Positions 1 to 64,000 of a DNA stretch of 64,000 bases are shown here, piece after piece (position 1 is the stretch's first letter; each line of letters starts with the position of its first letter). Under the pieces are notes generated by a model. The model was not told the origin of the DNA and ran no database searches. It worked only from the letters and a program-made list of their open reading frames with translations. The DNA lies in sequence record MF498774.1; one strand, given 5' to 3'. The position numbers were made by a program, and so were the translations under genes.

Positions 1-11
1 TAGGGACAAAC

Positions 12-19
12 CCTAAATA
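12..19 (+). promoter_or_regulatory. Late promoter CTAAATA (variant of T4 TATAAATA); more copies at 2644, 7283, 12016, 14401, 15954, 16848, 17700 (+) and 23300, 24030 (-)
   Basis: Recurs shortly upstream of virion and lysis genes on the coding strand. Confidence 0.75.
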
Positions 20-40
20 AAACAAATAGGAGAATTTATT

Positions 41-511
41 ATGGCCGGAAATAATACATACAAAGGTCAATACTTTGTAAAGAATAGAGAAAAATATAAA
101 GGAGACCCAAAAAAGGTTACCTACCGTAGTTCGTGGGAAAAGTATATAATGGAGATGTTGGATAATAATCCAGACGTTAGATATTGGAACAGCGAATGTA
201 TGGTCATTCCGTATTTTTCTAATGCAGATGGAAAGAAACGACGTTATTTTATGGATATGTGGATACAGTGGTCCGACGGTTCTATTTCTCTCTGGGAAGT
301 TAAGCCTAAAAAAGAATGTTTTCCACCAGTACCACCAAAAAGAAATACATTAAAAGCAAAAAATGCTTATATTCAAGCTGTGTATACATGGCAAGTCAAT
401 AACGACAAATGGAAAACCACCGCTGAATTATGCAAGAAAAAAGGGTGGAGATTTAATATAATTAATGAGGACTCATTGAGAGCAATGGGTTTCAAAGGAC
501 TTACTAAATGA
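41..511 (+). CDS. gp4: Head completion nuclease, T4 gp4-like (TnsA-type PD-(D/E)XK fold)
   Basis: YKGDPKKVTYRSSWE and WNSE..IPY..RRYFMD..EVKP motifs typical of gp4; late promoter and SD upstream. Confidence 0.9.
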   Translation: MAGNNTYKGQYFVKNREKYKGDPKKVTYRSSWEKYIMEMLDNNPDVRYWNSECMVIPYFSNADGKKRRYFMDMWIQWSDGSISLWEVKPKKECFPPVPPKRNTLKAKNAYIQAVYTWQVNNDKWKTTAELCKKKGWRFNIINEDSLRAMGFKGLTK

Positions 512-1506
512 TATTCGAAATAACTGAACGTGCAGAGTCCACAACAGAAAAACGCAATAGAAAACAATGGATTGATGTTGGTGTTGATTATATGAACGCC
601 AAGAAAAAGAACCCAAGTCTTACTGCAAAGAAATATGCAGAGGAAAAAGGGTTGAATTATGAAACATTCAGTAGAGCTATGCGCAGACACAGAGAAGAAA
701 TAAAGACTTATTATTCTCTGGTAAACCCAAACAAGAATAAACAACAATGGATTGAGCTTGGTGTTGATTATTTGACACAAAAAGAAAAGAGTAGCATTAC
801 TCTAAAAAATTATATTGAAGGACGTGGACTTAATAAAGAAACCACGGAGCGGGCATTCAGAAGATTCAAGCAAGATATTCTACTGGCTAAGAAGTTAAAA
901 GATGCGCAAGTAAGCGGAAGAAAACTATCTAAAGCCGAAAAATATCAGATGTTGTTGGCTGACTTTAGAAATAAAGTAAGACAACACGAAAAAGAGCCTG
1001 TAAAGTCTCAGAAGAAGTCAACGGAATGGTTTAACAATTTCATAAAGAAAAACGTTCGTGGTCACCAAGTAACAAGACCAATTGCTGGTCGATTGTATAC
1101 TTTCGCATATGACGCAAAACATAAGGCAACACTACCATACTGGGATAAATTCCCCCTGATCGTATATCTTGGCCTAAGTGCAAAACACAAAGGTTTGATG
1201 TTGGGTCTCAACCTTCACTATATCCCGATCAAAGCCCGTAAAGAATTTATGGAAGAGTTGCTGAAACATGCAACCACAGAGAGGATTACCAACCGTACAT
1301 CCCTAAATATCAACTGGGGTAAGGTTAAGGGAATGAGAGGTGCAGACCATATGATCAAAGCGTATTTGCCGGGTCATATTAAGGGTCCATTAATGGAGAT
1401 TAAACCGCAGGATTGGAGTTCTGTCATTAATCTACCGACTCAACGGTTTGTATCTGGTGTTCCTCCGAAGACCTATAATACGAATTCCGTTTGGAGATCA
1501 TACTAA
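508..1506 (+). CDS. gp2: DNA end protector protein, T4 gp2-like, with N-terminal extension
   Basis: C-terminal GRLYTFAYDAKHK.TLPYWDKFPLI and GLNLHYIP motifs. Confidence 0.9.
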   Translation: MIFEITERAESTTEKRNRKQWIDVGVDYMNAKKKNPSLTAKKYAEEKGLNYETFSRAMRRHREEIKTYYSLVNPNKNKQQWIELGVDYLTQKEKSSITLKNYIEGRGLNKETTERAFRRFKQDILLAKKLKDAQVSGRKLSKAEKYQMLLADFRNKVRQHEKEPVKSQKKSTEWFNNFIKKNVRGHQVTRPIAGRLYTFAYDAKHKATLPYWDKFPLIVYLGLSAKHKGLMLGLNLHYIPIKARKEFMEELLKHATTERITNRTSLNINWGKVKGMRGADHMIKAYLPGHIKGPLMEIKPQDWSSVINLPTQRFVSGVPPKTYNTNSVWRSY

Positions 1507-2447
1507 TGAACTTAATACCACCTATTCCAACCATAGATAGTATGATAGATAGTACTATCGGGTTTGGTGAAGATTTATTAAACGATGGTGGGGATGCAAG
1601 CGAGATCCCCGATCTAACTAGGTTTATGCGGAAAGTTGAGAATACCGATTTGGCTAGACCAAACATGTTTATTGTAAGGTTCGGAGATTTCCGAACCTCT
1701 ATATTCAGTGATGGTGTTTTTGATAGGGATTTACCAATATTTCCTGATTCAAGTAGCGGGATGGACGTCAATGATAGTCTTTTCTCTGGTACAAGTTATG
1801 CTTGGCATAGAGTTCAGGACATTGCTTTGGGACAAGCACACAAAATCCTCACGCCTAGCATGAAGAAGATTTTTGGTGCTTGGGACCCGTCCTTGATCCG
1901 GATCATACCGGGAGCAGGAGAGATCCTTGATGGATTTTTGGGAACTGATTACGATGTAAACAGAGATCTAGCATTAATGGTAAAGAGTGTCGGTCTTCCT
2001 AGTTCTACTTTGGAAACGACAATCAACCGTACAGACAAACTACCTAGACACGAAGTTAGAGGTAGAAACTACGGAACCATGAGTATGACGTTTTACTGTT
2101 CCCCTTCTTACGAGGAACGTTCTTTGATGCTAACATGGCAGAATACAATTGTCAACCCAAGAAATGGACAATTTGGATTTTATAATACGTATGCAAAGGA
2201 TATTGACGTCATCACGTTAGACCGTCATGGAGTTAAGCAATCCACTGTACATAATACAGGGTGCTTTCCCATAGAGGTAGGTGAAGTTCAACTAGATTTT
2301 GAGAACAATTCTCAGGTAGCAACCTTTACCGTCACATTCGCTGTATCAACCACAGTGCATGTTCCTACTAAGGGTGAAGAGAACACCATCGACTCTATAG
2401 AGAGTATCATAAGACGTACTACAGGCGTTGTGAAAGCCATTCGTTAA
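1506..2447 (+). CDS. gp54: Baseplate tail-tube initiator, gp54-like
   Basis: DLARPNMF N-terminus plus a gp19-like tube domain; ATG overlaps the gp2 stop. Confidence 0.75.
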   Translation: MNLIPPIPTIDSMIDSTIGFGEDLLNDGGDASEIPDLTRFMRKVENTDLARPNMFIVRFGDFRTSIFSDGVFDRDLPIFPDSSSGMDVNDSLFSGTSYAWHRVQDIALGQAHKILTPSMKKIFGAWDPSLIRIIPGAGEILDGFLGTDYDVNRDLALMVKSVGLPSSTLETTINRTDKLPRHEVRGRNYGTMSMTFYCSPSYEERSLMLTWQNTIVNPRNGQFGFYNTYAKDIDVITLDRHGVKQSTVHNTGCFPIEVGEVQLDFENNSQVATFTVTFAVSTTVHVPTKGEENTIDSIESIIRRTTGVVKAIR

Positions 2448-2451
2448 TACT

Positions 2452-2476
2452 AAGCCATCCTACGGGGTGGCTTTTT
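2452..2476 (+). terminator. Intrinsic terminator after gp54
   Basis: AAGCCATCC-TACG-GGGTGGCTT followed by T run. Confidence 0.8.
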
Positions 2477-2492
2477 CATATCTATAGATCTC

Positions 2493-2604
2493 GAACGTAG
2501 TGAGACGGCGTAGCCGCCTGTTCGCTTCGCTCACACACTTTCTAATTATAGATTTTCTATATAAATACTTATAGAGACTTTATAGTTTGATTGCAAGTGA
2601 AACT
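2493..2604. repeat. Copy A of a dispersed intergenic element (GC hairpin module plus AT-rich core)
   Basis: 2540-2574 matches 32702-32736 at 34/35 nt. Confidence 0.85.
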
Positions 2605-2679
2605 ATCTAAGATTAAGTCTTGAAGAACATCATGTTACAATGTACTAAATAAGTATAGATCTATAAGGGATTTTTAACT

Positions 2680-3465
2680 ATGACAAACAAAACCACGATT
2701 GACAAGAGTGTACTTCTTGCTGCTATGCAGAAAAACGTACAACAGACCAATGTGACTTTATCAGATGGTAGGAAGATCAAGGTTCGTGCTTTTTTGATGA
2801 AAGAAATGAAACTGTTGATGTTGGCTAACGAAGCCAATACTGGAATCGATGATGCGATCATTCAAATCGTAAAAAACTGTATCCTAACTGATAATGTTGA
2901 TGTAGACCTTTTACCTGTGTTTGACTTGGAAGCAGTTTATCTAGCTTTGTATAAGTTATCAAAAGCAAGTCCAACTGTCCCGGTTATGTTTACTTGCGCC
3001 AACGAAATTCTCGATGAAGATGGTAATGTTCAATATGACCAATATGGTGAAATTGTTCGTTGTGGTTCTGATATTAAAGTAAACGTAAACTTGAATAACG
3101 CTAAATTGTCTGATGCGCCAGATAACAAAATTGTTCTGAATGAGAACATGACAGTTTATATGAGATATCCTAATATCAGCGAGGTTGAATATTTCAACGT
3201 AGAAGTTGAGTCCGACTTGTTTAACTTAATCAATCGCTGTATTGACGAAGTTCATATGGGAGATCAGGTTGTTAAGGTTGGTGTTGATATTCCGTATGAG
3301 GATATTTCTGAAATTATGGAATACGCCGATTCAGTTGCTTTGACCAAAATGGGTAAATTTGTAACATCCCTCCCCCAACATACTCTAAATATACCTGTAA
3401 AGTGTAAAAAATGTGGACACCAAGAAATTGTTACACTTAAAGGGGTAGAAAGTTTTTTCGCATAA
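2680..3465 (+). CDS. gp26: Baseplate hub assembly chaperone, gp26-like
   Basis: RAFLMKEMKLL, LPVFDLE, MRYP and C-terminal CKKCGH..LKGVESFF motifs. Confidence 0.85.
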   Translation: MTNKTTIDKSVLLAAMQKNVQQTNVTLSDGRKIKVRAFLMKEMKLLMLANEANTGIDDAIIQIVKNCILTDNVDVDLLPVFDLEAVYLALYKLSKASPTVPVMFTCANEILDEDGNVQYDQYGEIVRCGSDIKVNVNLNNAKLSDAPDNKIVLNENMTVYMRYPNISEVEYFNVEVESDLFNLINRCIDEVHMGDQVVKVGVDIPYEDISEIMEYADSVALTKMGKFVTSLPQHTLNIPVKCKKCGHQEIVTLKGVESFFA

Positions 3466-3629
3466 CGCTTGTTAACCATACCATATACGATCATTTTAAT
3501 ACGGTATATAAGCTTAGAAAAGATGGATGGAGCCATTCGGACCTTGAGGATATGACCCCCTTTGAATTTGGTGTTTATGTTCACCTCTACCTAAACGATC
3601 TCAAAGAACAGGCGAGAGAAAAGGACTAA
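3459..3629 (+). CDS. gp51: gp51-like hub assembly ORF with no own start codon; probable -1 frameshift extension of gp26
   Basis: Manual translation RITLVNHTIYDHFNTVYKLRKDGWSHSDLEDMTPFEFGVYVHLYLNDLKEQAREKD*; gp51-like LEDMTPFE..Y..L pattern; stop abuts the tape measure start. Confidence 0.75.
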   Translation, partial: RITLVNHTIYDHFNTVYKLRKDGWSHSDLEDMTPFEFGVYVHLYLNDLKEQAREKD

Positions 3630-5498
3630 GTGATGATTGACAAGCAGAAACAGAACGAACTTGATAAATCGGTTCGAGATGTCACGGATGCTATGGATAT
3701 TGTTTCTGATTCGATGCTTAAGTTGGACGACAAGACAGAAAAGTTGTCCAACTCAACAAAAGACCTTACCGCGTCTTATGATATTACCTCTGATTCCAGT
3801 CTGGAAGTCGCACAAGAACAAGAAAAATTAGCGAACCAGATAAAAGGTGCCAGAAAGGATAATAAGCGTAGTAATAAGGTTGAAAACGAATTAGTTTCAG
3901 CTAGACGAAAGCAACTGGAAGACATTTTAAATAATAAACAACCCCTAGTGGATTATAGCCAAGGTGTAAAAAGTCAGAACCCGGAACAGGGGGAAACTGC
4001 CAAACCTATGCAGGAAGACACTAGGGAGACTTTGAAAGAATTTATACAACGCGAAGTTGGTGATCGTCGTGAATTTGTGGAAAATTTCAAAGAAGAAAAT
4101 CAAAAAACTGGTAAATTTGTTCGAGAGATAGCAAAAAAAGCTAATATAGTTGATCGAATGAAGAAATCAGAAACATCAGCAACAGCGAAAATACTTGGTC
4201 ATACTATGTCCGCTGGTATCGGTATGGTTACTGGAACCATAAACGATTTGTTATCAACTATTCCCGGTTATAATCAGGCCGCTAATGCAACGAAGTTTGT
4301 TGGTGGGTCTATTATTGATGCACATAACGCCCGTAAGGAAAAGAAATTAGATGCAAAAGCGAATGCGGCTTATGAAGAGAAGAAGGCTGATGCTACTTCT
4401 AGATTCCAACAGATCCCACAAAACAAACCAGAAGACAAAGTAAAAACAGATAGAAATAACCAAGAGCAAAAGAAAGAAAGACAAGAAAATGGAAGAGAAC
4501 GAGAGAACAACGAAAAGCGTCATAAAAGCTTAATCGATGTTCTTAAAGGTATCCAGATGTCCATGTTGATCGGTAAACTGATTGGTGGTGTTGGATTTGT
4601 TCTTAGTGGTCTTGTTTCTGGTATCAGTGTTCTATCTGGTGCGGTTCTTGGTTTGGCCCCTATGATTGCGGGTGCCCTATCTGCTGCTGTTGGTGGTTTA
4701 ATTGCTAAGTTTTCGGGGTTGTTTGATAAGATACCGGGATTGGGAAGTAAGACCCCTACACCATCGTCTGGCTCTGGTGGTGTTAATCCAAACGATGTGT
4801 CTAAGGATCCTAAGAAGTCTCCGAAAACTACACAACCGGATGGAAAGAAGCCACCTACACCAGAACCAAGACCGGGGCAACCAGCAAAAATTGAGACACC
4901 TAAAACAAAGACACCTACCCCTAAAGGGAAGGCTGGTATTTTGTCAAGGGCTGCTGATCTTGGTAAAAAGGGTTGGTCTGTTGCTACCGATGCTGCAAAA
5001 TCAGCCTCAAAATTTATACCAAAAAGCGCATTAACTGGTGCTGGTATGGCGGTACGTGTCGCCGGTAGAGCAATTCCTTTTGTTGGTGCTGGCTTGATGG
5101 CTTATGAGTTGTATAACTTCGCCAAAGAGAATCCAGATCTGTTGGATAAGGGTGTTGATGCTGCGAAGGGTGCTTGGGAAAGTCTTACCGGGTCATTGTT
5201 TGGAAAAGCTAATGCTAGTGAAGCTCAACCGGAATCTAAATTAGGGAATGAAATTAAGGCGGGTGAAAATGAGCCTGTATTTAAAACCCTTGAGAAAAGA
5301 AACCAAGAGGTTGAAGAATTCCGAGCTAAACAACAACGTGAAAAGGAAGAACGAGATGCACGACGTCAAGAAGGTGCGTTAATGGCTGCTGTAAATAATA
5401 CCACATATAATAGTATGAATTCCGTTCTACCGTCTGGTTTTGGTGAATTTAGACCAGACCAACCACAATATTCATATGGGGTTCAACCGTCAACATGA
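3630..5498 (+). CDS. gp29: Baseplate hub / tape measure protein, gp29-like
   Basis: Long helical, low-complexity protein with a hydrophobic Gly-rich segment, downstream of gp26/gp51. Confidence 0.65.
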   Translation: MMIDKQKQNELDKSVRDVTDAMDIVSDSMLKLDDKTEKLSNSTKDLTASYDITSDSSLEVAQEQEKLANQIKGARKDNKRSNKVENELVSARRKQLEDILNNKQPLVDYSQGVKSQNPEQGETAKPMQEDTRETLKEFIQREVGDRREFVENFKEENQKTGKFVREIAKKANIVDRMKKSETSATAKILGHTMSAGIGMVTGTINDLLSTIPGYNQAANATKFVGGSIIDAHNARKEKKLDAKANAAYEEKKADATSRFQQIPQNKPEDKVKTDRNNQEQKKERQENGRERENNEKRHKSLIDVLKGIQMSMLIGKLIGGVGFVLSGLVSGISVLSGAVLGLAPMIAGALSAAVGGLIAKFSGLFDKIPGLGSKTPTPSSGSGGVNPNDVSKDPKKSPKTTQPDGKKPPTPEPRPGQPAKIETPKTKTPTPKGKAGILSRAADLGKKGWSVATDAAKSASKFIPKSALTGAGMAVRVAGRAIPFVGAGLMAYELYNFAKENPDLLDKGVDAAKGAWESLTGSLFGKANASEAQPESKLGNEIKAGENEPVFKTLEKRNQEVEEFRAKQQREKEERDARRQEGALMAAVNNTTYNSMNSVLPSGFGEFRPDQPQYSYGVQPST

Positions 5499-6058
5499 TA
5501 CATAATCAAGCACACATAACAAACATGCGTCTGGAAATCCCAGACGCAAACACAACCGCCAACTTTGTAACATCAGCTCAATCTGTTGTTCTTCCAACTA
5601 TGGAAATGGATATAACAAGGGTTTCGATAAATCAGATGACGTCCGGACTTATGCCGGGTTCGAAGATCATTTACGAACCATTTAGGATTAGATTTTTGAT
5701 TGATGAAAATTTCGAATCTTATAAAGAGTTGTATCAATGGATGATCTCTGTTACTGATAGTAGAACTTTCAATTCCACCGCCCATCTACCGGGTGCTAGA
5801 CCTAGATCTATTTTGGTTCATATTCTGGATAACTCAAAAAAGAATATAGTATTGACTTTCAAGTTTCATGACCCATTCCCGAGTTCATTGGACGATATAG
5901 AATTGTCCTATGTTGATGACGGAAACCCAGCCCTTATAGGTAATGTAACATTTAGTTACTCATCTATGAGTGTTGTTGGTGTAAACGATTTGGAAATCCT
6001 ACCAAAACAAAACCCGGTCGGTATCGGTGCAGGACACCCATTCCAAAGTAAAATCTAA
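5495..6058 (+). CDS. gp3: Tail tube terminator / tail completion protein, gp3-like
   Basis: QSVVLP, YEPFRIRFLIDENFESYKELYQWM and FPSSL motifs. Confidence 0.85.
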   Translation: MIHNQAHITNMRLEIPDANTTANFVTSAQSVVLPTMEMDITRVSINQMTSGLMPGSKIIYEPFRIRFLIDENFESYKELYQWMISVTDSRTFNSTAHLPGARPRSILVHILDNSKKNIVLTFKFHDPFPSSLDDIELSYVDDGNPALIGNVTFSYSSMSVVGVNDLEILPKQNPVGIGAGHPFQSKI

Positions 6059-6104
6059 AGGTTCTTCGTCTTGAGGTATAATAAACAAAAAGATGAGGTA
6101 CTAT

Positions 6105-6836
6105 ATGATATACGCTATTTCTGGTTTGAAACGGACGGGTAAAGACACAGCCTCGAAGTTCATCCAAGAACTTACTGGGGCTGTTCCATATGCTTTAGCT
6201 CACCCAATTAAAAAATCCATCCATAATGGATTACAACGTATTCAGAAAACAAAAGATATCAGCTTTGCTGATGTTAATGGAGAAACTGAATATGACCGAG
6301 AGCAAGATTTGGGCTTGACTACTTTAGAATTAAAGAGTCTTCTGAATAATGCTATAATGTTCTGCCATAGACACAACAATTTCACATTCGGTGAAATGCA
6401 TACCCTTTTTAATTCCGTCTCCGAATTTAGGTCCAGTGACAAAATGACCATAAAGGATATGCTATGTGTTGGTTTTGCTGAATTCTTTGGTAATAAGAAA
6501 AAAGCAGCAGAAATCGAAAATAAATATAAATGGTCTATTCGTAGACTGATGCAAGTTCTTGGTACGGATCTAGTTGTCAATGTAAGACGTGATTATTGGT
6601 TAGAGTGTATCCCGGATGATGGGAAAGACATCATTATAACCGATGTAAGACAGGCTCACGAAATGCAATTTTGTCGTGATAATGGTGCTAAAGTAATCTT
6701 TATTTGTAAGACTGGAATCGTATCAACCGATTCACATATCACCGAGCGTGGTTTAGAACCATCAGCAAGTGATATTATAGTTTTTAATGATGGTACATTA
6801 GAAGCTCTTAAGAAAAATATCAAATCAATTGTTTAA
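6105..6836 (+). CDS. gp1: Deoxynucleoside monophosphate kinase
   Basis: ISGLKRTGKDT P-loop, RRLMQVLGTD and ITDVR motifs; SD GAGG favours ATG at 6105. Confidence 0.9.
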   Translation: MIYAISGLKRTGKDTASKFIQELTGAVPYALAHPIKKSIHNGLQRIQKTKDISFADVNGETEYDREQDLGLTTLELKSLLNNAIMFCHRHNNFTFGEMHTLFNSVSEFRSSDKMTIKDMLCVGFAEFFGNKKKAAEIENKYKWSIRRLMQVLGTDLVVNVRRDYWLECIPDDGKDIIITDVRQAHEMQFCRDNGAKVIFICKTGIVSTDSHITERGLEPSASDIIVFNDGTLEALKKNIKSIV

Positions 6837-6849
6837 TAGGAAAAATAAA

Positions 6850-7074
6850 ATGCAAGAACAAATTCAAAAACTGTCTAGTGACATCATCGTACTGAAAGCC
6901 CGTATTTTTGATATGAGTGAAGAATCAGTAGCAATTAGTCAACAAAATGCTAAAATCTTTAGTATGCTTGCGGAAGCACTCGAACTAGACAAAGAAGAAT
7001 CTTCTGACATTCAGTTCTATCTGAATAAAATCAATCACCTGAAACAAAATCAGGTTGAAGTTGTAAAAGAATAA
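6850..7074 (+). CDS. gp57A: Tail fibre assembly chaperone, gp57A-like
   Basis: QKLSSDIIVLKARIFD resembles the T4 gp57A N-terminus; same position after gp1 as in T4. Confidence 0.75.
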   Translation: MQEQIQKLSSDIIVLKARIFDMSEESVAISQQNAKIFSMLAEALELDKEESSDIQFYLNKINHLKQNQVEVVKE

Positions 7075-7080
7075 TGTTAT

Positions 7081-7112
7081 AAAGGGGTTGCTTAATAGCA
7101 ACCCCTTTATTT
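7081..7112 (+). terminator. Intrinsic terminator
   Basis: AAAGGGGTTGC-TTAATA-GCAACCCCTTT followed by T run. Confidence 0.85.
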
Positions 7113-7128
7113 TATGGAAGATATTCAA

Positions 7129-7269
7129 ATGGATGACTACTTTGATTTTGATCTAGAACGGATGCGAATCGCAGTTGAAGGAGATACAATCTATAAACCA
7201 GAAGGTATGACCGTGCGGGAGTGGTTGGATTGGTTAAAAACAGTTGACAACGAAAACAAAGAGATGTAA
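7129..7269 (+). CDS. Small hypothetical protein (46 aa)
   Basis: Manual ORF MDDYFDFDLERMRIAVEG...; below the ORF-track length cutoff. Confidence 0.6.
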   Translation: MDDYFDFDLERMRIAVEGDTIYKPEGMTVREWLDWLKTVDNENKEM

Positions 7270-7313
7270 CCTATAGTTGTTGCCTAAATACTGTTTTATA
7301 AAGGAATGATTTT

Positions 7314-8327
7314 ATGTCTAAGATGTTTAATGAGCTGTTTGAATCTATGACTCAAGCAGTCGCGATGAAGGCTCTTGGTTTGACTGGTAAGTTTACTGAT
7401 GACCAACTAAAGGCTGCATATCGCAAGGCAGCAAAGGATAACCACCCAGACCGTGGTGGTTCCACCGAAAAAATGCAGGCAGTAAACCAAGCTTACGAAG
7501 AACTGAAAAAATCCGGTTCTCCTGCAACCCAAGAAGCTACATGGGCACAGAGAAAACAGAAACAGGAAGAAGAGAAACACGTTGTAACTAACTTCGTGAC
7601 CCATATGTTTGACAAGTTTTTTGATACTCAGGCTTATCTCGACTACTTCCAAAAGATGAGCGGTAAAAAGTTCACATTTGAACGTAAAATTACCGTTGGT
7701 ACTTGGGGAACTTCTTCTGTCGATTATAAATTTACGTCGGAAGACCGTACAGTTTTCTTTGATCTGAATGCAATGGCTCATGTGTTTATCACCAAAGCTC
7801 TGGGTGCAGGTATTGATAAACCTGAGTTGGATAAGATGGGTGTTTTCACTGAGGTTCTGATTGACCGTAAAAAAGTAAAAATGACCCAAAGCAATTACAA
7901 CCAATCCGAAACTGAAAAGTTTATGAAGGATCCGAAAATCCTTTTCCCAGAAACCAAGCTAAAGAAAGCTTTTTCTGGTGATAAAAAGGTTAAACCGCTC
8001 AAGAAAGCCGATTATGTTCTTTTCGTCAAAAAAGAACTTGAAGGAAAACATTTGGGCGGTGATGATTTCGCAGTTGACATTGGTAACGGTTCCGTGATTT
8101 ATTTTTCTCGTATGACATGGATGCGAAAGGGTGTATGGAATATCAGTGGTCGTACAGGAACAAAAGAACGTTGGTCTGTAACTACTCCGTTCTATGAAAC
8201 TGAAACACCGGAAAACATGGATGTGATGAAAGAACTTGTACAGACTATGAAATCTCATAGTTCTTCTGGTGGTGCTCAGATGGAAGCTCTTGTCAAGAAA
8301 TTTATGTTGAAAGCTAACAAAGTTTAA
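7314..8327 (+). CDS. J-domain (DnaJ-like) protein
   Basis: LKAAYRKAAKDNHPDRGG..EKMQAVNQAYEEL with intact HPD; CCTAAATA upstream. Confidence 0.9.
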   Translation: MSKMFNELFESMTQAVAMKALGLTGKFTDDQLKAAYRKAAKDNHPDRGGSTEKMQAVNQAYEELKKSGSPATQEATWAQRKQKQEEEKHVVTNFVTHMFDKFFDTQAYLDYFQKMSGKKFTFERKITVGTWGTSSVDYKFTSEDRTVFFDLNAMAHVFITKALGAGIDKPELDKMGVFTEVLIDRKKVKMTQSNYNQSETEKFMKDPKILFPETKLKKAFSGDKKVKPLKKADYVLFVKKELEGKHLGGDDFAVDIGNGSVIYFSRMTWMRKGVWNISGRTGTKERWSVTTPFYETETPENMDVMKELVQTMKSHSSSGGAQMEALVKKFMLKANKV

Positions 8328-8388
8328 AATTAAAAACAGGAGATTATAGTGTTATAATCTCCTTATAAAATAACAAAAGGAAAGATAA

Positions 8389-8613
8389 ATGATTTTTATT
8401 GCTGATATTGTAGATCCGTCTGAATTTGGTGGTGCGTCTCGTACCGTTATTGACACCAAACTGATCAAAGGTCTCTCTGAGAAGAACGGTGTTTCTTATA
8501 TCACCTTTGATGTTCGTGGAACCGATAAGCAAAAAACGATTGCAGTCCATCAGGATTTCGAAGCAATTTTCTCATATATGCAGTTTGATGAACGGATCAA
8601 ACTTAGCCAGTAA
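8389..8613 (+). CDS. Hypothetical protein
   Basis: ORF with SD, followed by a terminator hairpin near 8624-8658. Confidence 0.7.
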   Translation: MIFIADIVDPSEFGGASRTVIDTKLIKGLSEKNGVSYITFDVRGTDKQKTIAVHQDFEAIFSYMQFDERIKLSQ

Positions 8614-8671
8614 AACGTATTAACACCCCTAGCGATTTTCGTTAGGGGTTTATTTTTTGATAGGATGGTTT

Positions 8672-8809
8672 ATGAAAGTAGTTCTTAAAAATGGTCAAGA
8701 AATCGAAGCGAAAGATGTAGTAAAATCAAAATACGATCACCTTGTTGTTACTGAACGTGCTGCATTTTGGATTGATAACAAAGAAATCAAAACCGTGGTT
8801 TGGTGGTGA
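8672..8809 (+). CDS. Small hypothetical protein (45 aa)
   Basis: Manual ORF MKVVLKNGQEIEAKDVV... Confidence 0.55.
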   Translation: MKVVLKNGQEIEAKDVVKSKYDHLVVTERAAFWIDNKEIKTVVWW

Positions 8810-8810
8810 T

Positions 8811-9800
8811 ATGGGTAGTTTTAATACTGTTTGTTCTGTTAGTCGTCAAATCGTTCAAGGTGGTGATAAAGTTCGCTTGATCCCAGTTGCTGGTAAACAC
8901 TGTATTAGTTCTTTCCCACTTACTGCGGTGTATGACGATTATGGTGAGTTTGACATTGATGATAATCTTGCGTTAGAATGCTTAATGAAAAACGTATCCA
9001 TGTTTAACGATGGTGTCTCTAAAGAGAACTTAGCCCATGGATTTTATCCATACGATGAAAATCGTTGGACAATCCCAGACCTATGGAGCAAAACAAAATA
9101 CGAGACTTCTTTTATTGTAGTAAAGTCTGATGTATACGATCTTGTTTCGGAGTTTGGTATTACTTGTTGGTGGGAGAAACCTGTATACGACGTTTCTGAT
9201 GCAGATGACTGGCTACCGGTAACACCGGAACGAGTCGCTAGACATCTTAAAACTCTCCAAGAAAGACTGAAAGAGTTGATCGAAGATAGCGAAGATCCAG
9301 AAGATGATATCCTTGTGAATCATGTTAAGATGATGGTTGATAATGTTCATATTGGTAATGCAAAACATTATGAACTTAGCAGATTGATGAAAACTCAAGA
9401 TCAGATTAATGATTATGCCCATCACGACGATACAACTTATGCAATTTTCAAAAATATTGAAGAATTTGCAAAATTAGAAAATTTTTATGCCGGTTGTAAT
9501 AACTTGGATATTGTGTTAACATCGCAGGAATATGGTCGTCAGACATGCAAACAGTTTGAAAAGGTTCGTATGATGACAAAAATCCAGATTACTGGATTTA
9601 ACCAAACAGAAAAAATTCAGTTGACTCCGGTTGAGTGGGATGTTAAGATTCCTTACTCTATGGTTATGGAATCAACTAAACCCAATTGGTCAAATGAAGT
9701 TGATTTGATTCGAGTTGGTAACTGTCTTGAAATTACGGACTCTAAATACAATGAGTTCAAAGAGTATAAACATGATGATGTCTATCTGAGTGAGAAATGA
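8811..9800 (+). CDS. Hypothetical phage protein
   Basis: Long ORF; likely start MGSFNTVCSVS at 8811. Confidence 0.75.
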   Translation: MGSFNTVCSVSRQIVQGGDKVRLIPVAGKHCISSFPLTAVYDDYGEFDIDDNLALECLMKNVSMFNDGVSKENLAHGFYPYDENRWTIPDLWSKTKYETSFIVVKSDVYDLVSEFGITCWWEKPVYDVSDADDWLPVTPERVARHLKTLQERLKELIEDSEDPEDDILVNHVKMMVDNVHIGNAKHYELSRLMKTQDQINDYAHHDDTTYAIFKNIEEFAKLENFYAGCNNLDIVLTSQEYGRQTCKQFEKVRMMTKIQITGFNQTEKIQLTPVEWDVKIPYSMVMESTKPNWSNEVDLIRVGNCLEITDSKYNEFKEYKHDDVYLSEK

Positions 9801-10050
9801 TATGAATTTTTTAGAATCAGAAAAAGTAACTTGGGGTGGAAGAATATACCCGCTAGATATAGCAAACCAAATATGTTCTGTTCAGCCTATAGACCCTGAG
9901 CCATTTCGAAAACTATATGAGCGGGCTAAAGAGAACGAACGTATTAAGAATCGGCTTTCTAAAGCTTTTATGGTCCCTGTATCAAGGATCGACGCATACT
10001 GTGTAGAAGCATATCGACTTGGTATAAAAGAAAGTAAAAATAAAAGTTAA
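9790..10050 (+). CDS. Hypothetical protein
   Basis: ORF overlapping the upstream stop. Confidence 0.55.
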   Translation: MRNDMNFLESEKVTWGGRIYPLDIANQICSVQPIDPEPFRKLYERAKENERIKNRLSKAFMVPVSRIDAYCVEAYRLGIKESKNKS

Positions 10051-10087
10051 ACATACTTTCTAACTGTGATATGATGTTTATATAAAT
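10039..10087 (+). promoter_or_regulatory. Sigma70-type promoter for tRNA-Leu(TAA)
   Basis: GTTAAACA...TGATATGAT; near-identical copy at 11198-11246. Confidence 0.75.
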
Positions 10088-10089
10088 GA

Positions 10090-10182
10090 GCGTGAGTGGC
10101 GAAGTTGGTTGAAACGCATCGGACTTAAAATCCGATACTGCATAATGGCACATCGTGGGTTCGATTCCCACCTCACGTACCA
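10090..10182 (+). tRNA. tRNA-Leu(TAA)
   Basis: Cloverleaf, TCGGA-CTTAAAA-TCCGA anticodon arm, long variable arm, GTTCGATT, encoded CCA. Confidence 0.95.
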
Positions 10183-10417
10183 AATACGAGATGATAAACT
10201 CAAATTACTTTTGTTGAATGAGCTTTTTGGACGTTATGTGAGTTTATCATCTCTCAAATTCAATATGAGATGCTTAATATGAACGTATACATCAGAAATT
10301 ACATGTGTGGAGTCCTTTGGGGTAGTATCTTCAACGAAGAACACTGTAAAGGTAAATGTGTAAAGATTATGCGCGGTAAACATTTGAAGCCTTTCTATCA
10401 AAAATCGAGATATTAAA

Positions 10418-10807
10418 ATGAAAGTGAAGCTTGGGGCTTACAACCTTAATGAAAAAAGTTCTTTGGTTAATACGAACGGATTAAAATTCATTTTGAATGA
10501 ACAAGTTATAGATGAATTTTCTAAAAAACTACCTGTTCTAATCAATTTTGGTCAAAAATGTTTTAACATTGATAATGCTAAAGATACTCCGGATCCGGTT
10601 GGTATTCTTAATTCCATAGAAACTTACAAGAAAGATAATATCATTATTGTTACTGGTGATGTAGAAATAACCAATGACAAAGTATATGATGTTCATGGGT
10701 GCCTTCCTTCTTTTTGTGTCCGATCTTTAGCTATTCGTAACGGTGATACTTACAAAGTTGGAGAAATTATTGCATGGGATATGGAAATATATGAAGGTTT
10801 ATCATGA
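10418..10807 (+). CDS. Hypothetical protein
   Basis: ORF track. Confidence 0.65.
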   Translation: MKVKLGAYNLNEKSSLVNTNGLKFILNEQVIDEFSKKLPVLINFGQKCFNIDNAKDTPDPVGILNSIETYKKDNIIIVTGDVEITNDKVYDVHGCLPSFCVRSLAIRNGDTYKVGEIIAWDMEIYEGLS

Positions 10808-11202
10808 ATAAACATGATATTCATCTCATTGGTATTAGTAAGTTTATCAAGAAAGGTCTTACTGTGGTTCAATCAAGTTTGATCTTCAAACAAACCAGTG
10901 AAGAATGGAAAAATATCCATGGTGTTGATGTAGACAAGATTTATTGCTATATTAACAACGAGGGAAAGGATATCTACGCAATTGGTAGACTTAGATCCTG
11001 TTGCGGACCTTGGTTGAGTGTTAGTTGTCGGTCTCTCCGTAAAAAAGGTTATATAGCATTTGACTTTAACGATGAAATTGAGATACCATATGGTTCAGGG
11101 ATGAAAACTGCTTATAGGGTATTGTTTTCTGACACCCCTAAATACGAGTATGATGAAGAAGCTAGACATCCAGTCGCTTACTTCGAAAAATACTTCAAAT
11201 AA
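10804..11202 (+). CDS. Hypothetical protein
   Basis: ORF track; ATGA overlap with the upstream gene. Confidence 0.7.
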   Translation: MNKHDIHLIGISKFIKKGLTVVQSSLIFKQTSEEWKNIHGVDVDKIYCYINNEGKDIYAIGRLRSCCGPWLSVSCRSLRKKGYIAFDFNDEIEIPYGSGMKTAYRVLFSDTPKYEYDEEARHPVAYFEKYFK

Positions 11203-11246
11203 AAGTTAAACATCCTTTCTAACTGTGATATGATGTTTATATAAAT
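11198..11246 (+). promoter_or_regulatory. Sigma70-type promoter for the main tRNA run
   Basis: One mismatch versus 10039-10087; ends 2 nt before tRNA-Arg. Confidence 0.75.
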
Positions 11247-11247
11247 T

Positions 11248-11324
11248 GCGCTGTTAGCTCAGTTGGATAGAGCAACGTTCTTCTAAAGCGTGGGTCACTG
11301 GTTCGAATCCAGTACGGCGCACCA
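11248..11324 (+). tRNA. tRNA-Arg(TCT)
   Basis: Cloverleaf, loop CTTCTAA, encoded CCA. Confidence 0.95.
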
Positions 11325-11408
11325 CGGGATGTGGTGAAATTGGCAGACACACTAGATTTAGGTTCTAGCGCCATAGGCGTGACGGTTCGAGTCCGTCCAT
11401 CCCGACCA
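11325..11408 (+). tRNA. tRNA-Leu(TAG)
   Basis: CTAGA-TTTAGGT-TCTAG anticodon arm, encoded CCA. Confidence 0.95.
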
Positions 11409-11409
11409 A

Positions 11410-11485
11410 GCGGGTAAGGTGTTTATGGATACATGCAAGCCTTCCAAGTTTGAGTAGACCGGATCGTTACCGGCTACCCGCTCCA
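11410..11485 (+). tRNA. Atypical tRNA-Gly(TCC)
   Basis: 76-nt cloverleaf, loop CTTCCAA, encoded CCA; A8, U14, T-loop ATCGTTA. Confidence 0.85.
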
Positions 11486-11496
11486 AGATTTAAAAT

Positions 11497-11566
11497 TGAT
11501 GTGTTACAGCTATCAGCTCACCGTTGAAAGAATACGGATAAGTCGGCTCGACTAAAGAACATATCA
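11497..11566 (+). ncRNA. Candidate 70-nt four-way-junction RNA
   Basis: 9-bp closing stem plus three short arms, between two tRNAs. Confidence 0.5.
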
Positions 11567-11569
11567 TTT

Positions 11570-11646
11570 GGCCCCTTAGCTCAGTTGGTTAGAGCAACCG
11601 ACTCATAATCGGTTGGTCACTGGTTCGAGTCCAGTAGGGGCCACCA
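11570..11646 (+). tRNA. tRNA-Ile2(CAT), ileX-like
   Basis: GGCCCCT acceptor stem and body like enterobacterial ileX; loop CTCATAA. Confidence 0.9.
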
Positions 11647-11668
11647 AATTTTTGATGAGAGCTATATT

Positions 11669-11863
11669 ATGTCTGGTATAAAATCCATAATTGAAAATTG
11701 GTCAGTTGGTGATGGTATAATCCATTGGAAGAATGGACGCCATAGTTTAGTAGTCTTTGGGTTTGCTCCAAATGGAGAACCTGCCTTTAAGTTTAAAGGT
11801 AAGAGTAAACTTACATCAGTAAGACAGATCGAAAAATCCATAGTTAATGCATATATTCTATAG
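11669..11863 (+). CDS. Hypothetical protein within the tRNA island
   Basis: 64-aa ORF with SD. Confidence 0.55.
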   Translation: MSGIKSIIENWSVGDGIIHWKNGRHSLVVFGFAPNGEPAFKFKGKSKLTSVRQIEKSIVNAYIL

Positions 11864-12020
11864 TTGTAAGCTCTCACGAATTTAATGGTCGTTGACCTTA
11901 CGATAATAATGAAGCGATACAGAGTCCCATCGCTTCTAAAAATATCAAAAGGGATGTTGATGCGCGTATGTAGCCGGGTTATAATGACCAAGATTCATGA
12001 AGGGTGAAAGACCACCCTAA
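11864..12020 (+). ncRNA. Candidate structured RNA
   Basis: Consecutive hairpins, including GAAGCGAT/ATCGCTTC (11911-11936). Confidence 0.35.
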
Positions 12021-12027
12021 ATATCAT

Positions 12028-12105
12028 AGCGGGGTGGAGAAGTCAGGAGTTCTCGCCAGACTCATTATCTGGAAATCGGTGGTTCAAATCCACCTCCCGC
12101 TTCCA
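12028..12105 (+). tRNA. tRNA-Met(CAT), initiator-like body
   Basis: AGCGGGGTGGAG start like fMet; CCAGA-CTCATTA-TCTGG arm; encoded CCA; CCTAAATA at 12016-12023. Confidence 0.9.
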
Positions 12106-12106
12106 A

Positions 12107-12182
12107 TGGCGTGTAGTTCAGTAGGTAGAACAGCGGACTGTTAATCCGTATGTCGTGGGTTCGAATCCCACCTCGCCAGCCA
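12107..12182 (+). tRNA. tRNA-Asn(GTT)
   Basis: GCGGA-CTGTTAA-TCCGT arm, encoded CCA. Confidence 0.95.
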
Positions 12183-12188
12183 AATTCT

Positions 12189-12279
12189 GGATGTTCGGCT
12201 ACGATGGCGGTGTAGCGGCGGACTGTAAATCCGTTCCCTCTGGGTAAACAAGTTGGTTCGAATCCAACAGCATCCACCA
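12189..12279 (+). tRNA. tRNA-Tyr(GTA)
   Basis: GCGGA-CTGTAAA-TCCGT arm, long variable arm, encoded CCA. Confidence 0.93.
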
Positions 12280-12282
12280 AAT

Positions 12283-12430
12283 AGAAGAAGTTAGAAGACG
12301 TTCTGATAAAATCCTCGGAGACGATGCCCCCTTGCGGTTTTAAACCGTTACGGATAAGCACGGGGTAATCCAAATCAACCATTATAGGGATGTGGTCATC
12401 TGGTATGTAAAATACAGTTGGTTTGGAACT
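12283..12430 (+). ncRNA. Candidate structured RNA of about 150 nt
   Basis: 11-bp stem 12369-12379/12417-12427 plus nested stems; no + strand ORF. Confidence 0.45.
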
Positions 12431-12433
12431 TTT

Positions 12434-12509
12434 CGGTGATTAGCGCAGTTGGTAGCGCGTCTGGTTTGGGACCAGAGGGTCACAGGTTCGAGTCCTGTAT
12501 CACCGACCA
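12434..12509 (+). tRNA. tRNA-Pro(TGG)
   Basis: TCTGG-TTTGGGA-CCAGA arm, encoded CCA. Confidence 0.95.
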
Positions 12510-12787
12510 CTTAGCACAAAGAACGGGTAACGACGTATGCCCCGGAATAAGCCAGCCATAGAGAATCTGGATATCCTGAAACGTGCCTTTAGGTTTCAGG
12601 CGGGATTGGTAGTATAAAGACGATATGGTAACTACTCCTTGACAAGCAGGGTTGAACTTGAGGTAACTGTCCTTTACCAAACAACGAACAGATGGACAAA
12701 ATCAGTTGAACGTCCTTCCTCCTTGTGATAGCATGTCAACTACATTAGGATATAATCACAGTCTAACGATCCTGATTATAATCCGCT
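12510..12787 (+). ncRNA. Candidate structured RNA of about 280 nt
   Basis: Multiple 5-8 bp stems, possible pseudoknot, no + strand ORF, between two tRNAs. Confidence 0.55.
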
Positions 12788-12863
12788 GCCGAATTAGCTC
12801 ATCTGGTAGAGCACAGCCTTTGTAACGCTGGGGTGGTCCGTTCGAGTCGGACATTCGGCACCA
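12788..12863 (+). tRNA. tRNA-Thr(TGT)
   Basis: Cloverleaf, loop TTTGTAA, encoded CCA. Confidence 0.93.
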
Positions 12864-12869
12864 AATTTT

Positions 12870-13335
12870 GGATTCTCGTCAATAGTCCGGTCTATGAGAA
12901 TCGACGCTTTAAGTAGCCCACCGGTATTTGTAAAAAATCTAGTGAAAGCTAGAAAATAAAAACCGAACCCCGACCTCTCCCATTACTCAAATGGTGATGT
13001 AGGTTCCTTCCCTGTAATAAGGTTCTAGTCCGTGACGGGTAAAAGGTTACATAGGGAGTATTGCTTGTGAATGACCACTGATTCAAGCCATCACATAAGC
13101 TCGTCCGTTATGACGTTAAATATAAGGCTTAGATTCCCATAAGGGCCTAAGCGTAAAAGTAACGAGCAAGACCGTTTTGCAGGCGTAGCCCATTGGGGTG
13201 ATGATGTTTGTATGTTGGGCTCGGATAGCCAATGCTATTAAGTCCGGTGATGGTGCGACCGGATCGATTTACGGAACCACATCAACAAGTATGTGCCTTG
13301 GTGGTTCGACCTGCTTTGCAGCCGCACATGAAGCT
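12870..13335 (+). ncRNA. Candidate large multi-branched RNA of about 470 nt
   Basis: At least 10 nested helices found by hand, GAAA tetraloop, no ORF. Confidence 0.65.
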
Positions 13336-13337
13336 AA

Positions 13338-13682
13338 AACTTAAAAAGAGAGGTTGTATATGTCACCGCTAAACGCAAGCCGTTAGGACGTAAAGGTAAA
13401 AATAGTGTTTTTGTAAATGGTTATACCAATAGTGGTATTCCGGTTTTATGTAATATATTTTATCAGTTTGAAACAAATGGTATTCCGTTGGATATTCTGA
13501 TAGAGAAATTTTATAATTCCGGTTATATTATTGATTGGGTTTCTTTCGTTAATGATGCTTTCGAGATCGGATGGAAGAAAGAAACTGTAATAAAAAAGAT
13601 AAAGTATGCATTTGATGATATTGAGATAAATGATTCAAATGAAATACTAAACCGTGTGATTAAATACATAGAAAGCCTGTAA
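13338..13682 (+). CDS. Small protein resembling an alanyl-tRNA synthetase helical fragment; start codon unclear
   Basis: FYQFETNGIPLD resembles AlaRS F.LYDTYGFPLD; frame open from 13338 with no ATG. Confidence 0.55.
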   Translation, partial: NLKREVVYVTAKRKPLGRKGKNSVFVNGYTNSGIPVLCNIFYQFETNGIPLDILIEKFYNSGYIIDWVSFVNDAFEIGWKKETVIKKIKYAFDDIEINDSNEILNRVIKYIESL

Positions 13683-13692
13683 GGAATGATAT

Positions 13693-13944
13693 ATGGGTAA
13701 GACATTTCGTCGTAAAAATGAAAAACATCTGGACAGTTGGTATGGTGATGAACTTAAAGTGAATCGGGATCTGGGAGATAAATATCCTAGTTATCCAGAA
13801 TCGGGTGTCAAAGATCGTTATAATACATTGAGTCGTCAGCGAGATCGTAAATTGAAACATGATATCATGCACGGTAATCACGATGTTTTTGTTGATGATG
13901 ATTACGAAATGAAAAAGGCTAACGCCGGTTATCAATATAGTTAA
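13693..13944 (+). CDS. Basic hypothetical protein (MGKTFRR)
   Basis: ORF with SD. Confidence 0.75.
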   Translation: MGKTFRRKNEKHLDSWYGDELKVNRDLGDKYPSYPESGVKDRYNTLSRQRDRKLKHDIMHGNHDVFVDDDYEMKKANAGYQYS

Positions 13945-13947
13945 GAT

Positions 13948-14192
13948 TTTAAAGTGTACGCGCCCCAAGAGTGGCGCAGCGGCGTCAAACAATACGAGTC
14001 AAGGGTAAAGGTGATACCCTGTATTGTCACTAGACGAAAAGAGACCATATTGCCTCGATTATGGTCCCCGTTTTAAAGAGGGTGGTGTGACCTACCACTA
14101 TCACAAGGTTGTTGTCTGACACCAAAGACAACGTTCGGCAACGGGGACTTTATCTTGCTTTGACTGGCTTGATATAGTCCCCGTTTTTCTTT
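13948..14192 (+). ncRNA. Candidate structured RNA of about 245 nt ending in an intrinsic terminator
   Basis: Six hairpins, then a 10-bp stem AACGGGGACT/AGTCCCCGTT and a T tract. Confidence 0.55.
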
Positions 14193-14212
14193 TTATTAAC
14201 GGAGAATTTGAT

Positions 14213-14398
14213 ATGTTGACTGGAATTTTTATTGTGTATTTGATTGGTGTTCTGGTATTCATTACCGCATTTGTGATTACCGATCATCAAGACCGAGAAG
14301 AGGATAGTACCCCTACTTTTAAAGAAGTTATGGATTATCTTTCTGTATCAGCAATTTGGCCCGTTTTGATTGCTATGTCGATTATTCGTAGTCTTTAA
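14213..14398 (+). CDS. Small membrane protein
   Basis: Two hydrophobic helices. Confidence 0.7.
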   Translation: MLTGIFIVYLIGVLVFITAFVITDHQDREEDSTPTFKEVMDYLSVSAIWPVLIAMSIIRSL

Positions 14399-14437
14399 TC
14401 CCTAAATATGTTCATATCAACTATAGGAGAGTTTTAA

Positions 14438-14647
14438 ATGGCTAAGAATATTCATGAGAAAAGTCATGCCCGTGAGGGTCGTGGTGGTGCCAATGGTGGT
14501 AATGAAAAATGGTATAACTCCAAACTGTGGGAAAACGTAGAAGCCAAACAGGTTAGTCTGGATGCAAAGCCGGATGAACTGTTGAAAGAGAAAGAAGGTG
14601 AAGACCTTCGAGCAAAACAGCGTCGTATGTTCGCGATGGCTTATTAA
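14438..14647 (+). CDS. Late hypothetical protein
   Basis: CCTAAATA at 14401 and SD GGAG. Confidence 0.75.
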   Translation: MAKNIHEKSHAREGRGGANGGNEKWYNSKLWENVEAKQVSLDAKPDELLKEKEGEDLRAKQRRMFAMAY

Positions 14648-14675
14648 AATAAACTAATAAGAAGGTAAAACAGAT

Positions 14676-15230
14676 ATGATGATATCGCCAAACAGTTTCT
14701 TTAGAGACGAATATGTTAGTATGGTAAACAAAAAATTAAAATTATTTAAAAGTTCCGAATATCTAGACAGGAGTCGATTGATGATATCTCCTGATGCATT
14801 CCAACAAGAGTTGGGGACTATATGCTTGGATATGGGAAGACAAACAGGAAAAACATCTGCTGCTATTATGTTGTTAGAAGAACATAAAGACGCTTTGTAT
14901 GTTGTTCACAACCATCCTACTATCAGATCTATATTGTCGGTGGCACCACATTTAAAAGACCAAGTGTTGTCAATTAGCGACTTTGTTAATAGGTTTTATT
15001 CTCGTGGTACATACAATCATGTTATTCATGGAAGTAGGATTGAAAAATATAGTATGATCATTATTGATGAACCTTATTTCACATGTACCAATGGTCAGAG
15101 ACAATTCACTAATCGTAGTAGTTGTTCATATCACTTGGATGGTGGTAAACAAATAAATACCACATACGGTCTAATTAGTTATGCCGCATTCAGGATGGAA
15201 TCATTAATCGTTAAATTAGGAATGCAATGA
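14676..15230 (+). CDS. Small stand-alone P-loop NTPase with terminase-ATPase-like motifs
   Basis: Walker A GRQTGKT, Walker B IIIDE. Confidence 0.6.
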   Translation: MMISPNSFFRDEYVSMVNKKLKLFKSSEYLDRSRLMISPDAFQQELGTICLDMGRQTGKTSAAIMLLEEHKDALYVVHNHPTIRSILSVAPHLKDQVLSISDFVNRFYSRGTYNHVIHGSRIEKYSMIIIDEPYFTCTNGQRQFTNRSSCSYHLDGGKQINTTYGLISYAAFRMESLIVKLGMQ

Positions 15231-15628
15231 AAATAGCTTATAAATATGATATGAAACGAATCTCAGATAGAGTATCTAGATTTGTGACTCTTGGATTAAA
15301 GACGGTTGCAAAGATCCACTATCTCCATCTTACAACCAACAATTATGCGCTCCATATGGCACTTGATGAGTTCTATAAGGAATTCCCAGATGACTACCTA
15401 GATTCGGTTGCAGAGAGCGCCTTGGCTAACGACATCGAGTTGGTATACAATCACTTTGAAGTTGCGTCAGACGACGCTCTGGGTGTGTTACAGGGACTTT
15501 ACGACAACGGTTCTGAGTTGGCTGAGTTACTTGATGGAAAACCAGAGTTCAAAGGAACCCTAAACGCACTTGAGGATTCGTTGGAATTCATTAAGTTGGT
15601 GATCTACAAGGTAAAACGTTTCAAATAA
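15227..15628 (+). CDS. Ferritin/Dps-like four-helix protein
   Basis: HYLHLTT..YALHMALDEFY..LDSVAES pattern. Confidence 0.6.
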   Translation: MKIAYKYDMKRISDRVSRFVTLGLKTVAKIHYLHLTTNNYALHMALDEFYKEFPDDYLDSVAESALANDIELVYNHFEVASDDALGVLQGLYDNGSELAELLDGKPEFKGTLNALEDSLEFIKLVIYKVKRFK

Positions 15629-15706
15629 AAACATCCCCTGTCTATTGACGGGGGATTTTCGTTTGTGTATAGTGAAGAAACTATAAGAATAAAAAGGAAT
15701 ATAAAG

Positions 15707-15958
15707 ATGTACGATGTAAAACGTGTTATTGAAATCTGCGAAGAAGCTTACGAAAAGGTAGAAGTTGTTGATATGGGTAACTATACCAAGATCAAATCTT
15801 TCTATACTAAAGCTTGCTTTATTGATGAACCATGTGAACTGGTATGTGAGTATATTATCAGCATAATGGAATCTGGTATTGTAGTTACTCGGTATAAAGA
15901 CAAGAAAAATATTGTTTTTAAAACTATTGAAGAGTTTTCTTATTGGGTAGATGCCTAA
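15707..15958 (+). CDS. Hypothetical protein
   Basis: SD AGGA; likely start at 15707. Confidence 0.6.
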   Translation: MYDVKRVIEICEEAYEKVEVVDMGNYTKIKSFYTKACFIDEPCELVCEYIISIMESGIVVTRYKDKKNIVFKTIEEFSYWVDA

Positions 15959-15991
15959 ATACCAAGGTAACCAACCTATAGGAAAACAAAA

Positions 15992-16843
15992 ATGAAAATG
16001 AAATTTAGTGAATTCGTTCAATTGGAAGAAAAATTGATGGTATTCGGAAAGAAGGCATACCCTAAGTTTAACAACGTCTTGATCTTGGCTGGTGGGGCTG
16101 GATCTGGGAAGGGGTTTGTTACTTCTAAACTTGTTGGTCTAGAAGGTATTACCCTAGACGTAGACCGTGTAAAAGAGCTTGCTATGGCTTCCACAAAGCT
16201 AGCAGGGCGCATTAAAGCAGAAACCGGGCACGATATATCCAAGTTTGACTTGAAGAAGCCAGAAAACGTTTCTACTCTGCATAGCCTTCTATCTGATGTA
16301 TACAAGACAACCAAGAACATGGATAAACGTGTTTTTAATGGTGTATTGGCTGCACCAGAGGATCGTAAACCTAATTTGATCTTTGACGTTACCCTTAAAG
16401 ATATGGGTAAGATGGCTCAAATTGCAAAACAGGTTCGTGAACTAGGTTATAACAAGGAAAACGTTCATATCGTGTGGGTGATGAATGATATCAACGTTGC
16501 TATGAAACAAAACGCCGAACGTTCCCGTACTGTACCGGTTGAAATTCTTGTTGCAACCCATGAGGGTGCAAGTATGACCTTCAAAAACCTAATGGCTATG
16601 GGTGAAGGTGCCCGGAGTTATGCCGATGGTGATTGGTATATTGCATTCAATAAAATTGGTGTTGACTCTTCTATTGTTAAATCTGGTAAAGGTGGTTCTT
16701 ATGTTAAAGAAGCAAACTACATAAGAGTTAAACAACAGGGTAAAGCTCCGATGAAAGCAACTGAACTTGATAAACAGATTGTGAATAAGATTTCTGATTA
16801 TATTCCAAACCCAGAAACATGGGCTATGGTAATGAAGAAATAA
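15992..16843 (+). CDS. P-loop kinase (zeta-toxin/AAA_33-like), late gene
   Basis: GGAGSGKG Walker A, LIFDVT, R...R lid; CCTAAATA upstream. Confidence 0.7.
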   Translation: MKMKFSEFVQLEEKLMVFGKKAYPKFNNVLILAGGAGSGKGFVTSKLVGLEGITLDVDRVKELAMASTKLAGRIKAETGHDISKFDLKKPENVSTLHSLLSDVYKTTKNMDKRVFNGVLAAPEDRKPNLIFDVTLKDMGKMAQIAKQVRELGYNKENVHIVWVMNDINVAMKQNAERSRTVPVEILVATHEGASMTFKNLMAMGEGARSYADGDWYIAFNKIGVDSSIVKSGKGGSYVKEANYIRVKQQGKAPMKATELDKQIVNKISDYIPNPETWAMVMKK

Positions 16844-16896
16844 AGGTACTAAATAAAAGGGGCATAATGCCCCTTTATCGTTTTGAGGTATTATAA

Positions 16897-17664
16897 ATGA
16901 AATTTTATTCTAAAGGTTCGTCTGTCACCTTGAGTTCAGAAATTACCACAGAAGGTGCAACCTATGTGTGGAAAAAGGGATCTACTGTCATTTCCGGTAA
17001 AACAGAAAAAGACCTTATTCTTAGTTCTTTCGGTGCTTCTGATGTTGCCACTTATACAGTAACTGCAACGGTAGATACTACCGACACAGACACTGTTTTT
17101 GAAATCGGTATGGCTGAATTGGACCTTACACCACAACCACTACAGACCATTACCCTTGAGGAAGGTGATAGTTTTTCGTCTACTATGACAGCAGTCGTTA
17201 AATTTACCCCTGATACCGCTGGTGATAACAAGTCTGATTTTACGATCAAATATCAATGGAAGAAAGGACCCATTAACGTATCCGGTGCAACTTCTGCGGT
17301 ATTAACAAAAAGCAACGTCGTTGTTGCGGACTCTGGTAATTATCTGGTCGAAACGACTCTTATGGATAAAACTACTTCTGGGCAAATGATTTCGACTAGA
17401 ATGGTTGACCTAACCGTTATTACGAAGGTTCTTGAGTCTTTATGGAAAGTTATCCCTCTTGAGTATAGAGGAACTAGCTTTACTTGGATTGGGTACTGGG
17501 TTATTGACGAAATAAAGAAAAATCCATCTTGGTTTACAGACTATAGTTCTCTGAAATATAAAGACGAAATAGAAACCATAGTTAAAGCGTTTGATGAATA
17601 TGGAGAAGTTGAACTTCAAGAATCCAGAAATGGTCGGATTCTAAAGGTAAGTGACTTAAAATAA
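16897..17664 (+). CDS. hoc: Head outer capsid protein Hoc with two Ig-like domains
   Basis: Ig strands YVWKKG and YQWKKG plus the C-terminal ESRNG motif. Confidence 0.85.
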   Translation: MKFYSKGSSVTLSSEITTEGATYVWKKGSTVISGKTEKDLILSSFGASDVATYTVTATVDTTDTDTVFEIGMAELDLTPQPLQTITLEEGDSFSSTMTAVVKFTPDTAGDNKSDFTIKYQWKKGPINVSGATSAVLTKSNVVVADSGNYLVETTLMDKTTSGQMISTRMVDLTVITKVLESLWKVIPLEYRGTSFTWIGYWVIDEIKKNPSWFTDYSSLKYKDEIETIVKAFDEYGEVELQESRNGRILKVSDLK

Positions 17665-17729
17665 AAAGAGCCTTCGGGCTCTTTTTTCATTTCCTAATCT
17701 CTAAATATGTTATATTAAGGAGAATTGAA

Positions 17730-18146
17730 ATGAAATATGAAAACAGTAAAGGTATAGATAGACAAAATATGCCTCAAATTGCAGCCGAGAACGTCCCCGG
17801 ATTTTTGGATTGGTGTACAACAAACGGGGTTGGGTTTATTAAGGAAAGGGTTAAAGTAAAGACTTTACTTCCGACTCAATCAGAGTATAATGAAGAAAAA
17901 GTGGAAAAGATGAGAAGTGTACCATATAGTGTGTTATCAAAACCTATTGTTGTTTCTGATGATAACTACATTCTAGACGGACACCATCGGTATAGTGCAT
18001 TGTTAGCCAATGATGGTGATAACCTGATTGAAATATATCGGGTTCGTTGTGATATTGTGGATCTATTGATTGCTGCTCATAAGTTTCCATTAACATTTTA
18101 TAAAGGGCTCAAAGAGAGTCGTAAAAAGTTTTCTGATTTTATCTGA
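17730..18146 (+). CDS. ParB/sulfiredoxin-like domain protein
   Basis: LLPTQ...PIVVSDDNYILDGHHR. Confidence 0.75.
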   Translation: MKYENSKGIDRQNMPQIAAENVPGFLDWCTTNGVGFIKERVKVKTLLPTQSEYNEEKVEKMRSVPYSVLSKPIVVSDDNYILDGHHRYSALLANDGDNLIEIYRVRCDIVDLLIAAHKFPLTFYKGLKESRKKFSDFI

Positions 18147-18154
18147 GGTATGAT

Positions 18155-18730
18155 ATGTCTAGTTTGCATTTCCATCATTCCGCAATGAATGCGGGAAAGA
18201 GTTCTCATTTATTGCAAGTTGCTTATAATTATGAAGAAAGGGGGATGGGAGTTTTAGTTTTAAAACCTTGCATTGATACTCGTGATGGGGAAATGGTTTC
18301 TTCACGATTGGGGGTTTCTCGTCCATCAATTATGTTTTCTGATAAGGAGAATTTAACTGATCTTTATTTGAGTTATAAGATCGGAAAGAAAATAGATTGT
18401 ATTCTTATCGATGAAGCCCAATTTATGACGGTCGAACAAGTAAAGCAACTGGCTTTTATTGTTGATAACTACGATGTTCCTGTTATGTGTTATGGTCTTA
18501 TGTCTGACTCCAATGGAGAGATGTTTGATGCAAGTCGTCAACTTGTGGTTATGGCTGAACAAATTGTGGAACATAAAACAATTTGTTGGTGTGGTTCTAA
18601 AGCAACGATGAACCTTCGTGTTGATGAGAACGGCAAAAAAGTTATTGGTGATCAAGTTTGTATTGGTGGGAACGATAGATATATTTCTGTTTGTCGTAAA
18701 CACTGGGTTGCTGGTATGAGTGGAAAATGA
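18155..18730 (+). CDS. tk: Thymidine kinase
   Basis: AMNAGKS, LIDEAQF, CWCG zinc site, YISVCRKH. Confidence 0.95.
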   Translation: MSSLHFHHSAMNAGKSSHLLQVAYNYEERGMGVLVLKPCIDTRDGEMVSSRLGVSRPSIMFSDKENLTDLYLSYKIGKKIDCILIDEAQFMTVEQVKQLAFIVDNYDVPVMCYGLMSDSNGEMFDASRQLVVMAEQIVEHKTICWCGSKATMNLRVDENGKKVIGDQVCIGGNDRYISVCRKHWVAGMSGK

Positions 18731-18760
18731 AAAAGGGATCCCTATTTGGGATCCCTTTTT
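18731..18760. terminator. Bidirectional terminator where the + and - blocks converge
   Basis: AAAAGGGATCCC-TATTT-GGGATCCCTTTT. Confidence 0.9.
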
Positions 18761-18763
18761 GTT

Positions 18764-19264
18764 TTATGCGAATGGATAACCTTTGTAAGTACCAGTCTCA
18801 ATAACGTCTGTAACTCTCTTAGCACGATTTGGTGTCTGTCTCGCCCAAGCACTAGCAAGACCGTGCTTCTTTGCTTCTACCCAGTTCTTGGAGCGCATAG
18901 CGCGAAGCATCGACGGGAAGCCATTTACACCTTTGGCCCCCATCTGAAAAACCATATTTTCCAATGCGGTTTTTCTGACTTCATCTAATCCAACATATGT
19001 AGACCATAAATCGACATACCCTTTCATAGAATTTCTAACTACTTCAAGATCTTTAGCAAAAAGTTGACTTTCTTCTGATTGAGTAATCTTACCGTCGGTA
19101 ATAACCCTCCCAACATGGGAACTTAACTCACGGTTAATTTCCCCCATATCTTTCGTACGAAGTTTCTTTATTAAATGACCAATACCGATAGTCGGATATC
19201 CTTCGGTATCCCAATAAACAGTAAGCTTCGAACCCTCGTCGAATTTAAGCATTTTTTCTAACAT
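18764..19264 (-). CDS. e: Endolysin, T4-type lysozyme
   Basis: DEG...YWDTEGYPTIGIGH, ALENMVFQMG, WARQTPNRAKRV. Confidence 0.95.
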   Translation of the reverse strand: MLEKMLKFDEGSKLTVYWDTEGYPTIGIGHLIKKLRTKDMGEINRELSSHVGRVITDGKITQSEESQLFAKDLEVVRNSMKGYVDLWSTYVGLDEVRKTALENMVFQMGAKGVNGFPSMLRAMRSKNWVEAKKHGLASAWARQTPNRAKRVTDVIETGTYKGYPFA

Positions 19265-19310
19265 ATAATATTCTCTCTAAAATTATGGACTCCCGAAGGA
19301 GTCCAAATTA

Positions 19311-22300
19311 TTAAGTTATCCGCTGTGCCAATGTTACGTTCCAAGAACCCCAACCGTCGCCGTTTTGGGAATTTGCTCTAGAAACACCCATCAGACGCCA
19401 TGTACCATAGTTACAGGCAACCATATTAGTACCTTCCGCGTTCGAGAATGCAATCTGAGTACCTTGGAGAACAGTCCCCGGACCTTGTGGACCAAGGTTG
19501 GATTTGACTGTGACCATCGCATATGAACCAATATCCATATTGCCGCCGCCGTTGACGACTGATCTCAGTATTACACCATCTGGAATTGGGTTACTTGGTG
19601 AATAAACTCGTTGACCTACGTCGTGAACACCACCATTAGCGTTAACAGAACCTGCTATTCCGGTATTACCATTGTTATCAATAGACATTCTGAGTTTAGT
19701 TTCACCACCGGCACCATTACTTGATGTAAATCGAAGTTGACCGTCTGTGTTCATGTAAATCATTGTTGCCCAAAATCCGGGACGATGAAATTCTAGTCTG
19801 TTATTATTATTGCTAATGATAGAGGCATAACCACTATTAACACCTACAGATCCACCAACCTCAATGTTTCCATTAACACTTAGGGAACCAGACATTGTTC
19901 CGCTGGTTGTGTTGAAACCCGTACTCATAGTAACCACACCGTTCGAACCTATCATAAATGGTTGGAGATTCCATACACCATCTTGATAACGATGGATACC
20001 AAGGTTACCATTAGATAGATCCATACCCATCCCCCAAGTCACACCACTCCGGTTACTATTTGGGGAGAACTGTAATCCTGCGTTGTTAATAACTCGGAAA
20101 GTTGGAGCAGCGATTCGATCTTGGTTAGCAATAATCTCACCCTGATCAAATGTCAGAACACGTATGTTTCCAGTATCACCAGATCTTCGTACATACACGT
20201 ATGGGTTTATTCCGTTGGATTCTTGAGCACCAATCCCAAACACCCGAGTTCCATCAGCTCCACTCACAAACATTGCAGTTCTTGCACTTAATTGTGTTTG
20301 TAATTCCATTACTGTGGGGCTAACGTATAGTAGCTGATTATCGGCATTGTCTCCATGTTTTAGTTTAAAGGTGTTACCTTCTGTCAGTATATGGAATCTA
20401 GCATTAGCTCCGTCTTGGAAACTAATCGATGCACCATTATTAATCATAACAGCATTCTTTATGGTTGCAGTAGTTACCGCTCCAGTTAGAGTGCCACCAG
20501 ACAGATTTAATTTAGTATTAAGTAAATTATCTGTTTCAGTTTTTGTGTATGCATTAAAATCACCAGCAGAAGGTTTATTACCAGTGTGATATATGGTGTA
20601 ATCGTTACTTCCAATCCTTACCATTGGGTTATTTTTGCTTTCAAGATATACAGTACCAGTCTTAGCAGCCAGATATATATTGTTGCTCGCGGCGTTGATA
20701 TATTCATCTGTTGCATCCCAACGAATTGCGCCAGTCATGATACCACCAGACAGATTAAGCTTTTTGTTAAGCTCTGTGTTTATCTGTGTAGTTGTTAATG
20801 TACCAACGTCGGCGGCTGATGGTTTATTGCCGGTATGATATATGTCATAATCTGTGTTATTAACTTTAACCTTCGGATTGATAGTTCCAGAAGCTAATGT
20901 CAATCCAGATGGTGAGCGTTCGACGTAATAATCAGAACCACTACCAAGAGTCAATCTAGTGGTGTTGCCAGAGTTAAATCTAACATCCCCAGTTACAGTA
21001 CCACCAGTTAAAGACAACGCCCCAACATCAGCGGAAGTAGGTTTAAACTCTTCGTTATAGTCACGATACCAAGGCTTCCACGCACCACTTGAATATTGTG
21101 CTCTAGACCAAACTTCGGACGAGTTATATACCCAATATTTTTGAATAACGCCAGCGGAAGTAGTAACAATAAGGTTACCAGCTTTCTCAACTGGATAGTT
21201 CAAACTAGTTAATGCTTTAGCGTTAGCAACTTGGCTATATATACCAGCGGTTTTAATATCGTTGAGGTTATCTGTATCTCTCAGTGTGATAATAGAACTA
21301 AAACCACCAAGAGCAACACCATCAACATATGCCTTGTTTGTTAAATGCATTGCCAACGTCGGAACTTGGTTATTTGATATAGTACCGTTTGCATTAAAGA
21401 CAGTTTCCCCAGTTACAGTTCCCGAACCATTTGGACGAATCACAACACCAGATGAACCACCACCAATAATTGTTCTATTATCTAAATAGATTCCTTGGTT
21501 TGCATTACCGGAATATTGAAGTGCATAACCAGTTGTGGTTACAATAAATTTCTCTGCATTCACATTACCGGTTTCGATCTGTACTTTCTTACCTGCATGG
21601 GTAAATTCAGCACCAACATCTCTACTTATTCTTAGTGTACTAGTGTCAGCAGTCGAACCATCAGACCCTTTGCGATATCTAGAAGCTAAGAACAAAGTAC
21701 CTTCATATTCACCGGTTGTGGTTGTGTTTGTTGCTTGACCTATAATTCTAGACAACTGATCGCCACTATGGGGATCATATCGGTTTGTAGCACCAACTCT
21801 AAAACTAACCTCACCTATTGTGTATGGAATACCAGCAGCAACACCATCACGATATTTTTCCTTGGTATAAGATACGTAAGGATAAACAGAATCGTCATTA
21901 GTAGAGTTATTGTGTCTTAGAATACCAGTTCTATATGTGTTTACCTGTTCCCACACACCAGTCGGTAACCATGGTTGCCAACCTTCAACTGCATTAATCC
22001 ATACCCTTGTAAACTCTCTTGGTTCTACAAATCCACCGACTGTTACCCAGTTACTGAATTTCTGAACAGTCAAGTTATCGAAAGATCGTTGTTTAACCTC
22101 AACAATACCCGTATGAGTAGTTGTAGTTGCGGTATTGTCAGTTCCATTAGCCCAGTTACCATCAACTGTAAAAACACCGTTGGTCTTAATTAGGTTGAAG
22201 TCACGAACACCACCGGTTACTGTGATCGCGTTGGGGCTATCACCAACACCAAGACCCATACCACCCACCGGCTGTTTGTTCAGAGAGGTATACATTTCAG

Positions 22301-23261
22301 CCCATGGCTGCCAAACACCGATATATTGTCTGCGCACCCATACACGGTTTTCAGTATAAGAAAAGAATATTTGTGCGTTTGCCCCATTACCCCAACGAGT
22401 AACAAGGAGGGTTGAACCACTAGGTCCTATACCACCAGCAACGGGAGTATTTTTTGTGTTGGCGAAAACACCATAGTTACCGGGCATAATTGCTTTATCG
22501 CAATCATCTTCTGGTGGACGATCATATACCGCCATTGCCTTTACTTCTTCCGCACTAGGCAAATTACCTTTATGGAAAATATCATAGTTTGTATTTCCAT
22601 AAGATACTTGAGGATTAACCCCGGCAGCCATATTAAATCTTACTTGAGTTAGTGGTGTACCATACCAACCACTAAAAGCAATTCGTTGATCCGTAACGTC
22701 TCTATCTACTTTACCACCTTGGAAATAAAGTAATGAACCAGATGCAACCATACGCTGTGCGTATGTATTGGTAGCAGAATCATAAACTTCAACTTGACCG
22801 TTGGATTTGATTCTATTCGCCTCAACCTGACCATTAACCATTAGGTTTCCAGTCATAGTATCGCCATCTCTATTAACAGCTCGAACAGGTAAACCGTCTA
22901 GCTTTGTCTTATCTTCTTTGCTCATTGCCCCATGAGCGGATTGCGTTGCGTTATTAATTGAAACTCGCGGACTTACACCAGTAGTAACGACGATTGGGAG
23001 AGTCCCGGTTACAGATTTCACCGATGTACTATCTAGGTTATCAACATAACCTTTAATGGCAACTTCATTAGAATTGACAGGAGTTTTATATGTCAATGTT
23101 CCGGTAAAGGTTTTAGCCCCACCAATAGATTGATTACTAACACTATCAATAACCTCATTACCATTATAAAACAGCTTAACGTCTTGCGGGGAAAATGGTA
23201 GGTTAGTCTGTGTCCAAACTAATCCACCCCCAGCGGTAGACGAACTCTTAAGGTCTGCCAT
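19311..23261 (-). CDS. Long tail fibre distal subunit (gp36-like N-terminus, gp37-like body)
   Basis: MADLKSSSTAGG start like gp36; three knob domains; YHTGNKPSA repeats; late promoter upstream. Confidence 0.85.
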   Translation of the reverse strand: MADLKSSSTAGGGLVWTQTNLPFSPQDVKLFYNGNEVIDSVSNQSIGGAKTFTGTLTYKTPVNSNEVAIKGYVDNLDSTSVKSVTGTLPIVVTTGVSPRVSINNATQSAHGAMSKEDKTKLDGLPVRAVNRDGDTMTGNLMVNGQVEANRIKSNGQVEVYDSATNTYAQRMVASGSLLYFQGGKVDRDVTDQRIAFSGWYGTPLTQVRFNMAAGVNPQVSYGNTNYDIFHKGNLPSAEEVKAMAVYDRPPEDDCDKAIMPGNYGVFANTKNTPVAGGIGPSGSTLLVTRWGNGANAQIFFSYTENRVWVRRQYIGVWQPWAEMYTSLNKQPVGGMGLGVGDSPNAITVTGGVRDFNLIKTNGVFTVDGNWANGTDNTATTTTHTGIVEVKQRSFDNLTVQKFSNWVTVGGFVEPREFTRVWINAVEGWQPWLPTGVWEQVNTYRTGILRHNNSTNDDSVYPYVSYTKEKYRDGVAAGIPYTIGEVSFRVGATNRYDPHSGDQLSRIIGQATNTTTTGEYEGTLFLASRYRKGSDGSTADTSTLRISRDVGAEFTHAGKKVQIETGNVNAEKFIVTTTGYALQYSGNANQGIYLDNRTIIGGGSSGVVIRPNGSGTVTGETVFNANGTISNNQVPTLAMHLTNKAYVDGVALGGFSSIITLRDTDNLNDIKTAGIYSQVANAKALTSLNYPVEKAGNLIVTTSAGVIQKYWVYNSSEVWSRAQYSSGAWKPWYRDYNEEFKPTSADVGALSLTGGTVTGDVRFNSGNTTRLTLGSGSDYYVERSPSGLTLASGTINPKVKVNNTDYDIYHTGNKPSAADVGTLTTTQINTELNKKLNLSGGIMTGAIRWDATDEYINAASNNIYLAAKTGTVYLESKNNPMVRIGSNDYTIYHTGNKPSAGDFNAYTKTETDNLLNTKLNLSGGTLTGAVTTATIKNAVMINNGASISFQDGANARFHILTEGNTFKLKHGDNADNQLLYVSPTVMELQTQLSARTAMFVSGADGTRVFGIGAQESNGINPYVYVRRSGDTGNIRVLTFDQGEIIANQDRIAAPTFRVINNAGLQFSPNSNRSGVTWGMGMDLSNGNLGIHRYQDGVWNLQPFMIGSNGVVTMSTGFNTTSGTMSGSLSVNGNIEVGGSVGVNSGYASIISNNNNRLEFHRPGFWATMIYMNTDGQLRFTSSNGAGGETKLRMSIDNNGNTGIAGSVNANGGVHDVGQRVYSPSNPIPDGVILRSVVNGGGNMDIGSYAMVTVKSNLGPQGPGTVLQGTQIAFSNAEGTNMVACNYGTWRLMGVSRANSQNGDGWGSWNVTLAQRIT

Positions 23262-23322
23262 TTTTAAATTCCTCTATTTTGAAATTGTTTCTACTCTTTT
23301 ATTTAGGTAACAAAAAAGTCCC

Positions 23323-23622
23323 TTATTTGGGGACTTTTTGACATTGTGGTTCTTTCAGATCCTTTCTATAAGAACATAACATTCTATTTTGTGAGTCTAT
23401 ATAAACACCTATTTTTTCCAGCCACGCCCTATATCTTAAACTATCCTCATATGTCATTCCGACATATGTTGTTTCACCTTCCTTAATAACAGTCCATTTC
23501 GGAATATAAGTTTTGACCGGTGTTGGTCTATTTGGATGAAACACTAATACCGGGTCTGGTCTCGGTGGTGTTGAACATGCAGCAAGAACCACTATACACA
23601 TCATAATTAGAATTTTTTTCAT
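23323..23622 (-). CDS. Outer-membrane spanin (Rz1-like lipoprotein)
   Basis: LAAC lipobox followed by a Pro-rich segment; overlaps the i-spanin end. Confidence 0.85.
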   Translation of the reverse strand: MKKILIMMCIVVLAACSTPPRPDPVLVFHPNRPTPVKTYIPKWTVIKEGETTYVGMTYEDSLRYRAWLEKIGVYIDSQNRMLCSYRKDLKEPQCQKVPK

Positions 23623-23996
23623 TTACATTCCCCCAGAGTAAGGCAATCCATTCTGCTTCCAAACTCTTCATAATCCTTCTGGATTATCTTCTCTACTAGC
23701 TTAGGTTTCTTGTCTATTGCATCCTTACCGCGACTAGCATTAGATTCCAGCGTACCAATGCGCTTAGAAAGCTCTCTATTCGATTTCTCTTCCGTCTGAC
23801 TATACTCGCTAGACTGTTGTTTGAAATCGCTTATACTCAATTCCATGGCGGATAATTTGGATGTCATTGTTTCTAGTTGTTGGGTCATCTCTCCGATTGT
23901 TATTGCCTGTGATTCGATCTTGTTGAACATATACCAAGTAGACCCACCAACCAAAATAAGAAGAATCCCAAATATAATTGCCTTGTATCTTACCAT
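23619..23996 (-). CDS. Inner-membrane spanin (Rz-like)
   Basis: N-terminal TM helix plus coiled coil; late promoter at 24030-24037. Confidence 0.8.
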   Translation of the reverse strand: MVRYKAIIFGILLILVGGSTWYMFNKIESQAITIGEMTQQLETMTSKLSAMELSISDFKQQSSEYSQTEEKSNRELSKRIGTLESNASRGKDAIDKKPKLVEKIIQKDYEEFGSRMDCLTLGECK

Positions 23997-24060
23997 TATT
24001 AATATCTCCAAATAAAAAGGCTCCAACCTTATTTAGGTTAGAGCCTTTGGGAGATAATGA

Positions 24061-24555
24061 TTACTTTTTATCCCATTCGACACAAATCAATTCTTCGAAA
24101 TCGTCTTCGTCAAAACAATTTTCAATTACTTGTGAGATAACATCCCAATCTCCACCGGCAACACCAGCCCCAATCTTTGGGAATATAAGTCGATACCCTT
24201 CATATCCAAAATCTTCCGCTAAGTGGACGAAACCATTCTCTAATGCATCCAAACGAAGATCTCGACCGGGGAAATATTGTGTGTATAGGTTAATCAATCG
24301 AGAGTCATAATCTAAGGGAGTCCAGCTATATTGACCCAACATTCCAATATCCACTTGACCGTTTGTCTTAAACAGCCGTTGGAAATGTGCGTCTACAATA
24401 GGCGCATCTGGGAAGTTCATGGCAATACCAGCAGCAATACCAGAGCCCATTGCGGTATGACAATTACACCCATGAACGAACAAAGTTGGAATCTTCAATA
24501 CTTCTGGGTCTTTCATCATGGCGATCATATCGCCTTTAACATAACGAATTTTCAT
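24061..24555 (-). CDS. Macrodomain protein (ADP-ribose binding or hydrolase)
   Basis: YVKGD, VHGCNC...MGSGIA, INLYTQ, FPKIGAGVAGGDW. Confidence 0.9.
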   Translation of the reverse strand: MKIRYVKGDMIAMMKDPEVLKIPTLFVHGCNCHTAMGSGIAAGIAMNFPDAPIVDAHFQRLFKTNGQVDIGMLGQYSWTPLDYDSRLINLYTQYFPGRDLRLDALENGFVHLAEDFGYEGYRLIFPKIGAGVAGGDWDVISQVIENCFDEDDFEELICVEWDKK

Positions 24556-25211
24556 TTTTCTATATCTCTTTGCTTTGGATATTGTTTTTGTTCCATCTGG
24601 TTAACTTTATCAAGTTTTTTAATATGAACTAACGGATAAACATAACTATGTTTTCCCGGTACTACTACTTCTTCTAGAAGACCATTATTTTTCATATATT
24701 GTAGTCTTTGTGCAAAAGGTTTCAACATACCTTTATATTTTGTTCTCAATGCCCTACTGTGATACAACTTACCATCTGGTGTTTTTAGTAGTTTATCTTT
24801 AGGCGTTTCACCCACATATATCCAGTTTGTTGCTTGATATATAATACCAACATGGTCATGAAACGGATCTGCATAACTAATTACAACTTTATGAGTTTTT
24901 AATTTTTTCAATATTCTCAGACAAGAACCAATGACCCACGATTCGGAATTATGAGGTAGCTCGTCCAACAGCACTAGTCTCCGTAATTCTAATACATCAT
25001 CCTCTTTATCAGAAAACTTTTTCCATGCAGTTGTACTAAGTTGTCCAAATATAACAGCCCCAACCAATTTCCCATTTTTATCATCAATCCGAAAACAATA
25101 TGATGTTTTTAGACCATTGATATTATGAGAGTAATGATGAGCTTCTACGAATTCCTTTATTTCTTTTCTTTCACATAAAGATAATTCGTAATCCCTCCAT
25201 TTTATGGTCAT
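24552..25211 (-). CDS. Mom-like GNAT-fold DNA adenine modification enzyme
   Basis: HHYS, GAVIFG, ELRRLVLLD...NSESW, ISYAD...H.GIIYQATNW as in phage Mu Mom. Confidence 0.8.
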   Translation of the reverse strand: MTIKWRDYELSLCERKEIKEFVEAHHYSHNINGLKTSYCFRIDDKNGKLVGAVIFGQLSTTAWKKFSDKEDDVLELRRLVLLDELPHNSESWVIGSCLRILKKLKTHKVVISYADPFHDHVGIIYQATNWIYVGETPKDKLLKTPDGKLYHSRALRTKYKGMLKPFAQRLQYMKNNGLLEEVVVPGKHSYVYPLVHIKKLDKVNQMEQKQYPKQRDIEK

Positions 25212-25474
25212 TCGATAACATCCTTATGAAATTCACCAATAACTTTTTCCGGTGAATGACCCAACACAACCATATTGACTGGATGGGAAATGGTATGGAC
25301 GCCGCTAACAAAATAAAATTTAACTACGTTTGTTTCTGTAATTCCACGAGATTCGTCAAGGGTTACGAAATCATACATCCAATCGTTGAACCCGCGATAT
25401 TTTGCATTGTTCAAAATAATTTCAGCAGCAAGCCCGAAAGACCGGGCTTTATCCTTCAATTCTTTAACTGTCAT
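25208..25474 (-). CDS. Hypothetical protein
   Basis: ORF track. Confidence 0.6.
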   Translation of the reverse strand: MTVKELKDKARSFGLAAEIILNNAKYRGFNDWMYDFVTLDESRGITETNVVKFYFVSGVHTISHPVNMVVLGHSPEKVIGEFHKDVIE

Positions 25475-25477
25475 ATT

Positions 25478-25732
25478 TTAACACCGACACGGAATAAAAA
25501 GAAAACTCTCTTTTTGGTTAATAAAAACGGTTCCATCATTGATATAGATTGGATTTTTCTTTTCCTTATCTTCAATATCACAAACCGCGATTACATTTTC
25601 ATCATCGTCGATATGAAATACAATGAACCCATTCTTGAGAATTTCATAATTATAAAAATTACGTTCGCAACTGGTACGATATTCTTGAGCCGCTTCTACA
25701 GACCGAAAACGGTAAATGGTATCAAAGTTCAT
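25478..25732 (-). CDS. Hypothetical protein, divergent K[IV]RFK family member
   Basis: IYRFRSVEAAQEY...N. Confidence 0.55.
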   Translation of the reverse strand: MNFDTIYRFRSVEAAQEYRTSCERNFYNYEILKNGFIVFHIDDDENVIAVCDIEDKEKKNPIYINDGTVFINQKESFLFIPCRC

Positions 25733-25745
25733 ACGTGGGTATTGA

Positions 25746-26327
25746 TCATTTGGATACACTGAATGTCACCTTACCATTTTTAATGGAAATTTTGATTTCC
25801 ATATCTTGAGAAAGTTTACCTTGTGTGTTAACTAGATTGAAAATTGCTTGATCGAGTGGTGTCAACTGACAATTACCAATTTTTAGGTTACCTGTTATGT
25901 TAAGACCTTCGTCGTTTTTCTTCAAAGGTTTAGTTACATCCCCAGAAAATGTGGGTTTGTTCCCCTCGAACTTAGAAACGACTGGTGTTTTATTGAGAAT
26001 AATCTCATTACAGACCCCACCCATTAGTTCCTCATCACTAATCTGACGAGGTTTTGGGAGATCTTCAAGCTCAATCTCTTTATCAAGTGTAAAATATTTA
26101 TCAAATTCGTCATGGTCAATGGTATTGAATTCGTCTACCTTCAATACACCATTAACAATAAAACGGCTAATGTAACCGTCGCTATTAAGTCGGTTCAAGC
26201 TATCTTGGTTAACTGTCAGACGATAATCGACCAGATAATTTGAAACAATCCAATCATTAATTTTTGCTAGACCGATAAACTCTTTCCGGTCTTTTAGAGT
26301 TTTGAATTTATAAACAAAAGCTTTCAT
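25746..26327 (-). CDS. Hypothetical protein with K[IV]RFK family N-terminal domain
   Basis: VYKFKTLKDRKEF...IND.I. Confidence 0.65.
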   Translation of the reverse strand: MKAFVYKFKTLKDRKEFIGLAKINDWIVSNYLVDYRLTVNQDSLNRLNSDGYISRFIVNGVLKVDEFNTIDHDEFDKYFTLDKEIELEDLPKPRQISDEELMGGVCNEIILNKTPVVSKFEGNKPTFSGDVTKPLKKNDEGLNITGNLKIGNCQLTPLDQAIFNLVNTQGKLSQDMEIKISIKNGKVTFSVSK

Positions 26328-26341
26328 TATTTTTCCTTGTA

Positions 26342-27852
26342 TTAGTCCATGTAAGAGCTGCGGTATGCAACTTTTTCACCAACCACATCATTGATTTCAT
26401 TACAAATAATCTGCATGATTTCCTCTTTGTAAGTCAACGACTGATGACCGCAATATGGAATATTGAATTTTGGATTCAAGAAAGACTCTTTACCGGATTT
26501 ATACGCAATTTCAAACCCGAGACCCAAAACAAGGTCTTTTACTTTTTTCTTTCTTCCAAATTCAACATACACAGAGGAAAATCCACAACAGTCCCAATCG
26601 TGGGGATGACGCTCAAGGTAATCCCGATGGTAATCATTGATTTTCTCGATTACTTTTTCAACAAAAGAAACGTCATATCCAGATTCAGGTTGTACTACTT
26701 CCGGTAATGGTTTCTTCTCTTCTTTGTCAAGACAGATCAGTTCATTCTCTTCATATGCACTGATAGTACCATTGGGCCAAGTAACCTCAACCCAAACCTC
26801 TGGATTGTAGTATGAAACCACACCAACCACACCAAACAAATGACGTTGACTTTCGTCATTCATCACATTGCTATTGATCTGTACGTTGCTACCTTCTTTC
26901 ATAGTCATTTCCTCGTTGTTGTTTACGAGATAGAGAATACCAGAGTGTGGTTGGTTATGTCAAACACTTTATTACATCAGTTTCAATTTCAGTGACTTTA
27001 GTTGATCTCGGTCGTTTCGATTGATGAAGTATGATTTACCTTTGTAATCAGTTGCAAATGCGGAACCATCTTGACCAATAAACGAAACAGAAATATCTTT
27101 TGGATTTTTGTTTCGACGAAGACCAATAGTAAGAAGGTCACCGACTTCCAGTTCCTTAAATTCTGTTACTTTCTCTTTCTTGGTTGTAAACAGATCACCG
27201 TTCAGAGTCATTCCAAACTCAGACACATCAGTTACATAAGTAACAGTACCACTGGAATGATGCTCTGTAACGCGAACACCACCAAGAATATTAAACTGGT
27301 CTAAAATAACAGTTAACCCGGTAACACACGCAATAAGTTGCGACACAACACCATTCTTTTTGTTAATGACGGAGACAACTAGACGCTTGGATTTATGGTT
27401 GAATCCGCTACCCTCTTCAACAACAACCCCTTCAACGTCTTTCATGACTTGTTTTTCTACATGAAGTTTTTTCATTACATACCCCATTCTTTTTCAATTA
27501 CATCATTACAAAAATCAACAGAATTTTCGAAATCATACATTTTGTTCATCAAATCGCCAAATTTAGATTTGATAAGTTGTTCTGCCGCTTCTCGCACCCG
27601 TTGATCAAATGCTTCTACGTTGTATTGTTTTTTAACCCGATTTTCCATAACTTCATACTGGTATTTCATGAAGTTTTCGTAAGATTCGACATGTTCGATC
27701 TCGATGCCGTTGATCAAGACAGTCAGTTTGAAAGGTTCATCCTTGATATCACCCTTTCGAGTGTCCCGGATCTTTTCCAAAATTTCATCTGATTGGTCAA
27801 GAAACAGGTGGTTCACAACAAGGTTAGCTTCATCAAGTCCAAATTTCATCAT
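26342..27852 (-). other. Three hypothetical genes (26342-26908, 26972-27475, 27475-27852)
   Basis: Co-oriented ORFs with SDs; TTGACA promoter near 26935-26965. Confidence 0.7.
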
Positions 27853-27861
27853 AATTTCCTC

Positions 27862-28200
27862 TTAATCACTAAGTTTACCGAACGGGATTTGTTCAACAAA
27901 AGCCCAAGCGGCATGATAAACGGTAGCACCGGGGGTTTCACTCATAAACACAGTATCAACTGGAGCCACAACACGAAATAAAGTTGGTTCTCCACCAATC
28001 GAACGAGCCGCCCGACGTGCGTATACTTTTGCCAGTCCACGGTCTTTAGTGAAGAACACACGGTCTAAGTTTTTCTTACGACCTTTCTCTGAAATTGTAT
28101 CAGTCATCTCAGGAGGAAGCAACATATTACCTTTCAAACCAAGAGTACAGGAACCATGATAGAACTCAACATAATCTGGTTTGCAGTGAATGGTTGTCAT
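27862..28200 (-). CDS. Small ADP-ribosyltransferase-like protein (Arr/Tpt1-like)
   Basis: FYHGS...VFFT.D...AKVYA motif order. Confidence 0.6.
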   Translation of the reverse strand: MTTIHCKPDYVEFYHGSCTLGLKGNMLLPPEMTDTISEKGRKKNLDRVFFTKDRGLAKVYARRAARSIGGEPTLFRVVAPVDTVFMSETPGATVYHAAWAFVEQIPFGKLSD

Positions 28201-28227
28201 ATCTTCTCTCCATCAACGTTACAACCC

Positions 28228-28599
28228 TTATTCTACACTTTCTTCGTCTGGTGTCAATATGTTTTTAGAAATAAAATTTATTACCCCATCATCTGGACGT
28301 TCAAACAACCAAATGCAATTTAGATATCCCAGTGAACTGGGATCTTCATGGTCAACACGACCCACTGGGATCTCACTGTCGTAACAAAACCCTTTGTAAT
28401 CATCACATACATAGAAACCACACTGTTTACTGTAAACAATACCAACACAAACGCAAGATTCGGGCCAAAGTTCAACCAGACCATCATTGTTTACAGTTAC
28501 AGCAAATTTGTCATATTTGTGTTCGTTTACTGGGAGGTCGAGAACCAAATTATCAATTATAACAGGAATGTTAAAACTCTTAAAAGGTGGTGTATACAT
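28228..28599 (-). CDS. Hypothetical protein
   Basis: ORF track. Confidence 0.65.
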   Translation of the reverse strand: MYTPPFKSFNIPVIIDNLVLDLPVNEHKYDKFAVTVNNDGLVELWPESCVCVGIVYSKQCGFYVCDDYKGFCYDSEIPVGRVDHEDPSSLGYLNCIWLFERPDDGVINFISKNILTPDEESVE

Positions 28600-28654
28600 T
28601 TTAGTACCCTAAATATAAATGAGCAACTGATGATATATATTATCAGTTTAAATA

Positions 28655-28686
28655 AAAAAGGGATCCTGTGAGGATCCCTTTTTTAT
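28655..28686. terminator. Bidirectional terminator after asiA
   Basis: AAAAAAGGGATCC-TGTGA-GGATCCCTTTTTT. Confidence 0.85.
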
Positions 28687-28955
28687 TCGTCAACCATACA
28701 GTTAATCAAATGATCAATTCTACCAGCATCAAATTCTTTTATAATCTCTTTTTTCTGATATGGGGTTAGACTACTAACCATAACTCTGAAATTAAAAATC
28801 GTTAATGGTTTACCTCGCACGGTAGTAAACCCTAGTTCATTTAGAAAATCTACAAACCCAGATTGAGTATCTAGAATGTCATCACAGCCATATTTTGCCA
28901 AGATAGATGCGGTAGCTACAATATCTTTCATCAATTCAACTTTTGTAATTTTCAT
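28683..28955 (-). CDS. asiA: Anti-sigma70 factor AsiA
   Basis: IVATASILAKY..DDI......FVDFLNELG...LT...F..MVSSLT aligns with T4 AsiA; 90 aa. Confidence 0.85.
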   Translation of the reverse strand: MKITKVELMKDIVATASILAKYGCDDILDTQSGFVDFLNELGFTTVRGKPLTIFNFRVMVSSLTPYQKKEIIKEFDAGRIDHLINCMVDE

Positions 28956-29200
28956 ATTTTATAATCTTTGTCTCTTAGGATCACATCAGTTCGATTTCGA
29001 ACATCACCAATAAATCTTGCAGTACTACCACATGGAAAAATAATAATACTTACTTCATACCCAAACGCATCTTTTTGGATAGACAGTTTGACCGTTTCCA
29101 TTGAATGGTCTTTAAGGTTGATATGGGTAGGTTTTCCATCTTTTGTAAGACCAGACACTACCCCACCACCAAATAATGTCATATCAATCATAATCACCAA
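28952..29200 (-). CDS. Hypothetical protein
   Basis: ORF track. Confidence 0.6.
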   Translation of the reverse strand: MVIMIDMTLFGGGVVSGLTKDGKPTHINLKDHSMETVKLSIQKDAFGYEVSIIIFPCGSTARFIGDVRNRTDVILRDKDYKI

Positions 29201-29304
29201 CCTTCTGATTTCTTATGCTTTTTACCACGAATTTTCTTGGAATTCTCTTTCTTATCCTTCATAACAGAAGGACGATTGAAATTATGTTTAGCTACTGGAT
29301 TCAT
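29194..29304 (-). CDS. 36-aa basic peptide
   Basis: Manual ORF MNPVAKHNFNRPSVMKDKKENSKKIRGKKHKKSEGW*. Confidence 0.7.
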   Translation of the reverse strand: MNPVAKHNFNRPSVMKDKKENSKKIRGKKHKKSEGW

Positions 29305-29388
29305 TTTCTATTCCTTATGTTATGAAAGAGGGGGCGAACCCCCTTGATGTGGTTATAGTCTCATAACCAATACATGTTTGCAAGTGGT

Positions 29389-29838
29389 TTATACTGGGAG
29401 AAGCCAGAAAAGACCACAGAAGAAGCCAGAAACGGCAGCAATGAGAGCCAAAAGAGCCACAACCGTGATTGCATTGATTCGTTTGTTGGTAGCCTCTCGT
29501 TCATCGTTGGTCATTGCTTCCCATTTCCGAATTGACTCTTCCAGATCTTTAACCCCATCAATACCACTCTCGATGTAGATCAGTGTCATTGGGTTAGCAT
29601 AAGCTTTACCAAGATAACCTACCCGTTCTTTAGCATAAGAGATCATGGTCAGATACTGGAACATCACCATCACGATAGCGCCAATGATAATAGGGCCATA
29701 CATAGTGGATGCTGGGATTGATGCAAGGGCTGCTGCCATGAAGAACAGGCCCCACGTAACAATCGCATTTGACTTAACCCGTTGGGTTTCTTCATGAATA
29801 CGTTGTTTTACTTTTGTTACACGAGTTTCAATAGACAT
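29389..29838 (-). CDS. Membrane protein with three TM segments
   Basis: Three hydrophobic stretches. Confidence 0.7.
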   Translation of the reverse strand: MSIETRVTKVKQRIHEETQRVKSNAIVTWGLFFMAAALASIPASTMYGPIIIGAIVMVMFQYLTMISYAKERVGYLGKAYANPMTLIYIESGIDGVKDLEESIRKWEAMTNDEREATNKRINAITVVALLALIAAVSGFFCGLFWLLPV

Positions 29839-29866
29839 TTCATTTTCCTTTTTTACAAAACTATAT

Positions 29867-30295
29867 TTAGAGGAACAACCAAGATGATACCATTACAGGA
29901 ACACCAAATAAACCAAGATAAAATACAAAATCACAAAAGTATATTACTATTCCTGCAATAGTAATTCGTAGATTAAAGTTTGGTGTATTTTTATAAATAT
30001 GAAGGTATTTCCCAACGTTATTATCGCAAAATGAGTATAGCATACACATAGATAATGGATGTTTAAACTCTTTGCCATAATTGGGGCGCTTAATCCATAC
30101 AACTACCATGAACACAATATCAAGGAGAACATAAAATATGGCACATAACAGTATGTATAGATTGACATCCGGCACAAACCCACAACCAACAAGTACACTT
30201 GCTACCAATGCCCCCATACATGATGGGATGAGCGCAGGCAACATCCCGTTTGTTTCTGTTTCTGCCTGTCTCATAATATTTATTTCTATAGACAT
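29867..30295 (-). CDS. Membrane protein
   Basis: Three hydrophobic stretches. Confidence 0.65.
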   Translation of the reverse strand: MSIEINIMRQAETETNGMLPALIPSCMGALVASVLVGCGFVPDVNLYILLCAIFYVLLDIVFMVVVWIKRPNYGKEFKHPLSMCMLYSFCDNNVGKYLHIYKNTPNFNLRITIAGIVIYFCDFVFYLGLFGVPVMVSSWLFL

Positions 30296-30296
30296 T

Positions 30297-31643
30297 TTAT
30301 TTACTATCCTTCAATTTATTTTTCAAAGTTGTTAAATCTTTCAAATATTCTTTTTTTGAGTTTGTACTTTTCCAATAAGCTAGATCTTTTTCCGCTTGCT
30401 CATATTCTTTAACCAGCTTTTCTACTTCATCTTCTGTCATGTTAAAGATTGGAAGACCAACCACCTTATCAGCATAAACCGAAAGCTCTGGGTCCAGAAG
30501 AGTTTTAACTTGTTGGATCATAGATTTCTTCGGTTGATTATAACCGATTTTCCCATCACGAGCCAGACGAATAAATTCTGCCTTCGCTTTCAATTCCGGG
30601 ATAAGAATAGTCAGATTTTCAATCATATTTTCAATGCGACGGTCAACGACAGTCATGCGATAATCGACAAATTCGCACACGAGTTGGCTTGTATTGTCGT
30701 ATTTTCGCAGATCCATATCCCCTGTAACCATGTTAGAGTTTGGACCGATTACGTTGATATTCTGATAGATATTCTCAGATAGAGAGAACTGTTTCATGAT
30801 ATTTTCATGAGAAGTATCAAAATCACGTTTCAAAGTGACTCGGAATGTAAAATCACCGTCACCTTCAATCTCATCATAACTAACAATCTGGTCTTTTTCA
30901 ATAAGATTGTTCAAAATCGCTACATATTTAATTCGATTGAAACTAACTGGGATCTCTGTGATCAGAAGTTTGGTTTTACCTTGGAGTTCGTAAACCCCTT
31001 CGTTTGTCCATTGTTCACCTGATGTATTAACGTTCCCAATAAAAGAAGGGAACTTGATTTCTGGGTCTTTACATTTACCAGTCTTAACATAAGAAATACA
31101 TTCATCAATAACGCTGTGAATGTCATGTGGTAGTATATGAGTCGCGTAACCAGTTGCAACACCATGAACCCCATTGATTAGAACAAACGGAATGACTGGG
31201 AGATAAAATTTTGGAATAGAATAAGAATCAATCTCACTTGGTAAAACTAGATCCAAATCTTTAAACAGTAGGTCAAAATTATCATCCAGCTTACCGAAGA
31301 TGTAACGTGGTTCCGCTGCTGCTGGGTTCTGTCGTGAACCAAAGTTACCGCGACCCTTGATAACTGGGAAGTTGTTTGCGTATTCAGTTGCCATACCTGC
31401 AAGAACATCATACCCACTTGCTTCACCATGGGGATATCCATAGTCGGAGATAACACCACAAAGAAATGCGGATTTCTTGAAGTCCTTACTTGCGTTTTTG
31501 ATTGTGGAGTACAAAACAAAACGCTGAGATGGTTTGAACCCATCTACCATGGAAGGTAATGCCCGGTTGACGATGGTATAAAATGTATATTCTTTTGCTT
31601 CATTATGAATATAACTTGAAATAGTACGATCTACGAATTTCAT
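30297..31643 (-). CDS. gp52: DNA topoisomerase II medium subunit (GyrA/ParC-like)
   Basis: RALPSMVDGFKPSQR, YPHGEAS, AEPRYIF catalytic Tyr. Confidence 0.95.
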   Translation of the reverse strand: MKFVDRTISSYIHNEAKEYTFYTIVNRALPSMVDGFKPSQRFVLYSTIKNASKDFKKSAFLCGVISDYGYPHGEASGYDVLAGMATEYANNFPVIKGRGNFGSRQNPAAAEPRYIFGKLDDNFDLLFKDLDLVLPSEIDSYSIPKFYLPVIPFVLINGVHGVATGYATHILPHDIHSVIDECISYVKTGKCKDPEIKFPSFIGNVNTSGEQWTNEGVYELQGKTKLLITEIPVSFNRIKYVAILNNLIEKDQIVSYDEIEGDGDFTFRVTLKRDFDTSHENIMKQFSLSENIYQNINVIGPNSNMVTGDMDLRKYDNTSQLVCEFVDYRMTVVDRRIENMIENLTILIPELKAKAEFIRLARDGKIGYNQPKKSMIQQVKTLLDPELSVYADKVVGLPIFNMTEDEVEKLVKEYEQAEKDLAYWKSTNSKKEYLKDLTTLKNKLKDSK

Positions 31644-31726
31644 ATCATTCCTTATTTTAATTTATTTTATGTATCATACCACATATGAATATAAACTGTA
31701 AAGCCCATCAAAAGACGGGCTTTGTT

Positions 31727-32131
31727 CTAACTTACCATTCGACCATGGATGATAAATTTGTTTCGGATCTTGCCAGTCAACTCATGACCATTATTCATCT
31801 GTCCGTATTCTTCAATCCCAAGGAGGTGTCGGGCTTGGCTATATTTAAGGAAATATAGTTTTACGGTTTTTCCTGTCATCAGATAATCATGAACATCTTT
31901 AGCCTGTCCGGTACGTGGTTTTCGAAGTCGGATCATGGTTTCACCAAAACCACGTTTTCGCTGTTGATTTCCAACATGAGTCATATAAACAACAGAACTA
32001 GCGGGGGCAGAAATGAAGTAAAACCCCTCTTTCGTTACATCACCAGTTTCGTTAAGGTTGATACCATCAAAGTTACCAACAACAACCGCACCAGACTTGA
32101 CAAGCTCCTTTGTAGTTAAATTCTTTTTCAT
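31727..32131 (-). CDS. ndd: Nucleoid disruption protein Ndd-like
   Basis: GAVVVG...GFYF...HVGNQQRKRGF resembles T4 Ndd; next to gp52 as in T4. Confidence 0.7.
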   Translation of the reverse strand: MKKNLTTKELVKSGAVVVGNFDGINLNETGDVTKEGFYFISAPASSVVYMTHVGNQQRKRGFGETMIRLRKPRTGQAKDVHDYLMTGKTVKLYFLKYSQARHLLGIEEYGQMNNGHELTGKIRNKFIIHGRMVS

Positions 32132-32567
32132 TATTTCACCATATTAAAAATTAAAAACAAGACAATACCAAGACCCAATATTTTAATAAACCAACCGGTG
32201 GGAGTGGTCATCATTGATTCCGGGTGATACATTTCTTCTGGTATATCTCTTTTATTGCCATAACGGTCGTGAGTATCCATCAGCCTAGGGCCTTCATCCT
32301 CATCGTATGGTTGATATCTCATTCACCCACCCGAAAAAATTTTCCGTCTCGAACCAGTACATGATCCAAATTATAAATGATGAACCCTTTGGTTTCATAT
32401 GGGGTAACAACACGATATTCGACGTCTTTGGTATCGTGATTCACATGAAAGGAATATACCCAGTCTTTAACCTTTAATTGAAGGCTTGTATAACCAGACA
32501 CAAACGGTATTACCTCCTTATAGCCTTCACTTTTCTTAATGTTTACGAAACTCTCTATAGAAACCAT
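32131..32567 (-). other. Two small hypothetical genes (32131-32322 with a TM tail, 32319-32567)
   Basis: ORF track. Confidence 0.6.
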
Positions 32568-32659
32568 GATTAAACCTCGTGTATGGTGTCTAGAATCAAT
32601 TCCTACAAAGAATACATAACATTGTACGAGATAACAAGGAATTGATTCTAGGAATATTG

Positions 32660-32766
32660 GTGAGCTTTAGCGAACCGGCTACGCCGTACTCGTTTCACTC
32701 GTTCTAATTATAGATCTTCTATATAAATACTTATAGGAGATCTATAATTTGATTTCAGATGATACT
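32660..32766. repeat. Copy B of the dispersed intergenic element
   Basis: Core 34/35 identical to 2540-2574; GC module inverted relative to copy A. Confidence 0.85.
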
Positions 32767-33244
32767 AACCTAGTACCTTTTTGACAAGGGCACCATCAAA
32801 CAAAAGACCTTTGGCAGCAGCAGCCTTCTTACAAGCTCCCATGACTTGACCGATGTTAGAACCACCGACGAGCTGACCAAGTACCTCTTTGATATGTTCT
32901 TCGTCAAACACCTTCGGAAGATAGGAACTCAGCAATTCACGTTCGATCATTAAGTCTGTGAATTTGATATCAGTTTTAAGAATATCCATCACTTCTTGAT
33001 TGGTCATATCGTTTGATACGGATACAACCCGTTTGCGGATCTCGGTAACTGCTTCGTCAATGTTTTTAACGAATTTACGAATAACCGATTGGACTTGTTC
33101 GTCAGTTACTACCTGATTACCGGAAGGACTTGCTTCACCAATTAGGGTTGTTAGCGCGTTGATACGAACTTTCCCGCAATGGGTAGATCGATCTTCTGAT
33201 TTACGGAATGAGATTTGGTCTTTCTTAATTTTTTCAAGCAGCAT
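32765..33244 (-). CDS. GatB/YqeY domain protein
   Basis: LLEKIKKDQ...LTTLIGEA...IRKFVKNIDE...LSSYLPK. Confidence 0.85.
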   Translation of the reverse strand: MLLEKIKKDQISFRKSEDRSTHCGKVRINALTTLIGEASPSGNQVVTDEQVQSVIRKFVKNIDEAVTEIRKRVVSVSNDMTNQEVMDILKTDIKFTDLMIERELLSSYLPKVFDEEHIKEVLGQLVGGSNIGQVMGACKKAAAAKGLLFDGALVKKVLG

Positions 33245-36200
33245 TTAATACACCTTTCATATATTGGATAGTTGATTTGAGGGTTTCCAGATCTTCTTTG
33301 CAAGAGTTGTTTTCAACCCAAGCAATAAACGCCATAACTTCTTGAGCTTCCATCACGTTCAGAGATTTCTGATGCATCATACGATTATAAACAGCTTCAA
33401 TCGCATATTGGGAAGGGTCTTCGATACAAACCCACTCTTGATAGCGCGGATAAAGTTCATAAAACTCATGCATGTTCAGACGAATAATCATGGTAAATCC
33501 CTCTTTGTTTTATAGTTGAATTTTAAACTGGCCTTTTGTTTATGTCAACGGTTTATCGGATAGAAATAAAACCGTATACACCAGAAGAAGAACCAAAGGA
33601 CATTGCAGCCTTCCAGTTGTCGATGTGTCCACGGACATACTTAGAAGCACCTTTCCATCCATTTCCTTTGTGAATATCACCGGTTTCCATGTTTACAAAC
33701 CAAACCATCGAACCGGTAGTTTCCTCTCGTCCGTAATCGTGCATCATGATACGAGCGAATTTTCGGCCTGTTTGATATGAGTAAGAACGGCGGTTGAGAT
33801 TTGCAGAGATAAAAGATTCTACATGTTCTTCGCTGTAGCGAGCCCGCATTTCAGGAAGGACGCGATTGAACCAGTTATCTTCTGAAAAGGCATTCATTTC
33901 AGCAACCATAGTTTCGATTTTGTTCAACATAGTCATTCTCCTAATTGGTGTCTCGTCTCAACAGGGATAGTATCTCATAACAGTGTTATTCGATCAAGTA
34001 CTTTTCTACAAAAGTTTTAGCCAATTTTAGTTCAGAAACGATTACATCAAAGTATGCTTGTCGCACATCCACATCTTTAACATTAAAAAATTCGTTTTCA
34101 GTTGCGATCTGATACTTATTGAAAACTTCACTTGCCCGCACCAAAGCCTGAAAAGAGAATGTGTGGTGTTCGAAATAAGGACCACCATTCAGAGAGAACA
34201 TCGCCACACTAATACAGTCATTGGTACTTTTGAATAGAGATTCGTTTTCGAAAATACTGATTGCGTTATTGATATCATTAATGATTTTCTTTTTCATATC
34301 AGACCTCGTAATCAAGAACATCTTGGAAATCAAAGGATTCAACGCCACCACCAGACGATTTGTCATAGTAGCAATGAACATCACCTTCAAAATCTTCGTC
34401 GTAATAGCTTTCATATACCATTTCGACACCAGATTTCAGAACAACAACGATCTTGTCCTCGAATTGGGTCAGATCGATATGCTTGAAACCTTTAACACCA
34501 TGCAGAGCAACCAATACGTTATCCATCTTAATCTCCTTTGGGAACCATTTCCCGACACAGTTAGTATCTCATAGGCCGGAATACCGATCAACAACTTTTT
34601 TAAATTATTTTCCAAGGTTGATGTAAGCAGCCCGAAGATTGGCAACAACCAGATCCATATAGATACTGAAATCTTCGGTAATCTCTCCGTCATGAGCCGC
34701 ACATAAATCGTGGCAGTTCTTGAACTCGATTGTGGCCTTCTCTACGTAGTTGCGTGATTCACAAGGCCCCAAGTTGTTCATCAATTCTTTCATGTCGTTG
34801 GCGGTTTGGGAAAAAGTGAAGTTGGAGCTAATACCAGTAACAACCTTGGCATTTACCATTACCAGTTCGGACTGAATATCCATAATGGATTCACGAAGGG
34901 TTTGCATAGTGATATGAGTCATAGTAATTCTCCATTAGACGGGGAACCACTCCCCGTTTCGACAAGACCTATATTATCAGAATACGACTGGATGTCAACG
35001 CTCTAATTGTGATTGTTTGCAAATATTTTTATATCGTGCTTCTAAGCAATCTAACCAGTGACGATGAACAGGGTCCGGATTCTTTTCCAGATGTTCTGTC
35101 AACATATCAATCATTAGCTGGAAATTGTCAATCAGATATGCTTGATCGTCAAATTCCAGTGGGATGAATGTAACCCCTTGATTCCACGAATATTGTTTCA
35201 TACAAATACATCTTCCATAGTGAAATTGATGGAACCTAATGCTTCTTTTAGTATATCAACTGTTTTGTATACTGCTGGGATGGTCTGACAATCCTCCAAA
35301 CCCCGATGACGATACAGGTGATGGCGAATCATCATATCAATGACACTACTGGTAATTGTCTTGATATCACTGGGGTATTTGCTACCGATATACCGTTTGT
35401 ATTCCTTGATGAACCATTCCTGAGAACGGAATTTAGTTCGTTTCAGAAATTCGGTTGGGATAGTGATACTCATTTCTGAGGTAATCCATACCTTGGTATA
35501 TTCGCGACCTACAATATATTCTTTTTCTTCACGAACAAATGCTTTATAAACGGTATCTCCAATAGGAGAGTTTGGGTTGAATTCCCAATTCGAGATAACA
35601 CCATCGTTGTTTATCTCGATTGTACCTGCTTTGTGGTCGACAACACAATCATCAGGATTGTACCTAATTGCGTCTTTAAATTCACCACTTTCGCCGATCC
35701 AAACCGTCCATTGACTCATGAACGTGCTGTAGTGACAGTAACCAATCTTCATCATTAACCCTCGATTTTGAACTCGTTGTAACCAACGAGAGAGATTTTA
35801 CGTTCTTTCTTATGGTACACCAGTTGGCGAATCACATCAACTTCTTTAACGTGATTTCGAATATAGTTGTCAAGATCCATCATGGAATCGGCGGAAATTC
35901 GAACCCCGTTTATAACTCGGTATAACGGCATCGATACGGTATCAAATACATTAACACACAAGGTACGAGCTTCCTGCCAAGACAGGTTAATCATAACCTT
36001 CTGTTGTTTAATAATCCCATCGTAGTAGTAGCCAGTCCAACCTTTCCCGTTGTTTGGGCGATACCCCATCAACCACATAAGGGTGTCCATGTGTTCCATC
36101 ACTACTTTAGCATTGGGCCATTTATCGAAATTTTTCATTTTACTTGTACCCATTCGTTATTTTCATGATAGAAAGAGTTGGATTCGCGGAAGAATACCGG

Positions 36201-37784
36201 AAGGTCATCAAATTCTTGAACAAGGCTTTCCGCAACCATCTTCATGATACGAATACCTTCTTGGTTGTGACCAAGGGATATATAAACTTTATCGCCATCA
36301 TAAACCAAACCATCAATTTCCTCTTTTTGAGAAACTGTACACATAAACACACTTCGCTTTCCGCTTTCCGTGTTAAATACGATTACAAAGCTTTGGAAAT
36401 CGTAAGAGTGAATTGTTGCAAATCCACCAACGTTACCAACTGTGTTCGCTATGTTGATTTTCTGAATGAGACGATGAACAACGTGGCCTATGTCGGTGAT
36501 GTTCATGTTGTGATTGCTGATGTCAACAAAAATAGAAGTAGATACGCTCATAATAAAAATTCCTTAATTGTGTTTTGTTTCAACAAAAAACAGGATACCT
36601 TTATTGATATCCTCTTGTCAACATGTTTAATCAACAAATTTCAGGGAAGGGCAGATTTTTTCTTTCTTCGCTTTCAGGAAAGATGTAATCAACGATTCTT
36701 TGTATTCCCCATTTGCTTTTTTCTTAGCGTCTCGTTGCAATTTCTTTTGGCGCATAGAACTCTTCATATGGTCACAAAGGAAGAAAAACCCAACTATAAT
36801 CACAATCGCAATCACAGCAAATACAAAACCAATCAAAGGAGAAGTTATCAAAACGAGACCACTGGTGATACCAAATGCTTTTAGAATCGACAATCCAATC
36901 CCAGATAGGGCAAAAATAAACAGGGTTGACATACCGGATATCAGAACCAATGCCCAAACAGTTTTCCAAAAATATGGGCACAAACTAGTTGGGATTGTAT
37001 CAAACATTTTGTTGTTCAGACGATAGTGCCAGCTTGATTTATTAATATTCATTTTTATTCCTTTTCAATTTTCCAGTTGATGATGAGATTATCTAACGTA
37101 CTCACCTTTTTGTCACTACGATTATAACCTATATGTTCATAGAAGTCCCATACACTATCAAAATAAATTTCTTGATTTTTGTAGTAGTCTGTTTCACCTA
37201 TGGCTTTATTCATCCGTTCATTATTACCGGAATCACATGGATCATATCGACCAAATACGCCCTTGTCAATAACACCCATATGTTTATCATACCATCTGTT
37301 TAGGATACGACCGACAAACCCCTCAATAGAGGTAAGTTGACGATACCAACCACCTTTTGGATGTCCGTCATAAATCCGGATCCGATATAGCTGTGTTATC
37401 GGGTGTTCATAAAATTTATAAGTATAAACCTTATCCATTACTGAGTTCCTTTAGGATCCTCTGACTTTCATTAATCATATTTTGTTTCTGATTAAAAAAC
37501 CAAGAACTCCACAAAGTATAGCATTGATTGGCGGCCTCAAACGCAATCTCTTCCGTATCAAACACATACAGGACTTTCCTAGAACTCACAAAAGAATCTT
37601 CCTCTAATTCAGTAGATTGTCGATTCAAACCTGCTGGGATTCGTCGTGAAATATAAACTCGATCCCCAGAAACTTTGGTTACAAGACGAGGTTTTGACGC
37701 AACAACACCACCGACATTAATGGATTCGGTTAAAACCCATTTATCAACTAGATGTGCATGTGCTTCTACTTTTTCTTTAGCCAT
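33234..37784 (-). other. Run of about 12 small hypothetical early genes
   Basis: Tightly packed - strand ORFs: 33234-33491, 33553-33936, 33986-34297, 34299-34526, 34605-34922, 34995-35201, 35198-35755, 35755-36138, 36135-36551, 36627-37052 (TM), 37055-37438, 37431-37784; several TTGACA promoters. Confidence 0.7.
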
Positions 37785-37786
37785 TA

Positions 37787-38239
37787 CTACCTCTTTTTAT
37801 TGTTAATTTTTAAGAATATGGATGTAAATTTATCACCACAACACGACCGATGTTGTGTATGTGGAACAACACCAAGAGATTCCCAAAATAAAACAGAATA
37901 AGAATATCCAGTATAAGCCCAATGACTTTCACCGTCAACCTTCAATCTGTTTACTAGTTCGGAACCGACACCCGAGTTACGAAATTCATCTTTGACGTAA
38001 CACATCATAAAGTTTTTATAACCACTCATGATCCCACGGGTTGCTAGTCCAACGGGGTTACCGTCCTTGTACTTGATTGCAACTTTGGTGATAAACCTCT
38101 TTTCAAATTCGATAACTTGTACGAGATATGGTTTCAATGACCACCCTTCAACATACATTTTCTTATCTAAAAGATATTGACAGATCTCTTTGATATGAGA
38201 TCCAGAATAAACCTTTACATCACCATAGTCAACAATCAT
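37787..38239 (-). CDS. GNAT acetyltransferase
   Basis: CYVKDEFRNSGVGSELV acetyl-CoA binding motif. Confidence 0.8.
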   Translation of the reverse strand: MIVDYGDVKVYSGSHIKEICQYLLDKKMYVEGWSLKPYLVQVIEFEKRFITKVAIKYKDGNPVGLATRGIMSGYKNFMMCYVKDEFRNSGVGSELVNRLKVDGESHWAYTGYSYSVLFWESLGVVPHTQHRSCCGDKFTSIFLKINNKKR

Positions 38240-38240
38240 G

Positions 38241-39342
38241 TTATACTACCTCAAATCCGTCAGTGTTCATCTCTTCGAGATGACCCCATTCACTAGTACC
38301 CAACGAGATGACTTTCCCTTCTTCTGTGACGATTACGTAATCACGAGCACAAATATCCAAACAATCACCATCTACTGTTGGTGGATTATAAGCCTCTTGA
38401 CCATCAAACGGGATCTGTTTCAGAACATAAACCCATTTGATGTTAGGAAACAACCCTTTCAGGTTAGTCAATGCATGTTCACACTTAACATACTTATATG
38501 AATCTACATGCCAACTTTCGCCATAAAACTCGTTTACATTATCAAAATCAATCATAAATCACCTTAAAATTGGATACTTGGGGAAACCATATAACTTTCG
38601 ATATCCATATGTGGGAAGTACGTAATTGTCAAGGTATCAACACCTTTAACCATTCGATCCTCAACAGGTACATGACGGTTAATTTCCTTCCGAATCTCCT
38701 TGAGGTCATCTTTAACACTATGAGTTTTCCCACGAACCTTTTTCCCAGAAAGGCTGATCGTGGTTTTCCCAAGTACATTACTATAATACGAAGTGATATA
38801 AACCATACTCTCTCCTTTGTCGGTGTATTGATATGTTCTCATCCAATACACCTTTTGTCAACTACTTATACTGTTTACAAACACCAAATATCTTGAGTCT
38901 CTGTGTCATCCCGAACTACATCTAGTTCACCCCAACAATCAGTTTTCTTCGCAATTTCGATTGCTTCCTCTTCTGAGTTTGCATATACATAAGCAGTCTT
39001 GTGTCCGCGAATGTATCCACTAATCTCTTTTCTTACCTCATACTCTTTCATCTGGCTCATCTTTTACCCCTCATAATTCTTTTCAAGTACATCAATGATA
39101 TGAGAAACCATAGCTTTGTTCTTATCCTTTTCCCAACTAAAGTGTCTGATATCCATAGAGAAAAGACTTTTTGGGAGAGAAAATTTGCGTATTAAGAACC
39201 CATCACCTCGACTCGTGGGGTCATCAACAAAGAAATCATATTCATCTTCCCATACACGAATTTCTTTAAGATATTTCTTGACAAATTGAGAAACTGTAAT
39301 ATCAATTGTTTTTGTTGTTACTACTTGGTATGTATGTTTCAT
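38241..39342 (-). other. Four hypothetical genes (38241-38555, 38564-38851, 38875-39060, 39064-39342)
   Basis: ORF track. Confidence 0.65.
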
Positions 39343-40058
39343 CAGTAAAATTCCGCTGTTGCTATTTCGACCATGGGACTTACACCATGCCACTCAGAAA
39401 GATAAATCGAAGTGTCTACACCACATCCCGGATCAAGACGGATACCGGTTTGTTCGGTGAACTTCAAATACTTATTTGATTGGTCTTTGTCACAAAATGA
39501 ACGTACACCACTGTATTTAAATCCAGCACTCATTTGGGGGATAATAAAGACCCCGAATTCAGATACCTTACTGGCAGCCTCTATAACCTTATATTCGAAT
39601 TCTGCACCAGTATACCGACCTTTATAACCAGATGTATTGATGTTGCCAAAAGGTGGATTGCTAATACAAAAATCAAATCGGTCATTAGTGTTATCACAGT
39701 ATTCCAGTGCATCACCACGGATCCAGTTTGCATGTGGTACGACTCGTTTACCAACCTCAAAATATTCGTGGTTCAACTCAACACAAGTAACATCGTTGTC
39801 ATACAACCAGAAAGACAAACCACCAATACCAGCACATAGATCCAATACAGAGCGGTCTGGGTTAACTTCGATCATAGCATCACGAGCTAACATAACTGGT
39901 GTGAAAAATGCACCAGCAAGGCCATTCATCTGGGTTGCACCCTCTTGATAATTCTCAAGGATAAAACGACGTTCGTCCCATGAGAGGACTTTATCAGAGT
40001 GAACAAGATCCATAGCCTTGTTATGGAGTTTCAACGCCTGTTTGCTGATCTTAGCCAT
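39342..40058 (-). CDS. SAM-dependent N6-adenine DNA methyltransferase-like protein
   Basis: FFTP, DLCAGIGG (motif I), SNPPF (motif IV). Confidence 0.85.
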   Translation of the reverse strand: MAKISKQALKLHNKAMDLVHSDKVLSWDERRFILENYQEGATQMNGLAGAFFTPVMLARDAMIEVNPDRSVLDLCAGIGGLSFWLYDNDVTCVELNHEYFEVGKRVVPHANWIRGDALEYCDNTNDRFDFCISNPPFGNINTSGYKGRYTGAEFEYKVIEAASKVSEFGVFIIPQMSAGFKYSGVRSFCDKDQSNKYLKFTEQTGIRLDPGCGVDTSIYLSEWHGVSPMVEIATAEFY

Positions 40059-40061
40059 CGG

Positions 40062-40845
40062 TCATTTACTCCATCGCTTGTATTCGGTAGGGCAGATGTC
40101 TTGTACCGGACATTCATCACAGTATCCGGTTGTGTACTTGACTTCTACACCGGGCTCGGTCACTTCTTCCCATACCTCATTATCGATTGCTTCGTTATGG
40201 ATACAGCCCCAGATTTCTGCTTCTTTCCGGTTCCAGTAAAACACAGGCATTGTGTTAGCAATCTTGGTGCAAAGTTTTTGAAGCTTCTCCTTATTGTCCA
40301 TTACATTACGTTTTTGAACGGCTTTCAGTTCTTTATACTCTTCTTCTGTCAAAATGTATTGCATTACACAAACTCCAATTTAAGGAAAGAACCTTTGAGA
40401 TGACCGACGTGTCGGCCACCCATAGACGGAACACCAAGATAAGAATCCCAATCAATACCATACTGAGTTTTCTTTGGGAATAGCACCACATGAATGGAGC
40501 GAACATCGGGTTTCTTATCTGTTCCGCTATTCCACAAGTAGGTTCCGGGGGTTTTTGGTGTATAGGGCGAAAAACTACTCAGACAGACCTCCATCACTTA
40601 CCCTCTTTCAGCATATCGATAAACGCCCCGCGAATAGATTCCTTGCATTCTTCGGTGTTTTGGTTGCTACCACACCAGATAGACTCAGCAACGCCTTTAA
40701 GGCCCTGTTCCTGTACGTTAACGGCAGCATAACCAACAAGAGCGACTTGTGCTGCAATCATCAAGAGAACACCGATAAAGAACACTGTAAAGATCTTGTT
40801 GAAGTGGCGGAAAAACCAAGGCTGATTGCTGTTAAAATTGCGCAT
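40062..40845 (-). other. Three hypothetical genes (40062-40364, 40364-40597, 40594-40845 with TM)
   Basis: ORF track. Confidence 0.65.
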
Positions 40846-40848
40846 ATT

Positions 40849-41334
40849 TTATTCCTCAATGTCAATAATAAAATTTGATGGGGTGATATTCGAGCCTACC
40901 GACTCAAGTTCTTTGTAAATATCACGTTCTCGAATCTTAAGCTGTTGTAGTTCTTTTGTCAACATACTTTCTTTACTTTTAATATGACTCTGAACGAATT
41001 TATCCTTGACATACTCAGATACTTCTGGGTCGTTCATAGCCCATTCCATCATCATAGTCTTTGTAAATTCCGGTTGTCCGCTCAAAGTAATTTCTTCTGA
41101 ATCAAGAAAAGATTCCATCTCAGTTTTGGTAAATGGCATTCTGTACCCCGGATGATAATTCACGGTTTTTCGATCTTCACTAATGACAACCGGTCGAAAG
41201 AGTTCATCCTCTTCAATAGTAAACCATTTGGGGTATTCACATACGGAAATGATACTATTGTACAAATTATCGTTATTGTTGATGACAAACAAATCCCAAG
41301 TGGCTTGACTTTTAAACTTATATTTCTTTTTCAT
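40849..41334 (-). CDS. K[IV]RFK family protein
   Basis: KKYKFKSQATWDLF...NDN. Confidence 0.65.
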   Translation of the reverse strand: MKKKYKFKSQATWDLFVINNNDNLYNSIISVCEYPKWFTIEEDELFRPVVISEDRKTVNYHPGYRMPFTKTEMESFLDSEEITLSGQPEFTKTMMMEWAMNDPEVSEYVKDKFVQSHIKSKESMLTKELQQLKIRERDIYKELESVGSNITPSNFIIDIEE

Positions 41335-41335
41335 C

Positions 41336-44300
41336 TTATTTCCCGTTCAAAAATTGTTTCAGTTGTTCTTTGTATTGGTCAAGTTCGATACGAGCTTGAG
41401 CCTTGGCAGCCTTATTAGCTTCTTCTCGGATAGTATTGCTATAGATCCAATGGTTGTCTGTTCCCCCAGAAGTTGTTACCGAAATACCGTTTTTGATAAT
41501 ATCTTCCAAAACTTTGATCTGATCAATGATTTTATGGGATTGTTCGTAAGTCATGTTTGTATCTCCTAATTATCCGAGATCTTGAAGGATGAGAATGGTT
41601 CGGTTTGCTGGGTCTGCGTGAACATCATAGAACCCTTTATACTGGCCGTCTGTGATGACGAAGGAGTTACCCCAACCAATAGATACCTTTTGGTAATTGA
41701 TATCATGCCGCTTAAAGAAACGTTCTGCCATTTCTTCACTGTGACCAGATAACCAACGAAGTTCAACGGCATATGCACCAGTAGGAAGAAGTTCGAAATT
41801 TTTCATGATATTTTACCTCTTAGTTGAACCACGGGTCGTTAATCATTTCTTCTAAACGAGCTTGGATTTCTTTGATCTCTTGCTCGTAATCAGCGAGAAG
41901 ACCAGCATATTCTTTTTTGGTGTTATCGTCAATGTCTTTTGACAACATATTTCGACAGTATGCGGCCTGTTTACCAAGTGATTCTAACTTCTTCATGTTC
42001 AGTTCAACATAGTGGTTCATATCGTTTCCTCCGAATCAACAAAGCCCATTCTACACGAACGGGCTAAAGATGCAACTACTATTTTTAGAAACTATCCTAA
42101 TTCATATAAGCCTGATATAGATAAATCTTTGGACCATAATGAGAATATTTCTCAATCCACAAAAATTCATGCTCTAAACCAAATTTATCTGATGCTTTCC
42201 AGATATACCCATCGTCTCTATTTGCATTGACTTTGGTAAATTCTGGTTTCTTTGTGCATTTAAATGGACCAAAACGACCATCCCAAAATTCAGTTCCAAT
42301 ATCTATTTTTTCGATTACGTCTTTCATATTTGCACCTCGTGATATGACAATATGATGTCATTTACCGTTTCAACTGAGCAAGACTTGATATTATCCTTGC
42401 TGGTGTAGTATGTCATTACTAACACATCTTCGCCGTGGATATTCATTTCAGACACAAAGAAATCGTATGTGTCATCATATCCATATTCGGTGATTTTACC
42501 AGTAGACCCTACTTGTAGTCGGTCTGTTATCACCCGGTTTACATCATGACCGTGTGGGGTGTTGATTCCATGTTCTACATGTACGATATCATCACCGTGT
42601 TTTTCTTGAAACTCTACGCTTGACATATAAACTGGGTGGTTTCCGAATGGATTAGGTGTGATCTGTCGACCCCCGGAAACACGAACTAAAAGTTGTACAT
42701 CACCTTTCATATAAACTGTATAATAACCAAACGTCATTTTCTTGACAAAATCATTGAGCTTTATATTCATAACCAGTCCTCACCGAGTAACAAAGTAATA
42801 GATACCGTAATACCAAAGGATCTCAGTGATAGTACCAATTGGGTGTTGACTAACAGTCAGTTTGCCATCACCAAACAGTTTGTTATTGATTACCGCAATA
42901 CGAAGAAGTGGGGCGTTCCAATGGAAGTATGTACCAATAACCATAAGTACCAGAGAAAAACATTCTCCAGCAGACAAAGTAAACAACCAAGCGTTAATAT
43001 ATTCAAACATAATAATTTCCTCAGTTAAATTTGGCTACAACAGCCATAAAGTTTTCGACGTTTTCATTAAAGAACTTGATTACTGCATCACATGCTTCGA
43101 GTTGGGTTTTCTTCTTACGAAGTACCGGCTTACCAACACTACTCAAAAGGACTTTAAACTTTGTTTCATCTTCGTGCATGATGAATTGAATGATTCGCCC
43201 ATTGAAGTATTCGACTCCAGTTTCAACCTCTTTACCAGTTGCAATGAATGCAACGGTAGTATCGGCTTGCCCAATACACCAGCTAGGATATGCCTGAATG
43301 TATGGGAGAAGAACAGGATCTACCTTAGAAAGGATATAATCCGCATTCTTTTGCATTTCTGCGATACGGGTGGCCTTGTTTACTTCATATTCGTTAGCAG
43401 TCATGGTTTCTTCCTCTGGTTTCGATATGGATAATGTAATCTATCTATTTTCAAAAAGCAACAATAAATTATTATTTTTCCTTACGAACTTCAAGCCAGA
43501 CCAACAGACCAAATATTACTACAACACCAATCACGGTTTCAAGAACAAAAACATTAAGAAATGTCATAAAATCTCACATATCCAAATAAATATTACTTGC
43601 TTTTTCTAGGTCTTCTTCACTGAAAAACCCATAAACAAGACCATCCAGCCCCATGGTGGATTCATCCCCCTCTCGTTCTTCCCATTCGTATTTTATTCCT
43701 GATAGTTCGAGATGAGTTTCAAACACAGAAGCTGAATTATTCCAGTAGTCAAACCACAATGTATAATGCACTTTACACCCCATATTCTCTTTTGTAAAGT
43801 TCAATATCGTCATCGGTAACGTATGATGAACTACATTTCGTCATATAGCAAGCACTTTCTTTGTTCATCTTAAAGATTCTAGCCGATCCAATTGATACAT
43901 AAGGAATTTTATTCAGGTTGAGGAATGAGTCAACCCATTCCTCTTTACCTTCAACCTCAAGTTTAACAAGCCCGTCGTTCATCTCGGATCCTCTCAACCA
44001 GACCACCAACACCAACCTCAAGGTCGTTACAAAAATAAGAAGGTAGGTCGTCGTTGTAAAGTGTAATCAAATGACCATAACCGACTGTCAAGATCTCTTC
44101 ATTACCTTCAATTTCAACGATAATAGAGTCGGACTTAAAGAAATCTTTTACCACAAAACACACATGTTTAAGACGGTCTGCGTCGTCATAATAAGAAGCT
44201 CGTACAACGTCACCAACCTTAAGTTCTTCACGTTCACCAAACGTATACAAACAGCCGTCAATAAAGGCGTAATGCCACTGCGTTGTGTTACAGTGAGATG

Positions 44301-47300
44301 TTTGTGTTTTGTAATAGTAACTGTGCACAGAATCAAATTTGATCTCTACACCACTCTCTAGTTTGATCTGACCATACATATGGTTTATATCAACGATTTT
44401 CGACTTGAGGTTACCATCATTAAATGAATCGCCAATAGCCAACTTACCCCAAGTATTCTTTTTCCAGAAAATCATACGTCTTCCCTCAATTTTTCGATGT
44501 CTTGTTCGATATCATCAATCTGTCCCCTGAGTTTTTCCCGCTTCCAATAATGGTCAACCCCTGTTAATGCTTCAATATTAAAACATTCTTCAATTTCGCC
44601 ATCAAGTTCACGAACTTTATAATACAGACTCATAATTTCCAACTCGTTTTTATGACCAATCGGAAGAAAACGAGTTGGGGATAATTGAATTTTAACCCCA
44701 GATAGTTGAACAAGGTCACCAGCCATAAGACTTATGTATTTGTCAACAACATATGTTTTACCTACAACTAAAACACCTTCCATCTCAAGGTTATTAACAC
44801 ATACAATCTCTTGATTTTCTTTAAATTTCATGATTACACCTTTACTTTAGACATTGCAAACATAATGGCCGCACGACCAACAGGAGTTTTATCATTGATC
44901 TGTTTACCACACCACAAAACTTTGGCATCAAAGGATTCGAAGGTCAGTTTCTGATCTTCGATATGAGTGTTGAAAAACTCAGCAACCGCTTTTTTGAATT
45001 CTGTGTTAATCATCTTTTCTCTCCTTTGTTGGTACAGGGGTATAATCTCATACCCCCTAATCTACGTCAACTACTTTTTATCTGTCATGTCACGATTAAA
45101 ACGAAAATCTTGATACAACCTGTCTTTCAGTTCCTCTTGAAGCTGGTCGATCTGGTCTACAAGAGAGAATCGATGTGGAAGGTCACAAGGACTGTTTATA
45201 AACTTATCTACAACCCGTTGCGGTTCTTCCGGATCATCATAATCGATTTCGCAATCGATGAATTTGTTTGTGTCTTTTTTGAATAAATATGCAAAACCAT
45301 CATAAGTAAACCAACTCAGTTCACCACTACTAATATCTTTGATGTAGAACTCAAAGAATTTGATGTTTCGTACAGTTAATAGACTTGTTACAGTTGAAAA
45401 CATTTTCATTTTATACTCTCTACAAAATTAGCTGGAATTTCTTCGATCTCAAATTCATCATGAATGAACCAAACATCAATACTTTCTACAACACGAATAA
45501 AATCACCGTCATAATAGGTTGCTTCATGAGTGATATTTTTCTTGATAGTTTCTAGGATAGTTACCCAATTAGGAACACCCTCTTCTTCATCAATCACATT
45601 GCAATCGATATCAAGAAAGCGCTTGAACTGGTTAGCCATATGCGGATTTTCTTCGAGTTTATCAAACAACTCAAAAACTAATGCATCTGTGTAAGGATCA
45701 TTACCATAACCCGGCTCTTTCCAATCATTTGCGCTGTTAAAAAACGGAGCAATAACACGGAAGAAATCGACATCATCGCGAGTCAGACCAGTATGGTAAA
45801 TGGTATGGTAATAATCACCGTCGTTTTCCCAACTAGTGATCCCTACAATGTAACCACGGGGGATAACAGTCCCAATTGGGAGTTCTAATTTTTTCATTTT
45901 AAAATTTCCGATTGTCAATTTTTGCTATTACCATACCGCACATATCTAGGTCTGCTAGGTCATCGCCAAGAGTCGAACAGTCGCTATCAATCCAAGTGTC
46001 GATCTGTTCTTCTTCCACATCAACAACCACACAAACGGTATGGTGAGATTTTACTATCATGTCCATAACTTCAATACGAGTGGGGGTACATTCTGTAATT
46101 TCAACCACATTCATATCATCATCAAAACCAATAAATACGATCATAAAGTTCCTCAATCATTAATTTTTAGATACAAACCATCTTGAAGTAAATCAAGAAC
46201 CGTGTCAACTACTTCACGCTGTACATCCTCAACAGAACCCCTAAGAAAGCCTTTCCAACCATCTTGACCAACAGTACCCATACTGATATCAATTGACCAT
46301 GTATCGTTGTTAAATCGAGTCATAGACACGTTATGATTGTCCATATGGAACGGGCGATATACGTAGTTCACGTAATACGTTTCTTTTGACGCATTACTAT
46401 CCTTTAACCATTCAGGATCCTTGGAGAAATGGATTGCAGCACGAACAGATTCCTTATGACACCCCTTCTCAAACTCTTCCTGTTCACCCCAAGAATCCAT
46501 AGCCGCTTCGATTTCTGATTCAATCATATCATCAACTCGACGCGCTAGGTCGGGAGAAATTTCATCGATCATCCTAACCAGTTCATCCACTTTTAGATTA
46601 TGTTGAATATACATATCAAATCCTTATTTCAATGGAGTTCCGAAATCGAATTGTTCATCTTGTTGTTTCTTTTGCTCGTATTTTTTCCCGACACCAACAC
46701 CGATAATAGTGATTACAACGATGATCAGGAACCATTCGATACCATAAGCAGGAACCCAATAATAAATATTGTTCAGAAAGGCGAACAGAAAAGAGGCTAA
46801 CATATGAAAGTAACGAATAATGAAATCCATAATTATTCCTCGATTGCAAAATATTTTACATCGGCCCACCCCTCGAAATAAAGAGAATCGGTAATATCAT
46901 GTTCCCATGTGTCATATTCATTTTCATATTCAAAAATACGACCGTTCCCGTCTGCATAAAAAGATTCACCAAACGGGAACGGAGTTTCTTGAAAAATACT
47001 GATACCAGTAACAACAAAGTAACCTTTTTCCGGAATACCATCAACTTGAACAAGTTTCATTTTTAACCTCAAAATAAGTGTGTAAGGGTTTGAGACTGCT
47101 TTGGGGTCTCGACATAATCAATATACTTTTTGTTTAGGTCTTTGTCAAACACTAAAATCTGCCCATTGATACTATCATGTTGGGAGATCATCGACCTCCC
47201 ATACTTAAACAGAGCCTCGTTGTGATTATCCGTGATAATATCCTGATAGTCAATCCAAAATCCAGTATTTCTATCTTTGAACCTTGAATGTCGATAGTTT

Positions 47301-48999
47301 GACATTAAGAAAAATCTAAGTTCTTCCTTCGAACACATCAGATGTAATCCTTTACCAATCGGCGCATCATACCCTTTGCCTCTTCGAGTTGAGAGTTAAG
47401 GAAAATTACTTTGTTTTCTGCAATCGCTTTCTCTTTGATGATATTATCGATTGTATCTTTGATGTATTCAAACTCTGATGTATTTTTTACTGTGATGGTT
47501 TCGGTTGAAACATTAACGGGTTTCGTGGACTTCGGTTTTTTAACCTTATCCCCAATATCCTGATTCAAAATAATACTAATATGTGGTTGTTCACCAAATG
47601 TTTCATACATGTACCTAATATCAATCAGATCTAGGAATCTTAAAAATTCTTTACTGTGACCATGGATGGATAGAAACGGGCCATTTATCAAACATTTTGA
47701 AAAACTAAAAAGTTTTGTATCTAACCCTTTCTTTTTACAAAGATTTTCTATTTTTGTACCAATACCAGATGCAGGCTCGTAACGATAGAGTGAATATATA
47801 CCACAATAATTTACAAACAAATCAAATCTTGATTTTGCAGATGAATAATTATCCCCATCATAGCCACGGAGAAGGTATTTTTTGATGAGACGACTAGTAT
47901 TCCGTTTCCATCGTGCTTGTTTAGCTGCGTTTCGTAATACTGCTTTTCCACTACTCATTTTTATCCCTCAACAATAGATTCATAACTAAACAAACGACCA
48001 CACGGAACATCTGGTTTTGTTGAGCTAAATTTCAACAGATATCGTTTCCCATTGTACCAAACTTTAATGTCTGTGTAATACAAATCACAGTCTGGTCGTG
48101 GACGTCCATCGTTGCTAATAGATCCTTTCTTGATAACAGTCTGTTTCCTACTTAGTTCCTCTACGATACCATACTTGATTGCGATCTCCAACGATTCACC
48201 CTCTTGGAAAGGGAAAATATCAGTCACTCCAAACGCATCATTATATTCGTGGAAGTAAGCCCACTTGTCACCTTCCTCAAGTTGGTTCTCCATATCATCA
48301 ATATAGAGATATGGGGTATGGGGATATCCTTCTTCGTTAAAGAACTGTTCATCACAGTCGGCCCAATCGATTTCACCGTAAAAGTAATCATCGCGGTCTT
48401 CATCACCGGGCTTACAGGCTACACCAACAATACCCATTTTAAGATGGTCGTTCACAAAGCCAAACGAATAACCACGATCCAAATAACAGATCTCTAAACC
48501 GGGGATTGGTGGTTCGTCCACCCCGATTTCATAAATGTTAAGAGTTCGCATTATCATCATCCCAATCTTTAATTGCTACATCGAAAGCCAGTTTGTTATA
48601 ACCGGTTTCGTTCCAATTCTCTTTGACAAATTCTTTTGTCAGTTCTTCCCGAAGGTTATTAACTGATGCAATAACAAACTCTTTTCGTGAATATGTCTCT
48701 GGGCTTTCATAAAGAACACCGTCGATTAACGCAACAATGTCATAAGGCTCATCGGTCTTTAGATTAGTTGCCCATATTCGGGGTTGGATGTTAACTTGTG
48801 GAGCAGAAACAAACCAATTTTTCCCATCTACATCAATAAACATAGTACCCGATTGGTCTTCAAAGAAATCAGTAGCACCATCAACACCACGATAAAAATT
48901 GTATTCAGTTTGATTGCGGATTTGTTCCAGAAGGTCAATATGGATACTTGCATTGTCTTTCGATTTAAATTCTTCGTAAACTTCTTTGATAGTCTTCAT
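41336..48999 (-). other. Run of about 22 small hypothetical genes
   Basis: Continuous - strand ORFs with overlapping stops/starts and SDs; no motif recognised. Confidence 0.7.
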
Positions 49000-49057
49000 A
49001 ATATTTCCTTTGTTAAGTTACGGGAGTATTATCACACACTCCCGTTATGTCGTCAAC

Positions 49058-49912
49058 TCAATCGTGCATTTTAGGACGCTGGATTACAGTCTGGTTGACC
49101 CCTTTATATTCTTCGTGAGCCTTGATAGAGAATGACATAACTGCGGTGTTACCCTTGGTTGGGATAGACTTCAAAGATGAACCCATGTATTTGTAAGTCC
49201 GGCCTTCTGAGTCAATCAACACAGCGAGGTAAACATCATAATCACCGTAATATTGAGCTGATTTAACACACATCTCAAAAGTGGTGGTGAGTTCTACTTT
49301 CTTCACCCGATCACCAACAGCACCGAAGAATTCATTCAACTGATTTTTCTTGAACTCGAAATCAGCAATACCGTTTTCAATTGCAATCTTTTGTGCATCA
49401 GACATAGAGCAGTAATGGATACAGGATTCGATGATCTCTTCAATCCACTCGTAACCAGTAGCCAACCCAGCGTCGAACAGTTCTTTGTGGGTCTCGCGAT
49501 ACACTTTACGCTTTGTGTCCCATTCATCCTGTATGGCCTTCTGAGCCATTTCTTTATCGGTGAGACCACCATTACGCACTCGTTCCTCTTCGTTGCGCTT
49601 GCGCGTTTCTGCGGCCTTCTGTGCGTTGTTGAAAGCCTTACGCTCGGCCTTGACAGCATCAATCAATGTGGTGTCGTTGGTGTAGTTCACACACTCACAA
49701 CCAACCACAAATTTCTGACCGTCTGCATCGTGGATCATGTAGTTGTATACGATACCAGTACCACACACATGACAGGAACCAGCACCATAACCTTGAGGGA
49801 GTGCCGCATAATCCTGCATAGTTGCAGTATCCTTGTTAGGCATCTTGAACATACCAACACAACGGAACGGAGCCTTACCAACACCCTGAGATTCCCATTT
49901 GTTCATAGTCAT
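49058..49912 (-). CDS. Hypothetical protein with N-terminal Cys pairs and an OB-fold-like C-terminus
   Basis: CHVC..VGCEC; IKAHEEYKGVNQTVIQRPK. Confidence 0.65.
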   Translation of the reverse strand: MTMNKWESQGVGKAPFRCVGMFKMPNKDTATMQDYAALPQGYGAGSCHVCGTGIVYNYMIHDADGQKFVVGCECVNYTNDTTLIDAVKAERKAFNNAQKAAETRKRNEEERVRNGGLTDKEMAQKAIQDEWDTKRKVYRETHKELFDAGLATGYEWIEEIIESCIHYCSMSDAQKIAIENGIADFEFKKNQLNEFFGAVGDRVKKVELTTTFEMCVKSAQYYGDYDVYLAVLIDSEGRTYKYMGSSLKSIPTKGNTAVMSFSIKAHEEYKGVNQTVIQRPKMHD

Positions 49913-49980
49913 GATTTCTTCCTCAATAGTTATGTCCCAATCGACAAAAAGAGTATCCCATAAATGAGATACCCCGTCAA

Positions 49981-50370
49981 CTAAATTTCGTCATCCATTT
50001 CCAAGTTTTTGAATGGATTGTGGTTATATACGTTTTTGTCCATATACAGTTCCATCAGGTCATACATGAACTTGGAAATATTACGATTCTGTTTACTTTC
50101 AAGTGTGGCACGGTTACACAGGTTGCAACCGGATTGATTGCAATAGGAATTCCACTTGGCGAGATACAAATCCTTATAAAACAGATAGATAACTCCATCC
50201 ACCTTATGAAGAACAATGTTTTTCTCTACCCAAATTTCTGCTTCGATGAAGTCCTCAAACACACAATCATTAATACCAAGCTTGGTTAAGACATTATGAA
50301 AGCCCGATTGGTCAACCAAAACCTCAGACTGTCCACTACTAACAATCTCAATAAGTTCAATTAGTTTCAT
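49981..50370 (-). CDS. Hypothetical protein
   Basis: ORF track. Confidence 0.6.
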   Translation of the reverse strand: MKLIELIEIVSSGQSEVLVDQSGFHNVLTKLGINDCVFEDFIEAEIWVEKNIVLHKVDGVIYLFYKDLYLAKWNSYCNQSGCNLCNRATLESKQNRNISKFMYDLMELYMDKNVYNHNPFKNLEMDDEI

Positions 50371-50379
50371 TATCGTTCC

Positions 50380-50727
50380 TTAGTTGGCATAGTTGTTGCG
50401 ACGGTTCAGTTTCAGAGCGGTTTTCATTTCAGATTTATTGAAAGAGTAATGAACAGAACCATCCTCATAGGTAGTTTTCTTAACAGTGACTTCCAGCTTA
50501 TCACCAGCTTTAGCATAGCAACCAAGGCAGTTTGTACCCTTCTGAGAAACAACGTGGTTGTTCATCTCGATACCTTCGGAAGTGGTAACACTAACACGCT
50601 GGCTATCGGAATGCTTCTTAACGAACTTGGTAACAGTCACAGTATCAACGAAAGAAACTTCGCTAACTTCTTTCTTGCAACCAACCAGAACGAACAGGGC
50701 AATCAGAGCAATCAGTACGTGTTTCAT
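50380..50727 (-). CDS. Lipoprotein, paralog 1
   Basis: LVGC lipobox; CLGCYAKAGDK. Confidence 0.8.
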   Translation of the reverse strand: MKHVLIALIALFVLVGCKKEVSEVSFVDTVTVTKFVKKHSDSQRVSVTTSEGIEMNNHVVSQKGTNCLGCYAKAGDKLEVTVKKTTYEDGSVHYSFNKSEMKTALKLNRRNNYAN

Positions 50728-50757
50728 AATCTTTCCTCAGTTAGGTATCTCGCTTCG

Positions 50758-50798
50758 ATGTAGGTATAATACCATAACCAAAGACCGATGCAAGTACT
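50758..50798 (-). promoter_or_regulatory. Early sigma70 promoter, exact 41-bp duplicate of 51256-51296
   Basis: TTGCAT...TGG TATTAT on the - strand. Confidence 0.8.
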
Positions 50799-51042
50799 AA
50801 ATCACACAATTTCGATAATATGCACCAGAATGCCATGGCAAAGGATTAATCTCTTTTGGATCGATACCACATTGAACCATCATCAACTCGTGTGTTTTTC
50901 TCTTAAAGCACCGACTCTCGTTAAGATAACAAGCGTAACCACCATCATAAATTTGAACAACGTGGCGAGTGAATCCACCATCATGAGAATAGATTAGGTC
51001 CTTCCCATGATTTGTTTTACGAACAATCACATTCATTGTCAA
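50797..51042 (-). CDS. Hypothetical protein
   Basis: ORF track. Confidence 0.55.
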   Translation of the reverse strand: MTMNVIVRKTNHGKDLIYSHDGGFTRHVVQIYDGGYACYLNESRCFKRKTHELMMVQCGIDPKEINPLPWHSGAYYRNCVI

Positions 51043-51236
51043 TCCTCAAAATACCAACACGGGTGAGTGTTATCAAAATCGACTGGGGTTTTCCACTCAC
51101 CGTACTACACATCATAACAAATATTAGAATCCCCCTTGAAGAAACTAATAGAATCACTTGCTGGTGCACCAACATAACGAAGAACGTAAAACTTGGTATT
51201 GTTAGGCACGGCTTTGAATTCACATTCGATTTTCAT
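51039..51236 (-). pseudogene. 65-codon ORF interrupted by an in-frame TAG at 51105-51107
   Basis: MKIECEF...ICYDV*YGEWKTPVDFDNTHPCWYFED*; SD and promoter upstream. Confidence 0.5.
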
Positions 51237-51296
51237 AACAGTCTCCTTTGTTTCTATGTAGGTATAATACCATAACCAAAGACCGATGCAAGTACT

Positions 51297-51530
51297 TTAT
51301 TCCATCCTCAGTGAATCCAGCATCTCATTAATACGGTCTTTGAATACATATGAACAACCTCGCCACGCAAAAAACATTTTGCCAGTACAAGGCTCACGAA
51401 ACAATGGAAAAGAAATCTTACCCAAGTCAGAGAGCATCTTGTCAGTTGCTTCAATCTGGTCGCCAGCTTTGATACCCTTCGCAAGTTTAAGTAGCGCGTT
51501 TATCTCTTTCTGACTATATTTTTTCTTCAT
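51297..51530 (-). CDS. Hypothetical protein
   Basis: ORF track. Confidence 0.6.
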   Translation of the reverse strand: MKKKYSQKEINALLKLAKGIKAGDQIEATDKMLSDLGKISFPLFREPCTGKMFFAWRGCSYVFKDRINEMLDSLRME

Positions 51531-51838
51531 TAAAACTTTCTCATCTGTTTTCCAACCTCGTTTGAATCTACAACAAGTTCGGTTGTATTGTTGCTTTTCA
51601 CCTGTTGGGTGATAGTAATATCCATCTTATCACCAATGATAGAATAGCACCCCTCACATGCGCCCCAGATATAAACGTTAGTCACTACCAATCCACTATC
51701 AGAAACAAAACTAATAAACCGATTGACAGGATCCCATTTGATAACGGTTACTGATTCCTTAACGCTAAAAGTGTTAACAATCCCAACCGGTGCACACCCA
51801 ACCAACAACAAAGTTAGACCAACAATTAATGCTCTCAT
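51530..51838 (-). CDS. Lipoprotein, paralog 2
   Basis: LVGC lipobox; CEGCYSIIGDK. Confidence 0.8.
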   Translation of the reverse strand: MRALIVGLTLLLVGCAPVGIVNTFSVKESVTVIKWDPVNRFISFVSDSGLVVTNVYIWGACEGCYSIIGDKMDITITQQVKSNNTTELVVDSNEVGKQMRKF

Positions 51839-52432
51839 ACAATTTCCCCTGATTGATATGCATCATAAGCTTTCCAGCGATCATCATTGTCATCATCCAT
51901 ATAATCAGCAGCAACAAGAACAACACCCTCAAGAGGCTTATAGTAATCAGAGCTGTTAATCAGTTCCTCAACCTTATCCCAACTACCTGCATTGATAAAA
52001 GTAGCCAGTGCACAATGGTTAAGATAGTTAACATAATTGGGAGTAGTGTGTGAACGTTCTACACAAGCACATGCATAAGCGTTAGGATACATTTTGATAT
52101 AGTCAATAACTTTCATATTATTCTCCAATAGGTGCCCAAATCAAAATACGGTTATCGCCTTCATCCTCATTCCAGACAGCAGAGAAACCATTCTTAACAA
52201 ACAACGGGATGATGTCATCTCGGATAAGGTCATAGAACATAACCCCATCAAGTTCAACATTACAAATACGCTCAATACCATAGATACTGAGGTCTGTTTC
52301 CAGTTCATCTAGATTCAGCATGGATTCAACCGTCTCGTCATAAATCCCTTGCACAATAGCCTTACGAAGTTCTACACGAGCTTGTTCTTTCTCACGAATG
52401 GCCTTTACCAATTCAGCAGCAGTCATAGTCAT
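51835..52432 (-). other. Two hypothetical genes (51835-52116, 52118-52432)
   Basis: ORF track. Confidence 0.65.
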
Positions 52433-52737
52433 TTCCTCAAAAATTCTTTAGTCTCATAACGGTTGATACTATAAGTAACACCACCATCATCCCAAGTTTT
52501 CTTGGTAACAGTTACAGAGAACTTATCACCCTTATAAGCATAACACCCACTACAGCGTTTAGCAACATATTGATTAATCAAAATACCATCAGATGTTATT
52601 ACCTTAATCCGCTGTCGCTTATGCCTCTTCACAAACTCAGTAACAACAACAGTATCTCGATAAGTTTCTTCGTGAACTACTTTAGGGACACAACCAACCA
52701 ATCCAATTACAGCCAATAAAGCAATGAGATTCTTCAT
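52429..52737 (-). CDS. Lipoprotein, paralog 3
   Basis: LVGC lipobox; CSGCYAYKGDK. Confidence 0.8.
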   Translation of the reverse strand: MKNLIALLAVIGLVGCVPKVVHEETYRDTVVVTEFVKRHKRQRIKVITSDGILINQYVAKRCSGCYAYKGDKFSVTVTKKTWDDGGVTYSINRYETKEFLRK

Positions 52738-53394
52738 CTAATCCTTCCAAAAATCTTTCTTACTCTCACGCTTTATACGCTCAACAACCATACCATTAAC
52801 CAACGCATTCAGTTTCTTAATAGTATCTTCACGACTCAATTTCTTTTTACGGATATTATAAAGTTTCCAGTACACAACCCAAGAAAGACATTTATCACAT
52901 CGAGTTATACCACCAAGACGAACCATTTGACATTTATCAAGAATAATATCAGCAGGATAATAGTTAAAACCAAAACCGTGATACTTCAACCATTCACGGA
53001 TAGAATCACGCTCGTTCTTAAACTTGTTTTCAGTGATATAAATGAACATCAAAAACCAAAACGTCAAGAGCCAAATAGCAACAACAACACCAATCACAAT
53101 ATATTCCATATCTTACTCCACGTAATCAATGCAGCACTTCAACACAGGAACCAACTCAGCTTCACTAGTCGGGTCTTCAAAGTCAACATTATCATAGCAA
53201 AGTTCTTCTGCGATAACAATAGAATGAATACCACGAACTAACGCAAAGTCACGCGCTACCTTTTCCAACTCACGGCCTTTGATAACCATCATAGCATTGT
53301 TATCAAGATACATACCAAAAACAGAAGTGATACCATAACCACGAGAGTTCAGTAGGGTTTTCATTTCAGCAGCAATTTCACGAATGTTTTTCAT
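52738..53394 (-). other. Two hypothetical genes (52738-53109 with TM, 53113-53394)
   Basis: ORF track. Confidence 0.65.
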
Positions 53395-53429
53395 ATCTAT
53401 CTCCAATCAGTCAGTAAGAACATGGTACT

Positions 53430-53665
53430 ACATCACCTAATGTGTGTCCACACTTTTTTGTTCTAGAATCAAACTTTTTAATTTAAGAACCAAACATTAT
53501 CAAAATATGAAAGAATGTTAACAGATATGAAAAGTTATGAAAATATGTGAAAGAATATTAACAGAATCCCTTATACCACAAGGGATAGAGAGAAAATGTT
53601 TTAAAATGGTGTATAAAAGAAAATGCACCAAAAAAGTGCATTTTACCCCTCTCACTATCGTTTGA
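53430..53665. other. AT-rich non-coding gap with direct and inverted repeats
   Basis: 17/18-nt direct repeat at 53508 and 53548; inverted repeats at 53566-53586 and 53620-53644. Confidence 0.6.
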
Positions 53666-53669
53666 TGAT

Positions 53670-54014
53670 TCAGCGGAACATTCGATTATATTCAGCGTGG
53701 TAAAGTTCCAAGCTACGTTCAAAAGCAGCTTTCTTTTCTTGTACATCGTCCCATAGTTCCCATAGAGCTTCAATGGTATTCATGGGATTGATATCATCTT
53801 CAACAATATCAAAATACTTCATTTCGCGTGAACTGATGAAAGCATAAAACCCATTGATGATTAGTTTTAATCCATCATTGGAGAGATACCAACCATGTTC
53901 ATTCTGGATTACTTCATGTGGTTCATTACCAATCTTAAACTCGATATCTTTATTAATATTGTCACACTGTCGGAACTCGTGTCGGGACTGTTCGTCTTTA
54001 AACTTAATCTTCAT
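53670..54014 (-). CDS. K[IV]RFK family protein with coiled-coil tail
   Basis: MKIKFKDEQSRHEF; true start 54014 with SD GGAG. Confidence 0.8.
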   Translation of the reverse strand: MKIKFKDEQSRHEFRQCDNINKDIEFKIGNEPHEVIQNEHGWYLSNDGLKLIINGFYAFISSREMKYFDIVEDDINPMNTIEALWELWDDVQEKKAAFERSLELYHAEYNRMFR

Positions 54015-54264
54015 AATGCATCTCCAAATATTGAGTTTCATCTTCAAAGAAGCAAGCATTCCATCCATTGTCTGGAACCGCTTTACCATACGTATTGAGA
54101 GTAATATTATTCCCTTTACTATCCACGAGTTCGATGCTTCCATCAAAGCACGTTTGAGCTTCATGGAAATCGTTACCCATGTATTCTGCGATAGACATAT
54201 TAGCTCGTCCGCCGGTGGTAAACTTGAACTTGGATTCGATATTTTTAAATCGCACTTTCATCAA
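54004..54264 (-). CDS. K[IV]RFK family protein
   Basis: MKVRFKNIESKFKF...ANMSIAEYMG. Confidence 0.8.
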   Translation of the reverse strand: MMKVRFKNIESKFKFTTGGRANMSIAEYMGNDFHEAQTCFDGSIELVDSKGNNITLNTYGKAVPDNGWNACFFEDETQYLEMHYED

Positions 54265-54616
54265 GCTTCTCCATTACTGCTTTGTTGTATTCAGTCATAG
54301 CATCATCATACTCTGCCTTCTTCTGTTGTGCGATATCCCAGAGTTCTTTGATAGATTTTTTCTTTTCAATCGGGAGAATATCCCATTCGAAAAATTGGTA
54401 TTCAGATGGGTGAATGAATGAGTCAACATCACCGTCATCAACCACCACTTCATTGTTGTTCTCATCTACCAGATACCAGCGACGACCATCAAATGAAACT
54501 CGATTCCAAACCATACCCATATGGTTTGCGATGTGGGTGTTTGCGTTTACACTACGGGATACAAAATGTTCTTTGTCCTTTTCGCTGAGGAAACGAATAC
54601 GCATAACATCTGTCAT
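54245..54616 (-). CDS. K[IV]RFK family protein with coiled-coil tail
   Basis: MRIRFLSEKDKEHF...ANTHIANHMG. Confidence 0.8.
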   Translation of the reverse strand: MTDVMRIRFLSEKDKEHFVSRSVNANTHIANHMGMVWNRVSFDGRRWYLVDENNNEVVVDDGDVDSFIHPSEYQFFEWDILPIEKKKSIKELWDIAQQKKAEYDDAMTEYNKAVMEKLDESAI

Positions 54617-54619
54617 AAT

Positions 54620-54853
54620 TTATTCTCCTTTATTATCTTGGGTTGGAACGAAATCTACTTCCCCATCAATGTACACGTTAAGAATACCTGAATCGTCTTC
54701 GTAAGTAAAGGCCAGATTTGAGTTGGTATTAGCAACCGACATTTCTACTTTGTGCCCAGTAGAGGAAAGACGTTCAACAGGGACAAAGAGGTTCTGTTGT
54801 GGATTGGTACAACCTTTATCAACGAATGTATTGTAGATAGTTCGAATATCCAT
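54620..54853 (-). CDS. Hypothetical protein
   Basis: ORF track. Confidence 0.65.
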   Translation of the reverse strand: MDIRTIYNTFVDKGCTNPQQNLFVPVERLSSTGHKVEMSVANTNSNLAFTYEDDSGILNVYIDGEVDFVPTQDNKGE

Positions 54854-54913
54854 TTAAATTTCCTTTTGATGACAACGGAACAAGTACCAATATACAGATA
54901 ACCTAATAGATGG

Positions 54914-55210
54914 TCAACTGTTTTCTTTAACCGATTGGATATAGTCGTTGAAAGCCTTGTCGTATTCGGCCTTCTTTTCTAACATGATATCGAAAAGGGT
55001 TTTGGGATCATCTTCAATCCAATCGAAGAAATCGTGTTCGGATTCAAGGATAAGAGTGCAATCAAGAATGTCGGTTTCGATATAGTAATGACCATGGATC
55101 TTAACTACTTCAACTGGGTGCATTCTCATAAAATCCGCGATTTCCAAATTTTCTACCGATGCAGCTTTAAAATCGCGTAGATGCTGTTCTGATTTAAAAC
55201 GGATCTTCAT
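54914..55210 (-). CDS. K[IV]RFK family protein with coiled-coil tail
   Basis: MKIRFKSEQHLRDF. Confidence 0.8.
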   Translation of the reverse strand: MKIRFKSEQHLRDFKAASVENLEIADFMRMHPVEVVKIHGHYYIETDILDCTLILESEHDFFDWIEDDPKTLFDIMLEKKAEYDKAFNDYIQSVKENS

Positions 55211-55213
55211 ATC

Positions 55214-55462
55214 TTATTCCCCTTCAATAACAAAGTAACGACGCTCACCCTTATGGATAACCGCATTCCACCCTTCAAACCCAGAGATATATGGATCTGG
55301 AATAGTGATACCACAATTATTATCATCTATCAGCCCAATATCCCCGCTACAATAATTGTATGCTTCGTGTGTATCCATTCCCATATAGTTTGCAATAGCA
55401 ACGTTAGCACGACAATTGGAGAAGTCCTGATGGGCTTGTTCATCTTTAAAACGAATCTTCAT
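55214..55462 (-). CDS. K[IV]RFK family protein
   Basis: MKIRFKDEQAHQDF...ANVAIANYMGMDTHEA. Confidence 0.8.
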   Translation of the reverse strand: MKIRFKDEQAHQDFSNCRANVAIANYMGMDTHEAYNYCSGDIGLIDDNNCGITIPDPYISGFEGWNAVIHKGERRYFVIEGE

Positions 55463-55465
55463 AAT

Positions 55466-55681
55466 TTATTCCTCAACAATAGTGAAGTAATGGCTTTCGT
55501 CTTCAATTTGGATAGTGAAATCTCCATCAATAGTATCCCAGAAATCACCGGTATCGTCAATCTCTACTTTGAAGGTTTTCATACCAAAATTCTTAACCAT
55601 GTTGTGGTTGTGGCGGTGGAAAGACGGATCCCGTTTAGAAAACTCTTCCATGGCTTTTTCATCTTTAAAACGAATCTTCAT
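55466..55681 (-). CDS. K[IV]RFK family protein
   Basis: MKIRFKDEKAMEEF. Confidence 0.8.
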   Translation of the reverse strand: MKIRFKDEKAMEEFSKRDPSFHRHNHNMVKNFGMKTFKVEIDDTGDFWDTIDGDFTIQIEDESHYFTIVEE

Positions 55682-56131
55682 TTACTTAATCTCCACCAGA
55701 CGCCACGGGATCATACCAATGGTGTAGAAGCACCAAGACATTGAGCTATCTTGGATATTGTAGATAGTACCATCATCCATCTCAATCACCGTAATCCCTT
55801 CGGTGTAGCCCGTCTTGAGGGTTTCTTTTACTGTGAAATAGTTACCAACTACCATCAGTGGAAACTCTGATTTCATGATAGGGCTTACTTCTTCGATGAT
55901 TTTGAATTTCTTGTTTAGCATATCTTTATTCCTCTAATAGTTGGCGAACAGTATTCACCCCTTGAATTCAATTCCGAAATCTCTCTTTAGTGCTACAATA
56001 GCCTTGCGCCTTACCTCACTAGTTGAACCACTTCGTGCTAATGATTCAAGGCCAATGATTCGTGAGTTTGCTGGATGACGGCCTTGGTCCCAGACGCTTT
56101 TTATGCTCGGAATGTGATTGGTCTTTGACAC
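55682..56131 (-). other. Two small hypothetical genes (55682-55921, 55955-56131)
   Basis: ORF track plus SD inspection. Confidence 0.6.
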
Positions 56132-56135
56132 TAAA

Positions 56136-56378
56136 TTATTCCTCAATGATAAAGAACTGTTGTTCACCTTGATGTACCTGTGCTTCCCACTGGTCGAATT
56201 CACCAACAGTGATTGGGTCGCCGTTAACGTCTACCAGAGCAATGATGGTCTTACCACACTCTTCATACGAAATGGCGTCATGGGTATCCATTCCCATATA
56301 TTCTGCAATAGCTGCATTTGCATCAGACATACACAAGAATTCATATTGGGCGTCGGTATCTTTGAAACGAATTTTCAT
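56136..56378 (-). CDS. K[IV]RFK family protein
   Basis: MKIRFKDTDAQYEF...ANAAIAEYMGMDTHDA. Confidence 0.8.
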   Translation of the reverse strand: MKIRFKDTDAQYEFLCMSDANAAIAEYMGMDTHDAISYEECGKTIIALVDVNGDPITVGEFDQWEAQVHQGEQQFFIIEE

Positions 56379-56379
56379 A

Positions 56380-58048
56380 CTAGCTCCTTAACAATCAACA
56401 CAAACATTATAAAACAGATTACCAGAGTAAACAACCCACCAATCCCACCATTTGCATCTTTTTTACCAGCCCATTCAGCAACATGAATAAGAAAGAGGCC
56501 GAGTGATACCAGAACCAAGGAAATGAGGATATTCATCATACTTCCAGACTATCCAGAGCTTCCCGTCGTTTAGCTTTTGCCTTTTCTTGTGTATGGTTAT
56601 TATAACGTTTAAGGGCTCGGTGTCGCGCATTATCCAGTGCTTTGATTTCTTTCTTGTTGTTATTGATATCGAAAATCTCAATACATGTAGTTCCGCCATT
56701 GGTATTGGATTTGTTAAGGAAAATACTGCGGGGTTTTCCTTCGGCATCACAACTAAAACCAAGATGAAAACCTTCAAAGAAAACAGTCCGTGGCGTATCA
56801 CCAAAGATATCCCCAGTCGGATGGGTATCCATATACTGTACCATGGCAGCGGCTTTAGGGTCGATTTTACGGAAGAATGAGAACATAATAAGCTCCTTAG
56901 TGAACCAGAGTTTTTGCTTTCTTGGTGATGATGGTAACGGCCTTGCAACCGTTCTTGCGAACACCACGACCGACAGACAGGGTTTTGTTCCCGGTAGAGT
57001 TCACATCGACAGTACGAGCCCAACGATTGGTGGCCTGAGTACCGTTGTCAGTCATTTTACCAAAACCAGCAACACGAGCAGCGGAACGAGTGGCGAAGAA
57101 GATTTGTGCAGTCATGATGATTTCCTTTTTCAAGAGAGGGTTTCTGTCTACGGGATTAGTATCTCAAAACACGCTTTCGGAGTCAACTATTTATTTTGTT
57201 TTCTTTGCAATTGCCCAAGCTGCTTTGAACTCGTCTACCATATCAACTGGGATCATGTAACCACAACCAATACCCTCGTCATAGAGTGGGCACATATCGG
57301 AATGGTCTCGCCAAGTGAGAACACGACCGTCACCGCGAATCCCTATTTCCATAGCATCGATAACAGCCTCAACGCGAGCAATACGATCCCCATCTTTATC
57401 GTGAATGGAAAATGCCCAGTTACCACGATATTCAGAACCAAGGTTAATTGCGTCACGTTGGAGTTTCATATTAATTCCTTTTGAGTTCGTTTCAACAAGG
57501 ACATTATTACATTACCAGATTATGGGGTCAATCAGTTTTTCAAAAGATTTTTGATTTCTTCCATCTCATCTTTCAGATCGCTAATCCAATATTGAGCAGG
57601 GAAGCAATTCAGGAACTCCATATAAGCCCGGATAACCTCGATGCATTCTTCTACATCACCGAGATAAATCATTTCGCAAGCCCAGTCATAATCGACACCA
57701 TAAACGGTTTGGGCTGCATCATACACTTCATCAGTGATATTGTTCTCAGCAACGTTGATAACTTTTTTGGCAAGGGAAACGACGTAGTTCATGATAACAC
57801 CTCTCTCGATTCGATATTTAAACCATATCCACTTCGACAGTAGAGAAATTCAGAATGGAAAGTCCATACCCATTATCACCGGTAATCACTGGCTTCATAT
57901 ACAGAGGGAATTCGCTTTCTTCGTAATCCCGACCCATAAAACTCCGATCACAGAAATTGTGCTCTTTCATAATCAGGGTGGAGAACTTATCAAACTCTTC
58001 CACAGAAGAAATCAAGGTATAACCAATTTTAGTCATGAACTCTTTCAT
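56380..58048 (-). other. Six small early genes (about 56380-56538 with TM, 56536-56886, 56897-57115, 57191-57469, 57532-57792, 57818-58048)
   Basis: ORFs with SDs; duplicated 24-bp leader at 57794-57817 and 58050-58073. Confidence 0.7.
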
Positions 58049-58107
58049 AATAACACCTCTCTCGATTCGATATGGAAATGATATACTTTGTTTGTGGATG
58101 ATGTCAA

Positions 58108-58587
58108 TCAATTCCGAAAAATATTTTCCATTTCTTGTACTGTCATACCAGCTTTATTAGCAATTTCCTGTTTCTTGAGGCGCTTATCAATTTGAGCTTG
58201 AACGGATTCATTCATCTTAACTTCGTTGATGGACACATACAACTCACCATCAACACGGATAAACGGAACTTCCGCCATAGGGGTTTTGTTGGTGATAGAA
58301 TAGTGTTCTGCAACCTTCTCATCAGTGGTTGTAACAGCGCCATATCCGTTCGCAATCAACCAAGCTTTTTCTTCAATGACAACTTCGAAATAAGAGACGC
58401 TTTCGATGATGGTCAGATAGTCCTTACCAAACGAGTAATCCCGTGTGTAATAACCATCATACTTAGTTTCCTTCTGCCAATTAGCACCATTCTCAATGGC
58501 GTCAATGACTTTCTTGCCCCATTCAGTCAATCCAAAACGAGAAATGAATTTGGAGCGGATAATAGGTGATTTGAATTTCAGTTTCAT
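58108..58587 (-). CDS. K[IV]RFK family protein with C-terminal extension
   Basis: MKLKFKSPIIRSKF...SYFEVVIEE. Confidence 0.7.
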   Translation of the reverse strand: MKLKFKSPIIRSKFISRFGLTEWGKKVIDAIENGANWQKETKYDGYYTRDYSFGKDYLTIIESVSYFEVVIEEKAWLIANGYGAVTTTDEKVAEHYSITNKTPMAEVPFIRVDGELYVSINEVKMNESVQAQIDKRLKKQEIANKAGMTVQEMENIFRN

Positions 58588-58599
58588 ATTAATTTCCTC

Positions 58600-59170
58600 T
58601 TACTTAGAAGCGTAATAAATCGCAGCCCGGAGATTTACCAGAGCCATATCAAGGTGAATACCAATCAGGTCATCCTCATAAGAATCACCACGGTCTGAAA
58701 CAGTTTTTGCATCATCGACATTACGAAGGGCTGAATCGATATAACCCCGAACCTCATCATCTCCAAAAGGAACCGCGATATAGACGTGGGAAAGGGTTTG
58801 CATGACATCAGAATAATCGCAGTCAGAAACCTCAAATTTCTTGGATAAACATTTAACGGATTCTAAAGCTTCACGCAGGGCGATGGCGATTTCCATAATA
58901 TTCTCCTTAGACTTCGACACGAACAACAGTATAACCGTAACCAAGATAACCCAGTTCTTCTTGCATCACATCAGCTCGACGTTGGGCTTCATCACGCGCT
59001 TTTCCATCATATTCAACTGTGGTCTCTACGTGTACCGAAACAACGTGGTCGAAGCTATCAGGGCCGTTTTCCAGTACCGCATATGCATTGCGATAAACCA
59101 GACCTTGGCGCTTTTTGGATTTTGCTTCTTCCAGCTTGATAGCGATTGCATTCATCATTTCGTTTACCAT
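58600..59170 (-). other. Two hypothetical genes (58600-58896, 58907-59170)
   Basis: ORF track plus SD inspection. Confidence 0.65.
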
Positions 59171-59237
59171 AAGAACCTCCCGTTTCGATATACACATAGT
59201 AAAACAAATGACTCACCAAAGCAAGCCATTTTTCATT

Positions 59238-59912
59238 TTATTTTATCCGACAAATCAATCTCTTATAAACAAACGCCTTATCTTTACAGTGTTTATTGTT
59301 ACTTATTATCTTTTCAATAGAAAACGTGATACCCAGAGGTAATAAAAATTCCATCTCGGATTTGAAAGAAGATTCTTTGTCTTTTAAAACTGTGCAAACT
59401 GGAATGGCCTTCATATCGTTAACATAGAACTCAATTTGAATTTTTACATTATCATCTCGCATCCCATCAACTGGCTTAAACGGTACTGGGTTTATTGATG
59501 TGGAACAAAACCCAAGATTCGTTATCTCTTTCTTTTTCAGCACTTCTTTCCACTGAGATTTAGATAGGTATATAGTTCTATACAATCTAGCGGATATAGT
59601 ACAAGAACGGTCTATCACGTCCTGCATTTTTCTAATGTATTCGTTGACATCTTCCGCTGATGGATTTAGATCTGGTGATAATTCTTCACCACAAAGAAAC
59701 TTATTTGTATTGATATAGTAGTCTAGAGCATAGTTTTCGATCAGTTCTTTGTCTTCTTTCGTATATGACGATATATCAATATTGTCAAATGCAGATGCCA
59801 TAATACTTCTATAATTATACGAAGATGAAGACCTAATCTTTACTATGTCTTCATCAGAAAAAAGATTCATAATGTTAACTGTCGTTTCGTCATTATTTTC
59901 GTTTGCATTCAT
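59238..59912 (-). CDS. NAD:arginine ADP-ribosyltransferase (Alt/Mod/VIP2-like fold)
   Basis: LYR, GFCSTS and SEMEFLLP form the R-STS-ExE triad. Confidence 0.85.
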   Translation of the reverse strand: MNANENNDETTVNIMNLFSDEDIVKIRSSSSYNYRSIMASAFDNIDISSYTKEDKELIENYALDYYINTNKFLCGEELSPDLNPSAEDVNEYIRKMQDVIDRSCTISARLYRTIYLSKSQWKEVLKKKEITNLGFCSTSINPVPFKPVDGMRDDNVKIQIEFYVNDMKAIPVCTVLKDKESSFKSEMEFLLPLGITFSIEKIISNNKHCKDKAFVYKRLICRIK

Positions 59913-59926
59913 AAAGTATTATCCGT

Positions 59927-61904
59927 TCAACCCAGAATCTTACTGAAATCCATAATGGATAGAAGGGTTACATACCCGTTGATGGACATTGCACACAGGG
60001 CAAAGTGCATCAAGTAAGAAAGGAATTTCTCTACCTTACTGTATTGGCGAGATTCGTAATAGGTTGCAACACCGTTGAACACGATACCACACAGAAACAT
60101 GGTGGTAATAAGAACGAAACCAATTTGACTATTAATAAAATCCATCATAATAAACTCCTTACAGGTAGTGGTCTTTCATTTCAAACGGGATATTGTTTTC
60201 TTCTGCCAGATGTTTCATGGTAGCAACATCACTCACCTCACAGGTGGTAACGTAATCATTGAAACTTGGTTCAGTCAGGATAACCCGGTGGCCGTCAATA
60301 TCGAAAATGTAATTGGTCTGGGTAAAACCGATATCTGCATCATAATTGGTCTCGGTAGCGTAATAACCCACACCAATCATTTCCAGAAGTTCCAACAGGT
60401 CTTGAATATCAAAGCGAATATACATAATCAATTCTCTAATGAAAGTGGGAAACTCCCCAACAAGGAAAGTATCCCATAAATCGATTACCGTTACAAGTAG
60501 TTTTTACATAACTTGCAAAAGAAAATTATATTCGTCGATACTAAGTTCGACCATTGGAACCAGATCACTATCCAGAGACATAATAAATTCGATGACTTGA
60601 GCCTTCTCGCTCGGATAAGTATCAATCGTATCCTGTGACATCCAATATAACTTAAGTTGGACATTCTTTGTATCAATCAAAGCCTTCATACTATCCCCCT
60701 TAGAAAGTCATCATAATCGGTTGGGCTCCACAGATCGTCGTCCCAGCACTCCTGTTTCTTAGGAAGCGATTTAACGTGCTCAGACCAGCGTTTGGCAGCC
60801 TTGTAAGTGTAGAAGGTGCGATTAGTACCACCCGGATGACTACCACCAATACCAGCATCGGTAAGGCTGAAATCATCATTAAAGAAGTTACTCACTTCTC
60901 GAACCACACCGAATTTGTAACTATTGGTTTTGAACCACTTACGATAGTTCACCCACAGAGTACCATTCAGCACAGAATCTTTTTTCTTGTACACAAACGG
61001 ACGAGAGGTGATCAGAAGCTTGGTGATGAAACCAGTAGGGCCACATACACGATATACAGTCTGACCAGCGCGGAGAGATTTTGCAGTTACTTTACCTTTA
61101 GCCATGATAGCTCCTTAGAGTGCGGGTTTTGCTTTAGCGTGATAAACACCAATATATTTTTCTTGAATCTTCTCAACTGCACATTTCGGGGAGTTTGCCC
61201 AAACGTATTCTGTAAGGACTTTATCACCAAATGCATTTTGGATTTTGAAGGAAACAATAAAACTTTTCATAATATCCCCTTAATAATTCTTAACAACGAT
61301 ATGAGAGATGGAATCACCGTAAGTTTCCAGCGCCTGTTTGGTGTACATACGGCCTTTATTCTCTACACCATTTTCGGTGGTGATGCTCACATCAACAACA
61401 AAGTCCATACCACCATTATCAAGCGCGGCCTTCATGGTAATGGTTCCGATTGTGGAAGTACAAACCAGAGTTTGATTACCAAGCATGTTATTCAGGCGAT
61501 TGCGGAGTTTGGTGTTCATAGTCATTTCCTTCTCAGTTGGTGTACAGACATATTACCAGAACCACTTATCGAGTCAAACGTTATTTGATAAATTCTTTGT
61601 TCAAACGGTAAATATTTTCTTCGTAATAGTTGTCACCATAAACACGGTCACGACCATAGTTGTATTTCTTCAAAGTGGGTTCTTTGACACTGAACTTGTG
61701 GTCAACAATCAGAACACCAGCCTTAATGAGAGCGCGAACAGTAGCACGGTTAACAGCACCCAGACGGAAAGTCATATCTTCTTTGGCCTTACCCTTGGGA
61801 GTGTTTTCCCAACGAACCAAATCAACTTGATACTGGTTCCAAAGACGCTCAACTTCCGCAACACAAATAGCAACTACTTCGTTTTGGGCTTTGCTGAGTT
61901 TCAT
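59927..61904 (-). other. About seven small hypothetical early genes
   Basis: 59927-60148 (TM), 60159-60431, 60504-60689, 60686-61105, about 61115-61270, 61280-61525, 61581-61904. Confidence 0.65.
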
Positions 61905-61943
61905 GATTTCTTCCTTTCCGTCTCTCGTTTCGATATGGATATA
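61899..61943 (-). repeat. 45-bp promoter/leader/SD/start cassette duplicated at 62987-63031
   Basis: Exact match read by hand. Confidence 0.85.
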
Positions 61944-61957
61944 ATACCAGAACTAGA

Positions 61958-62176
61958 CTACGATGCAACAACTATTTCAAAATAAATTCCTTCACCAGTT
62001 TTATGGATAGTGAAATCGCCATCAACTGTATCCCACCAAGATTCGGTAATATCAACCTCAACCTCGAAAGGGTTCATACCATGACGAAGAACCAGATCTT
62101 TATTGTGGGAAGACCAACCAAGATTGATATTTGCGAACTCGTTCATATGTGCTTCGGATTTGAATTTGATTTTCAT
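61958..62176 (-). CDS. K[IV]RFK family protein (close to 55466-55681)
   Basis: MKIKFKSEAHMNEF...WDTVDGDFTI. Confidence 0.8.
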   Translation of the reverse strand: MKIKFKSEAHMNEFANINLGWSSHNKDLVLRHGMNPFEVEVDITESWWDTVDGDFTIHKTGEGIYFEIVVAS

Positions 62177-62185
62177 AATAGATCC

Positions 62186-64000
62186 TTAAACATAAAGGGT
62201 TTTGATATCAGAGCGATTTTTCATTTCTTCCACTTGGGAATTTGCAACTCGTATAGTTTCATTCCTCGGGTAGGAACAACTAAACGGAATGCATTCGTCA
62301 ACCAAGTAATCCATAACCTTTTTCTTGGCCTTAGAAGGATCCATAGCAGAGACCAAAAATCTTTCCATACCGTTAACCGTTTTCATCACAACAATATAAT
62401 TGAAGAAATTCATGTTAATTACCTCGTTAATTTCGATATAGATATCTTACCAGAACAGAACACTGAGTCAATCAATAATTTCAGAGGAACCACATCATAT
62501 TCGTCAAACTTGACATACGGGGTTCACCAGATTCATAAACCCCATATTCCCCAGTGAAAGTGATGACGTTACCGTCTTTGATTTTCATGATTAACCCCTT
62601 TGAACTTTAGCAACGTTTTTCTTGAACTCTTCGACTTTCTTTTCCATCAACTCAACAAAAGTAACCGGGGCCTTGCGAGCTTTAGCAGCATCAAGCTGGT
62701 CTTCCAGATCGAACAGCTCACGAGTGACGTAGAGTTGAGCAATGGTTAGGGTGTATTTGTCGGCCTGCTCGTCGGTCATATCAGCAACAACACCATAGTT
62801 CTGACCGTTGGCGATATCAACACCGTGCTCAGGACGGAAGTGGTTACCGAGCATTGCACCAGTTTCTGGATGACACAGGGTCATTTGCTTCTTACCACAG
62901 GATTTCACAACAGCACGGGACCATGAGAAGGTGCCTTTACCGTCTACGCTTGCAACCTGAATAACAACCTGACCTTTGGTGAATGCTTTCATGATTTCTT
63001 CCTTTCCGTCTCTCGTTTCGATATGGATATAGTAGCACAACCAGTTTTCAAAACAACTAATTTATCGGTATATCTTCAACAAATCTCCATTCCAGTTTCT
63101 CATTTTGCTGCTGTCTCGTTCTGCACGGAGTTCACACTGGCGATTGTGATAAGCTCGAACTTCTTGATTATGCATATCCAGTTCCAGATTTGCAACACGC
63201 ACCAGAGTAGAAAGAGTCGAGTCCGGAATAGTACACTCTTTACGAGCGTTATCCATATGGTTTTCGTAAAGGTCATCAAACGGGATATCGCAGTAGCCAT
63301 TAGCTACATTACTCATATTGGCATAGTGTCCTGCTACGGATTTCATATGGCGATTGACTTCATATGAACTATTACTCTGTAGTAGCCAACATTTGTTAAC
63401 CGGGTCGAAAACAATCATATTGCTTGAATGACGATCCGAATAATGAATCTGCTGTTCAGATGTCTTGTTCAACCAAGACCAACATTGGGCGGGAACATTA
63501 CCAATACGATCAGGGAATTTCTTGTTTACATAGTCACATGCGATAGCAATATCAACCGGATGAGACAATCGAAAACACCAATACTTCATAGCTTTATATC
63601 CTTTTATTTCAAAATAAATTCTACGATATCATAATCATCTGGTTTGATATATGTGTATATGTCATCATTACTATTAGCCAATGCATCCTTTACATCGTTG
63701 ATGTTGGATTCTGTATAGGGAAACAAAGCGGTATCAGCATCGGTATCGTCCACCAAATAAGTACAATCACCACCCACATCCAGTTGAGCCAACTTACCAG
63801 TCTTCTTATGTTTTAACGCATAGAGAATCATATTTTATTCCTCAAACAGCCAGTTGCGAACGTGGTCACGCATAACCCCGTACATGTATTTGGTCATTTC
63901 ATCAGCTGCGATATCATTGTCACAAGCATCATAATCGATTACCCGACCGAAGAAGTTGCGGAGCGCAATACATTGAGAATTGCGCAACTCTTGTCCTTCC
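62186..64000 (-). other. Hypothetical genes 62186-62413, 62591-62992, 63062-63589, 63604-63831 and an ORF cut by the window edge
   Basis: ORF track. Confidence 0.65.

Follow-up and report, generated by a model that had tools for sequence, protein, structure and literature searches.

Extra stable RNAs encoded in phage tRNA arrays, among them RNA C and RNA D of T4, have been known since the 1970s. Each GOLLD or ROOL RNA is a single unit of ~600-800 nt, and these units assemble into homo-oligomeric cages. Two reports describe GOLLD and ROOL as associated with phages or prophages, often lying beside tRNA genes, and of unknown function (PMC5737381; bioRxiv 10.1101/2024.12.08.627333). The two T4 species, also called species 1 and 2 stable RNAs and encoded by rnaC and rnaD, derive from the T4 tRNA region and accumulate during infection without a known role (PMC3014915, PMC9697503). 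Theta ribozymes, which are minimal HDV-like ribozymes, are marked by cleavage no more than 5 nt away from the 3' end of a tRNA, which usually has no encoded CCA (PMC10879173). As to how tRNAs are freed from their transcripts, a study of E. coli reports that RNase E cuts 1-3 nt past the CCA and RNase P cuts the 5' ends, and that polycistronic tRNAs are separable by RNase P alone (PMC2190699).

Here we describe a gap of about 470 nt that follows the last gene of a tRNA array in an Aeromonas phage. The element is a conserved, structured, non-coding RNA within the phage tRNA array, on the same (+) strand as the tRNAs. Judged by sequence comparison, it consists of four or five small folded modules in a row, each conserved separately, and not of one giant RNA. 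Two of these, the A-type modules and the B motif, are RNA families that are absent from Rfam release 15 and recur in the tRNA arrays of other phages. Literature searches found no prior description of these motifs.

Results

The window, by which we mean the whole stretch of 64,000 nt that was analysed (MF498774.1), is 100% identical to Aeromonas phage AS-yj, a T4-like phage of the Straboviridae, genus Ceceduovirus. Ten tRNA genes were found by ARAGORN on its + strand at 10090-12863, and the last of these, a tRNA-Thr (UGU) with encoded CCA at 12788-12863 (+; Rfam tRNA model, 55.7 bits), is the 5' neighbour of the element. The initial annotation had placed a structured RNA directly after tRNA-Thr, which the end of that gene at 12863 (ARAGORN) bears out, and had described it as richer in G+C than the flanking genes, as it indeed is (0.44-0.47 over 12650-13400 vs 0.28-0.39). 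Its description of the stretch as ORF-free needs some qualification: short ORFs do exist between 12864 and ~13340, but all are of 48 aa or less, none matches a PHROG, and they are not conserved, being disrupted in relatives by indels and by the insertion of a tRNA-Trp gene. A sigma-70-like promoter match lies at 12755-12782, just 5' of tRNA-Thr, and neither a promoter-like nor a terminator-like site was found on the + strand from 12782 to 13468.

The surroundings of the element have features of their own. The 278-nt spacer between tRNA-Pro and tRNA-Thr (12510-12787) is conserved and has no ORF; a hairpin within it, CCUGAAAC/GUUUCAGG (12575-82/12593-600), reads CCUGUAAU/AUUACAGG in ZPAH1, a compensated change that indicates further structured RNA in the AS-yj tRNA array. 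On the 3' side, phages 65 and avDM6 share with AS-yj a conserved mini-ORF at 13360-13386 (MSPLNASR; Shine-Dalgarno GAGAGG). For the 64-aa gene at 13488-13682 (phrog_22967), conservation at the protein level appears to extend over ~70-100 nt 5' of the first ATG/GTG/TTG, the frame being open from 13338, and the gene may involve a frameshift or be coupled to the mini-ORF. Further downstream, a second stretch that is poor in ORFs, has a G+C above its neighbours and contains several hairpins lies at 13945-14210 of the window, 3' of an 83-aa gene.

Known families were sought with Rfam release 15 (cmscan) in the window at the gathering score, in 9500-14600 at E<=10 and in eight homologous phage loci at E<=1. 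No family matched 12864-13340 at the gathering score or at E<=10, and the homologous stretches in the eight other loci yielded, at E<=1, only tRNAs and chance matches. The GOLLD and ROOL covariance models had no match in the window, in 9500-14600 (E<=10) or in the eight loci (E<=1), and models of HDV, hammerhead, twister, pistol and hatchet ribozymes and of riboswitches had none in 9500-14600 or the eight loci. Such a scan had been suggested in the initial annotation, and its outcome is in line with absence from known families. That annotation had proposed a GOLLD/ROOL-class or a new large phage RNA; a structured RNA without an Rfam match is what we find, and the GOLLD/ROOL class is dismissed, no model matching at E<=10.

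Several other candidates were rejected. Group I intron and hammerhead cores gave no match. ARAGORN found neither tRNA nor tmRNA in 12864-13340, and a tRNA or pseudo-tRNA was discarded in that the Rfam tRNA models, like ARAGORN, recognised no cloverleaf there, even at E<=10. Pieces resembling tmRNA (AAUAGUC, ACGCUUUA and CCUCUCCC), and short likenesses of A1 to ssrA, were noticed by eye; tmRNA was rejected, with no ARAGORN or Rfam match and no conserved tag frame, and no reading frame common to the element copies of AS-yj and contig L019 is conserved. The first reading of the sequence had likewise reported no tmRNA or intron landmarks. A 10-nt stretch seemed identical to the 16S decoding strand, and there were apparent likenesses to RNase P RNA. 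That the element mimics stable RNAs of the host was rejected: BLAST against 5,426 E. coli genomes matched nothing, and local alignments of the B-motif copies with E. coli ssrA, 16S, 23S and 5S RNAs stayed within the range of shuffles.

The folding energy of the whole 477 nt, compared with shuffles as had also been suggested, is modest and not strand-specific: z = -2.0 on the + strand stands beside an equally low -2.45 on the - strand. Among single modules, C reaches -2.5 (+) vs -1.65 (-), B2 has -1.1, and A1, B and D lie near 0, all of these energies coming from nested folding, which is blind to pseudoknots. Therefore, the case for a structured RNA rests on covariation and not on energy. The suggested covariation test on homologues proved more rewarding, with compensatory changes that favour folding of the A-type, B and C on the + strand.

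The 5'-most module, A1 (12864-12930, +), scores 81.7 bits with model R2 and is supported by covariation. It opens with a leader AAUUUUG, followed by stem S1a (12871-77/12896-902), a 4-nt bulge and stem S1b (12882-85/12892-95). Its loop at 12887-91 pairs with 12920-24 as a pseudoknot, and its 3' part consists of GAC (12903-05) and a mini-hairpin S3 (12906-08/12915-17) with the loop UUAAGU. A second A-type pseudoknot module, D (13267-13334, +; model R2, 52.9 bits), has a stem S1 (13274-80/13301-07), GAC (13308-10), a mini-hairpin CUGC[UUU]GCAG (13311-21) and a pseudoknot between the loop AUGUGC (13291-96) and GCACAU (13324-29); in phage 65 the latter reads GUACAU, which preserves the pair as G.U. 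By their predicted folds, A1 and D are paralogous copies of a single ~65-nt design. The A-type begins with a U-rich leader and a 7-bp stem, which a 5'-side bulge of 4-5 nt separates from an inner stem of 3-5 bp; a loop, GAC and a mini-hairpin, its own loop often UUAAKU, come next. The 7-bp stem is stacked on the inner stem with a continuous 3' strand, and the loop pairs with a strand ~30 nt downstream.

The A-type occurs in seven sequence versions, with A1, A2 (a second copy in 65 and avDM6), D and the copy of Ahp1_CNU-2021 (pattern scan, then R2) represented, and the pseudoknot is compensated in all of them (CCGGU/ACCGG, CGCCU/AGGCG, CGCA/UGCG, AUGGG/CCCGU and ACGAGC/GCUCGU). In a MAFFT alignment of 11 copies, 87% of cells are paired vs 64% in shuffles, 16 of the 19 pairs vary on both sides, and the covariation score is 0.599 vs 0.202 shuffled and at most 0.227 with slid partners. 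The wider searches were exact-pattern scans, and family size and covariation statistics are accordingly lower bounds here and for the other modules. In the searches run, the A-type family was found in Aeromonas phages only, and an exact-pattern scan of IMG/VR with the A1 linker returned only chance matches in coding DNA.

By R2 model coordinates, A1 and D begin 0-1 nt past the tRNA end, and their stem starts 5-7 nt past the CCA, the same spacing as the tRNA-to-tRNA gaps in the array. The upstream neighbour of A1 is tRNA-Thr in Ceceduovirus and tRNA-Asp in 65 and avDM6; that of D is tRNA-Trp, and in CC2 and AP1 module D starts at base 1 after it. Copies that do not follow a tRNA are A2 in 65 and avDM6 and those in L019 and Ahp1_CNU.

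Between A1 and B lies a small hairpin, UCUAG[UGAAAG]CUAGA (12938-12953, +), read from the sequence, which is kept with an altered loop in CC2 and partly deleted in 65 and avDM6. The B motif (12950-13069, +; model R1, 109.9 bits, and covariation) is a fold of ~115 nt in which the adjacent helices d (12961-64/13002-05) and a (13006-09/13043-46) lie on one continuous strand. Within helix d lies hairpin H (12980-84/12990-94), usually with a GNRA loop; within helix a lie the invariant CCUGUAANAAGGUU (14-nt loop) and hairpin h, which has 3 bp (13028-30/13034-36) and is capped by a CGN triloop. The invariant CCUGUAAUAAGGUU occupies 13011-24, and about 20 bases of B are invariant. A possible pseudoknot k would pair 12965-69 with 13021-25; its RACC/GGUY core is invariant, so that covariation tests it weakly.

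Model R1 gives 38-115 bits in 21 loci besides AS-yj, in T4-like and T5-like Aeromonas phages, Citrobacter phage Ci1, Cronobacter phage S13, Shewanella phages KASIA and 1/4, and IMG/VR and metagenome contigs; scores below 22 bits (a B-pattern match in L016 and several IMG/VR matches) were set aside as chance. B sits between a lysozyme gene and tRNA-Met in Ci1 and S13 and in the terminase-portal gap in KASIA, and it is without a tRNA in the DNA examined of three further loci (L051, L032 and L054). T4-like and T5-like Aeromonas phages share about 82% identity in B. Across 21 distinct copies, 86% of cells are paired vs 68% in shuffles, 12 of 14 pairs vary on both sides, and the score is 0.461 vs 0.161 shuffled and at most 0.142 with slid partners, in an alignment that was fitted to model R1 and favours its structure. 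A hand-made table holds 10, 9 and 8 distinct compensated strand pairs for helices d, a and h, respectively. A sigma-70 promoter within B (TTGACA in Ci1) was rejected, since the other copies do not keep it.

The KASIA terminase-portal gap (L010, 1266-1690) is a similar mosaic. A piece of ~45 nt in it (~1349-1395) has counterparts, mostly at ~85-95% identity, in dozens of Vibrio, Escherichia, Cronobacter and Serratia phages, and hairpins with the loop CCGUUAAG recur in KASIA, L017 and L018. The KASIA terminase gene is annotated as a join of three pieces, and an HNH endonuclease gene overlaps it.

B2 (13057-13125, +) consists of two hairpins (~13063-13088 and ~13102-13115) recognised from the alignments, the fold z being that given above. 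It is lineage-specific, occurring only where B is present, in Aeromonas Straboviridae; its stems are invariant and only its loops vary, so that covariation is uninformative.

Module C (13126-13266, +) is a multi-hairpin domain defined by RNAalifold on seven phages and a check of each helix. It comprises hairpin C1 (13127-32/13147-52), a pairing of CGAGC (13163-67) with GCUCG (13219-23) plus CC/GG, a long hairpin (13178-87/13202-12, tip 13188-99), C3 (13223-39) and C4 (13242-48/13258-64). Six of the 43 RNAalifold pairs have compensatory changes, few informative ones being available among phages so closely related. Within C, UGCAGGCGUA pairs with UGAUGUUUGUA through compensatory C-G/U-A and G.U/U.G changes, and in C4 CCGG/CCGG becomes CUGG/CCAG. 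Several G.U pairs, invariant or almost invariant, would be C.A on the other strand, which identifies the + strand as the folded one. C was found only in Aeromonas Ceceduovirus and Ishigurovirus.

The modules, of 55-150 nt, occur independently and in different orders in different phage families. BLAST matched the full stretch only in Ceceduovirus genomes, where A1, B, B2 and C are contiguous at 91-100% identity. The Ishigurovirus phages 65 and avDM6 lack the middle 180 nt but keep ~65 nt at the 5' end and ~150 nt at the 3' end, so that A1 joins C without B; ZPAH1 and Aswh_1 keep the middle and 3' part. In the T5-like phages AhSzw-1, Akh-2 and AhP_Mru1, B lies between tRNA-Glu and tRNA-Ile and C is absent, and in contig L019 B precedes A1, the reverse of the AS-yj order. 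No covarying pairs link two modules, and matches to models R1 and R2 lie on the tRNA strand only.

A tRNA-Trp gene separates C and D in AP1, Assk, CC2, ZPAH1 and Aswh_1. Its insertion site in AS-yj is 13266/13267, the relatives reading GAUCGAUUCU-tRNATrp-AUUUACGG (alignment; ARAGORN on CC2, ZPAH1 and Aswh_1; AP1 annotation). The gene is cleanly lost in AS-yj and is present as an internally deleted copy in AS-szw (L022 and L023 compared); its loss is ongoing within one phage species. In CC2 (L004, ~2440-2640) hairpin C1 is found in two copies around an insert of ~130 nt, a run of N occupies the same place in Assk (L021), and this spot appears to be a recombination hot spot.

Contig L019 (JBOFFJ010000068.1) is filed under a Phocaeicola metagenome-assembled genome, and its array of 23 tRNAs has a layout nearly identical to that of T5-like Aeromonas phages; it is probably mis-binned phage DNA. 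The T5-like Aeromonas phages also carry a tRNA with the amber-reading anticodon CUA (labelled 'Pyl' by ARAGORN), and in several arrays ARAGORN gives tRNA-like genes 2-nt or 4-nt anticodons. These CUA-anticodon and odd-anticodon genes lie at L007 437-511, L019 334-408, L002 345-420, L003 2401-2472 and L007 1343-1416.

The first reading of the sequence had drawn a single multi-branched RNA of ~470 nt, and this drawing does not survive the comparison, given that the modules are separate and reordered and that tRNA-Trp splits its four-hairpin junction in close relatives. Many of its individual helices fare better. GATTCTC/GAGAATC, CCATT/AATGG and TCCGGT/ACCGGA have compensatory changes in relatives, ATAGC/GCTAT is upheld by G.U/A-U changes only, GCTTAG/CTAAGC and GAACCAC/GTGGTTC hold and are invariant among the sequences compared, and the hairpin TCTAGT/GCTAGA is present, the relatives testing it weakly. 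The closing helix GCAGG/CCTGC fails: the tRNA-Trp gene lies between its arms in AP1, Assk, CC2, ZPAH1 and Aswh_1, and GCAGGCGUA pairs locally instead, with compensatory changes. AGCCCA/TGGGCT has an A.C mismatch in five of seven relatives. GCTCGT/ACGAGC lacks its partner in 65 and avDM6 and has a G.A mismatch in others, ACGAGC pairing with GCUCG at 13219-23. Both arms of CGGT/ACCG belong to other, covarying helices, and TCCCT..GTAA/TTAC..AGGGA is lost in T5-like and metagenomic copies.

Discussion

We suggest, with a probability of roughly 0.6, that the element supplies stable RNA modules that share a transcript with the tRNAs and are excised from it by the nucleases that process tRNAs, much as T4 RNA C and RNA D are. 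The modules would be transcribed together with the tRNAs of the array, cuts by RNase P and RNase E at the neighbouring tRNAs would release them, and the released modules, whose ends and stability we infer, would remain in the cell as stable small RNAs, like RNA C and RNA D in T4. The A-type modules would fill a 'tRNA slot' 5-7 nt behind a CCA end, and this placement may point to a role in cutting or capping tRNA transcripts. Most likely they would be end structures or mark cutting sites, delimiting the tRNA 3' trailer and shielding the RNA after its release. For B, comparison of the copies makes it most likely that it would act in trans, binding a host or phage factor via its invariant loop, because ~20 bases are invariant and identity stays at ~82% between T4-like and T5-like phages of one host genus. 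B lies away from tRNAs in KASIA, and in L051, L032 and L054 the DNA examined holds no tRNA, and so release by tRNA processing is not its general mode.

An unlikely but serious alternative is that the A-type modules imitate the top half of a tRNA, or form a new self-cleaving fold, and prompt a cut just behind the last tRNA, made by RNase P or by the RNA itself, and that B is a new catalytic or decoy RNA and a mobile RNA gene. A decoy B might, for example, titrate a nuclease or a defence protein of the host, and unrelated phages of Aeromonas and neighbouring gamma-proteobacteria would pass the B gene among themselves. A purely cis-acting version, in which A-type and perhaps B cut themselves or recruit RNase P as tRNA top-half mimics, is an unlikely though live rival. 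It would trim the trailer of a tRNA with no further tRNA behind it, in the way that gut-phage theta ribozymes do, and the position of A1 and D past the CCA, equal to a tRNA-to-tRNA gap, speaks for it. The 7-bp and 3-5-bp stems with their continuous 3' strand and invariant G-C first pair resemble an acceptor and T arm, the pseudoknot closes two coaxial stacks, a C after the mini-hairpin is conserved in 9 of 11 copies, and the many invariant bases of B are typical of ribozymes. Moreover, theta ribozymes place their cleavage site at phage tRNA 3' ends (PMC10879173), and pseudoknot substrates can be cut by RNase P (PMC12710915). However, none of the HDV, hammerhead, twister, pistol and hatchet models matched, the A-type has no G.U at the base of P1 and no evident P1.1, and its 3' strand pairs with the loop and not with J1/2. 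The tRNAs here encode CCA, whereas 95% of theta-associated tRNAs do not, RCCA is missing after the A-type stem, and several copies do not lie behind a tRNA.

The remaining readings are improbable. A regulatory leader, that is, a riboswitch or attenuator for the mini-ORF at 13360 and the 64-aa gene that follows, would fit the lack of a terminator-like or promoter-like site before the downstream genes, the position of D, and of A2 in phage 65, directly upstream of a conserved Shine-Dalgarno and mini-ORF, and the riboswitch-like invariant loops of B. Yet the genes 3' of B differ by lineage (module C, tRNAs, portal gene), alternative terminator/anti-terminator pairing is not conserved, and no riboswitch model matched. 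Slightly less probable still is one large ornate RNA of the GOLLD/ROOL kind, with the modules as domains of a single 470-nt molecule. The contiguity of A1, B, B2 and C in all Ceceduovirus, at 91-100% identity, speaks for it, as do the adjacent tRNAs, which many GOLLD and ROOL genes also have, and the whole-region z of -2.0; but the minus strand folds equally well (z = -2.45), and neither GOLLD nor ROOL nor any other Rfam family matched at E<=10. Its closing helix, GCAGG/CCTGC, is split by tRNA-Trp and contradicted by covariation, and the modules are found alone and reordered with no covarying pair between them. The least probable reading is non-functional debris, namely decayed tRNA genes and recombination scars, or DNA cassettes that only promote gene shuffling. 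The locus is certainly an indel hot spot, with tRNA-Trp present, absent or half-deleted, C1 duplicated around an insert in CC2, 180 nt deleted in 65 and avDM6, and, among the tRNA genes of ZPAH1, a gene for a homing-type HNH nuclease. Against this, the many fully compensated pair changes, pseudoknots included, require selection on RNA structure, B is ~82% identical between T4-like and T5-like phages, and tRNA models match nothing here.

The presence of B in T4-like, T5-like and other phages implies that an RNA gene has been exchanged horizontally and that its function is tied to the host. The A-type and B are two well-defined folds with strong covariation, and at 55-115 nt both are small enough for direct assays; the locus thereby makes the old question of what the extra phage RNAs do approachable.

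The nearest known systems each share something with the element. Like RNA C and RNA D, it is non-coding and lies behind the last tRNA of a T4-type array, on the same strand as the tRNAs (T4 annotation). Homology of B or the A-type to rnaC or rnaD was rejected: at the T4 rnaD/rnaC locus (L015), R1 (E<=10) and R2 (E<=1) matched nothing, and there is no BLAST similarity to T4. The modules here are other folds, with pseudoknots, and B also occurs in T5-like and other phages, at times away from tRNAs. With GOLLD and ROOL the AS-yj element shares its position directly 3' of tRNA-Thr in a phage array of 10 tRNAs, but its units are of 55-150 nt, separable and reshuffled.

The A-type recalls theta ribozymes as a small pseudoknotted RNA at a phage tRNA 3' end, with a 7-bp stem whose 3' strand comes after a short inner stem and is followed by a small hairpin and a closing 3' strand. 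In contrast, its pseudoknot joins loop and 3' strand and not J1/2 and 3' strand, its first pair is G-C in 11 of 11 copies and not G.U, and it has no P1.1 and no GG after the stem; the AS-yj tRNAs carry CCA, and the host is Aeromonas and not a member of the Bacteroidota or Bacillota. An HDV-like fold, a nested double pseudoknot of P1, P1.1, P2 and P3 with G.U at the cleavage site and a catalytic C in J4/2, was therefore rejected, topology and hallmark pairs not fitting and HDV models having no match. As for tRNA top-half mimics, which are RNase P substrates, the A-type resembles them in its coaxial stem of 7 + 4-5 bp with continuous 3' strand and G-C first pair, in a loop locked by tertiary pairing and in an array position where a tRNA would sit. 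It differs from tRNA-like structures in having no T-loop sequence and no CCA, and neither ARAGORN nor the Rfam tRNA models match it. The element is thus a real structured non-coding RNA, a chain of small modules and not a giant of GOLLD or ROOL size, and the A-type and B are new RNA families of a known general kind.

Follow-up and report, generated by a model that had tools for sequence, protein, structure and literature searches.

A diverged array of GoF-like domain genes in Aeromonas phage AS-yj

GoF proteins of T4-like phages

GoF (ComC-alpha), a protein of 141 aa assigned to PHROG 622, is a T4 early protein that has been unsolved for about forty-five years, and the sole functional data on it come from mutants that alter mRNA stability. 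The protein is made early and abundantly (about 20,000 per cell), is non-essential, and is encoded within an 11-kb region whose deletion leaves laboratory growth unimpaired (PMC12152347). Genetic work on T4 GoF mutants, the only source for an effect on mRNA or for suppression of rho-mutant restriction, links the protein to Rho and to mRNA stability: with the D25Y mutant, gene 41 mRNA becomes more stable, and wild-type GoF has no clear effect in published reporter assays (PMC12152347). MotB.1 and Frd.2 of T4 have been grouped with GoF as proteins that begin with a common beta-rich domain and vary in their C-terminal parts. Part of the GoF and MotB.1 protein runs as dimers, and AlphaFold3 gave no confident homo-oligomers for GoF (PMC12152347).

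Here we describe a set of genes that very probably belong to the GoF N-terminal-domain family. The analysed window of 64,000 nt comprises record bases 62001-126000 of MF498774.1, the genome of the T4-like Aeromonas phage AS-yj (Straboviridae, Ceceduovirus); all positions below are those of the window, and genes are named by their first position. An earlier reading of the window, made from sequence alone, had missed that the family is already known as GoF-like (PHROG 2980, RefSeq names and PMC12152347); this goes part of the way towards the established role that would have counted against that reading, although the family is not known to have a housekeeping function. New here are the copy number in AS-yj, the bare-domain form of the protein, a helical tail common to three copies, and chains of two or three domains in other phages.

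Family members, their domain and its predicted fold

All twelve open reading frames that the sequence-only reading had gathered into one family are present where it had placed them, all on the minus strand. The family itself became smaller: eight genes (seven near-tandem copies plus 61958) are solid members and 25746 is a divergent one, while 25478 is borderline, 58108 aligns over 16 residues only and 40849 is unsupported. A profile built from the eight retrieves exactly these eight genes from the 454 ORFs of the window (E 1e-18 to 3e-41), and all of them match PHROG 2980 (“goF mRNA metabolism modulator”) and/or PHROG 3089 over the full profile length (E 1e-19 to 1e-30). Orthologues in AS-sw, CC2 and AS-zj carry the RefSeq name goF.

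The last cluster gene, 53670..54014, encodes 114 aa with a GoF-like domain (about residues 1-73) and a helical tail (family profile E 5.7e-38; PHROG 2980, 2.3e-21; dN/dS against CC2, 0.43), and directly after it stands a terminator-like hairpin followed by a T-run (53620..53644, minus strand). The coiled-coil-like tail noticed earlier is common to 53670, to 54245..54616 (123 aa, with four extra residues before the domain; profile E 2.9e-41; PHROG 2980, 1e-21) and to 54914..55210 (98 aa, the shortest domain; profile E 9.9e-37; PHROG 2980, 1.6e-20; dN/dS 0.07). Its profile matches only these three genome-wide, with E 1e-17 to 1e-21 (1.3e-17, 1.2e-21 and 1.1e-17, respectively). The two proposed subfamilies were also recovered. 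One of them corresponds to PHROG 3089 and consists of bare domains: 54004..54261 (85 aa, with an 11-nt overlap with the next gene; profile E 1.4e-28; PHROG 3089, 1.2e-29; dN/dS 0.29), 55214..55462 (82 aa; 1.7e-29; 1.9e-28; dN/dS 0.20) and 56136..56378 (80 aa; 1.8e-27; 1.9e-29; dN/dS 0.07 at a dS of 1.58), the last being the most acidic copy of the window (pI 4.08). The other, marked by “WDT..DGDFTI”, has its best match in PHROG 2980 and comprises two bare domains, 55466..55681 (71 aa; profile E 1.6e-18; PHROG 2980, 2.3e-19) and the dispersed member 61958..62176 (72 aa; 1.8e-18; 6e-25), whose RefSeq orthologues are named goF.

Non-members also lie amid the cluster, on the same strand. The gene at 54620..54853 (77 aa, phrog_14361) has no family-profile match, and 35 nt upstream of it is a sigma-70-like promoter (54889..54917, minus strand) with 10/12 consensus positions and a 17-nt spacer. 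A PinA N-terminal-like gene, 55682..55921 (79 aa; PF10465, 5.3e-10, above the Pfam cut-off; phrog_2167, 2.8e-11), abuts member 55466 with zero spacer. The cluster has a single long gap (214 nt). No tRNA or Rfam match was found there; it is occupied by a highly conserved 58-aa ORF at 55955..56131 with a GTG start and a pI of about 11. This ORF is annotated in none of 13 records and is 95-100% identical in nucleotides in them; AS-yj and CC2 differ in it by 7 synonymous codons and 1 non-synonymous codon.

The weaker candidates 25746, 25478, 58108 and 40849, all on the minus strand, were judged with a broad profile of 71 sequences; E-values of sequences included in such an iterated profile are inflated by construction, and those cited were taken before inclusion. 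Gene 25746..26327 (193 aa, assigned to PHROG 18353) joins a GoF-like domain at about residues 5-85 to a long unrelated C-terminal part, and scores 3.3e-5 among 454 ORFs and 1.2e-4 among 1700. Its neighbour 25478..25759 (93 aa) reaches 1.2e-3 to 4.6e-3 and weakly matches phrog_8944 “goF” (0.0066) and phrog_622, the PHROG of T4 GoF (0.023). A possible, very divergent member is 58108..58587 (159 aa; broad-profile E 0.09-0.4): hhalign with orthologue alignments covers residues 1-16 only (probability 78-85%), and a low-confidence AF2 model (pLDDT 60.6) has the element order of the family in its first 70 residues and weakly matches, in Foldseek, BFVD entries also found with the family model. Gene 40849..41334 (161 aa) was rejected as a member, with a profile E above 1 and an hhalign probability below 3% with orthologue alignments; its sole and indirect link to the family is phrog_8464 (1.8e-5), which T4 GoF and four members also match weakly. 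Three further strong copies lie 1-2 kb past the window end and others are scattered across the genome outside the cluster, bringing the AS-yj total to 11 strong copies and some 5-7 divergent ones, compared with three in T4.

The family proteins are small (69-123 aa) and acidic (pI 4.1-5.0; net charge -6 to -13 in the core members), and most copies are a bare domain, five of the eight window members stopping at the domain end. In another T4-like contig two or three such domains are joined per polypeptide, in four adjacent genes. The shared N-terminal motif stood up to alignment of 19 sequences, with M1, F5, F14 and N21 invariant and K6, G29 and E64 present in at least 90%. A variable middle between conserved ends was also confirmed: the share of the top residue is 0.79 in residues 1-7 and falls to 0.32 in residues 31-58, and of the 90 insertion columns listed the majority are in the middle. 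The codons of the N-terminal motif differ among copies, so the motif is conserved at the protein level, and upstream regions have just the ribosome-binding site in common; a conserved DNA element, such as a regulatory cassette, was therefore discarded as an explanation of the motif.

Homology to T4 GoF itself is of moderate significance, as judged by profile comparison, and the residue-level alignment is confident for the first half of the domain only. Residues 11-91 of T4 GoF match PHROG 2980 at 5.5e-6, the whole protein, which was never included in the family profile, matches that profile at 8e-6 improving to 7e-8, and hhalign gives a probability of 88.8% over 34 columns. The C-terminal half of T4 GoF is absent from the AS-yj proteins, and the tail of 53670, 54245 and 54914 has no match in T4 GoF, MotB.1 or Frd.2; the genes are therefore members of a domain family and not GoF orthologues. 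MotB.1 and Frd.2 go undetected by the family profile (E 0.19-0.54 and 13-21, respectively), and PF03197 (FRD2), on which T4 Frd.2 scores 133 bits, has zero matches among the window and AS-yj members tested. Any relation of these two proteins to the AS-yj family would be structural only.

An AF2 model of 53670 (residues 1-76) has a pLDDT of 92.4 and agrees with BFVD models obtained independently for other subfamily members at TM 0.75-0.87, including that of 54245 (A0A291LEP1; TM 0.80, rmsd 1.6). It matches many BFVD models of small T4-like phage proteins, among them PHG31ORF236c (RefSeq name goF) and a phage VR7 protein named GoF (TM 0.67, E 1.3e-2). The predicted fold is the same as that of GoF-type proteins, the comparison being with the GoF of VR7 and the other BFVD models. 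Sequence searches of Pfam, NCBIfam and the PDB with members returned nothing meaningful, the PDB search being empty. Tblastn with single members reaches Aeromonas phages only and a word-indexed protein search close relatives only, and an exhaustive search of 1.84 billion representatives yielded 53 clusters, about seven of which (long repeat-rich proteins) were set aside as spurious. Copies in other phages were found by scanning genomes and contigs with the family profile.

The fold also bears on the proposal, made for T4 GoF, that such proteins are RNA-binding LSm/Hfq-like chaperones, here stabilising different phage or host transcripts. T4 GoF D25 aligns four residues before the invariant asparagine of the family, and K2, R/K4 and K6 of the first strand would face one way, judging from strand geometry. 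However, all core members are strongly acidic, where Sm, LSm and Hfq proteins are basic, and no Pfam LSM match was found. In their model the sheet is preceded by one strand and two helices, whereas Sm proteins have a single N-terminal helix. Foldseek against the PDB gave nothing at E <= 0.001, SH3 domains being best (E about 1, TM about 0.3) and Hfq/Sm proteins missing from the top 50 matches; for this reason neither “LSm” nor “SH3” was adopted as a label for the domain. Moreover, the reporter responded little to wild-type GoF or MotB.1, the effect being that of a presumed gain-of-function mutant, and AlphaFold3 did not assemble T4 GoF confidently (PMC12152347). On this evidence we consider RNA chaperones of the LSm/Hfq type unlikely.

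Age and maintenance of the array

Genomic accordions arise by recent tandem amplification and consist of near-identical copies whose number varies between close isolates, as at poxvirus K3L. The AS-yj cluster resembles them in that genes of a single family stand in tandem in a viral genome, and the sequence-only reading had called it accordion-like. This description did not hold: the paralogues are 21-38% identical and have no long DNA repeats, the longest being stretches of 47-48 nt at 67-81% identity over conserved motifs, and orthologues are kept genus-wide, with the seven-gene cluster of AS-yj syntenic in CC2, AS-sw and P19. When copies were counted in related phages, as the earlier reading had suggested, the cluster held seven in AS-yj, AS-sw, CC2 and P19, six in AS-zj, which is missing 55466, and seven in AP1, where one copy is truncated and the order is changed. 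Among these six phages copy flux is minor, without expansion or contraction of identical units. Every one of the eight window members has a CC2 orthologue, at dN/dS 0.07-0.43. From the divergence of the paralogues, the lack of long repeats, the synteny and these ratios we conclude that the array is very probably an old and stable one, kept by purifying selection, rather than an accordion. Within the cluster dS is uneven, which suggests exchange.

Selection and synteny also speak to the notion that the copies are functionless filler ORFs drifting in a hyperplastic region, a notion encouraged by the dispensability of the T4 goF region and by the many uncharacterised genes nearby, which make up most of the neighbourhood. 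Against such drift stand the dN/dS values of all eight members, reading frames that are intact in all six phages compared save for the one truncated copy in AP1, a six-frame scan that found no pseudogene remnants in the window, and a motif preserved in protein despite its differing codons. We regard filler as extremely improbable.

Probable early expression, possible targets and known systems

The sequence-only reading had proposed host-takeover effectors, and the setting does fit early genes of this sort: small, tightly packed on the minus strand (spacing -17 to +3 nt in the cluster) and with promoter-enriched gaps. Sigma-70-type promoters occur in 10 of 17 intergenic gaps, compared with 15% in controls (p = 3.7e-5), and a promoter scan of the whole region gave no enrichment (44 found, 37 expected). 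An Alt/Mod-like ADP-ribosyltransferase gene and a topoisomerase II gene are found nearby. To judge from the promoter-like sites, the family is likely expressed early.

The tight coupling of seven adjacent, co-oriented paralogues, kept together genus-wide, raises the question of whether they are subunits of one hetero-oligomer, like the seven-membered eukaryotic Sm/LSm ring, instead of independent effectors. The multi-domain chains of the other T4-like contig and the partial dimers of T4 GoF and MotB.1 would suit such an assembly. Yet AS-zj does without one copy, AP1 has one truncated, additional copies are dispersed around the genome and no Sm-type fold match was obtained, which makes a hetero-oligomer very unlikely. 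Just as little weight is given to the related idea that the co-transcribed paralogues form a phage-made analogue of the Sm/LSm ring acting on RNA early, with the product of the basic 58-aa ORF as a possible partner.

The earlier suggestion of an anti-defence arsenal, in which each copy neutralises a different host immune system, draws on proteins that are small, acidic, early, non-essential-looking, present in many copies and diverged on one surface. Close phages differ somewhat in the gain, loss and order of copies in the cluster, which, together with the exchange suggested by uneven dS, points the same way. However, the array is largely fixed genus-wide under purifying selection and is not turning over quickly, the genetics of T4 GoF lead to Rho and mRNA and not to immunity, and no likeness to named, characterised anti-defence proteins emerged from the general libraries searched (PHROGs, Pfam, NCBIfam and PDB). 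We therefore hold this reading to be improbable.

The PinA-like gene of the cluster offers another lead. In phrog_32533 it matches positions 1-86 and family members match positions 91-159, and these profile coordinates suggest that PinA-like and GoF-like halves are fused in other phages. In another Aeromonas phage, three PF10465 paralogues adjoin family members. PinA of T4 (PF10465) inhibits the host Lon protease, and AS-yj has a PinA N-terminal-like gene that abuts a member; yet PinA-like proteins go undetected by the family profile, and the link is one of neighbourhood and fusion, not homology.

Taken together, we favour on balance an ancient, diverged array of GoF domains that is expressed early and whose products act as binding modules. 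The array would have arisen genus-wide from old tandem duplications followed by divergence, with some exchange of modules (a chimeric relative and the helical tail common to three copies) and now and then the loss or reordering of copies in its history, and with each copy kept by purifying selection. The host polymerase would transcribe the tightly coupled units from sigma-70-type promoters, as in a T4-type early region. Each copy may be a small binding module on a common predicted scaffold, composed of the conserved N-terminal strand, a helical hairpin and a C-terminal strand, and a variable beta-hairpin region, whose length varies among copies by as many as about 20 residues, might give each its own partner. 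Our best guess at function is that these early, acidic proteins bind partners through a variable surface formed by the beta-hairpin. That their different targets are host or phage factors in the turnover of RNA or protein is a tentative suggestion, which would fit both the genetic connection of T4 GoF with Rho and with the stability of mRNA and the repeated PinA-like adjacency or fusion.

The AS-yj array reveals no new kind of system. Its value lies in what Ceceduovirus, unlike T4, offers: a domain reduced to a core of 70-85 residues, at least 11 diverged, selected copies per genome and a well-defined variable region. Along with natural fusions of tandem domains and, by profile coordinates, of PinA-like with GoF-like parts, these amount to a natural “mutational scan” of the domain. 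Family members make suitable small candidates for solving structures and open a route to locating the surface responsible for specificity. Since PHROG 3089 (“unknown function”) is now linked to the GoF superfamily, database names could be made consistent.

T4 GoF is among the closest described systems. It shares with the AS-yj members a homologous N-terminal domain, a T4-type early setting near topoisomerase II genes and an acidic whole protein, and a family member in AS-yj lies directly beside the frd gene, as frd.2 does in T4. In contrast to T4 GoF, most AS-yj members are a bare domain of 69-85 aa and fall into PHROGs 2980 and 3089 rather than 622; the first 80 residues of the T4 protein have a net charge of +2, where the AS-yj members range from -4 to -13. 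Finally, T4 has one GoF, whereas AS-yj carries this subtype in 11 close copies.

The paralogue family and its relation to GoF

All twelve ORFs that the sequence-only reading had assigned to an expanded family are present in the window; the family is real, and the observation behind it was largely right. A profile of eight minus-strand genes, named here by their start coordinates in the window (the clustered genes 53670, 54004, 54245, 54914, 55214, 55466 and 56136, and the dispersed gene 61958), recovered exactly these eight among 454 window ORFs with E values of 1e-18 to 3e-41, and the ninth-ranked ORF reached an E value of 0.012. The proposed common motif is found in 19 aligned sequences, where M1, F5, F14 and N21 never vary and where K6, G29 and E64 are each retained in at least 90%. 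Conservation is strongest in residues 1-7 (mean top-residue share 0.79) and weakest in the segment that separates the second helix from the last strands (0.32); this segment also holds the majority of the 90 listed insertion columns and bears out the claim of a strongly varying domain middle. The N-terminal motif is kept at the protein level, its codons vary from copy to copy, and a ribosome-binding site is the sole element common to the upstream DNA. The geometry of the first strand would place K2, R/K4 and K6 on one face and turn residues 3 and 5 toward the core. The two suggested subfamilies (54004, 55214 and 56136; 55466 and 61958) each have a PHROG of their own, and the tail common to 53670, 54245 and 54914 is a real module, since a tail profile picks just those three in the whole AS-yj genome. 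[quoted passage not shown]

The domain of the 53670 product was modelled with high confidence (pLDDT 92.4) and comprises a strand (residues 2-5), two helices (8-17 and 19-28), two strands (33-38 and 41-46), a short strand (59-61), a short helix (62-67) and a final strand (68-71). The model matches independent models of other subfamilies among predicted viral structures with TM scores of 0.75-0.87, and therefore the predicted structures of the core family are related beyond the N-terminal motif. It also matches many small proteins (68-274 residues, one named GoF) of T4-like phages infecting Escherichia, Pectobacterium, Yersinia, Erwinia, Proteus, Morganella or Klebsiella. A comparison with the PDB yielded nothing significant (best matches: SH3 domains, E about 1, TM about 0.3) and no Hfq/Sm proteins among the top 50 matches; on these grounds, the label “LSm” was not adopted for the family.

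For five of the eight members the best PHROG is 2980 (“goF mRNA metabolism modulator”), for the other three it is PHROG 3089 (“unknown function”), and all eight cross-match the respective other PHROG (1e-11 to 0.02). Several orthologues are already called goF in the RefSeq versions of the related phages AS-sw, CC2 and AS-zj. The T4 goF sequence was obtained via coordinates from a paper; T4 GoF has its own PHROG (622), and its residues 11-91 match the full PHROG 2980 profile at 5.5e-6. Against the family profile, the match of T4 GoF improved from 8e-6 to 7e-8 across iterations that never included GoF, and hhalign gave 88.8%. Based on the PHROG matches, the RefSeq names and the T4 GoF profile matches, the window family constitutes, by sequence similarity, one branch of the superfamily that shares the GoF N-terminal domain. 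It is already named yet functionally unsolved. Pfam and NCBIfam hold no model for the domain, and Pfam FRD2 covers T4 Frd.2 alone.

The four other dispersed genes proposed as members fared differently against a broad profile of 71 sequences (the window members plus matches from two large protein searches). Gene 25746 aligns over the whole domain (E 3.3e-5), which supports its placement as a divergent member with a long additional C-terminal part. Gene 25478 is a borderline candidate at an E value of about 1e-3, with weak matches to two GoF-related PHROGs. Gene 58108, a possible member, scored E values of 0.09-0.4, and an alignment of its orthologues matches the family over the first 16 residues and nothing beyond. 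Its low-confidence AF2 model (five orthologues, pLDDT 60.6) places a strand, two helices and strands in residues 1-70, the element order of the family model, and in Foldseek it weakly matches BFVD entries that are likewise matched by the family model. Gene 40849 is not supported as a member (profile E >1, hhalign probability <3%); one indirect family link is left, via phrog_8464.

Setting and history of the cluster

Window positions 53000-57000 are 100% identical to bases 115000-119000 of the record MF498774.1, the 230,183-bp genome of Aeromonas phage AS-yj (Straboviridae, Emmerichvirinae, Ceceduovirus), so that the window corresponds to record 62001-126000. In 12 further Ceceduovirus records, at least 80% of this 4-kb segment is covered at 84-96% identity. 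From about 18 kb to the window end, small minus-strand genes form a continuous run, within which lie genes for a topoisomerase II subunit, a DNA methyltransferase and an Alt/Mod-like ADP-ribosyltransferase; such content is the usual make-up of a T4-like phage early region. The ADP-ribosyltransferase gene (59238-59912, minus strand; phrog_802, 8e-15) lacks a counterpart in those parts of CC2 and AS-sw that were retrieved. Ten clustered tRNA genes on the plus strand (Leu x2, Arg, Gly, Met x2, Asn, Tyr, Pro, Thr) occupy 10090-12863.

Distances between neighbouring genes in the cluster range from -17 to +3 nt, except for one 60-nt and one 214-nt gap, and the last gene is followed by a terminator-like hairpin. 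Among minus-strand intergenic gaps of at least 40 nt at 45-64 kb of the window, 10 of 17 contain a sigma-70-type promoter, defined as a match to at least 9 of 12 consensus positions, compared to 15% of length-matched random windows (p = 3.7e-5). These promoters have a TTGAC-type -35 box, and one of them falls within the cluster's 60-nt gap. In eight of them, the distance from the end of the -10 box to the next start codon is 27-42 nt. The promoter enrichment, the tight spacing and the hairpin together suggest that the genes are likely transcribed early by the host polymerase.

Two further genes reside within the cluster. A half-size gene similar to the N-terminus of PinA (55682-55921, minus strand; PF10465 Inhibitor_I24, 5.3e-10) abuts the member at 55466-55681 with zero spacer, and the phrog_32533 profile appears to be a PinA-like half fused to a GoF-like half. 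The 214-nt stretch 55922-56135 holds an unannotated 58-aa ORF (55955-56131, minus strand) that starts with GTG, is preceded by GAGGA at a distance of 8 nt and has a predicted pI of about 11. Across 13 Ceceduovirus records, none of which annotates the ORF, this stretch keeps 95-100% identity, and the flanking genes diverge far more from CC2. Between AS-yj and CC2 the ORF differs by seven synonymous codons and one non-synonymous codon; neither ORF nor stretch has a PHROG, Pfam, tRNA or Rfam match.

The array had been described as accordion-like, a view that did not hold. The paralogues are 21-38% identical, and the sole DNA repeats within the cluster are 47-48 nt long, with 67-81% identity, over the two best-conserved motifs. 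CC2, the most distant genus member sampled, carries all seven genes in unchanged order and an orthologue of 61958. All eight AS-yj/CC2 pairs have dN/dS values of 0.07-0.43, and their amino-acid identity (68-91%) is somewhat below that of most neighbours. Elsewhere, the cluster comprises seven copies in AS-sw and P19, six in AS-zj, and seven in AP1, where one copy is truncated and the order altered; a six-frame scan revealed no pseudogene remnants. Since dS versus CC2 is very uneven (0.35-1.58 within the cluster, 0.11-0.46 for many neighbour genes), a mosaic history of exchange is suggested, and P0047, a 117-aa protein from the representative search that joins a 53670-type domain to a 54245-type tail, suggests recombination between paralogues. 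The array is old, under selection and subject to occasional module exchange, rather than a recent accordion.

Putative binding modules

The T4 family shares an N-terminal “LSm-like” beta domain followed by varying C-terminal parts, and T4 GoF is a non-essential, early and abundant protein of about 20,000 copies per cell (Kim et al., PMC12152347). The GoF D25Y mutant prolongs the half-life of a reporter mRNA that carries the gene 41 leader, on which wild-type GoF and MotB.1 have little effect (PMC12152347). We tentatively prefer a reading in which each copy would be a small binding module, the variable hairpins of which select its partner. Such partners might plausibly lie within RNA or protein turnover, because T4 GoF has genetic links to Rho and to mRNA stability, and because a PinA-like gene sits in the cluster, abuts a member and appears fused in phrog_32533. 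For proteins as acidic as the core members (pI 4.1-5.0, net charge -6 to -13), a direct role as Hfq-like RNA chaperones is less likely, at a low probability. The conserved scaffold with a variable surface had been taken to fit effectors of anti-defence or host takeover; a putative anti-defence arsenal is possible, albeit at low probability. That the paralogues build a hetero-oligomeric assembly is very improbable.

Copy number and distribution

With E <=0.001 as the cut-off, an exhaustive search of 1.84 billion representative proteins yielded no more than 53 clusters, of which about 46 represent genuine small proteins, and hence the subtype is apparently narrow at this level of similarity. Aeromonas phage Aswh_1 (MH791414.1) harbours four family copies within 20 kb, interleaved at 9986-15305 with three PinA-like (PF10465) paralogues. 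On a 71-kb T4-like metagenomic contig (Logan SRR14300940), four adjacent genes at 7920-12690 encode polypeptides 250-354 residues long, in each of which two or three GoF-like domains follow one another in tandem. The points that are new here are how far the family has expanded, the existence of proteins reduced to a single minimal domain, the connection of PHROG 3089 to GoF, the relatives with domains in tandem, and the association with PinA; neither Aeromonas phages nor paralogue arrays nor acidity are mentioned by Kim et al. (PMC12152347).

A profile scan of all ORFs in the remaining AS-yj genome detected three additional strong copies immediately past the window end (record 127009-128061). 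Moderate matches are located at record 196316-196603, between rIIA and the large topoisomerase gene, and at 56600-56965 (plus strand, E 4.2e-10), a divergent copy in the middle of a baseplate gene module; lying on the opposite strand amid baseplate genes, it occupies an odd site for an early-type gene. Weaker matches are found at 138310-138573 and 196603-196875. A further moderate match (163672-163893, minus strand) has no match to Pfam FRD2; it directly adjoins the dihydrofolate reductase gene frd, the same position as that of T4 frd.2. In total, AS-yj carries 11 strong and about 5-7 divergent copies, compared to the three family members reported in T4.
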